Source: Macrostomum lignano (lineage: Eukaryota). Taken from it: a stretch of DNA of 64,000 nt. The translations under genes and the position numbers were made by a program. A model generated the notes under the pieces. The model was given only the letters and a program-made list of their open reading frames with translations, did no database searches and was not told the origin of the DNA. The stretch is from NCBI GenBank assembly GCA_002269645.1, contig NIVC01001569.1, positions 62,001 to 126,000 on the forward strand, read 5' to 3'. Positions within the stretch are counted from its first letter, which is position 1; each line of letters begins with the position of its first letter. Below are positions 1 through 64,000 of this stretch, piece after piece.

Positions 1-2133
<2,133 letters not shown>

Positions 2134-2328
2134 CCTTTTTTTAACCTTAATAGCTTTCTCCCGCGCAAATTTGCGCTGGGAAAATTGTTTCTAGACTCTG
2201 AGTTGGTCTTCAAGAAACTATATGTATGGCTGCGAAATTCTCCAGAATCTTCAGCGGCGTCCTAAGCAGGTCTCGCATGTTGGCAATTTTTTAAACCTCT
2301 TAAGTCTCCAACCTCAACTTAGTTCACC

Positions 2329-2882
2329 ATGCTGCGAATTTTCAACTTAATCCTATTGCTGTCTTTCGCCGCTAATCTGCTTTTGAAAGCGGAAGTGAAT
2401 GGAGCACCGATCGCGTTTGATGATTTAGAATTGCCATCACTCGCTGCAGACACAAAAGGTAGGCATTGCCATCGGATTGCTTAATACTGAGTGGACGGCT
2501 GGGCCAGAGTAGCTTAGCGGTGAAACGCGTCCGACTCTTGCACCAGGAGTTCCTTGGTTCGAATCCGTGAGCGGTCAAATTAATTTGTGGCTCGTCCACG
2601 AGAATTAGTCTGAGAGCCTCTCGGCCCTATGAGAAAGTCTGTGTGCCACTGGCTGGCTATATACGGATCGAATCCGATATGTATCGAAAAACAACTTTGT
2701 TTCCATTTAGAAGAATTAAAATAGGAATAAAAAGTCCTGGGTTAGCCTTTAGGCCTTCGGTGTGCCTAACAGACGAATCTCATTCTAATATCCAATTAAC
2801 AGAACTGACAAACACCGATCTGCTGCTCCGGTTGATGAAGCGTTGCCGGCTCTACGATCACCGCGCCTGCCCCATTGGCTGA
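2329..2882 (+). CDS. Cyclic neuropeptide precursor 1 (69 aa; exons 2329-2458, 2803-2882); mature peptide CRLYDHRACPIG, vasopressin/oxytocin-like (platytocin-type), no neurophysin
   Basis: MLRIFNLILLLSFAANLLLKAEVNG signal-like N-terminus, then an acidic spacer. Phase-1 intron AAAG|GTAGGC ... TTAACAG|AA joins in frame. Dibasic KR precedes C-x7-C-P-I-G, then TGA. Confidence 0.85.
2501..2640 (+). mobile_element. tRNA-derived SINE-like element in the intron of neuropeptide gene 1 (3' end uncertain)
   Basis: Consensus Pol III A box TAGCTTAGCGG (2510-2520) and B box GGTTCGAATCC (2556-2566) at tRNA spacing. D, anticodon and acceptor stems do not pair. Confidence 0.6.
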
Positions 2883-3261
2883 GCGAGTTTGCCGACAGGA
2901 GGCGCCGGGCTAAATTCCTGGAAACCATGGAGCGTATTTATTATAACAAAGACTAAATGCCTAGAAGAACAAAGACTAAGCCCGCGTGTACTAATCACTA
3001 GAATTCTATCCTGCAGATGAGACTTTAGTCTCTTTCAAATTGCAATGCGAATACCTGATATTTGATTAACTGATCGCCCGAACGTAGCTGTCAGTTTTGA
3101 ATGGAATATATAGACAAATATATACTTCGACTTCGGCTTGCCATGCATTCATCCAAGATTCTTTATTACTTGATTTATAGCTGACAAACTGATTGATAGA
3201 CAGTCTAGCTGCAAGACATGACAGTGAGACAGGTACTAAGACAGGCATTTAGACAGACAGT

Positions 3262-3893
3262 ATAGGACAGGCACTATAGGACAGGCACTATAGGACTGGC
3301 ACTTATAGGACAGGCCCTATAGGACAGGCCCGTTTCTACAAAATTGGTGGAATAAATAATCAATAAAATTACAAGCATTATCTGTTCACCGTTTTTGTAG
3401 AAACGAGCTTCTTTAGAGGATCATAAAAATTGGATACGTATCAAGGACGTTCCTGCAACCAAAAAAGTTACGTATCGGAGACGTCTCACTTTCTATTGGA
3501 TACGTAATTTTGCTGTTCGGGATAGGACAGGCACTATAGGACAGGCCCTATAGGACAGGCACTATAGGACAGGCACTTATAGGACAGGCCCTATAGGACA
3601 GGCACTATAGGACAGGCACTTATAGGACAGGCCCTATAGGACAGGCACTATAGGACAGGCACTTATAGGACAGGCCCTATAGGACAGGCACTATAGGACA
3701 GGCACTTATAGGACAGGCCCTATAGGACAGGCACTATAGGACAGGCACTTATAGGACAGGCCCTATAGGACAGGCACTATAGGACAGGCACTATAGGACA
3801 GGCACTAAAAGACAGGCACTATAGGACAGGCACTTATAGGACAGGCACTAAAAGACAGGCACTAAAAGACAGGCACTATAGGACAGGTACAGG
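3262..3893. repeat. 14-15-bp minisatellite (GGACAGGCACTATA)n interrupted by a ~190-bp insertion (about 3330-3520)
   Basis: Direct reading. Confidence 0.9.
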
Positions 3894-4268
3894 CCTTATG
3901 CTTTTTGCTTATTTGAAAGCTTTTGCAATCCTTTTGCAGTATGCAGCGAAAATAGCCGTTGAGCTTTGTTCAAGACACTCGAGATGATAATTGCCGTATT
4001 TTTTCGCTTTCATGCAGACAGAAAGTGGGTGGGTGCGAATCAAAAGAAATTTTTTAGCCAATGAGAAAAATAGGTTTAGATCTGAGCAGGCTCTAATTGG
4101 AAGAATGTGAGCTCAACAAACTGGGCCCTCATGCATGCAACCCGATTTTAAATAAAATCTTTCCAAACTGGTTGGGTCCCTTTGCTTTAAGATCCGTAAA
4201 ACGAAATCTTATCTCCTAGAAACTATACCGGTAACTTTAATTCCCAAATTAATAACAAAGAATTGCTG

Positions 4269-5258
4269 ATGAACTTCTCTATCAAAATTGGCTGGTTACT
4301 ACTGGCAGTTCTGGTGCAACTGCTCATCATGCCAACCCCCTCAGAGCAGCTTACATTGAAGAGAACGCCAAAATTCGACATTATTCCAACGGAGCAGGCA
4401 ATAGTGCATGGATTTTCAACATGGTGCGAATTTTTTCAGCATATTTTGTTTTACTTTTTATAACTTTAAAGATTTTTTAAATTAGTATTATTAAAGAATT
4501 TTGGTAGTTAATCTGATCTAGTCTTAGTAAGAAATTAAATTTTAAAATGGCGCGCATTTTCTTCCGGTGTTTAATTTGTTTATTTTTGCAATGCTGTAAC
4601 CAAACAAAATTCAAGATTGATATTTAAGTAAGCATGAGTGAGGGAAAAATTACTTCAATAAACCGGATAAAATGATTTGTTTATTAATTTGTTTGTTTAT
4701 TAATAAAATAATTTGCCATACGCAAATTAAATTTTAAAATGGCGCGCATTTTCTTCCGGTGTTTAATTTGTTTATTTTTGCAATGCTGTAACCAAACAAA
4801 ATTCAAGATTGATATTTAAGTAAGCATGAGTGAGGGAAAAATTACTTCAATAAACCGGATAAAATGATTTGTTTATTAATTTGTTTGTTTATTAATAAAA
4901 TAATTTGCCATACGCAAATTAAATTTTAAAATGGCGCGCATTTTCTTCCGGTGTTTAATTTGTTTATTTTTGCAATGCTGTAAACAAAACAAAATTAAAG
5001 ATTGATATTTAAGTAAGCATGAGTGAGGGAAAAATTACTCCAATAAACCCGATAAAATGATTTGTTTATTTGCTTTCAGAAACGAGAAACAAGGTCGGCA
5101 ATGCCCAGCCAACTCTACAGTCGTCCACCCCCGGTACATCCAACCGCAAGAACCGCCCGGATTTGCCATTTAAAAAGTCCACTGTGCCGTTTGAGAAGCT
5201 GAGCCAGCTGGAAAAGCGATGTCGCATGTTTGACCACCGGGCCTGCCCGATCGGCTGA
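4269..5258 (+). CDS. Cyclic neuropeptide precursor 2 (exon 1 from 4269, exon 2 5080-5258; junction unresolved); mature peptide CRMFDHRACPIG
   Basis: Exon 1 encodes MNFSIKIGWLLLAVLVQLLIMPTPS, a signal peptide. Exon 2 follows TTTGCTTTCAG| and ends EKR-CRMFDHRACPIG-TGA, matching gene 1 at 10 of 12 residues. The obvious donor (4424) is phase 2 while the acceptor needs phase 1. Confidence 0.7.
4532..5070. repeat. 192-bp tandem repeat, about 2.8 copies, filling the intron of neuropeptide gene 2
   Basis: ATGGCGCGCATTTTCTTCCGG recurs at 4547, 4739 and 4931. Confidence 0.95.
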
Positions 5259-5409
5259 AGGTTGCAAGCTTTGCGAACAGGAAACTCGCGCATTCCATGC
5301 GTCTCTGTAGTGTTAATTGTTCTGTATGCCATTAGCGAAATAAGTGTCCAATATTTACCTGCAGTTGTATTCCAATTGTCTGACTCTGTACTGCACAGAT
5401 TACCCATCT

Positions 5410-5720
5410 GCTTACCCAAGGGAGTTGCGACTGACTCGCGACTGAAAGGTGGTCGGGGGTTCGATTCCCGATCCCACTCGGAACAATCTGTGTTCTTGAG
5501 CAAGACACCCAACTTCAGTTCACCCAGCTGTAAAATGGGTGCCAGCATTAGCTGGGGTAATTGGGGCTGTGTGTGGCGACCCCCCCACCCCCAGTCCTTG
5601 GACTGAACAGCCGTACGCAGCCTTCAGATGCGCCGCGCAATAGCTGCGGCTGAGCTGTCGGTTGCACATCTGCCAATTTAGGGCAGGTGTTAATCAAAGA
5701 TTTATTAATCATTATTATTC
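5410..5720 (+). mobile_element. tRNA-derived SINE with a CORE-like central domain
   Basis: B box GGTTCGATTCC (5458-5468). It is followed by TGTGTTCTTGAGCAAGACAC...CAGCTGTAAAATGGG (5489-5539), resembling the CORE-SINE consensus TGTGACCTTGGGCAAG...CTGTAAAATGGG, and by a simple AT-rich tail. Confidence 0.6.
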
Positions 5721-6477
5721 ATAGATTTCCCATTCGCTCTCATCACATCTTTTTTGGCTTCTTCGCAGTTTTTACAACTTATTTGGGCGTTAAAAAATCG
5801 ATAATGTTCATAATGCGTCAAAGCCTATGGCGCACTTGCAGACTATTGATGTTTCAAAGTGTTGTCTGATATTACAGCTAGGTGACAAGAATTGAAAAAA
5901 GCAAAGACACAACTTTGGAAAAAAGACAACGCAGCTACTTATATTTATTGTTTCGTTTGCAATTAATATTCGCGTTAAAGTGGGATAAGAGCGCCTTTTT
6001 CTCCATGTGACATGGGGGATTAAGACCTGCAGGCCCCTCTACCAAACTGACTGTCTTTGGGGGGGGGGGGCAGCTGAATTCTCAAGGAATTTATTGAAGG
6101 TACAAAAAGAGAAATGAAAATGAAACAAAATGCCTGACGGAGAGGCCATTCCAGCGGATGTCTCAGGTGTCACAGGCCCAAGCCAGGTGCCCACCAACCC
6201 CTGAGGCGCGGGGAGCAAAGGCGCCCCACGTCATCAGCTGGCCCAGCCGTCATAGCTAAACGCGGAGGTGCAAGTGGTTAAACCCCCCCCCCTGACAGCT
6301 TCCAAGGGCGAGTAAAACGGCGAGAAGGCGGAAAATGGACTGTTAACTGCGCGGCTTGTGCGGGGTTTCAATATGCGATTTTCTGCCGGGCATGCAGCTT
6401 GTTGGGCAAAGAAAAGAGGCCGGTTGCTGATGCAAACAAAGGATTGTTGAGCCATGCGAGACAAGAAAGAGGATTGA

Positions 6478-6805
<328 letters not shown>

Positions 6806-6889
6806 AGCTGTACAGGCAGGCCAAGCGCTGATCAGAGTGCTCCTGCAGAGGCACCCGCAAGCTGCCGCGACCCTCCCTATTTTCCCCTG

Positions 6890-9800
6890 TCAGTCAAGCA
6901 GGCAGATGCAGCCGTCGTTGGTCCCCACCGCGCAGACTCCATCCGCCCGGCAGTCGATGGCGGTGACGCAGTCGCCGAATCCCGACACAGTCGACACCGG
7001 CCGATTGAGGCTTCTGGCGTCGAAAAAGGCAACCCGACGGTCCTCGGTGCCGCAGGCGAAATCGTCGGCGTAGGATGAGGAACCGGCGCAGGGGCGGAGG
7101 CTGAGGCCGCTGCGAAGGGAGCCGCTCAGCCGGATTAGGGTGGCCGCCACCGGCCTTGAAAGGTGAGATTAATGTGGGAAGGGTGAGATGAAGGGGTGAA
7201 GGGTGAGATGAAGGGGTGAAGGGTGAGATGAAGGGGTGAAGGGTGAGATGAAGGGGTGAAGGGTGAGATGAAGGGGTGAAGGGTGAGATGAAGGGGTGAA
7301 GGGTGAGATGAAGGGGTGAAGGGTGAGGTGAAGGGTGAGATGAAGGGATGAAGGGTGAGATGCACTTGAAGAAGGGTGAGATAAACTTCATGAAGGGTGA
7401 GATGAATTCAGAGATGCCTGATATAGACTGATGGGAAGAGCAGATGAGAATGCGAGAGCTCACGACCAAGGCAGAAAATATTTTTTTTATTTGGGAAGGA
7501 TCGGAGTTGGGAAGAATGGGATTTGAAAAAAGCAGATTTAGAGAGAATGATATTTGAGAAGAATGGGATTTGGGAAGAATCGGAGTTGGGAAGAATCGGA
7601 TTTGGGAAGAATAGGATTTTGGAAGAATGGGATTTGGGAAGAGTTGGATTCGGATCAGAAAATCAAGATCTCAAGCAACGCTCACCCAGATCCGGTCCGC
7701 AGATCCCACAGCTTCACTGTGCCACCGCGGGCCGCCGTCAGAAAGGTCCACCCGGTGCCTGGCAGGACGGTAAACGCTGGCGGCCCGGCGGCTAACTGAC
7801 TGCCCGCCTCCTCAACGTAGGTTGCTAAGCAACCGGGTTGGCGCGAATTCAAATCGAATAGTCGAACAACGCGATCCGAGCAGGCGGCCAGGATGCAGTA
7901 GGAGTGCACAGAGTTCAACCCGCCGCAGGCCGTGACCTGCTGGCAGTCGGGGACGCTCAGGCTGAGCGCCTCCTTGCAGCGGCCAGCGGCGGAGCTGTAA
8001 GTCCTGACATCGTCTCGCTTCTCTGAGCCGTCGCCGAGGTGGCAGGCAAACAGGCGGATCCGGTTGCCCTGGGACAGCAGGAGGAATTTGTCCAGAAAGT
8101 AGAACTGGGCGTGGGTCAGCTCCGCCGGGCGGCACTTCGGCTGCTGGCCTAGACAGCAAAAGTAGAGGGCGGAAATGGGAGGAAGTAGACAGCGTAACGG
8201 GAAACAGTAGAGGGCGGAAATGGGAGGAAGTGGACAGCGTAACGGGAAAAAGTAGAGGGCGGAAATGGGAGGAAGTAGACAGCGGAACGGGAAAAAGTAG
8301 AGGGCGGAAATGGGAGGAAGTAGACAGCGGAACGGGAAAAAGTAGAGGGCGGAAATGGGAGGAAGTAGACAGCGGATAAAAAATGGCGAGCGGAAAACTG
8401 AGAAAGCAGAGAGCGGAGAAGCGCACCGCTGGCCCTCCTGAGCTCGCCCAGCTCCAGCAGCTGCCTGCCGGTGGCCAGACTCCACACCCGGCAAGCTCCA
8501 TCGCTGCTAGCGGTGAGCACTTTGTCTCCATTCAGGCTGCAGTCACCGGCAACAAGGGGCGCTCCGAAGCTCGCGCCAGCCAGCTGGGGACCTTGGCGCC
8601 GCTCTCTCATCGCCGCGGATCCCGGGTTCGCGCCCTCGAACAGAGCCGCTGTGCCGTTGGCGGCGCAGCACAGCAGCAGGCCGGCGTCACGTGACCGACA
8701 GAGCGGCAGCAGACGGAGCCGGGTCACCGGCGGCGATGTCCCAGCGTCGGTCGGGCGGATCGTCACGGCGATGCGGCTCGGCGCCTGCGGCTGCTGCTGT
8801 GCGGAGTTCGGCTGCAGCAGCCGCAGGAGTCGGTGGAGACTGCCGGTGCCGGAGCTTCGAGCAGGACTTGACAGCGGCAGCTTCTGCGGCGCTTGACGTC
8901 TGCGTGACGGCGGCTGCCTGGGGGCGCTGAAAGTTGCGGTTAGAGGGATGAGAGTTGAGAACAGGGAGGTGGAGTGGCACACGGGGAGCACACAGGGGAT
9001 CACACAGGGGATAACACAGGGGAGCACACAGGGGATCACACAGGGGATCACACAGGGGAGCACACAGGGGAGCACACAGGGGATAACACAGGGGAGCACA
9101 CAGGGGAGCACACAGGGGAGCACACAGGGGAGCACACAGGGGATCACACAGGGGAGCACACAGGGGATCACACAGGGGATCACACAGGGGAGCACACAGG
9201 GGAGCACACAGGGGATCACAGAGTAGAGGCCCACAGGGGTCATCGAGGGCAGTTCAAGAATCCAACAGGATGTGCAGGTCACTAACGCGGCTCCGTAGCC
9301 AGACGACTTGATTTTGTTGCGGAACGTGACGGGCTGGGAAGAATCAATCTTTCCCCGTCTGTTGAGGCCGCCGTAAGTTTTGCCTGCAACAACAAATTGG
9401 CGGCGCTGTTTGAGTTGAAATTGATTGCTGGCACACTGAGCAGCCGGAACTTCTCTATTCCAAATTTACTTACAAAATTGGACATTAGGAAAATTTTTGC
9501 ACAAACCCTTCTTATTCCTTCTTAGCATCAGTCTCATCCCTCAGCATCAATCTCATCTTCCAGCATCAATCTCATCCCCCAGCATCAATCTCATCCCTCA
9601 GCATCATCTCATCCTCCAGCATCAATCTCATCCCTCAGCATCAATCTCATCCCTCAGCATCAATCTCATCTCCCTTAGCATCAATCTCATCCCTCAGCAT
9701 CAATCTCATCCCTCAGCATCAATCTCATCCCTCAGCATCAATCTCATCCCTCAGCATCAATCTCATCCCTCAGCATCAATCTCAACCCTCAGCATCAATC

Positions 9801-11699
9801 TCATCCCTCAGCATCAATCTCATCCCTCAGCATTAATCTCATTTCCCTCAGCATCAATCTCATCGCTCAGCATCAATCTTATCCCTCAGCATCAATCTCA
9901 TCCCTCAGCATCAATCTCATCCCTCAGCATCAATCTCATCCCTCAGCATCAATCTCATCCCTCAGCAACGATCTCATCCCTCAGCATTAATCTCATCTCC
10001 CTCAGCATCAATCTCATCCTTCAGCATCAATCTCATCCCTCAGCATCAATCTCATCCTCCAGCATCAATCTCATCCCTCAGCATCAATCTCATCCTCCCA
10101 GCCTCAATCTCATCCCTCAGCATCAATCTCATCCCTCAGCATCAATCTTATCCCTCAGCATCAATCTCATCCCTCAGCATCAATCTCATCCCTCAGCATC
10201 AATCTCATCCCTCAGCATCAATCTCATCCCTCAGCATCAATCCTATCCCTCAGCATCAATCTCATCCCTCAGCATCAATCTCATCCCTCAGCATCAATCT
10301 CATCCCTCAGCATCAATCTCATCCCTCAGCATCAATCTCATCCCTTAGCAACTAGCAACGATCTCATCCCTCAGCATCAATCCTATCCCTCAGCATCAAT
10401 CTCATCCCTCAGCATCAATCTCATCCCTCAGCATCAATCTCATCCTCCCAGCATCAATCTCATCCTCCCAGCCTCAATCTCATCCCTCAGCATCAATCTC
10501 ATCCTCCCAGCCTCAATCTCATCCCTCAGCATCAATCTCATCCTCCCAGCATCAATCTCATCGCTCAGCATATCAATCTCATCCTCCCAGCCTCAATCTC
10601 ATCCCTCAGCATCAATCTCATCCTCCCAGCCTCAATCTCATCCCTCAGCATCAATGTCATCCTCCCAGCCTCAATCTCATCCCTCAGCATCAATCTCATC
10701 CTCCCAGCCTCAATCTGTAGGCAGTTCTGTTCTCTAAAAGCAAACTGCGGTCAACAGAAAAAAGAATATTTTGTCTCGCTGCCTGTAGAAAGCCATCGGA
10801 CACCGCCATTTGCGTAACCAAATTGCACACTAATCAGCTTAACAAACGCTGCTTATTAGTAAAAGCTTTTTAAAGATTATTTTTCAAACAAAAATGTTGA
10901 AATACCCTTGCCAGTCACCTCCAGGGTTCATTTTTCATCTGTGCAAGATTTCCAAGTGAAAAAGCTAAATTTTAGTTCTTCGATTGAATTAGCTTGTAAT
11001 TGCTAACTATGCTACTCGAAGTAAAATAAAGATATTTTTAACTTTTTAATATAACTTATGGAGGAAAACCGAGGCACTGACTTGAAAATATGGTTTCCCT
11101 AGCTCGAGCAGCAGATCCCGAAGTCGAGTTGGTTCCTTTCGACGCGTTGGCTCTCTCAGGCATGGCAACTGCCAAAGGTGACCCCGGATTTAGCGGCACC
11201 GTGGCGGCGAATCCCCCGATGGTGTTCAAATCGCTGTCACCATTGACAGCTTCGTTTGATCGGCAGCAGCTCAGGCTGAGCACCTGACCGCCATCGGTGC
11301 TTGAGACGACTTTCACGTCGGCAACAAACACGCTGAGCACCTCATCTTCAGTATCGTCCCCTGCTTCATCAATGTTCTCCGGGTGCCGCTGTGCTGAGAA
11401 CCTGCTCAAACCCGTGCAGCTGCTGACAATGACAGCTCGCTCGCAAATGAACTGACGAATTCCCGATGAACCCACGGCCTCGGCAAAGCTGATAAATCGA
11501 AGCTTTTGAAGCGAGGCCGCGTTCACCAGGTGAACGCCCAGCGCTGTGACCGCCAGGAGGCACCACCAGGACAGGCCGAAACCGTTAGAGGACTGGGCAG
11601 GTTGGATGAGGAATTGCGGGAGGCTGCATGATGGCCGGAGAGACAGACAGACAGTCAGACAGACAGACAGACAGACAGACAGTCAGACAGACAGACAGG

Positions 11700-11733
<34 letters not shown>

Positions 11734-11742
11734 CACAGACAC

Positions 11743-11777
<35 letters not shown>

Positions 11778-11786
11778 CACAGACAC

Positions 11787-11821
<35 letters not shown>

Positions 11822-11822
11822 C

Positions 11823-11892
<70 letters not shown>

Positions 11893-14844
11893 CTAGACAG
11901 ACAGACAGACAGACACTAGACACACAGACAGACAGACAGACAGACAGACACACAGACAGACAGACAGACAGACACACAGACAGACCTGAGTCAGCGCCAG
12001 GGCAGCCACAGCCGCAGCGGACTCAGGGCTGAGTGCCGGTCCGGACCCGGCAGCCGCAGCTTCCAGCTGGCCAGCCGCCAGGCTGCTCCTCGCCAGCTCT
12101 CGATAGTCGCCGTCATCGCCGAGGCCAACAACGGTCAGTCGGCCGGCAGCGGAGCCGAGGTACAGCAGGTCGGACTCGGCCAGAGCGGCGGCGGTGAGAG
12201 CGGCGGGGCCGAGCACCGCGGACCGGTGCAGCAGTTGAGCGCAATGATGACCTTCTTTGTCTTCGTCGTCCTCGATGCCATCATCGCCGCTGCCCAGGCG
12301 CCACAGTTGAAAGGTGCGATCGTCGGAGATTGTCAGCAGGCGATCGTCGGGCAAGTCGATGGCGAGGTTCACCTGTTGGGAAGCCGGTTGGGTTGGCCAT
12401 AGAGTTTTCTGTATAAACATGGACATCTAATTCAGAGCCATGGACAACCACACCTAGTTCAGGGCCATGGACAACTGCACCTAATTTAGAGCCATGGACA
12501 ACCACACCTAATTCAGGGCCATGGACAACCACACCTAATTCAGAGCCATGGACAACCACACCTAATTCAGGGCCATGGACAACCACACCTAGTTCAGGGC
12601 CATGGACAACCACACCTAATTCAGAGCCATGGACAACCACACCTAATTCAGGGCCATGGACAACCACACCTAGTTCAGGGCCATGGACAACCCACACCTA
12701 GTTCAGGGCCATGGACAACTGCACCTAATTTAGAGCCATGGACACCCGGCGGTAAAAATCACGTCGAAATGACGTCGATATTCGCCTTTTAAAGACTATC
12801 GCCGAATTAGTTGTCGGTTGAACCTTCATTCGACGTCGAAATTTCGATATGAATTATTTTATCTTCTCATTTGCCAAATATATCATTTATGATATTTTAC
12901 AATGTTTTCTTCAACGTGATTGCGAGTTTACAAAATTGACCTAAAAATTCAGTACAACAGAGGTTATATTTTTTGTTTTAACTCAGCGCTAGATACGCGC
13001 ATTTTTTAAAAATATCGCCATGCGATGTCGATTTATTATTTTTGATGCCTAACTTATATACATAAATGTTTAACTTATACTTCTGTATTACGCATGGCAG
13101 CTTCTTCCTTTCAATGCATTTTTATATTTGTCGCTGTATTAATGTGTGATTGTGTGTCATAAATTGTGTGTATAATTTGGTTTAACACAATATTGCTGCC
13201 TAGAGTTTTAATCGTTTATTTATGTATAAGCGAATCAATAAAGTAGCCATAAATTTTTTTATTGTTTGTTTTGCTGCCATTGCTGTTAATTATCTTTCCA
13301 GTCAAGAGGAACAACAAAGATAATTGTTCATTTTCCTCTTTTATTTGCTTTGCTGTTATTGTTACTTCTCATTTTTTATTTCACATTTTACATTTTTGAG
13401 TGTAGTTCTAGTTAGACTCAATATCATCTTTTGTCCATTATGTCATGCTTTTGCTAGTTCTTTATCAAGGTCAAAATTGCAGAAAGTAAAGAAGTTGTAG
13501 TTTGTGTTTGTAGATGTATGTAGTTTAGTATATCAGAGCAGACCATTTTTAGTATATATATTTTGAGATTAGAGATTTAGTATAGGTGCATTTATTATAT
13601 TTAGATGTTGCCATTGATTAAGTGTAACTACTGTATTAAATGTATACTCTGTTGCCATTGCGTGTATCCGTGTATCATTGCTCACAGTTTTTCATCGTTT
13701 TTTTCTCATCGTTGCTTTCTGTTCGCAATTGCTGGATGCCGATTTCCATGATCGTTTCCAATTGCTGCTGAATTGGAATTGAACACACGGTACTATACTT
13801 TTTTCATGGTTGCAAGATTATTGCAATTTGCGCGGATAGCAAATGAAACGTCAGCCCTATTTAGCATTTTTATGCCTTAACACTTCTTTTACTGCTTAGA
13901 GTATTTCAGCGTATGAGTTATAAAACTTATGTTCCGTCAGCTGTAAGTTACGTACATGTAGTTTATGGCTAATTGTATGAAACATTGCACTAGCATATTA
14001 ATAATATTAAGTACTAGTATTAATAGCCATAATATTAAAATCGAAAATTTGTCGAAAATCGCCATTTACTTTCTGTGATCGACGAGTATAACGACGTCGA
14101 TTTTTCGCCATCAATAGTGGAAAACACGACGTCGCATACTCGACATCTGATGGCGAAAATTTCGACGTCGAAATCGTGGTTCAAATCAACATGAAATTTC
14201 GACGTCGCTTTTCGACGTCATTTCGACGTGATTTTTACCGCCGGGCAACCACACCTAATTCAGGACCATGGACAACCACACCTAATTCAGAGCAAATTTC
14301 AAAGCACCTGGGCCGAATGACCATCCAACCAGATGCCGGCAGCATCCTGATCTCTGACAGTCGAGTTCAACCGCAGCAGTAGCACTCTTCTAGTGTACAC
14401 CAACGCCAGGAACCGGGCATCGGAGAGGAACGCCAGACTGTTGGCGACTCGAGCTCCAGTCGCTATTCGTTGCCGACCTTCCACGGGATCGCCGCGGGCG
14501 TCGTTATCTGCGCACTCGTCCAGGTCCCACAGGGTCACGTGATCCTCAGCCTGGCTAGCCAGAAGTCTTGGCGCTACCCAATTGGTCAGGGCTAAACAGA
14601 CTATTGGACGCCTATGGCCAATCAGTTGCAGAGGAGTGTGTGGTCTGTCGAAGAAGTGCGTGTGTACTTTTAGCTGGCCATCCGAAGGGCTGCACCAGCA
14701 GAGGCAGGTTTCATTGGCAGCGAATGCTGACACATTGTTTAACTGGGGCGGCCCGCTGGTGTTTGGCTTGAGTAGCCAATCCTGAAATATTTTCAAGTTT
14801 CAACCTTTGCTTGACAAAAATGATACAAGTGAATGACTTTCCAT
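6890..14844 (-). CDS. WDR27: WD repeat-containing protein 27 (about 900 aa). Exons 14781-14308, 12372-11986, 11592-11082, 9383-9287, 8926-8427, 8148-7686, 7154-6890; tentative micro first exon from ATG 14844
   Basis: All seven exons join in frame at GT-AG sites. WDR27 hallmark motifs: [74 protein letters not shown]. Confidence 0.9.
7170..7650. repeat. Intronic 20-bp (GAAGGGTGAGATGAAGGGGT)n and 15-bp (GGATTTGGGAAGAAT)n arrays
   Basis: Direct reading, last WDR27 intron. Confidence 0.9.
8161..8390. repeat. Intronic 45-bp tandem repeat, about 5 copies
   Basis: AGTAGAGGGCGGAAATGGGAGGAAGTAGAC recurs at 8161, 8206 and onward. Confidence 0.9.
8979..9222. repeat. Intronic 12-bp repeat (CACAGGGGAGCA)n
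   Basis: Direct reading. Confidence 0.9.
9525..10715. repeat. Intronic 19-bp minisatellite (CAGCATCAATCTCATCCCT)n
   Basis: Direct reading. Confidence 0.95.
11640..11985. repeat. Intronic (GACA)n microsatellite
   Basis: Direct reading. Confidence 0.95.
12405..14292. repeat. 27-bp minisatellite (CCATGGACAACCACACCTAATTCAGGG)n, split by a transposon insertion
   Basis: Units run 12405-12744 and resume at 14246-14292. Confidence 0.9.
12745..14245. mobile_element. Non-autonomous TIR DNA transposon, 1501 bp, CMC/EnSpm-like (CCC...GGG ends, 2-bp TSD CA)
   Basis: Perfect 34-bp TIR CCCGGCGGTAAAAATCACGTCGAAATGACGTCGA at both ends. CA is duplicated at 12743-44 and 14246-47 relative to the uninterrupted minisatellite unit. 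Many subterminal CGACGTCG motifs and an AT-rich interior without a long ORF. Confidence 0.85.
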
Positions 14845-16957
14845 TGGTTGTGTTGAGGCTTCCTTTCACAGTTTACTAATATAGAGCCAAGCTTACATGT
14901 AAAATTGAATATAAATACATCTATGAAATTTCTAACAAAAGAATAACTAAAACGAAAAGTACTGTTTAATGTGCACTTTTCTCATTAAATAAATAGGATT
15001 TTATGCTATTTCAAAATAGTGAGAAACTAGCATAACCTCCCATGAGTAGATAGGGACACTATTTATACCATACTATTCCTTTATTTTCAGTAAGCCTGTA
15101 TGCATTTTTAGATGAATAAGAGAAACAAATAAACAAATATATTGTGATTGACATCTAAAAATTATAGTCACATTTAAATTTTACATACATATAAGCGTTA
15201 TGGCTATGATATATACGTTAAGACTAATACTAATTAAATCTATAGTGAAGTGTACATTAAAGTGGATAAATTATAATGGCAAAAAAGCAATTACTTGGCT
15301 TATAAAAATGTAATTTAATTAGCAATGACTATTTTTATTTTAGCATAGTTAATGCACTGCAAATTATGTCTTATAGGACATGAATAATAAAAAATTAACG
15401 GAGCATGAAAAAATCAATTTTTGATAAATATAAAGTAGAAAACAACAGAAACTAGCCATCTATATTATTTGTGTCGAATACTCGAATGCTTTAATAAAAG
15501 GACAAGGACTCAAGAAGTAACAGTAATTCATAATAAAATTGGCACTAGACACTCATTTTAAAATTAATTAGCGCTGATCAGGGTTCTATACATTGTTTAC
15601 AAATATGATTCGTTATTACTATTCTCGAACACTTTTCTAGAGAATATCGAGATCACCTAAGCCAGTGGACCACGTGTGTTTAAAAATGAGACTAATTTCG
15701 TGAAGTCAAATTTAGATGTTTTAAGAGATTCTCTGACAAAAATGCAATAAGAAAAGCCATACCTTTACGTGCTGCACAAGCTTTACTTTCAAAATTTTAT
15801 TAATTTAAAGAATAACTTTGTTTCTATTTTTTCGAAACCTTTTTGTTTTACATTAAGAAACACAAGTTAACAGCGCCAATTTGAAAATTTCCACCGTTTT
15901 ACCGCGGGCCTCAAAAATATCGAAGTCATTAAATGCACGACGCATGCTCCTATCGTGCTTGCCAGATTAGCTTACCATAAATAGCAAGAACTAGTTGCAT
16001 TAATTCCACTAGCTAGTTAATTTACACATTATCTTTTAGCGTACTCTATAAATTTGGTCAAATAATTTCCAAGGACCACTGTATATAGCGTGGTCCTTGA
16101 TAATTTCTCGGGAGTGAATCTCATCGGGTAATGAAATTATCGGAAAAGATAATTTCATCGGGAATGATATAATAATATAAGCCTAGGGCTAGGCCTAGGC
16201 ATACTGCTAGGCCTAGTATGTAAAATGCATACTGTACATTTTTAATTACTTCTCATCATTTTGTTTGCATTAAATATTTTATAATTCTATAATTATTTTT
16301 TTATAAATTATATATTACATATTTTTTATTTATATATAAAAAACAAAATTTTGTTTTTTATCATATAGAGCTATATATATATATATATATATATATATAA
16401 TGTCATATATAAAAACTTTAAGAAAGTAATTAAACTATAGATTTTAAGTTAGGCCTAACTCTATCTTATGTTCTGACTTGAGCTTTAAAAGTCAATTTAT
16501 AATTATATTTTAATATGCTAAAAGAGCACATTGACTGTTTCAACTGAGTTGCATTGCTTAAATTTGTTAGTTTAGAATTTTTATGCACTTTAGAATTGAT
16601 CATAATGCAATGTCATGAATACTAAATATCTTCTATTATATTATAGTGATATATTCATATGTTCAGTAGATTTTGTTACTATAGGCTTATTAAACAAAGC
16701 TTTTTATTTTTGATAGGTAATATTTCTGCCTATTATAATAATTAGTGTTAGGCAATGGTAAAAGTTATATTTATTAATTAAAGTTGATAGCATTAGAGTC
16801 AATGGATAAATTTTAAACATTATTAATTTTTTGTATACACATAGACAAATAAAATTGTAGATAATATAACAAAATATTTCTTAACTTTGTTATTTATAAA
16901 TGTTTTAATTAATAATATTTATTTATTTACTATTACAGATTGCTAAGTCCACTAGCC

Positions 16958-18671
16958 ATGATGAATAGGGAATCAGATTTTGCTGCTGAAGATATCAACA
17001 AAAATGAGGATCCAGCTTTGTTGCAGAGAATCTCTAAGGTGATGGCTGCCATTCAAACAGAGCAAGAAAAAATAAAAGTTTTAAAACTGTCAGTGCAAGA
17101 GGAAGAGGCAAAGTTGGAAATGCGGCGCAAGAAGGATGAAGCTGATGCAGCACAGGCAGAAAAGGAAACTGCTGAGCAGTTGATGCAGAAGCATAGGAAA
17201 TTGGTTGAGCTAACTAAACAGAATGCTGAACTGCAGACAAAGTATGCCCGTCTCAAGCACCAGGTGTGTACCATATGTATTGCACCCATTGATTGATATA
17301 TTCATTATAAGTGAGATTCTCCCTTGAGACTGATCCTCAGGTGAGATTCTCCCTTGAGACTGATCCTCAGGTGAGATTCTCCCTGAGACTGATCCTCAGG
17401 TGAGATTCTCCTTTGAGACTGATCCTCAGGTGAGATTCTCCCTTGAGACTGATCCTCAGGTGAGATTCTCCCTTGAGACTGATCCTCAGGTGAGATTCTC
17501 CCTTGAGACTGATCCTCAGGTGAGATTCTCCCTTGAGACTGATCCTCAGGTGAGATTCTCCCTAAGACCGATCCCAAATGTTCTATCTGAGACTGATCCT
17601 CAGGTGAGATTCTCCCTAAGACCGATCCCAAATGTTCTATCTGAGACTGATCCTCAGGTGAGATTCTCCCTAAGACCGATTCTATTCTGACCAATTCTAT
17701 TCAGTCTCAAATGTGAGATTCTATCTGAGACCGATCCTCAGGTGAGATTCTCCCTCTAAGACCGATCCCAAATGTGAGATTCTCCCTAAGACCGATCATC
17801 AGGTGAGATTCTCCCTGAGACCGATCCCAAATGCGAGATTCTCTTTGAGATCGATCACAAATGTGAAATTCTCGCTGAGTCTGATTCTCAGGTGAGATTT
17901 GCCCTGAGACCAAAATAATTTGCTAAGTGAACTTCTCATTGAAATCAAACTATTGTTATTGCTGGATTCCAATCCAGTTACCTAATACACTAGCAGTCCA
18001 TGCCTCACACCCGCGTCAATCAAACCAATAATCAGGTGGAAAACCGCGAACGCGCCCTGGCCGATGCTCGCGCCGACTCGAAAGCGCAATATGACGCAGC
18101 GGCTGACGCAGCCGCAGCCAAGGAGGCCGCCGCGGTGGAAGCCGACGCCGCGAAACTGCGCACCCAACTGGCCGAGGAGGCGGCCGCCTCAGCCGCCGAG
18201 GTCGAAGCCATCGAGCGCATGCGCCGTCAGGCGACCGAAGCCGAGGCCGAGCAATCGGCCGAAGAGGCCTCAATGTTGTCCCTGTCCGAGCGGCTGCGCC
18301 AGAGCCTTGCCGAGACCGAAGCCCTGCTAGCCGCTGCGAAATCCGAGACTCGCGCAGTTGAAGCCGCCGACACGGCCGAACTGATGACGCTGATGGAGCA
18401 GCAGGACGCTGAGGTTGACGCCCTGTTAGAGCAGAGGCCCAGCGGAGCGGAATGGCTGGCAGGCGAAGGCGCGGCCGCCTGGCAGGCCTATCACAGCAAG
18501 CTGCGGCAGTTGCAGTCTGAGTCTAAGGCCAAGCTTGGCCCAGTAAAAGAGCAGCTGGCTGAGGCCTTGCGATCGGTCGCCGCTGACAGCGAAGACGATG
18601 GCAAGGAGGCTCAACGGGAGAAGATTAGCAATAAATTCGGCCAGAAGAGGAAGTTGGTGAATGATGATTGA
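16958..18671 (+). CDS. Uncharacterised alpha-helical coiled-coil protein (313 aa; exons 16958-17263, 18036-18671)
   Basis: Phase-0 intron CAG|GTGTGT ... AATCAG|GTG joins two Ala/Glu/Lys-rich helical ORFs. Acceptor TTACAG upstream of the ATG suggests a 5'UTR intron. The C-terminal QKRK is NLS-like. Confidence 0.8.
17310..17910 (+). repeat. Intronic 30-bp tandem repeat GTGAGATTCTCCCTTGAGACTGATCCTCAG
   Basis: Direct reading. Unit junctions read CTCAG|GTGAG. Confidence 0.9.
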
Positions 18672-18944
18672 TGAACTCTGGGTGGAAACAGCTTCCCCCC
18701 CTATCATTGTGCTGAACATTTAGACCATATGAATAAAGTGAGCTATTGCTCAAACTTGACTTAAGTCGTCTCAATTCACTAAGAATATAGTTAAATTGTG
18801 TGCTAGGCCTACCCATGGATGAATAAAACCATGGATTGCTCGTCTGACTTTAATTTGGGGGTGCAATATACCAATATTGATGGGCTGCAGTCCATTATAT
18901 GGATGCAGCCCATCCATACTAGTGTTATAGTTAGCGGGCGAGAA

Positions 18945-19830
18945 ACCGCGTTTCACGTCCCGCTGAGACTGTCTATGGTAAAATCCCATTTACTCCTATG
19001 CATTCAGTCGGTTTCACGTCCCGCTGAGACTGTCTATGGTAAAATCACATTTACTCCAATGCATTCAGTCGGTTTCACGTCCCGCTGAGACTGTCTATGG
19101 TAAAATCCCATTTACTCCTATGCATTCAGTCGGTTTCACGTCCCGCTGAGACTGTCTATGGTAAAATCCCATTTACTCCTATGCATTCAGTCGGTTTCAC
19201 GTTCCGCTGAGACTGTCTATGGTAAAATCACATTTACTCCAATGCATTCAGTCGGTTTCACGGCCCGCTGAGACTGTCTATAGTAAAATCCCATTTACTC
19301 CAATGCATTCAGTCGGTTTCACGTCCCGCTGAGACTGTCTATGGTAAAATCCCATTTACTCCAATGCATTCAGTCGGCTTCACGGCCCGCTGAGACTGTC
19401 TATAGTAAAATCCCATTTACTCCAATGCATTCAGTCGGCTTCACGGCCCGCTGAGACTGTCTATGGTAAAATCCCATTTACTCCAATGCATTCAGTCGGC
19501 TTCACGGCCCGCTGAGACTGTCTATAGTAAAATCCCATTTACTGCAATGCATTCAGTCGGCTTCACGGCCCGCTGAGACTGTCTATAGTAAAATCCCATT
19601 TACTCCAATGCATTCAGTCGGCTTCACGGCCCGCTGAGACTGTCTATGGTAAAATCCCATTTACTCCAATGCATTCAGTCGGTTTCACGGCCCGCTGAGA
19701 CTGTCTATGGTAAAATCCCATTTACTCCTATGCATTCAGTCGGTTTCACGTTCCGCTGAGACTGTCTATGGTAAAATCCCATTTACTGCAATGCATTCAG
19801 TCGGCTTCACGGCCCGCTGAAAATGTCTAT
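18945..19830. repeat. 61-bp minisatellite, about 14 copies
   Basis: The unit TTCACGTCCCGCTGAGACTGTCTATGGTAAAATCCCATTTACTCC... shifts by one base per 60-nt line. Confidence 0.95.
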
Positions 19831-19922
19831 GGCAAAGTCAGAAGACAGTGGGGTCAGGGTTCATAGCACATTTGCACATCAGCACTCTAGAGAAAGAAAG
19901 GGAGAATGAAATCTAAGAAATT

Positions 19923-20140
19923 GTCTATGGCCAAAACTCCTTATTTTGTGAATCATTGCAGTGGGAATAAATTGAACTCTCTGAGACTTTCTCGGGCCAA
20001 CTGCAGCTTGCAACGTTTTTACCATAGACAACTAAGGGATCTTCAGTAGCCAAAATTGCACCCCCAAATTTAAGGCAAATGAGCAATCCATGGTCCATGT
20101 TAGAGACTCGCATCAATATGAATAAGCTTTGGCCATAGAC
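19923..20140. mobile_element. Possible MITE with 13-bp inverted ends
   Basis: GTCTATGGCCAAA (19923-35) and TTTGGCCATAGAC (20128-40). No clear TSD. Confidence 0.35.
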
Positions 20141-20719
20141 CAAACTTTTAAAGCATTTATGCTCAGGTCATAGTCAGCTTTCCTATTTCTCTGGTAGCAT
20201 GCCTGAATTATTGTAGTTACAAAAAAGGCACCTGCCCGAATGAAACTGACGTAGTTACGATGGTGTACGGTTGCTCACTTTCTTCATACGGTCTCAACCG
20301 TCTTATACATTCTTTGTTTGCTATTGTTGTTGTTAAAATGCAATATACTAGTTCCTATGCATTTTCGCACCCACAGTATGGTTTTCTTTCTTTTTCTCTT
20401 CTTTTGTTAATGAAATAAAAAAAACTAAAATGTCAGGATGTGTTCTCAATTCAACTGCTTGGGAAGACCTTTCTTGTCTTCGGTTTTAGATTGATGGCGC
20501 CGTTTTTTGCGGCCGGACAACTGCTTTAAAAATTATTTTAAGAGTGGCCTTGTTTTTTACCTTTTTTCTACTTTAAGTAGCAATTTTAGTGTGTGATTAA
20601 TTTTGTAATCATCGGGAATTCGCTAGGCAATTTTGATAGTAAATTTGTAGAGTAGAAAATCCATTAGATAAAGACAGCAACTAACACAATTAGACACTGA
20701 GTTACACGATTAGATTAGG

Positions 20720-22705
20720 ACACCGGGTAAGGCAGTTAGACACCGGGTAAGGCAGTTAGACACCGGGTAAGACAGTTAGACACCGGGTAAGGCAGTTAGA
20801 CACCGGGTAAGGCAGTTAGACACCGGGTAAGGCAGTTAGACACCGGGTAAGATAGTTAGACACCGGATAAGACAGACACCGGGTAAGATAGTTAGACACC
20901 GGATAAGACAGACACCGGGTAAGACAGTTAGACACTGGGTAAGATAGTTAGACACCGGGTAAGACAGTTAGACACCGGGTAAGGCAGTTAGACACCAGGT
21001 AAGACAGTTAGACACCGGGTAAGACAGTTAGACACCGGATAAGACAGACACCGGGTAAGGCAGTTAGACACCGGGTAAGGCAGTTAGACACCGGGTAAGA
21101 CAGTTAGACACCGGGTAAGATAGTTAGACACCGGATAAGACAGACACCGGGTAAGATAGTTAGACACCGGGTAAGACAGTTAGACACCGGGTAAGACAGT
21201 TAGACACCGGATAAGACAGACACCGGGTAAGATAGTTAGACACCGGGTAAGGCAGTTAGACACCGGGTAAGACAGTTAGACACCGGGTAAGGCAGTTAGA
21301 CACCGGGTAAGGCAGTTAGACACCGGGTAAGACAGTTAAACACCGGGTAAGATAGTTAGACACCGGATAAGACAGACACCGGGTAAGACAGTTAGACACC
21401 GGGTAAGGCAGTTAGACACCGGGTAAGACAGTTAGACACCGGGTAAGACAGTTAGACACCGGGTAAGACAGTTAGACACCGGGTAAGACAGTTAGACACC
21501 GGGTAAGACAGTTAGACACCGGGTAAGGCAGTTAGACACCGGGTAAGGCAGTTAGACACCGGGTAAGACAGTTAGACACTGGGTAAGATAGTTAGACACC
21601 GGGTAAGACAGTTAGACACCGGGTAAGGCAGTTAGACACCAGGTAAGACAGTTAGACACCGGGTAAGACAGTTAGACACCGGATAAGACAGACACCGGGT
21701 AAGGCAGTTAGACACCGGGTAAGGCAGTTAGACACCGGGTAAGACAGTTAGACACCGGGTAAGGCAGTTAGACACCGGGTAAGGCAGTTAGACACTGGGT
21801 AAGGCAGTTAGACACCGGGTAAGACAGTTAGACACCGGGTAAGACAGTTAGACACCGGGTAAGGCAGTTAGACACCGGATAAGACAGTTAGACACCGGGT
21901 AAGATAGTTAGACACCGGATAAGACAGACACCGGGTAAGATAGTTAGACACCGGGTAAGACAGTTAGACACCGGGTAAGACAGTTAGACACCGGATAAGA
22001 CAGACACCGGGTAAGATAGTTAGACACCGGGTAAGGCAGTTAGACACCGGGTAAGACAGTTAGACACCGGGTAAGGCAGTTAGACACCGGGTAAGGCAGT
22101 TAGACACCGGGTAAGACAGTTAGACACCGGGTAAGATAGTTAGACACCGGATAAGACAGACACCGGGTAAGATAGTTAGACACCGGGTAAGACAGTTAGA
22201 CACCGGATAAGACAGACACCGGATAAGATAGTTAGACACCGGGTAAGGCAGTTAGACACCGGGTAAGACAGTTAGACACCGGGTAAGGCAGTTAGACACC
22301 GGGTAAGGCAGTTAGACACCGGGTAAGACAGTTAGACACCGGGTAAGATAGTTAGACACCGGATAAGACAGACACCGGGTAAGATAGTTAGACACCGGGT
22401 AAGACAGTTAGACACCGGGTAAGACAGTTAGACACCGGATAAGACAGACACCGGGTAAGATAGTTAGACACCGGGTAAGGCAGTTAGACACCGGGTAAGA
22501 CAGTTAGACACCGGGTAAGGCAGTTAGACACCGGGTAAGGCAGTTAGACACCGGGTAAGACAGTTAGACACCGGGTAAGATAGTTAGACACCGGATAAGA
22601 CAGACACCGGGTAAGATAGTTAGACACCGGGCAAGATAGTTAGACACCGGGCAAGATAGTTAGACACCGGGCAAGACAGTTGGACACTTGGTAAGACAGT
22701 TACTT
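20720..22705. repeat. 20-bp satellite (GACACCGGGTAAGRCAGTTA)n, about 100 copies, with recurring 16-bp deletion variants
   Basis: Direct reading. Confidence 0.95.
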
Positions 22706-22707
22706 AG

Positions 22708-23260
22708 ACACCAGGTGAGACACCTGGCATCAGCAGGTGAGACACCTGACATCAGCAGGTGAAACACCTGGCATCAGCAGGTGAGACACCTGGCATCAGC
22801 AGGTGAGACACCTGACATCAGCAGGTGAGACACCTGACATCAGAAGGTGAGACACCTGACACCAGCAGGTGAGACACCTGACATCAGCAGGTGAGACACC
22901 TGACACCAGCAGGTGAGACACCTGACATCAGCAGGTGAAACACCTGGCATCAGCAGGTGAGACACCTGGCATCAGCAGGTGAGACACCTGACATCAGCAG
23001 GTGAGACACCTGACATCAGAAGGTGAGACACCTGACACCAGCAGGTGAGACACCTGACATCAGCAGGTGAGACACCTGACACCAGCAGGTGAGACACCTG
23101 ACACCAGCAGGTGAGACACCTGACATCAGCAGGTGAGACACCTGACACCAGCAGGTGAGACACCTGACATCAGCAGGTGAGACACCTGACATCAGCAGGT
23201 GAGACACCTGACATCAGCAGGTAAGAAACCTGGCATCAGCAGGGGAGACACCTGATATGA
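22708..23260. repeat. 22-bp tandem repeat (GACACCTGACATCAGCAGGTGA)n
   Basis: Direct reading. Confidence 0.95.
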
Positions 23261-23831
23261 TGATAGCTAGGTTTAACTAAACAAAAATATATGAAGAATA
23301 TTAACGGCATCACAAATATATCGCTACTAATACCAGTACAATTAAGTCCAGTTAGTTATAGATTTCTTACACTCTTCAAACTCTCCCTCTTCTGGCATAT
23401 ACTGAGTCCCCTGTCTCTCCTCTCTTTTCCTTAACGAACAATGCAGACCGGAAGTGCTCCTAGGCCTGCAGGGTCCGTTTGAGAAGCAGTCGCTCCACCT
23501 CACCTCCCAGTCGCAAGAAGGTCTTTCACTCGCCTACAGTGAGTCGGACAGGGAAATTCTATAGGTCATATAGCCTGCATGACTGTTGTAGGTTCCCGAC
23601 AGCACGAGCCTGCAGCCATCCATCTTGCCTCTGTTGCTGCAGGAATTTTCTATTTGACGGACAACTATTAGGTATAGGAGAGTATAAATCTTCGAGTAGG
23701 GCTAGAGGCAAAACTCACGGGTAGTTTTTTTTATTGTCCGTCCTTTTCAGAGTTATCAACATTTTCACATCAGACGCACTTATACGTGTATAGATTTACC
23801 ATTTTATCGATCCATATTTTATGGATATTTC

Positions 23832-24405
23832 ATTGAGACACACTTGAGAATGCGCGCTTATTTGATTCAGACACTTGAGAATGTGCGCTTATTTGATTGA
23901 GACACAATTCAGAATGCGCGCTTATTTGATTGAGACACACTTGAGAATGCGCGCTTATTTGATTGAGACACATTTGAGAATGCGCGCTTATTTGAATCAG
24001 ACACACTTGAGAATGCGCGCTTATTTGATTCAGACACACTTGAGAATGCGCGCTTATTTGATTGAGACACACTTGAGAATGCGCGCTTATTTGATTGAGA
24101 CACATTTGAGAATGCGCGCTTATTTGATTCAGACACAATTGAGAATGCGCGCTTATTTGATTCAGACACAATTGAGAATGCGCGCTTATTTGATTCAGAC
24201 ACTTCAGAATGCACGCTTATTTGATTGAGACACACTTGAGAATGCGCGCTTATTTGATTGAGACACATTTGAGAATGCGCGCTTATTTGATTCAGACACA
24301 ATTGAGAATGCGCGCTTATTTGATTCAGACACAATTGAGAATGCGCGCTTATTTAATTGAGACACACTTGAGAATGCGCGCTTATTTGATTGAGACACAC
24401 TTCAG
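23832..24405. repeat. 33-bp tandem repeat (TTGAGACACACTTGAGAATGCGCGCTTATTTGA)n
   Basis: Direct reading. Confidence 0.95.
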
Positions 24406-24524
24406 ATTGTGCGCTGACGTTACCAGCGACCACTTTTGCTTATTTTTGGTACTATACCACTCAGTTTGGATACTGTCAGCTCATTATAGGCGCCAAAACA
24501 CCCATTTTTGACATTGTTAGCTCC

Positions 24525-24700
24525 TATTTGGCGCCAAAACAATCAGATTGCATCCTCCCAACTCAGTTTGGCGCCAAAAACAGTCAGATTGCATCCTCCC
24601 AGCTCAGTTTGGCGCCAAAAACAGTCAGATTGCATCCTCCCAGCTCAGTTTGGCGCCAAAAACAGTCAGATTGCATCCTCCCAGCTGAGTTTGGCGCCAA
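24525..24700. repeat. 39-bp tandem repeat containing TTTGGCGCCAAA
   Basis: Direct reading, about 4 copies. Confidence 0.9.
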
Positions 24701-25498
24701 GCATTACCCAGAAGTACATTCGATTTCAATCTGAACAATAAATCGGCGCCGGGACTGAACTAGCTTCGGTAAATACGATAGCAAAACACTCGCATTCGGC
24801 TATAATTCAAAAAGAAAGCACACAAAGTAAATTTACGAGCTCGCAGCACCCCACCCGCCCTGACAGTGTGTCCGTGTGCGTTAAGGCTTTATAACCAACT
24901 GGGCACTGGCTGTTCGCGGTCCCACTGCCCGCATCGTGTAGCATATTACAGCTTATTACTGCTCCATGTGACAGTTCTGAGTGATGGATTGAGGCAGTCC
25001 CCATCATGCCATCTCTCACCTAATTCGATGATAATGTCCATCTCCCCAGTCCTGTTTTATATCCCGCTGGGGGATGGCATGCGAGGAAATGCAAAAGACG
25101 AGGATAGGGCGGTGGGGGGTGGTTGCTGGCAGGCAGCCGGGTGGCTCCCAAAAACGGTTCCCTTATTCTCCTCATTTATTCCTACCAACCACCATCCCTC
25201 TCCGGCTCTGGTTGGTCGGCATTATCATTGGGTAGTTATATCAGCATATACTCTGGTATATATATGCCAGTATGCGTATAAATTATTTTGCCCTGCCGAT
25301 ATTGTGTGCGCGCGCGCGTAACTTTTAAGCTTAACCCCGCGCTTAGCGTTGGTCTCATCTCAGCTCACCAGCACTGCCCCCCCCCCGCAGAGAGACTGCA
25401 GGAAGTTAAGCATTAATTATTAGTGCTGCATCAGAGTAGAATTAAGTCTGACAGTTAAAACTGAGCTAAAAGCTGAGCATAGTTACAAGGCTTTGCAT

Positions 25499-25506
25499 TA
25501 TAAATA
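25499..25506 (+). promoter_or_regulatory. Candidate TATA box of iGluR-like gene A
   Basis: TATAAATA about 180 bp upstream of ATG 25682, at the start of a GC-richer segment. Confidence 0.3.
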
Positions 25507-25681
25507 CCGTATATACTGAGCCAAGTGCCGCTTCACGTTGGTTGGTTGGCCGTTTGAGTCGTTGCTGTCATATACGAGCCGTAAATACGCTTGTCCTCCG
25601 GTCATCGCTACTCCTCTTGTATCTGTGCTTGTTCTCGGTTCACGAGGTTTCTCTGCTACTGCCGCTGCGAGATACAGGAAG

Positions 25682-25746
25682 ATGACGATTGCTGGATTGC
25701 GCTGTCTGGTCTGGCTGATTGGTAAGTTGGTGTCTGTCTGTCTGTG

Positions 25747-25785
<39 letters not shown>

Positions 25786-25795
25786 GTGTCTGTGC

Positions 25796-25835
<40 letters not shown>

Positions 25836-25846
25836 GCCAGAGTGTG

Positions 25847-25922
<76 letters not shown>

Positions 25923-25958
25923 AGAGTGTCTGTCTGTCTGTCTGTCTGCCAGAGTGTG

Positions 25959-26002
<44 letters not shown>

Positions 26003-26062
26003 AGAGTGTCTGTCTGTCAGAGTGTCTGTCTGTCTGTCTGTCTGTCTGTCTGCCAGAGTGTG

Positions 26063-26107
<45 letters not shown>

Positions 26108-29100
26108 TTCGGTGCTATACTGGTGACCTAAAGATCCAGATCATTATCGATTTTGTAGATATTAATTTTTTTTCTCTCGCCACTCCTATCATAAATCAAT
26201 TAAAATCCCATTACGCATCGATAGATTTTAATCAGGCGCTTTTGTTTCGAACATTGCTGAAGTTCAGGCTATCAAAGGAATTATTACTTTGCTGAATTAA
26301 AGTCCGCATTACCGGCTACATTTCTCACCAAAAATCGATACCCAAAATGCATGAAGAAAATAAAATGAAATTTCGGTGGCACTTCTCTATATACGAGCTA
26401 TAATAGGTAGGGCAAACATTTCCTGTCGTGTGCCGATGGCAATCACGCTTGGGATTTGGCTGTGCAGTTGGGATTAATCGGGTATTACTGAGAAACGATT
26501 GCTTGTTCTTTTCACCGTTCAGATTTATGATTAATCCGGTGAAGAGATTTATATTGCCACCCCAATAGGAGATGTTATAGGCGGGCACGCTCTGGTCAAT
26601 GCTGATAAACCCAGGCCCTCTTCAATGAGCTATACTCTTTTGCTGAGGGTCGGGTGGGAGAGTTTCTGTTGGATAGCTGTGTGGATCCAGTGGAGCTGTG
26701 TGCCATTTACAGAGGAGCTGTATGTCATTTACAGTAGTGCTGTATGCCATTTACAGTAGTGCTGTATGTCATTTACAGTAGTGCTGTATGTCATTTACAG
26801 TAGTGCTGTATGTCATTTACAGTAGTGCTGTATGTCATTTACAGTAGTGCTGTATGTCATTTACAGAGGAGCTGTATATAATTTACAGTAGTGCTGTATG
26901 TCGTTTACAGTGACTGTATTACTTTACTACTTGCCTTTTAAAAGTCTTTCGAGAGTTTTCTAAGATTACCTTAAACATTTATATGGCAGTTGTAAACAAA
27001 GTTTTACAGTCCCGTTTTCATAATGCACATATGATCTAATTCGATTTTATTGACTATATTTCAGTTCTATATCAAGTCAAAGGATCCCTAAGCGTCGTAA
27101 CGACAGGCAATTTCGGAAAGTCAAACCTGCTTGTGACAACGATTATGGTAATGACTGATGATTTAGTTGGATTTTTTATTTGCAATAATTAGCGTATTAA
27201 TTGGCATATTTTTTATGGCTGACGGCTCAGACTATCTATTTTAAATTTTCCCTTTAAAACCCGACTAACCAACTCGAATTGAAAAACTCGGATTAGCAAA
27301 CTTGGATTAGCAAACTTGGATTAGCAAACTCGGATTAGCAAACTTGGATTAGCAAACTTGGATTAGCAAACTCGGATTAGCAAACTCGGATTAGCAAAAT
27401 TGGATTAGCAAACTTGGATTAGCAAACCTGGATTAGCAAACTCGGATTAGCAAACTCGGATTAGCAAACTCGGATTAGCAAACTCGAATTAGCAAATTCG
27501 GATTAGCAAACTCGGATTGGCAAACTTGGATTAGCAAACTTGGATTAGCAAACCTGGATTAGCAAACTCGGATTAGCAAACTCGAATTAGCAAATTCGGA
27601 TTAGCAAACTCGGATTGGCAAACTTGGATTAGCAAACTTGGATTAGCAAACCTGGATTAGCAAACTCGGATTAGCAAACTTGGATTAGCAAACTTGGATT
27701 AGCAAACCTGGATCAGCAAACTTGGATTAGCAAACTCGGATTAGCAAACTTGGATTAGCAAACTTGGATTAGCAAACTTGGATTAGCAAACCTGGATTAG
27801 CAAACTTGGATTAGCAAACTTGGATTAGCAAACTTTGATTAGCAAACCTGGATTAGCAAACTTGGATTAGCAAACTTGGATTAGCAAACTTGGATTAGCA
27901 AACTCGGATTAGCAAACTCGGATTAGCAAACTTGGATTAGCAAACCTGGATTAGCAAACTTGGATTAGCAAACTCGGATTAGCAAACTTGGATTAGCAAA
28001 CTTGGATTAGCAAACTTGGATTAGCAAACCTGGATTAGCAAACTTGGATTAGCAAACTTGGATTAGCAAACTTGGATTAGCAAACTTGGATTAGCAAACT
28101 CGGATTAGCAAACTCGGATTAGCAAACTTGGATTAGCAAACTCGGATTAGCAAACTCGGATTAGCAAACTTGGATTAGCAAACTCGGATTAGCAAACTTG
28201 GATTAGAAAACTTGGATTAGCAAATTCGGATTAGCAAACTCGGATTGGATTAGCAAATTCGGATTAGCAAACTCGGATTGGCAAACTTGGATTAGCAAAC
28301 TCGGATTAGCAAACTCGGATTAGCAAACTTGGATTAGCAAACTCGGATTAGCAAACTTGGATTAGCAAACTTGGATTAGCAAACTCGGATTAGCAAACTT
28401 GGATTAGCAAACTCGGATTAGCAAACTTGGATTAGCAAACTCGGATTAGCAAACTCGGATTAGCAAACTTGGATTAGCAAACCTGGATTAGCAAACTTGG
28501 ATTAGCAAACTCGGATTAGCAAACTTGGATTAGCAAACTTGGATTAGCAAACTTGGATTAGCAAACCTGGATTAGCAAACTTCGATTAGCAAACTCGGAT
28601 TAGCAAACTCGGATTAGCAAACTTGGATTAGCAAACTCGGATTAGCAAACTCGGATTAGCAAACTTGGATTAGCAAACTCGGATTAGCAAACTTGGATTA
28701 GCAAACTTGGATTAGCAAACTCGGATTAGCAAACTTGGATTAGAAAACTTGGATTAGCAAATTCGGATTAGCAAACTCGGATTGGCAAACTTGGATTAGC
28801 AAATTCGGATTAGCAAACTCGGATTGGCAAACTTGGATTAGCAAACTTGGATTAGCAAATTCGGATTAGCAAACTTGGATTAGCAAACTCGGATTAGCAA
28901 ACTCGGATTAGCAAACTTGGATTAGCAAACTCGGATTAGCAAACTCGGATTAGCAAACTTGGATTAGCAAACTCGGATTAGCAAACTCGGATTGGAAACT
29001 TGGATTAGCAAACTTGGATTAGCAAACTCGGATTAGCAAACTTGGATTAGCAAACTCGGATTAGCAAACTCGATTAGCAAACTCGATTAGCAAACTCGGA

Positions 29101-32100
29101 TTAGCAAACTCGGATTAGCAAAAATTCGGATTAGCAAACTCGGATTAGCAAAAATTCGGATTAGCAAACTTGGATTAGCAAAAATTCGGATTAGCAAACT
29201 TGGATTAGCAAAAATTCGGATTAGCTAACTCGGATTATCAGAAATTCGGACTAGCAAACTCGGATTAGGAAACAAACTAGAGGATTCGAAAATCTAGATT
29301 TAAAAACTTTAGTAAGTTAATCTTAAGTAATAAATGAGCAAACTATTTGATCACCCCAATCGCCAGTCCGAAGGCTTCTCAACCGAGGACATCAACGGAC
29401 GCTGGGTCGGCTTCTACCCCGAGATTGTCGGCGAACTTTCTCGGCGACTAAATTTTCAAGCCACCTTCAAACGCGTGAGCGACGGCCGATATGGCAGTTA
29501 CGACAACCAGACTGGCCGGTGGGACGGCATGATCGGCGACGTGTACAGCGGCGATGTGCACTTCGCCGCGGCGCCCCTCACCCTGAATGCGGTGCGCGAG
29601 GAGTTCGTGGACTTCTCACACGGTGTGCTCAACTTTGGCTTAGTGGTGAGGCCTCCAGGATACTGCTCCCACAGGGTGCACTGCGGCCCTGACTTTGTAA
29701 TCGTCGGACATTACACCAACTAACTCGTATTAGGGCACCAAATACTCTTAAGCAGCCCGGTTGTCAATGTAAACATTTTCAGGTGGTCGCCAAACCGGCC
29801 AAGTGGGTCAACACGGCCGTAGTTCGGGATGCCAAGTTTTTCCTGCGCGTCTTCGACCTGGGCGTCTGGCTGGCCTCTGGCGGGGTGTTCCTGCTGACCG
29901 CTCTGCTGCTGCACTACAATGGCAGGTGAGTGAGTGAGTGAGTAGCGAGTGAGTGAGTGAGTGAGTGAGTGAGTGAGTGAGTGAGTGAGTGAGTGAGTAG
30001 CGAGTGAGTGAGTGAGTGAGTGAGTGAGTGAGTGAGTGAGTGAGTAGCGAGTAAGTGAGTGAGTGAGTGAGTGAGTGAGTGAGTGAGTGAGTGAGTGAGT
30101 GAGTGAGTAGCGAGTAAGTGAGTGAGTGAGTGAGTGAGTGAGTGAGTGAGTGAGTGAGTGAGTGAGTGAGTAGCGAGTGAGTGAGTGAGTAGCGAGTAAG
30201 TTAGTGAGTGAGTGAGTGAGTGAGTGAGTGAGTGAGTGAGTGAGTGAGTGAGTGAGTGAGTGAGTGAGTAATTAAACTAACCAACTAATAAGTCTATCTG
30301 TACATTAATGAATCAACTAATCAAATAACAAAAAATCTGTTAATCTATCAATTAACGTAGTATTCGAAAAATCAATCAATCCGCTCGCCCCCGCACCCAG
30401 GTACAATCCCCGCGAGAACGGATCTGCCGTCAGCGATGAGTTGCGCTGTCAGAATCGGCAGCAGCGCGGCGGGCCGCCGGTCCGACCCGCCACTCTCGGC
30501 ATCGTCGGTGGCGAGTCTGGCGACGAGGATTTCGACGGTGGCGCCAGCGGCGGAGCTCCCGCTGTGGGCGGTCGAGTCTCCTTTGTGCAGACCGTATTCT
30601 ACGTTCTCAGTACCGGCTGCTACCAAGGTCAGGGTGTCACTCTGTTCGCCACTCTCTTTCCGTCACTCTTTTATCCGTCACTCTCTATCTGTCACTCTAT
30701 CTGTCACACACCATCCGTCACTCTCTGTCCGTCACTCTCTATCCGTCACTCTCTATCCGTCACTCTTTTATCCGTCACTCTTTTATCCGTCACTCTTTTA
30801 TCCGTCACTCTTTTATCTGCCACTCTCTATCCGTCACTCTCTATCCGTCACTCTATCTGTCACTCTCTATCCGTCACTCTTTTATCCGTCACTCTTTTAT
30901 CCGTCACTCTTTTATCCGTCACTCTTTTATCTGCCACTCTCTATCCGTCACTCTCTATCCGTCACTCTATCTGTCACTCTCTATCCGTCACTCTCTATCC
31001 GTCACTCTTTTATCCGTCACTCTCTATCCGTCACTCTTTTATCCGTCACTCTTTTATCTGCCACTCTCTATCCGTCACTCTCTATCCGTCACTCTATCTG
31101 TCACTCTCTATCCGTCACTCTTTTATCCGTCACTCTCTATATCTGTCACTCTCTCCATCACTCTTTATCCATCTCTCTCCGTCACTCTTTTATCTGCCAC
31201 TCTCTATCCGTCACTCTCTATCCGTCACTCTCTATCCATCACTCTCTATCCGTCACTCTCTATCCATTACTCTCTATCCGTCACTCTATCCGTCACTCTA
31301 TCCGTCACTCTATCCATCACTCTCTATCCGTCACTCTATCTGTCACTCACCATCCGTCACTCTCTATCCATCACTCTCTATCCGTCACTCTTTTATCCGT
31401 CACTCTCTATATCTGTCACTCTATCCATCACTCTTTATCCATCTCTCTCCGTCACTCTTTATCTGTTACTCTATCCATCACTCTCTATCCGTCACTCTAT
31501 CCGTCAAGCTACCTTTAACCGTCTATCCGTCACTCTATCCGTCACTCTATCCGTCACTCTATCCGTCACTCTATCCGTCACTCTATCCGTCTAGACAAGA
31601 CTCACCCGCCCCAGCTCCGGCCCCTCTGCAGGCTTCAGCAAGTGGCCCCGTTCGTTGGCGGGCCGCTGTGTCAGCGTCTTCTGGTGGCTGTTCGTCGCCA
31701 TCTTCGCCGCCACGTACAGCGGCGGATTCCTCTGCGCCCTGGTGGCCACCGAGGGCTCCAAGAGTCGGCACATGTACGCCCCCATGATCAACATCCGGGA
31801 CAGGTTCAGCTCCGACCCTGACTACCTGAAAGACTTCACGCCGGCCTGGATCAAAGGCGGCAGCACTGACCACTTCTTCGGCACCACAACTGAGGCCCTG
31901 TTCCAGCAGTTCAACCGGAAGCACCAGGCCTCTCTGAGGAAACAACCGGAACTGGACGTCTACTCCACGCGGGACCTCATCGATCTGGTGCTGCGGGACA
32001 CCCAGACCCTCGGCGTCATGGAGGCCCCCATGGCTGATTATTACGTGAAGAAGACCGACTGCGAGATCATCATCCTTGGCGACCTGACCAACGACAAGAG

Positions 32101-34053
32101 CTACGCGTTCGCCTTCGCGGAGAATTCCAGCCTGACTGGACGCTTCAACTTGGAGATTCTCCGGCTGAAAGAGTCCGGCTACATACTGGACACCTACCGG
32201 AAGTACTTCGGCTCTCCCGGCAGCCTGTGCGGCAGCAAGATGGAGGCCTCGGCGCGCAGCCAGATCTCTGAGGTTGGCGAAGTCCTGGCCAGAATGTTCC
32301 GCGGCAGCATCCCGGTGACGTTGAACAGCTTCTCCGGCCCGTTGATTTTGTACTTTAGCGGTGTCGGCCTGGCGAGCGTCGCCCTGCTGGCTGATATCAT
32401 CATCTATCACCTGTGCGAGAAGAATAAAAAGGTAATCCACTATGCTAACAATGAGTTGTCTCTAGGTAGGTATCTATCTACCATAGAATATAGTCACCCT
32501 GTCAACCGTAAAAGATTAATGGGTAAAATTGCTGAGATGTGAAGATCACTGGGGGGGGAATTGCTGAGATGTGAAAATCACTGGGGGGGAATTGCTGAGA
32601 TGTGAAAATCACTGGGGGGAATTGCTGAGATGTGAAAATCACTGGGGGGATTGCTGAGATGTGAAGATCACTGGAGGGAATCGCTGAGATGTCAAGGCTC
32701 ACAGGTGGGATTGCTGAGATGTCAAGGCTCACAGGGGGATTACTGAGATGTCAAGGCTCACAGGGGGAATTGCTGAAATGCTTTGAGCCAAAGCTCATAA
32801 AGAATATCTGATATCTTTGGCTAGATAACTTGCTTTCAGAGTGGCTGCTTTTTTCTTTAAAGATCATTTCCCCTCAGAAAATAACAATGGTGACTGTAGA
32901 ATACATTTTTATTTCTTTCTTTTTTGCAACCCCAACTGGGGGCCGCAGATTACTACTTTCTCCACTGACAAGTAGAAAGTATAGAGTTTGGAACGAAAAG
33001 TTTGCATTCCGGGCAAAGAAATAATTAATATTACTGGACGGCTGCGGGCACCCAGTTTGCAACGCCTTTGGCGACATCGTCCCGCAGAACCATTCCGCTG
33101 ACTTCTAAGCAGGCACTCATACACACGCTCACACAGGGTGTCCTGACTGTCTAGCTAATCGTCGCACGGAATCGTTAAAAGTGCTAATTGCAAGGAATTT
33201 ACAAAGCGACTAAATATGCTCGAAAAGGATATAGCTATGAGTCACACAATCTAAGCTCACTCTAACAAAAGCAGAAATTATTCAAATAATTCTAAGCTCA
33301 CTCTAACAAAAGCAGAAATTAATGTTATTCAAATAATTCTAAGCTCACTCTAACAAATGCAGAAATTATTCAAATAATTCCAAGCTCATTCAAACAAAAG
33401 CAGAAATTAATCAAATAATTCTAAGCTCACTCTAACAAATGCAGAAGTTATTCAAATAATTCTAAGCTCATTCAAACAAAAGCAGAAATTAATCAAATAA
33501 TTCTAAGCTCACTCTAACAAATGCAGAAGTTATTCAAATAATTCTAAGCTCACTCTAACAAATGCAGAAGTTATTCAAATAATTCTAAGCTCACTCTAAC
33601 AAACGCAGGAATTATTCAAATAATTCTAAGCTCATTCAAACAATAAAAGCAGAAGTTGATCAAATAATTCTAAGCTCACTCTAACAAATGCAGAAATTAT
33701 TCAAATAATTCTAAGCTCACTCTAACAAATGCAGAAGTTATTCAAATAATTCTAAGCTCATTCAAACAAAAGCAGAAATTAATCAAATAATTCTAAGCTC
33801 ACTCTAACAAATGCAGAAATTAATCAAATAATTCTAAGCTCATTCAAACAAAAGCAGAAATTAATCAAATAATTCTAAGCTCACTCTAACAAATGCAGAA
33901 GTTATTCAAATAATTCTAAGCTCATTCAAACAAAAGCAGAAATTAATCAAATAAATCTTTCAGCCAAGCAGACGCAGCAGTAATTTTCATCGAAAAGTGA
34001 CGGAATCTACGGCAAACATGTCACTGACGGCGGCACCAATGTCGGAGGACTAA
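25682..34053 (+). CDS. Ionotropic glutamate receptor-family protein A lacking the amino-terminal domain (about 548 aa). Exons 25682-25721, 26581-26648, 29367-29645, 29783-29925, 30401-30627, 31632-32431, 33964-34053
   Basis: Exons join in frame (1647 nt). The signal peptide leads directly into S1 ([41 protein letters not shown]), then M1, pore loop, M3, S2 ([24 protein letters not shown]) and M4. Exon 2 and the last exon are less certain than the core. Confidence 0.85.
25732..26106. repeat. Intronic (TCTG)n
   Basis: Direct reading. Confidence 0.95.
26695..26912. repeat. Intronic 22-bp repeat (ATTTACAGTAGTGCTGTATGTC)n
   Basis: Direct reading. Confidence 0.9.
27288..29275. repeat. Intronic 14-bp satellite (AAACTYGGATTAGC)n, about 140 copies
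   Basis: Direct reading. Confidence 0.95.
29926..30270 (+). repeat. (GAGT)n microsatellite starting at the GTGAGT donor site
   Basis: GGCAG|GTGAGTGAGTGAGT... Confidence 0.95.
30640..31590. repeat. Intronic ~14-bp repeat (CTATCCGTCACTCT)n
   Basis: Direct reading. Confidence 0.95.
32527..33955. repeat. Intronic ~28-bp (GGAATTGCTGAGATGTGAAAATCACTGG) and ~40-bp (AATAATTCTAAGCTCACTCTAACAAATGCAG...) arrays
   Basis: Arrays at about 32527-32780 and 33255-33955. Confidence 0.85.
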
Positions 34054-36012
34054 TTGAGATCGAGAGGACGTGTCGTGTCATCGGGATTGCAGGAAGATTT
34101 TCGTTAGGGTTTAGTAATCAATCTTGATAAATAAAACTCTTAGAACTGAAACAGAAACAATCTTTTTTCGTTGTCTGAGGCCCAGATGTCATGTAATTTT
34201 TGTTTAACTGCATGTACAGGTCGGTGTAATTTCCTGCTAGATTTACACGGCTCTACTAGTTGTAGACCTGATGGGGCTAGAAAGTTTGTAACAGTAGCTG
34301 TTGTAGAAATATTACACAGATAAACAAGGCTCTATGTGGTAAAAATTGCACTGTTCAGTATTTGCAAAAGCCTATATACAAGTAATTAATATTTTCCCCT
34401 TTGTAAGCAAATGTTCGGGAGTTATTTTTTCACAACTTTAATTATAACTACTGGGAAAATTTGTTTACGTTTTACTGCACCTATTTCGTTGTTAAAATCA
34501 GTTTTAAAATCATATGACAAATACAGCTAGTAAAGATGCAGCAACTAAAGGATAATTAATATTTCAAAAAATTAATTAACCTAATTATTCCTATACAATA
34601 CATTCCTTTTTATCACTACTTATTCTAGCTGATTGTATAAACGAGTACATATATTTCTTGGTGTACGATTGTAGCGTGCCTGAAAAATAAATGAGGCTTG
34701 AAAGCGGCGGTTCAATTATTTATTATCGATAGTCGAGATTACCGGAAAAACACTTGCTTATTAGCTGGGTTTGCCTGGTGTATTTTTATAGCAAAATTAA
34801 CGGTGTTCTGGAAATTTCTTTAGAATTATAACAAAGATACAACGTTATAATGTAAACTGTAGCTAATACGGATAAATGCGTTGAATAAGAATATGGCTAA
34901 TAATTAAACTATAAGATATGTAAAGGTTCCGCGTAGAAATATTTTGTTATGGAAATTCGAAGAAAAATGCAGAAATTTCTTTTACTTAATTTGGAAATTT
35001 TACTCGTATAGAATGCGCGAAGGGGAAAGGAAACTTCTAGAAACTAGGTACATTGGAATAACATCGCTACACGATCACATTTTCCGGCACAATACTCGCG
35101 TGTATTATTATTAATAGATAGAATTTAGAAGTGACTAAGCTATAGATAGATATCCTGCAAATTTTATCTGTATTGCTATGAAACAGTGTTACGCTTTATA
35201 ACAAAGTTTTAGTTTTCGCCGTTTTTATCATTTTTATCTTTTTTGCAGCAGTTTTTCAATATTCACTTTTTTTGTTAAAAAATGCAATATTTTTTTCATG
35301 TACTTTAGCTACACATTTTAGTTTCTTATTGCTATTATCTTTCTTGCACTTCGTGTACATTTTGGTAAGTTAATTAGAGGCTGATTAATGCACTTTGTAT
35401 ACTTGACACGAAAATAAATAGTTTAATGATTTAATTCCTTTATTTTTCAAGGCATTAACAACATTCTTAAAAATATCTTCAAATCCTACGTTGGCATAAA
35501 TCTCTTTAAATTAATTAAGATTAAAAGTCGATTGTCTGCTAAGGTGTAAAATTGTTACGCGTCTATTTCTTTAATTCATAATAATTTATAGCCATGCAGA
35601 CAATATTTAAATTTAAAGAATGAATTTCAGCTGAAAATTACCTTGATGAGTTTGGTTTAATGACACCTTGGGTAAATAATAGCCCAGAAGCAAAATACGG
35701 GCAAAGATTTAAAAAATCCTTGCCCGTATTTGTTATAAATTGCGACTCAAAAATGATGAAAATATTTCAACTTACTTAAAGATATTTAATTTCCGAAGAA
35801 AAAATTTATTTGTACTGTATGTACGGCTATGTAAATTAAATAGTACTTGTAGTAGACGCAATCGAACTCAAGCAGAAAAGTCAGTATTTTTTGTTTTTCA
35901 TTAAACGAAATATTTTTACACGACCTGGCAATTAAAAGTCGATAGTTTAATTTTTGGTTAATGAATTTTCGCGACCAAGGACTTACGAGGACAACACGGC
36001 TAAGACTATAGC

Positions 36013-41450
<5,438 letters not shown>

Positions 41451-41954
41451 ATTCCGCACTCTGCTCCTACACGGACTCAGACACAATGTGCGTCTGGTTG
41501 CTCAAATTTATACCAAAGGCAGTCCACTTCCCGTGTCGCCCAATTCTTTTCCAATTCACCTATGCAGAGCGAGGAGAGAAAAGGAAATATGAGAAGAATG
41601 ACGAGAGGAGAGAGAGAGAGAGCAGCGCGCAGACTCAAGCTATCAGGACTCATTGGTCCTTTCTACCCCGGTACTGCGCAAGCTGTGCTGCCATTGCTCT
41701 CAAAATTCTTTTCTCTCTGTCTTCTTCTTCTATACACTTAGCAGCTACACTTTGGCTGCACACTGCAGGTTGGCTCCCTGCGTACGGTTCCTTTTTTACA
41801 AGCCCCGGTGTATTATTGCTCTGGCCGTATTGGGCAGCCAGCGTGCATTGACTGGGCAGAATTTGACAGTTCGCACTCTCGTAGCTGCCTGTAGTCAGCT
41901 CTGACTGGTGAGTCAGTGCTGGGCTCTTGCTGCTACAAATGAACTGATTATAAA

Positions 41955-45980
<4,026 letters not shown>

Positions 45981-46689
45981 TTGCATTAGTTTTTCTGAAA
46001 TCCACCATTAGGTGCTGGCGCTTATGTTGCAGTACAGTACAGTAGGACACAAAAGCACATCTAAAAGAGATCCAGTCCGTCTCGCAGTTGTAGCTCGTAT
46101 TTGTACTTTTAAAGTACACGAGTCTCAGAATTCTTTGTGTATATTATTAAAATGGTGTCGCAGTTTAGAAAGCTGTAACGAAGGCATCATGGTACGCTCC
46201 TGTGATAACTAAGCATGGTGCAGACATCTCAGTCACTTATTTTAACAAATCAGATTTCTAGTATTTTTGTTTTTTTCAGATTATTCGACAAAGTCAAGTA
46301 ATGCTAGCCTTTTGTGCCGTCAGAATATCATAAATCGATTAAAGCAAAAAACAATAATGAATTCTAACTTGTTATAGTTTGAAGGAATGCTAACGAATAT
46401 AGCAGAAAATAGCTGAAATTAATACTCCTACAATGCCTGCCCTGTCTTATTCTAGGAAAATAAAATTAAAATCGATAATAACGTTGAGCCAGCAGACGAA
46501 AATAAAGGAAAATGGGAACTGAAAATGATCAATGCAGATAGGAAACTTCTTAAAAATCTAATATTACAAGATTTTTCGAATTATATACAGGTGAAATACG
46601 AGTAGATATCGGAAACTGTGTCCCTTCATCAATCCAGAATAAGGCGGTTCAAGTGACCTTCTGTTATCCATTCATTCCAGTCCAAAAAA

Positions 46690-47195
46690 TAGTAGTGGAG
46701 GGGTTATGTGACCCCTGTTATCCATTAGTTTCTTTCTAAAAATAGTAGGGGGTCATGTGACCCCTTTTATCCATTCATTTCAGTCTAAAAATAGTAGAGG
46801 GGTCATGTGACCCCTGTTGTCCATTAGTTACATTCGAAAAATAGTAGGGGGGGGGGTCATGTGACCCCTGTTATCCAATAGTTTCATTCGAAAAATAGTA
46901 GGGGGGGGTCATGTGACCCCTGTTATCCAATAGTTTCATTCGAAAAATAGTAGGGGGTTATGTGACCCCTGTCATCCATTCATTTCAGTCTAAAAAAGGA
47001 GGGGGTCATGTGACCCCTGTTATCCATCCATTTCACGTACAAAAATAGTAGTGGAGGGGGTCATGTGACCCCTATAACTTTTGGGTTTTTGATTAGCAGT
47101 AATAAATATGCAGAGGTCACGTGACCCCCTCATCAATTTATTGCAGTCCAGGAGCCATAAAGAGTTGCAATGAGGGGGGTCAGGTGACCCACCAC
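46690..47195. repeat. About 10 copies of the palindrome GGGGTCAYGTGACCCC at ~50-bp spacing
   Basis: Copies at about 46749, 46799, 46853, 46906, 47002, 47057, 47113 and others. Confidence 0.85.
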
Positions 47196-47201
47196 CAGCT
47201 C

Positions 47202-50200
47202 TCAAGCGTACCAACCCCGATAGTGCAAATCAGGCAATTTGGTTTTCCACCAGTCGCACAGGTCGGCCCGGGGGTCGGCGGTGGCTGTCGGGGCGGCGCC
47301 TCCGTCCACCAGGTTGACCAGCCTCCGGCCAGCCGAGTCGTAGCTCTCCCACCCGGATATTCGGCCAGTTCGAACGAACTCGCCGAATCGAGCTTGCCAG
47401 GCGGCAGACTGCTCTCGACTAGCGGCCTGCCTGCCGAGCAGCTGCATCAGGTCGAACCCGCCGAATGCCGCTTGAGTAGGGAACTGGCTCCAGGTGTGCG
47501 GCATCACCGGCTGCACCGGGCGGGTCGACATTAAATAGCGATAAAATCTGACATCCTCCGTTCCGTTTGCGGTTGCTAGGCGACGGGAGAACTCGATTAG
47601 GGAACAGGTTAGTCGGAGGTCTGTTACAATCTGAAATTGTTTGGAATTTTTCAGTTTGAACTTTAAGTTTTATGGTTTGTTTTCATTGTCTGGAGGGCGG
47701 CGACAGATGTCGGGTTTTGTCAGGTGTCCGGTGTCAGATATTAGGTGTCAGATGTCAGGTGTCAGATATCAGGTGTCAGGTATCAGGTGTCAGATATCAG
47801 GTGTCAGATGTCAGGTGTCAGATATCAGGTGTCAGATATCAGGTGTCAGATGTCAGGTGTCAGATATCAGGTGTCAGATATCAGGTGTCAGATATCAGGT
47901 GTCAGATATTAGGTGTCAGATATCAGGTGTCAGATATTAGGTGTCAGATATTAGGTGTCAGATATCAGGTGTCAGATATTAGGTGTCAGATGACAGGTGT
48001 CAGATATCAGGTGTCAGATATCAGGTGTCAGATGTCAGTTGTCAGATATTAGGTGTCAGATGTCAGGTGTCGGATATCATTTGTCAGATGTCAGGTGTCA
48101 GATGTCAGGTGTCGGATATCAGGTGTTATATGCCAGGTGTCAGATATCAGTTGTCAGATGTCAGGTGTCAGATGTCAGGTGTCAGATATGAGGTGTCAGA
48201 TATGAGATGTCAGATATCAGGTGTCTAATATCAGGTGTCGGATGTCAGGTGTCAGATATAAGGTGTCAGATATAAGGTGTCAGATATAAGGTGTCAGATA
48301 CAAGGTGTCAGATATGAGGTGTCAGATATGAGGTGTCAGATATGAGATGTCAGATATCAGGTGTCTAATATCAGGTGTCGGATATCAGGTGTCAGATATC
48401 AGGTGTCGGATATCAGGTGTCAGATATGAGGTGTCAGATATCAGGTGTCAGCTGTCGTGCTGGGTCTCATAAATTGAAATCCTCACCTGCGCATAGCGCA
48501 GCTCCACAGGCGTGCTGTCATTCCAATATCCCAGCTCCCGATACGAGCCGCTGGCTGCCGAGGCCAAACCAGCGCCGCTGGCTCCCCCAGCGGACAGCCT
48601 GTTATCAACATGCTCCAAAAAGTAGTTCTCCGGCCAGTGCCGGACAGTCGGATTGGCAAAGTACATTGCAGAGTCCTCCAGCATGGAGCCTTGCAGTAGT
48701 CAAGAGGAAATTTAAAATTCGAATTGTAGATTTGTCGAGTTCAAATATATTCACTCATATGAGGTATAACATGTTCTATTCTACACTGCTCCATTCTATC
48801 CTACACGACCCCATTTTATCCTACACTGCCCCATTCTATCCTACACTGCCCCATGCTATCCTACACTGCCCCATTCTATCCTACACTGCCCCATGCTATC
48901 CTACACTGCCCCATTCTATCCCACACTGCCCCATTCTATCCTACACTGCCCCATTCTATTCTACACTGCCCCATTCTATCCTACACTGCCCCATTCTATC
49001 CCACACTGCCCCATTCTATCCTACACATTCTATCCTACACATTCTATCCTACACATTCTATCCTACACATTCTATCCTACACATTCTATCTTACACATTC
49101 TATCCTTCACATTCTATCCTACACATTCTATCCTACACATTCTATCCGACACATTCTATCCGACACATTCTATCCGACACATTCTATCCGACACATTCTA
49201 TCCTACACATTCTATCCTACACATTCAATCCTACACATTCTATCCTACACATTCCATCCTACACATTCTATCCTACACATTCTATCCTACACATTCTATC
49301 CGACACATTCTATCCTACACATTCTATCCTACACATTCTATCCTACAGATTCTATCCTACACATTCTATCCTACACATTCTATCCGACACATTCTATCCT
49401 ACACATTCTATCCTACACCACCCCATTCTATCCTTCACATTCTATCCTTCACATTCTATCCTACACCACCCCATTCTATTCTACTCATTCTATCCGAAAC
49501 GTTCTATCTTATACATTCTATCCTACACATTCTATCCTACGCATTCTATCCTACACATTCTATCCTACACATTCTATCCTACAGATTCTATCCTACACAT
49601 TCTATCCTACACATTCTATCCTACAGATTCTATCCTACACATTCTATCCTACACATTCTACCCTACACATTCTATCCTACAGATTCTATCCAACACATTC
49701 TATCCTACACATTCTATCTTACACATTCTATCCTACACATTCTATCCTACACATTCTATCCTACACATTCTATCCTACACATTCTATCCTACACATTCTA
49801 TCTTACACATTCTATCCTTCACATTCTATCCTACACATTCTATCCTACACATTCTATCCGACACATTCTATCCGACACATTCTATCCGACACATTCTATC
49901 CGACACATTCTATCCTACACATTCTATCCTACACATTCTATCCTACACATTCTATCCTACACATTCCATCCTACACATTCTATCCGACACATTCTATCCT
50001 ACACATTCTATCCTACACCACCCCATTCTATCCTTCACATTCTATCCTTCACATTCTATCCTACACCACCCCATTCTATTCTACACATTCTATCCGAAAC
50101 GTTCTATCTTATACATTCTATCCTACACATTCTATCCTACGCATTCTATCCTACACATTCTATCCTACACATTCTATCCTACAGATTCTATCCTACACAT

Positions 50201-53200
50201 TCTATCCTACACATTCTATCCTACAGATTCTATCCTACACATTCTATCCTACACATTCTACCCTACACATTCTATCCTACAGATTCTATCCAACACATTC
50301 TATCCTACACATTCTATCCTACACATTCTATCCTACACATTCTGTCCTTCTCATTCTATCCTACACATTCTATCCTACACATTCTATCCTTCAAATTCTA
50401 TCCTACAGATTCTATCCTACACATTCTATCCTACACAGCCCCATTCTATCCTTCACATTCTATCCTACACCACCCAATTCTATTCTACACATTCTATCCA
50501 AAACGTTCTATCTTACACATTCTATCCTACACATTCTATCCTACACATTCTATCCTACGCATTCTACCCTACACATTCTATCCTACAAATTTTATCCTAC
50601 AGATTCTATCCTACACATTCTATCCTACAGATTCTATCCTACACATTCTATCTGACACATTTTTTTCCTACACATTCTATCCTACAGATTCTATCCTACA
50701 CATTCTATCCTACACATTCTATCCTACAGATTCTATCCTACAGATTCTATCCTACACATTCTATCCTACAGATTCTATCCTTCACATTCTATCCTACACA
50801 TTCTATCCTACACATTCTATCCCACAGATTCTATCCTACAGATTCTATCCTACACATTCTATCCTACACCACCCCATTCTATCCTTCACATTCTATCCTA
50901 CACCACCCCATTCTATTCTACACATTCTATCCAAAACGTTCTATCTTACACATTCTATCCTACGCATTCTACCCTACACATTCTATCTTACAGATTCTAC
51001 CCTACACATTCTATCCTACAGATTCTATCCTACACAGCCCCATGCTATCCCGGAGCTCTCACCCAGCACCATCGGCTTTGTCAGCCTCCACCACATTGCC
51101 GCATCAATTGGCGAATGGACCAGCTGAAACCCGTCGATCACGGAGAAGCCACGCCGTCTCACCGACCGCCCGGCCAAGGCGGGCACGTCGAAAAAGTCGG
51201 ACCGCAGCTCGTCGTTGATGCGCGCCCAGCTGACCGAGGCGGAGAAGCTGGTCGCGTTCAGTGCAGCTCGGCAGGAGGCCCTCAGGCAGGAACTCAGACT
51301 GAAGAGTGGTTAAAGAGGATAACAGACAGGTTCGTTTTTATGTTTTTTAACTCTAAAGGCCAGTTTGTGGCCTGCATGGTTCGCCAGGAATCGAAACCAT
51401 GAACTTCTGTGCAGGAGTTGAACGTGTTACCGTTGATATTCTCCCTTCATCTCGCCCCTTCACATTCTCCCTTTATCTCATTCCTTTATTTTCTCCCTTC
51501 ATCTCATCCCTTCATATTCTCCCTTCATCCTCCTTTTATCTCCCTTCATCCTTTATGTTCTCCCTTCATCTCATCCCTTCATATTCTCCCTTCCTCTCTT
51601 CCCGTCGTATTCTCCCTTTATCTCTTTCCATCATACTCTCCCTTCATCTCCTCTTTTCCTCTCTTGCCTCATCTGATCTACACATTGGTCTGGCATATAT
51701 TCTTGCCGGCGTTCCCCCTCAAACATTCTGTCAAAGTCAAATCCCCAATTAGTTGAACATCAAATTACTCACCGCCTGTCCATATCAACAGCGCCTCTCA
51801 ACGGCTGCTCAGCATTAAGAGGCGGACTTGACAGCCACAGCTTGTGGAACAGGTGGTCGTACCGGCCGGACTGAGCCATGCCAAGGACCACCGACGCGCT
51901 GGAACCGAAACCGACGAGAACCACCTGGACGGGTTGTGAGAAAGAGAGAATAATAATACTGAATAATTAGGGCTAAGCTGACCCCTACAACAAGATTTAT
52001 TATCATGAATATGATTTGGTCTAATTAGCTGATAATTAAATCATAGAATGCATAATTATGGCTGCCATCTATTGCAGTCAAACCTACAATGGCTAATAAC
52101 TTGGGTTTTCTAATTCCAATACTTTCAGGACCAAGCTATACTCTCCAGTTCTATCCTGCTGTACCCAATTTATCCTAATCTACTCTCCTTATCCTCACAC
52201 TCTGAGACTCTACCCCATAATCTACCCCCATACCACACTCCATACTCTACCACATACTCTACTCCCATACCAAACTCCATGATCTACTCCCATACCAAAC
52301 TCCATACTCTATTCCATAATTCACCCCATACTCCAACCCATGCTCTTACCCCATACTACACTCCATACTCTACCCCATACTCTACTTACATACCACACTC
52401 CATGCTTTACTCCAGTAGCAAACTCCATACTCTATCCCATAATCCATTTCATACTCCACCCCATACTCTTACTCCATACTACACTCCATACTCTACTCCA
52501 TACTCCACCCCATACTCTACCCCTCACTCTACCCATACTCTACCCCATACTCCAACCCATACTCTTACCCATATTACACTCCATACTCTACCCCACAATC
52601 TACCCCATACCCTACCCCACAATCTACCCCATACTCTACCCCTCACTCTACCCCATACTCTACCCCATACTCTACCCCATACCCTACCCCACAATCTACC
52701 CCATACTCTACCCCACACTCCACCCCATACTCACATTATCCGGCGCCCCGCCGAAGGCTCTAACATTGATTCTGAGCCAGCGCAACGCCTCGGCCACGTC
52801 ACTGATGGGCAGATTTCCGGCCACCCTGTTCGGTGACTCGTCCGTCAGGTCCGGGTGGACGACGAAGCCCAGCGGACCCAGCCGGTGCCGGACAGACGCC
52901 AGCACGAAGCCTGAGGCCACCAGACTGTCGGGCGGATTCAACAGCAGACTGGGAGGCGAGTAGATGCTCAACAAGCTTGACAGCAGCACTACTGTTGGCA
53001 GGTTGGCTCCGGGCTTCTCTGCTGGAGTTGCCAAGTCCAGGTACAGGCAATCTGTGGAGCCCTCCAAACCAGCTGTGGGAGAATCTCCCATGCCAGCGTA
53101 CTGCAGACACATCGGGACTGCATCAGCGCTGTGCGGGTACCGGAGCCTGCGCTGATGCCAAGCCGTGTTAGCTTCCTCTGACGTCATCGCCCAGACCTCT

Positions 53201-54554
53201 CGGCAGGCTGTCTGGCTGTCAATGGGCTGGGCTGGCAACAGCAGCCTGGTGCCATTGGGTCTCAGGGCGTAGGGGATCCCGGTGAACCTGTACACCATAG
53301 CTGAGCCGCTGCCAGTCACCGAGGTGGCCGTTAAAACCCCGCACGTCGTTTCTCGTCGAGTTCCGCTTGCTTCCCGGCGTCTGTTGTCGGCATTTCTGGC
53401 GGCAGCTGCGGCTTGAAGACTCTGCTGATAGTGACGATTGCTGACCAGGACTGTGGGCAGGGTGATGACTAGGATGACAGCTAGCGCTATTAGAAGCAGA
53501 ATTATTGCAGCCAGAATTAGTCTGGGCCGGCTGGATAGGAACCCGGATTTCTGGTTGTCCTGCTGGTCCAGCCAGTAGCTGCCAATTGCATCCGTGGAGC
53601 TCTCGCCTGGCGGCTCCGAGTTGAAGGCCACTTTGGGGCCCGAGACAGTGAACACGGGCAGATCCTGCGGCCTCTGCTGCTTGCTAGAGGAGTTCTCGAA
53701 AAAGTTCTCCGTGCTCTGCTGGCGGCGTTTGAAAGAGAATGGAGTGACAGTGAGAGTGACAGTGGGAGTGACAGTGACAGTGACAGTGGGAGTGACAGTG
53801 ACAGTGACAGTGACAGTGGGAGTGACAGTGGGAGTGACAGTGGGAGTGACAGTGGGAGTGACAGTGACAGTGACAGTGACAGTGGGAGTGACAGTGGGAG
53901 TGACAGTGGGAGTGACCGTAGGAGTGACAGTGACAGTGACAGTGACAGTGACATTGTGAGTGACAGTGAGAGTGACAGCTAGAGTGACAGTCGTAGTGAC
54001 AATAGGAGTGACAGTAGGAGTGACAGTAGGAGTGACAATGGGAGTGACAGTGGGAGTGATAGTAGGAGTGACAGTAGGAGTGACAGTAGGAGTGACAGTG
54101 GGAGTGACAGTAGGAGTCACAGTGGGAATCACAGTGGGAGTCACAGTAGGGAGTGACAGCAGGAGTGACAGTAGGAGTGACAGTGGGAGTGACAGTGGGA
54201 GTGACAGTAGAAGTGACAGTAGGAGTGACAGTAATATTGACAGTAGGAGTGACAGTAGGAGTGACAGCAAGAGTGACAGTAGGAGTGACAGTAGGAGTGA
54301 CAGCAAGAGTAACAGTGATCGTCACGACAGGAGTGACATCAGGAGTGACATTACAAAGTATTGCTTTGAGCACTTACTAGCTGATAGTCGGGGTTCGCAA
54401 TGCCCCTGAGTGTGCCATCGCTCATAGGATCCGCGTAGGAGAATCTCTGAGTCGCCACCTGCTTGTTTTGCTTCTGCTGCAGCTGCCGCTGATGCCTTCC
54501 GTTGCCATAGCGACCGGAGAATCCGCCGTCGTCAGGTTCGTAGTTATTTGCCAT
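47202..54554 (-). CDS. Catalytically inactive type II membrane carboxyl/cholinesterase-like protein, neurotactin-like (726 aa). Exons 54554-54378, 53718-52735, 51924-51773, 51298-51063, 48689-48487, 47630-47202
   Basis: Exons join in frame (2181 nt). A cytoplasmic N-terminus and one TM helix ([21 protein letters not shown]) precede type-B esterase motifs [40 protein letters not shown]. The nucleophile elbow reads GFGSS instead of GESAG. Confidence 0.85.
47720..48450. repeat. Intronic 7/14-bp repeat (TCAGGTGTCAGATA)n
   Basis: Direct reading. Confidence 0.95.
48770..51040. repeat. Intronic 14-bp satellite (CACATTCTATCCTA)n, about 2.3 kb
   Basis: Direct reading. It produces the 600-947 aa artefact ORFs. 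Confidence 0.95.
52140..52730. repeat. Intronic 12-bp repeat (CTACCCCATACT)n
   Basis: Direct reading. Confidence 0.9.
53742..54345. repeat. Intronic hexamer/12-mer repeat (GTGACA/GGAGTGACAGTA)n
   Basis: Direct reading. Confidence 0.95.
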
Positions 54555-55356
54555 GATAATCTTCTGCTTTTTCTAAGGATTATCAGATGGCTGTACTTGT
54601 ACTTTTACTACTACTACTACTAGAAATCAAATCGCTAGCTTTTATCACTGTGCATCTATTTGAGTCTATTTATGAGTAATTTTAAATGCTTAAATATAGC
54701 CGCTTACCTGTGCAGTATACTAGGTAAAGTGCTAAAACTGGGCGTACTCCTCTCGCTGCTTCCGAAGTCTCAAAAGCCTCCAACTGCTCTGTCGGCCCTC
54801 TTCGGCCTCCGCTTGAATTCTGACAGCCCCTCTCTCCCCTCCCCTCACCACCGGGGTCGCAGACCCTCCCCCGCTGCATCCGACCTCTCGCTCCTCAATT
54901 CCTATAGGCGTGGCCCTTGCCCTGGCCTAAGCTGCTCATGAAAAACACATGTGAGCATGGGCTCTGCAACAGACAGAATCTCTTCCTCTCCCTGCACCTC
55001 TTCTCAAACCGCTTCCCATACCACCCACCCCAACCGAATGAGTACAGTACTCACAGTGCAGCCTGTGTGTGAGCCCTGTGGGTTGACAAAGAATTCACAG
55101 GGGTGAACATAATTGGGTATACAGCCTCTGCACTAGGGCACAGCTGCTGCCAGAGCTGTTTACTACAGTATTAGGAGACCCTTGGCCGAGAGACCACAAA
55201 AAAGAGAAGAGCTGCGAGGGCAGGGCGCGGCTAATCAATAGTATAAACTATCGATCGGCGAATTTTGCAAGCTTTTTTGTTGTAGGCTTCTTTTTTTAGC
55301 TTTCATGAAATCGGGACCTTAGCACGTGCATAACAGTTTTCATGATAGTCGCCTGA

Positions 55357-55590
<234 letters not shown>

Positions 55591-55993
55591 TTTCCTTTTC
55601 ACCTTCTTCGCCAACAAAAGTGCCAAACCGTATTAGAAGATAATCTTTACTGCAGGTGAGCTAAGTTTACTGTAGGTTTAAGTTTGCACAGCCAATTGAC
55701 AATAAAAGAGACTCACAAGAAGCCGGGAGAGAGTGAGAGACCAGAGAGCAGAGAGCGTACAATCTCTTCCAGAAACTCTGCCCCTTCATTTTTTTCAAAA
55801 AAGACTAACTCACCTGTGCCCTTGGCAACCGAGACACCTGCGTCTTTTGGTGGGACGAGGGCTGAGAGCTGGCTTTAGACTGCATCTGCTCCAGCAGATA
55901 CGCACATTAAGAAGAATAATAACTAAGACTGTAAAAGGCTACCGAGGCGAAAGACTGAAAATTTGCTAGGCTCAAGCTCAGACTCAAAGCGCC

Positions 55994-57379
55994 ATGGCAG
56001 CTCAGGTGCAACCGGCTGCTCCATCCGACAAACGCCTGGCAAATCACCTCCGGGTCCGCAAAACCGAAGCACGGCCGGGCAGAACTCTGTTCGGCAGCGT
56101 GCTCGAGCGGATACCGGACTCGGAGCTCCAGGCCGCTCAGCCTCAGCTCGATGCCGCCCTCGCCGTCTCCGAGGACGTCGCCTGGAAGCCCGTGGCGATG
56201 CGTCGCGAGCGGCCCCAGCCGGAGCCGCTGCCGGCCGAGCTGGCCGACTACCTGCGCCAGCAGCACGCGCCCGACATTCAACGTCACTCGCGCGAACTAG
56301 ACGAGCATCGAAAACGATTGCAGGTGCGCGAACGTCGAATCAACCTGATGGAGCGGGACGCCAAGTACGTCTTCGACTTGCCGCACCCGTTGGACTCGCT
56401 GCCAACCACCAGGCGGAACTACGGCGCCAGGCCTCGCTGGATGACCGCCGGGGATCTGGCGCACTCGGCCGAGGTCAATCCAGACTTCATGGCACCGGGG
56501 GTCAGGAACTTCAACCGGGACAAGTACCGCCGCCTCCCTGAGGCACACAGCTATGCGCTGGTTGGCGACCCGCTGAGGAAGGGCATGGAGTTCGACAATG
56601 GCGGGCCGCCACCGCCTCTGCCTGGTTGTGTGCGGCCGGGTGAGTGCTCTGGTAGTCTGTCACTCTCCATTGTCTATTTGATCTGGTAGTCTGTCACTCT
56701 CCATTGTCTATTTGATCTGGTAGTCTGTCACTCTCCATTGTCTATTTGATCTGGTAGTCTGTCACTCACCATTGTCTATTTGATCTGGTTGTCTGTCACT
56801 CTCAATTGCCTGTTCCTGACTGTCAATACGAACTTTTCTCGTCGCCATTCCGCCGCAGACCGCCCGGTCCTGAACTCACGAACCAAGCAGCGCCAGCAGA
56901 CGATGCGCCGCCTGCCGCCCAGCAGTCAGCTGGTGAACGGCATCGATGTGCCCATGCGGCTGATGCACCAGTTCGGCACAGAGGTCTGTCACAACCTGCT
57001 GAGCAGCCGGGAGGCCGTGCTGGACACCAGCCGGAAGCTGCAGCAGAAGAAGAAATTTCGGCAGGAGCCAGCGGGGGAAGCAGATCAGCAATCGGCGGCA
57101 GCCCAGCTGGAGACTGGCGACCCTACCTACGAACAGCTGGGCAACGCCCTGCGCACTAATGTCTTCGGACGGGGTCACAGCGTCAATCAGCGAGTGAGTT
57201 CGAATCACTTGGACTATACTCAAGCTCAGTTCGAGCAGCGCGAGCCAATACCAGATGCTTATCGCTACAAGAAAGACCACGTGTCTCGCTGGGCGGAGGC
57301 CAACGTGCTGGAGATGCGCATGAAAAAGGCGCTGCAGGATCGCATGGATCGGATGCTGCATAAGAAGGCCGACGATTAA
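55994..57379 (+). CDS. TEX33: TEX33-like protein (388 aa; exons 55994-56639, 56859-57379)
   Basis: Phase-1 intron CCG G|GTGAGT ... CCGCAG|AC. The C-terminal region (PMRLMHQFG..LL, YEQLGNALRTNVF, DY, KKDHVSRWAEANVL..MKKAL) recalls the TEX33 domain (IRHKFG, YDLGYNMRSNLF, RKTDDLGRWHQKNAM..LQKAL). Match is from memory of the family, not from a search. Confidence 0.65.
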
Positions 57380-59416
57380 TTTGTATAAATTTTGCGTGTT
57401 TTTAACGACTGAATTTTTAACCTATGGAGTTGTCTCGAGTATATTTTATATATTCATTTCTAAATTAAGAATGAATTAGTTTTACACTGTCCACACCATA
57501 ATTTTTTCAATTCAACTATATTTGGACTCGCTGATAATAAAATAAACACAGATTGCTTAAATTCTTTCTAAATTTACTACCAAATAGAGACCGACCGAGT
57601 CCAAAAAAATTCGTCAAAACATCGTGTGTCGATCGCAGAATTAAATATTCAAGTTCAGCTAGCTATATAAGTAGCTATATAATTAAAACGATGCAATAAT
57701 TTACTTTAAAAGCAGAATATAAATTAATCAGAAATTTATTTGGGCTCCGAAAATTAAAAGTTTTAGCTTTCCAATACTATTCATAAAATGGCGATTTCTT
57801 GTTATTGTAAAATAGGTTATTCGACGCAACTCTAACAATTGTTTACGCAGTTCTTTGCTTTAAAAATTGAATTTCAGTGTAAAGGTGAAACTTTTAAATT
57901 TCCGTCAAGAACAAATTCTTGACGGAATTTGTTTAAAACATTATAACAAAAACCATAGTTTAAGAAATTAGCTCGTGACTTTAAAACACAAACCGTAAAA
58001 AGTATCTCATTAATATTACGCGTTTATAAAAATAAAGAGAATAAATAATTTTACTAAAAACTTTTTTCTCTCGAAAACAAAATATTCTTATACTTAAATT
58101 ATCGTGGACGGAGAAAAAATCATTTCGTTTCTTTTACTATTTCCGTCGGTCCATTTTGTCCCAAGGGATTGTTCGGTTAGAAATAATATATGTTTTCTGT
58201 CATTCCATTCTAAATTCTAACTTATTTTTACCAATATACTATAGATACTCTAATTTATTAAAGAAATTGGTTGGTTGTTTTTATCTGACTCATCACGAAA
58301 CATAAAAATAATAGTTGAAAGGGTAAGTTCTGCAGACAGATTTCGATTAAAAAATTTGTAAAAGTGTTACTGTAAGTGGACAATTTTAAAGCGTTGTGGC
58401 AATAATATAATAATTTCAATATTGTATGTTACAGGTGCTACATTTATATATCTAGAAATAAATAAATATTTCATCAAGTTTATGATAAACTTTCTATAGT
58501 TATCTGTCATGAATCTCTTGTTCTCATCTAAATCGATACTTGCAGCATTAGACTTTTGGTTAGAAAGTCTTTAAAAGTTTTTCTTATATAGCAAAGCTCT
58601 TAGGTTTTAAAAAAATAGAATGATGCAAGCATATTTAATTTATTGTTATGAATTACGAGTAGTTTAGGCAAGCTAATTATCAGCTAAAATATACATCGGT
58701 TACTTAATAAATTGTCTACATTTTTGTTGTAAATCTCTCTCTTCTTATGAATTCGCATACAGGTACATGTAGCATATATTTAAGTTTTAAACTGCTTCTA
58801 AAATGTAATTACCCAGCCATTACTTGTGCTTTAAAAATGTACATACAGCACGACTGTAGGGACTGTAGTGTTAAAAATCCAACATCTATTAAATAAAAAC
58901 CATTTCTGACTTCCATTACTGCTAATTTGCTTAGCTTGTACTTTTGTTGCAATCTCCTAATTGTTTTTTACCCTCTCCCGAGCTTCAGACAATGGGGGGG
59001 GAGAAATGATGTTTCCTATACTGGCTGACTGACAGGCTGGCTGATCAAATGAACGAATGAGACTGTGGAACTTTTCTGTGAATTTTCCTTGCCTCACATA
59101 TAATAATAATATTGATTAATATTACACTGCCAGTAGGCTCGGTGCTAGAGACTGGATGCAGTGAGCTATGAGAGGCTGGCTTGGCGATAAGGTGAAGCAG
59201 GATGCGGAGTTGCGTGCCGAACTTGGCATGAGGGAAGAATGGCATCGGATAGCCATAGGGTGGGGATCGCGGGGCAGAGTAAGTAAGGAATGATGAGGCT
59301 CGGAGGCTGGGGAGCAGATTTGGATGCCCTGCGAGATAGATGCAGACTGCTTTGCGATCGTGACGTCAAGAGTGCGCGAGCAGCACATTTTCCACGCTGG
59401 ACTCTGCCTCTTCATC

Positions 59417-59501
<85 letters not shown>

Positions 59502-59659
59502 TGCACACCTCTTTTTCATCAATTTTTTTTACTTCCTGTTGTGCTCACCTACTTGTCACGTACTCTGTTTAAACGTGATTCATTTCGTGGTTCATTTCGA
59601 AAGAACAAATAATATCGTGTATTTGCGTCTGTGTTTGATGTAAATGCGACTATTTTAAA

Positions 59660-60250
59660 TGTCTGTTTGCAATGTGTCTGTTTGCAATGTGTCTGCTTGC
59701 AATGTGTCTGTTTGTAATGTGTCTGCTTGTAATGTGTCTGTTTGCAATGTGTCTGTTTGCAATTTGTCTCCAATTTGCAATGTGTCTACATGTAATGTGT
59801 CTGCTTGCAATGTGTCTGTTTGTAATGTGTCTGCTTGCAATGTGTCTGCTTGCAATGTGTCTGCTTGCAATGTGTCTGCTTGCAATGTGTCTGTTTGTAA
59901 TGTATCTGCTTGCAATGTGTCTGTTTGCAATGTGTCTCCAATTTGCAATGTGTCTGCTTACAACGCGACCGCTTGCAATGTGTCTGCCTGCAATGTGTCT
60001 GCATGCAATGTGTCTACATGCAATGTGTCTACATGCAATGTGTCTACATGCAATGTGTCTACATGCAATGTGTCTGCATGCAATGTGTCTACATGCAATG
60101 TGTCTACATGCAATGTGTCTACATGCAATGTGTCTGCATGCAATGTGTCTGCATGCAATGTGTCTGCATGCAATGTGTCTGCATGCAATGTGTCTGCATG
60201 CAATGTGTCTGCATGCAATGTGTCTACATGCAATGTGTCTGCATGCAATA
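59660..60250. repeat. 15-bp repeat (TGCAATGTGTCTGCA)n
   Basis: Direct reading. Confidence 0.95.
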
Positions 60251-60989
60251 AGTCTCCTATTTACAATACGTGTCGGTTGGCCGTTTTGGAGAAGAAAAGA
60301 ATGATGTCAGGAAAACGGCGCAACCCCCTCGCTCGCGGCAGCGCTCACGCAGGCGGAGACAGAGGAATCAAAGACAGGCAGAGGGAAGGGGAAGGCAGGG
60401 TATAGCGAGGCCGATACACAAGAGAAGCCTCAGCTTGAGCCTGAGGAAGAGAGAGAAAGAGAGAGAGAGGCAGGGAGGGAGAAGGATAGATCTGCTGGGA
60501 AGCCAGAGGAACCCGCCTCACGGACATGCATACAGCAGCTACCTTTGCTTGAGCACCCTGAGCATGAAGCTGGCGAGCACGAATTTGACCGCGGCCTGTG
60601 AGCAGGGGACGGAACTGATGATGGCAATAACTACTATATATACTACTATAGTATAGTCAAGTCCTTTCTGGACTTAAGTGGATCCCTGCATCCGGGGAGG
60701 CTCGAGAAGAGCTCCTCCCAGTCTTTTCCTGCGTGTGACAGCTGAGACCTTGAGCAGACTGTATTTGGCCGGATAAAAAAATGACCTACTTTAATCTTCA
60801 TCTTGATGTCTCTTTATTGCGCAGATGAGCTCGAATTGCTTTGATAGTTATGCCCCCCCCCCTGCTGGCGCTGATCTGAAATTTGAAGCTTAATATTCAG
60901 CGGATTAACCTAATAACAATGATGCTCTGCTGGGTGGATGCAATTTATTAGTTTCCCATTTCCTTTCTACGGCTAACAATTGATGGTTA

Positions 60990-62235
60990 GGTAGAGAGGG
61001 GAGGGTAGAGAGGGGAGGGTAGAGAGGAGAGGGTAGAGAGGGGAGGGTAGAGAGGGGAGGGTAGAGAGGGGAGGGTAGAGAGGGGAGGGTAGAGAGAAGA
61101 GGTATAGAGGGGAGGGTAGAGAGGGAAGGGTAGAGAGGGGAGGGTAGAGAGGAGAGGGTAGAGAGGGGAGGGTAGAGAGGGGAGGGTAGAGAGGGGAGGG
61201 TAGAGAGAAGAGGTATAGAGGGGAGGGTAGAGAGGAGAGGGTAGAGAGGAGAGGGTAGGAGAGGAGAGGTATAGAGGAGAGGGTAGAGAGGGGAGGGTAG
61301 AGAGGGGAGGGCAGAGAGGGGAGGGTAGAGAGGGGAGGGTAGAGAGGAGAGGGTAGAGAGGGGAGGGTAGAGAGGAGAGGGTAGAGAGAAGAGGTATAGA
61401 GGGGAGGGTAGAGAGGAGAGGGTAGAGAGGAGAGGGTAGGAGAGGAGAGGTATAGAGGAGAGGGTAGAGAGGGGAGGGTAGAGAGGGGAGGGTAGAGAGG
61501 GGAGGGTAGAGAGGAGAGGGTAGAGAGGGGAGGGTAGAGAGGAGAGGGTAGAGAGAAGAGGTATAGAGGGGAGGGTAGAGAGGAGAGGGTAGAGAGGAGA
61601 GGGTAGGAGAGGAGAGGTATAGAGGAGAGGGTAGAGAGGGGAGGGTAGAGAGGGGAGGGTAGAGAGAAGAGGTATAGAGGGGAGGGTAGAGAGGGAAGGG
61701 TAGAGAGGGGAGGGTAGAGAGGAGAGGGTAGAGAGGGGAGGGTAGAGAGGGGAGGGTAGAGAGGGGAGGGTAGAGAGGAGAGGGTAGGAGAGGAGAGGTA
61801 TAGAGGAGAGGGTAGAGAGGGGAGGGTAGAGAGGGGAGGGCAGAGAGGGGAGGGTAGAGAGGGGAGGGTAGAGAGGAGAGGGTAGAGAGGGGAGGGTAGA
61901 GAGGAGAGGGTAGAGAGGAGAGGTATAGAGGGGAGGGTAGAGAGGAGAGGGTAGAGAGGAGAGGGTAGGAGAGGAGAGGTATAGAGGAGAGGGTAGAGAG
62001 GGGAGGGTAGAGAGGGGAGGGTAGAGAGGGGAGGGTAGAGAGGGGAGGGTAGAGAGGGAAGGGTAGAGAGGGGAGGGTAGAGAGGAGAGGGTAGAGAGGA
62101 GAGGTATAGAGGAGAGGGTAGAGAGGGGAGGGTAGAGAGGGGAGGGTAGAGAGGAGAGGTATAGAGGGGAGGGTAGAGAGGAGAGGGTAGAGAGGAGAGG
62201 GTAGAGAGGAGAGGTATAGAGGAGAGGGTAGAGAG
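60990..62235. repeat. 14-bp polypurine repeat (GAGGGTAGAGAGGG)n
   Basis: Direct reading. Confidence 0.95.
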
Positions 62236-62563
62236 AGGTTGATAGAGAGGGGAGGAAGAGGGCAGGTAGCGAGGGGAAGGTAAAGAAGGGAAGTAGAGAG
62301 GGGAGGGAGAGAATGAGAGGAAGGCCAGAAGGAAGACAGAGCAAGCATGAATGTCTGCTGATATTAGAAAGTCTCTTGAAGAAAGATAATTAAATAGTTT
62401 GAACTATTGTTAGCAATGACTACTAATACATCGCCATATCCGCAGGCAATCATCACCATCTTCAATTGCAATAAAACATCAAATTTCAGACAGGAAATCC
62501 AGACAGCTCCCAGTCACCGCTCAGAGCAAGCCTTCAACTTTGATTAGCTAATTGTCCGGACTC

Positions 62564-62961
62564 ATGGCAGCTCAAAGCGGCAATCAAGATGCTGACTCCG
62601 AGCCTGGGTTCGAGTGCAGCGTTCAGGAGCTGCGAGCCCTGATGGAGTACCGGGGTCGCGAAGCCGTCGACCGACTCCGGGCCGACTATGGTGGAGTCGA
62701 CGGCCTCTGCCGGAGGCTGAGAACATCGCCTGGCAAGGGTGAGTAGCTGAAGGAGGGAGATGTGAGATGAGTGAGATCTCTTGTGATAATGGGAGATAAA
62801 TATTGGCATATTTGAGAGATTACGGAGGATGTATGAGAGATGCGTGAGATCCCTAAGAGACTGGGAGAGCCAGGTTTGAGATCGCTAAGAGACTGAGAGA
62901 AATAGATGATTGAGGTCTTTTAGAGACAGAGAGATAGATGTGTGGGATATCTAGGAGACTT

Positions 62962-63050
<89 letters not shown>

Positions 63051-63676
63051 GGAGAGGAAAGAGAGAGAGATATTTTTATTAGAGGAGAGAGGGTGAGAGA
63101 GAGAGACTGACCTTGCAGATAAACAAGGAACATGAGAAGCAGGTGCATTGTGTCAGACATCAAGTAAAATGAAAGCGGAGAAAAGCCGTGACTTTCACCT
63201 GGGAGAGAGGGCAGATCAAAGTAAAATCGAAGGCAGGACAATCAAGGGTTTCCGCAGCTTTTTTGCTAAAAAAAGCTAATGAAGTCTGCTGAGACGGAAA
63301 AGGCGGATTGCATAGATAGAAAGCAACGGAGATCCGGGAGACAATTTGCAGAAAACACGGAAAAAACTGCTCATCCAAGCGCAAAAGCAAAGCGAGAGCA
63401 GAAAAGCAGAAACGAAACAGTTAGAATAGTGCCATCAAAACTTATCCCTGGGAAGTTCGTAGCCGACCAAATCCTCAATTCGTCAACCCCAATGCCACAC
63501 AGGCATCAGTGAAAGCGAGGTGCCTCAGCGCCAGCGAGCATTTGGCGCCAACTCTATCCCGCCGAAGCCGCCGAAAACTTTTCTACAACTGGCATTCGAA
63601 GCGATGCAGGACTACACCCTGCTCATGCTGGTGGTCTGTGCGTTCATTTCTCTGGCCATCTCGCTCTATCAGAAGT
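62564..63676 (+). CDS. ATP2B: Plasma-membrane Ca2+-transporting ATPase (PMCA), first two coding exons (62564-62738, 63503-63676); continues beyond the window
   Basis: FECSVQELRALMEYRGREAV..YGGVDGLCRRLRTSP and R..FGANSIPPKPPKTFLQLAFEAMQDYTLLMLVVCAFISL are the diagnostic PMCA N-terminus and M1. Phase-1 introns are consistent. Confidence 0.95.
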
Positions 63677-63799
63677 GTGAGTTGCTTGTGAAAGTGCATG
63701 TTGACACTAACGGATTAATGCTATTAGTATTTACCAATAAGGGCAGGGCAATAAATTCGCGCCGACAATATAGCGCCAAAAGTTGAAAGAATTGGTACA

Positions 63800-64000
63800 A
63801 AAAAAGAATAAAGTGCCAAAATAAGGAAATAGCGCCAAAAAAAGGAAATAGCGCCAAAATAAGGAAATAGCGCCAAAATAAGGAAATAGCGCAAAAATAG
63901 GGAAATAGCGCCAAAATAAGAAATAGCGCCAAAATAAGGAAATAGCGACAAAATGAGGAAATAGCGCCAAAATAAGAAAAGCGCCAAAATACAGAAATAG
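63800..64000. repeat. Intronic 20-bp repeat (AAATAGCGCCAAAATAAGGA)n
   Basis: Direct reading. Confidence 0.9.

Follow-up and report, generated by a model that had tools for sequence, protein, structure and literature searches.

Several described precursors carry a single cyclic peptide at the C-terminus, behind a dibasic site. This layout is seen in somatostatin, allatostatin-C and urotensin II, and in the contryphan precursors of Conus. Somatostatin and allatostatin-C are generally unamidated; the venom peptides called contryphans have a C-x5-C ring and an amide-donating terminal Gly. A Lys-Arg (KR) dibasic site together with a C-terminal Gly is the canonical substrate layout for convertases and for peptidylglycine alpha-amidating monooxygenase (PAM), and a conserved peptide beside divergent spacers is the usual mark of neuropeptide precursors. 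Two further families of cyclic peptides are relevant here. Among the vasopressin/oxytocin (VP/OT) peptides, mesotocin, isotocin, cephalotocin and octopressin have an identical C-P-I-G tail. In the excitatory peptide (EP)/CCHamide family, the protostome kin of GRP, neuromedin B and endothelin, the insect CCHamide ring starts with C-x-x-Y-G-H, and arthropod CCHamides have six residues between the cysteines.

Features common to EP/CCHamide peptides are two cysteines, an amide, a single copy per precursor and an aromatic residue, often accompanied by His, between the cysteines; the peptide directly follows the signal peptide, with rare exceptions that have a short spacer (PMC6617912). The ring of lophotrochozoan EPs has eight residues between the cysteines (PMC12969411), and the family tails are GGN-, GGH- or GAH-amide, so that the stretch from the second Cys to the amide includes GG or GA (PMC6617912, PMC12969411). 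The flatworm neuropeptide complement is described as poorly sampled (PMC13551398). Platytocin is described as fitting the neurohypophysial motif, with a precursor that groups with spiralian VP precursors; Macrostomum lignano, in which Kobayashi et al. identified no clear VP/OT receptor, is reported to have its own VP/vasotocin precursor genes (PAA85176.1, PAA50340.1, PAA46766.1 and PAA87831.1) (PMC8896804).

The window analysed here, a stretch of 64,000 nucleotides from M. lignano, contains two neighbouring plus-strand exons that most likely encode two new signalling peptides, secreted, ring-closed and amidated. Positions 2844-2882 translate as CRLYDHRACPIG followed by a stop (KR 2838-2843, peptide 2844-2879, TGA 2880-2882), and positions 5220-5258 as CRMFDHRACPIG followed by a stop (KR 5214-5219, peptide 5220-5255, TGA 5256-5258). 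The shared 12-mer can be written KR-CR[L/M][Y/F]DHRACPIG-stop, and when all six frames of the window are scanned, the peptide motifs occur at these two sites only. In both copies KR lies immediately 5' of the first Cys and Gly immediately 5' of the TGA, which gives the layout of a dibasic site plus amide donor. The original prediction had placed both peptides at these positions, with KR in front and a TGA directly behind, and had described a C-x7-C ring, a C-P-x-G tail, a C-terminal position and the absence of neurophysin; translation of the plus strand and a Pfam scan bear this out. As in the somatostatin/allatostatin-C/urotensin II/contryphan type, the order is predicted signal peptide, non-conserved spacer, dibasic site and, last, a short peptide with a predicted disulfide, and the terminal amide-donating Gly is also that of contryphans, but the ring sequences of those peptides have no resemblance to the present ones.

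The two copies of KR plus peptide differ at 11 of 42 bases, distributed over codon positions 1, 2 and 3 as 1/1/9. Codon by codon, this amounts to seven synonymous differences and two residue changes (L/M and Y/F), exactly as first counted. The Nei-Gojobori estimates for this segment are pS = 0.88, which is saturated, and pN = 0.077, and the probability of two or fewer residue changes after 11 random substitutions is 5.5e-5. With DNA repeats excluded, no other pair in the window has at least 12 of 14 identical residues at 80% DNA identity or less, and comparable pairs were absent from all 100 dinucleotide-preserving shuffles of the window. Identity in the 60 bases flanking each side is 25% and 22%, i.e. 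at the random level, and the spacers of the two units are unalignable. KR and the stop codon are the exact limits of the conserved stretch. Purifying selection is confined to KR and the peptide, and the proposal of selection on the peptide alone is upheld. As no homologue was found beyond the locus, the conservation argument is one between two paralogues only. A chance origin of the pair is ruled out by the substitution probability and the shuffles (0 of 100), and an origin as DNA repeat or transposon by the presence of two copies only, their 74% DNA identity, the third-position differences and the random flanks.

Gene 1 is a two-exon, in-frame model of a 69-aa preprohormone-like protein (2329-2458 plus 2803-2882, plus strand; Table 1). 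Its first exon has codon-usage log-odds of +6.9 in the proposed frame vs -17.6 and -8.6 in the other two, and ends at a donor, AAG/GTAGGC after 2458, with a score of 8.4. The terminal exon, 2a, has a usable phase-1 acceptor (ttaacag/AA at 2803) and log-odds of +4.1, positive in the proposed frame only. The N-terminus consists of Arg3, an uncharged hydrophobic stretch I4-L19 (16 residues) and then LKA/E, with A at -1. Judged by simple rules (charge, hydrophobic core, -1 residue), this is a predicted signal peptide; N-termini of this signal-like kind occur in 9 ORFs in 128 kb of strand.

Table 1 Features of the two peptide units in the window, in order of position
Feature	Position	Strand	Sequence or remarks
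Block A, unit 1	2207..2223	+	TCTTCAAGAAACTATAT; upstream element, 106 nt 5' of gene 1 ATG
Block B, unit 1	2323..2343	+	TTCACCATGCTGCGAATTTTC; includes gene 1 start codon (2329)
Gene 1 exon 1	2329..2458	+	MLRIFNLILLLSFAANLLLKAEVNGAPIAFDDLELPSLAADTK + first base of Glu codon; signal-peptide-like N-terminus and acidic spacer
Gene 1 intron	2459..2802	+	344 nt, phase 1
Gene 1 terminal coding exon (2a)	2803..2882	+	(E)LTNTDLLLRLM-KR-CRLYDHRACPIG-TGA
Block D, unit 1	2888..2900	+	TTTGCCGACAGGA; 6 nt after stop
Block A, unit 2	4212..4228	+	TCTCCTAGAAACTATAC; matches unit 1 block at 14/17
Unit 2 candidate exon 1 (original prediction)	4269..4423	+	MNFSIKIGWLLLAVLVQLLIMPTPSEQLTLKRTPKFDIIPTEQAIVHGFST..; codon-usage log-odds only +0.7
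Block B, unit 2	4415..4435	+	TTCAACATGGTGCGAATTTTT; paralogue of gene 1 start block, 18/21
Unit 2 alternative candidate exon 1	4421..4503	+	donor score 2.7; codon-usage log-odds -2.4
Tandem repeat	4532..5070	+	192-bp unit, 2.8 copies, 98% identity; fills unit 2 intron
Unit 2 terminal coding exon (2b)	5080..5258	+	(E)TRNKVGNAQPTLQSSTPGTSNRKNRPDLPFKKSTVPFEKLSQLE-KR-CRMFDHRACPIG-TGA
Block D, unit 2	5270..5282	+	TTTGCGAACAGGA; 12 nt after stop

Exon 2b has a strong phase-1 acceptor (tttgctttcag/AA at 5080, score 4.9) and codon-usage log-odds of +8.8, again positive in the proposed frame only; both terminal exons begin with AA behind a phase-1 acceptor. As assembled, copy 2 was found to have no in-frame signal-peptide exon of its own. 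The locus had originally been read as two tiny two-exon genes, and this stands for gene 1, whereas for copy 2 the best donor and acceptor are out of frame. The donor ATG/GTGCGA after 4423 (score 5.6) is in phase 2 from ATG 4269 and the acceptor is in phase 1, one base out of frame, so that the 4423/5080 join creates a TG+A stop. This candidate exon is in frame with 5080 only if the T4 run at 4413-4416 is really T3, and the other in-frame joins from ATG 4269 use weak splice sites (4403/5094, 4447/5087) or again a one-base homopolymer change. In the alternative first exon, the donor TTG/GTAGTT (4503) resembles that of gene 1, and the exon is open and in phase 1 only if the T6 run at 4473-4478 is really T5. 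ATG 4421 opens MVRIFSAYFVLLFITLKIF, closed by a stop after 19 codons, and the same bases make the 4423/GT donor. Three-exon models for unit 2 had no credible splice sites, and if 5080 is taken as a trans-splice site whose start codon comes from the spliced leader, the peptide would fall out of frame.

Two architectures are conceivable for copy 2: a separate gene with a one-base homopolymer error or polymorphism in its first exon as assembled, or use of exon 2b by gene 1 as an alternative terminal exon. Both units have three further blocks, A, B and D, in an order colinear with the peptide block, and the locus probably goes back to an old tandem duplication in which a small preprohormone-type gene was copied as a whole unit. 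Block A, possibly a promoter element, has 0.29 matches per window expected by chance. Block B has one other match in the window (4415-4435) with 0.00 expected, and its alignment score was reached by none of 500 shuffles. The block D pattern, which was defined post hoc, has two matches in the window vs 0.01 expected, and may represent a 3'UTR element.

A single gene is a possible, if doubtful, alternative to this duplication of whole units. Here exon 1 (2329-2458) would be spliced to 2a (2803) or, skipping 2a, to 2b (5080), with one signal peptide serving two alternative terminal exons and the 5' exon of unit 2 having decayed. As assembled, 2329-2458 is the sole ATG-initiated, signal-like exon with a phase-1 GT donor upstream of 5080, and only this exon splices in frame to that acceptor. 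Donor 2458 (8.4) and acceptor 5080 (4.9) are the strongest sites of the locus, their join reconstitutes the same G/AA Glu codon, and both candidate first exons of unit 2 combine near-zero or negative codon-usage log-odds with the need for a base change. Against this, conservation has persisted in blocks A and B, 5' of exon 2b, even though neutral sites are saturated, which argues for a functional 5' end belonging to unit 2 itself. Two terminal exons would also call for a poly(A) site each, and before ~3353 no canonical AATAAA was seen by eye.

Database searches place the peptides in an orphan family. No protein among 5.8 billion shared three 5-mers with the gene 1 precursor in a word-indexed search. 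When a profile built from both terminal exons was run with HMMER against all 1.84 billion representatives, only A0A1I8ILG7 and one low-complexity match came back. There was no family in a Pfam scan at E <= 10, no match in a PDB sequence search, and 0 matches in two degenerate back-translated pattern scans of a metagenome collection. Peptide fragments retrieved nothing relevant from full-text literature or from the supplements of the planarian prohormone paper, and a synteny search with the adjoining minus-strand exon found no homologue. The one database protein that overlaps the locus, UniProt A0A1I8ILG7, is a chimeric M. lignano model. It reads exon 2a in the wrong frame, truncates exon 2b while using the same 5080 acceptor, passes through regions where the long ORFs occupy the other strand, and has glutamate-receptor exons at its end. 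The original expectation that annotation would miss these peptides was correct, and so was its picture of duplicated small secreted-peptide units in which only the KR-flanked, Gly-terminated two-Cys peptide is under selection. To judge from sequence comparison, the family can be assigned neither to VP/OT nor to EP/CCHamide.

We consider an orphan, duplicated, cyclic amidated secreted peptide system the best explanation of the locus, and a reasonably probable one. In the proposed scheme, the short precursor would enter the secretory pathway by way of its N-terminal signal peptide, which would then be cleaved off. A prohormone convertase would cut after the Lys-Arg just before the last 12 residues, and the two cysteines would close a nine-residue disulfide ring (C-x7-C). 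The terminal Gly, the last residue before the stop, would be used by PAM. The predicted products are CRLYDHRACPI-NH2 and CRMFDHRACPI-NH2; as closely related ligands, both would most likely act on a peptide GPCR. Neuronal or endocrine expression would be expected.

A secreted peptide need not be a neuropeptide, and gland, epidermal or reproductive-tract products (defensive, antimicrobial, toxin-like, seminal or pheromonal) with a contryphan-like precursor layout would account equally well for the signal-like N-terminus, KR, Cys-Cys and terminal Gly. No homologues were found in other animals by the 5-mer protein search or by HMMER against 1.84 billion representatives, and lineage-restricted tandem duplicates are typical of effector genes. 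Such a function is nevertheless unlikely: there are two copies only, and both old paralogues are under very strong purifying selection, for which a receptor ligand is a better candidate than a fast-evolving effector peptide.

Returning to the proposed orphan ligands, we compared them with the EP/CCHamide family, of which they could be divergent flatworm members. Two cysteines, a predicted amidated C-terminus and one copy per precursor are common to both. So are an aromatic residue and a His in the ring, with Y/F at ring position 4 and H at 6; this spacing, C1-x-x-[Y/F]4-x-H6, is that of insect CCHamide C-x-x-Y-G-H. The seven residues between the cysteines fall between the arthropod six and the lophotrochozoan eight. 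The tail, by contrast, is P-I-(G), with neither GG nor GA after the second Cys, and the conserved Gly beside the His is replaced by Asp. The single peptide copy is C-terminal rather than directly behind the signal peptide. The common features are few and short, and statistical similarity was undetectable in the word-indexed search of 5.8 billion proteins and in HMMER against 1.84 billion representatives. Membership in this family is very unlikely, and as a family assignment it is as weak an alternative as VP/OT.

It is harder still to regard the conserved 14 residues as the C-terminus of small unprocessed proteins, or of a protein that is larger or of another kind, or unit 2 as a recently disabled pseudogene. 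Unit 2 as assembled is without an in-frame first exon, and in an existing gene model exon 2b is made part of a long protein. That model, A0A1I8ILG7, is the chimera described above, conservation is bounded exactly by KR and the stop codon, and gene 1 is complete and in frame.

The label 'VP/OT-like', with a likeness to platytocin, was part of the original prediction and fails on ring size, ring residues, precursor position and neurophysin; the shared C-P-x-G tail is all that is left of it. As derived VP/OT ligands, the peptides would have lost neurophysin and gone from a six-residue to a nine-residue ring, with the C-P-x-G-amide tail retained. They might even serve an unrecognised flatworm system from the VP/OT lineage, C-terminal in a mini-precursor and coexisting with the reported M. 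lignano VP/vasotocin genes. In both copies the tail is C-P-I-G followed by a stop, the same as in mesotocin, isotocin, cephalotocin and octopressin. A predicted disulfide ring with a predicted amide and one peptide per precursor are also shared with the family, including platytocin, which was compared by description. As Gly is needed for any amide, however, the three-residue tail amounts to one informative residue, Pro. The ring is C-x7-C in both copies rather than C-x4-C, and a six-frame scan found no C-x4-C-P-x-G in the window. VP/OT rings conserve a hydrophobic or aromatic residue at positions 2-3 and Asn at position 5, whereas the ring residues here, R-[L/M]-[Y/F]-D-H-R-A, include no Asn. 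Instead of directly following a signal peptide, the 12 residues come last in the precursor, after a spacer of at least ~34 residues and KR. GKR and the cysteine-rich neurophysin domain are both absent, the precursor ending at Gly, and the Pfam scan at E <= 10 gave neither Hormone_4 nor Hormone_5. M. lignano is moreover reported with VP/vasotocin precursor genes of its own and no clear VP/OT receptor (PMC8896804). Strongly divergent spiralian vasotocin paralogues keep neurophysin and the position after the signal peptide and lose cysteines, the opposite of the present pattern (PMC8557429). The sequence does not convincingly support VP/OT membership, and both the derived-ligand reading and that of an unrecognised VP/OT-lineage system are extremely improbable.

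On present evidence, the locus has no bearing on the origin of vasopressin/oxytocin signalling. M. lignano is a genetic model flatworm, and two conserved, apparently undescribed cyclic amidated peptides would suit receptor deorphanisation and transgenic or RNAi work. The locus also illustrates what automatic annotation does to small precursor genes, which it misses or garbles. If exon 2b does serve as an alternative terminal exon, this would be a compact case of ligand diversification via terminal-exon duplication.

Some minor features were seen within and around the two introns. The intron of gene 1 holds a tRNA-like fragment with a B-box at 2556-2566; the two such fragments close to the units have no relationship with one another. 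In the tandem repeat of unit 2, each 192-bp unit carries a start-like ATGGCGCGCATTTT.

Two paralogous peptide-coding stretches, reading KR-CRLYDHRACPIG-stop and KR-CRMFDHRACPIG-stop, are under purifying selection at the protein level. Translation placed both peptides where the original prediction had them, and the codon comparison agreed with its count of seven synonymous differences and two residue changes (L/M and Y/F). In total 11 of 42 bases differ, distributed 1/1/9 over codon positions 1/2/3. The Nei-Gojobori method gave pS 0.88 (saturated) against pN 0.077, and two or fewer residue changes arose from 11 randomly placed substitutions in a fraction of 5.5e-5 of 200,000 trials. Ungapped identity outside the peptide blocks is 25% over the 60 bases 5' of KR and 22% over the 60 bases 3' of the stop. 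A screen for locus pairs with at least 12/14 identical residues at a DNA identity of at most 80% returned two pairs in the real window, the peptide pair and an ordinary DNA repeat of 93% identity at 42.9/43.4 kb, while 100 dinucleotide-preserving shuffles yielded no pair by this criterion. The substitution pattern, random-substitution trials, diverged flanks and shuffles together make selection on the peptide a solid observation. When all six frames of the 64-kb window were scanned with regular expressions, the patterns C-x7-C-P-x-G, DH[RK]AC and [KR][KR]C...G-stop were found at these two loci only. The second pair of the screen was ruled out as a protein-level pair, as DNA identity explains the match: it is a direct repeat of 258 bp (42894-43150 and 43389-43645, +, 93% identity) with partial copies to 43918.

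Features of the two peptide units, with positions in the window; a slash marks a splice junction
Feature	Position	Strand	Details
Gene 1 exon 1	ATG 2329 to 2458	+	donor AAG/GTAGGC, score 8.4
Gene 1 intron		+	344 nt, phase 1
Gene 1 terminal exon 2a	2803, stop 2880-2882	+	acceptor ttaacag/AA
Copy 1 peptide block	2838-2882	+	AAG CGT TGC CGG CTC TAC GAT CAC CGC GCC TGC CCC ATT GGC TGA = KR-CRLYDHRACPIG-stop
Unit 2 exon 1, as originally predicted	ATG 4269 to 4423	+	MNFSIKIGWLLLAVLVQLLIMPTPS...; good donor ATG/GTGCGA
Unit 2 terminal exon 2b	5080	+	acceptor tttgctttcag/AA, score 4.9, best of region
Copy 2 peptide block	5214-5258	+	AAG CGA TGT CGC ATG TTT GAC CAC CGG GCC TGC CCG ATC GGC TGA = KR-CRMFDHRACPIG-stop
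GGTTCGAWTCC fragment	2497-2575	+	inside gene 1 intron
GGTTCGAWTCC fragment	5420-5500	+	200 nt downstream of exon 2b

Gene 1 encodes a product of 69 residues, MLRIFNLILLLSFAANLLLKAEVNGAPIAFDDLELPSLAADTK-E-LTNTDLLLRLM-KR-CRLYDHRACPIG. Its N-terminus passes a rule-based signal-peptide test that, over 128 kb of strand, only 9 ORFs pass, several of them low-complexity repeats. Codon-usage log-odds, trained on ~2,270 codons from other coding ORFs of the window, were +6.9 for exon 1, +4.1 for exon 2a and +8.8 for exon 2b in the proposed frames, with all other frames negative. As read from the sequence, the precursor is built like a small preprohormone: a predicted signal peptide, then a non-conserved, acidic spacer, a KR site, one two-cysteine peptide and a Gly before the stop. 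The cleavage site is Leu-x-x-Leu-x-Lys-Arg in both copies, with L at P4 and P7. Established processing by prohormone convertases and peptidylglycine alpha-amidating monooxygenase (PAM) provides the expected products. Convertase cleavage at Lys-Arg would free the last 12 residues, the two cysteines would form a disulfide ring and the terminal Gly would be converted by PAM to a C-terminal amide, giving disulfide-cyclised CRLYDHRACPI-NH2 (1342.639 Da) from copy 1 and CRMFDHRACPI-NH2 (1344.600 Da) from copy 2; a cell type and a receptor are likewise presumed. Upstream of the gene 1 start (2226-2295, +), two more start-like copies of an ATG-x-TGCGAA-TTT motif were seen by eye, ATGGCTGCGAAATTC at 2226 and ATGTTGGCAATTTTTTAA at 2277, the latter a 5-codon upstream ORF.

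The downstream copy, unit 2, is colinear with gene 1 beyond the peptide. An upstream element, block A (TCTTCAAGAAACTATAT, 2207-2223), has a counterpart at 4212-4228 with 14/17 matches (0.29 expected per window by chance). The gene 1 start codon lies within block B (TTCACCATGCTGCGAATTTTC), which, with up to three mismatches allowed, matches the window at one other place only, 4415-4435 (expectation 0.00; alignment score reached by 0/500 shuffles). Furthermore, 10 of the first 15 bases of exons 2a and 2b are identical, and TTTGC[C/G][G/A]ACAGGA, a pattern defined post hoc, lies downstream of both stops. Given this colinearity, the duplication took in the 5' end of the unit.

Exon 2b is phase 1, as is exon 2a (G/AA, Glu in gene 1), and has no in-frame ATG ahead of the peptide; hence an upstream coding exon is needed. 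The second gene model requires revision as first described: donor 4423 is phase 2 in the ATG 4269 frame, and joining it to 5080 gives TG+A, a stop. In-frame joins from this ATG use poor splice sites only (4403/5094, 4447/5087), and the codon-usage score of the exon is only +0.7. The paralogous start is ATG 4421, which overlaps donor 4423 and opens an ORF (MVRIFSAYFVLLFITLKIF, then stop) ending after 19 codons. A one-base homopolymer change would give unit 2 its own first exon in two ways. T4 to T3 at 4413-4416 restores the ATG 4269 exon with donor 4423, and T6 to T5 at 4473-4478 restores the ATG 4421 exon, with a donor after 4503 (TTG/GTAGTT) similar to that of gene 1 and a join that is again G/AA. 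A separate gene carrying an assembly error or polymorphism is somewhat favoured, as blocks A and B are kept despite saturated neutral sites. The same conservation places somewhat lower the possibility that exon 2b serves gene 1 as an alternative terminal exon, for which the 2458 to 5080 join is in frame, gene 1 exon 1 being, as assembled, the sole ATG exon upstream of 5080 that is signal-like and ends in a phase-1 GT donor. A recent disabling of the unit 2 5' end is the least probable of the three, again given the retained blocks.

Repeats accompany both units. A 192-bp tandem repeat at 4532-5070 (+; 2.8 copies, 98% identity) inflates the unit 2 intron before exon 2b; each repeat unit starts ATGGCGCGCATTTT, like the gene 1 start-codon block, and opens a hydrophobic ORF (MARIFFRCLICLFLQCC...). 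These may be repeated exon 1 remnants, or the resemblance may be a chance product of T-richness. Between the peptide units, the minisatellite ATAGGACAGGCACT (14 nt, with a 43-nt higher-order unit) forms two arrays, 3228-3329 and 3522-3887, on either side of a unique stretch of ~190 bp. Only two copies of the tRNA B-box-like GGTTCGAWTCC are present in the window, against 0.02 expected; the two fragments gave no call by ARAGORN or Rfam, do not align to each other, and are probably SINE or tRNA-derived relics.

An HMMER profile of both terminal exons, run against 1.84 billion representative proteins, returned one real match, UniRef100_A0A1I8ILG7 (P0005), a 797-aa M. lignano 'Lig_chan-Glu_bd domain-containing protein'. 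It is colinear with 2804-30623 (+), several exons being 100% identical, which identifies the window as M. lignano DNA. The model is a chimera. Exon 2a is taken in the wrong frame (TDKHRSAAPVDEALPALRSPRLPHWL...) and joined to the 5080 exon, which is exited inside the peptide (...EKRCRM). From there the model uses + strand frames over 6.9-14.6 kb, a region whose long ORFs belong to the minus strand, takes in a coiled-coil exon (17.1 kb) and finishes in glutamate-receptor exons (29.4-30.6 kb). Both peptides are thus absent from current annotation, as had been anticipated. A search for the peptide strings that covered 8.3 million full texts and the planarian prohormone supplements found neither of them. 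A second M. lignano protein, P0003, matches a glutamate-receptor-like ORF (31655-32542) whose protein matches are from this species only, and is 97-100% identical to window exons. Within exon 29783-29926 (+), P0005 (frame 2) and P0003 (frame 1, over 29818-29889) are each 100% identical. This hints at indels that distinguish assemblies or haplotypes, or at errors in the gene models, and is relevant to the one-base frame mismatch in unit 2.

Most of the original observation stands, but the vasopressin/oxytocin label attached to the peptides is not supported. The C-P-x-G tail is the only common feature, whereas ring size, ring residues and precursor position differ and both the GKR site and neurophysin are missing, and C-x4-C-P-x-G has no match anywhere in the 64-kb window in six frames. 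Platytocin is said to fit the neurohypophysial motif and its precursor clusters with spiralian vasopressin precursors; vasopressin/vasotocin precursor genes, and no clear receptor, are reported from M. lignano (PMC8896804). In nemerteans, strongly divergent vasotocin paralogues have lost the cysteines and retained neurophysin and the N-terminal position (PMC8557429), the reverse of the change required here. Excitatory peptide (EP)/CCHamide peptides commonly have two Cys, an amide and a single copy immediately after the signal peptide; their tail contains GG or GA, and their ring an aromatic residue and often also a His (PMC6617912). In lophotrochozoan members the cysteines are separated by eight residues and the tail is GGN-amide (PMC12969411). 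The present peptides have two Cys, with seven residues between them, share the predicted amide, the single copy and the aromatic residue plus His, and differ in tail and precursor position. No statistical link to either family emerged from any sequence search (word-indexed proteins, 1.84 billion representatives, Pfam, PDB), and membership in either is not established. The nearest precursors by layout are those of the somatostatin/allatostatin-C/urotensin type and of contryphans, in which a dibasic site precedes a single cyclic peptide at the C-terminus. We file the pair as a new, so far orphan, tandemly duplicated small precursor for a predicted cyclic, amidated secreted peptide. The finding is of moderate weight, of use to flatworm neurobiology and annotation, and would surprise the field only if a receptor or orthologues connected the peptides to an ancient family.

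Elsewhere in the window, two convergent ionotropic glutamate-receptor-like genes (29334-32542, +; 36342-39622, -; Pfam Lig_chan-Glu_bd and Lig_chan) have minisatellites beside or inside their ORFs. A Thr/Val/Pro-rich repeat precedes a carboxylesterase-family ORF (52708-54306, -; Pfam COesterase, E = 1.7e-23), and an ORF of the TEX33 family lies at 56780-57379 (+; E = 1.3e-14). Several long minus-strand ORFs within 7682-14796 (e.g. 14299-14796, 11893-12426, 11056-11526 and 8149-9282) look like exons of a single gene broken up by minisatellites; Pfam gave no match for them, and the word-indexed protein search gave no homologue. Micro- and minisatellites are very abundant across the window, among them (AG)n at 918-1825 and, at 9524-10716, an array of a 19-mer.
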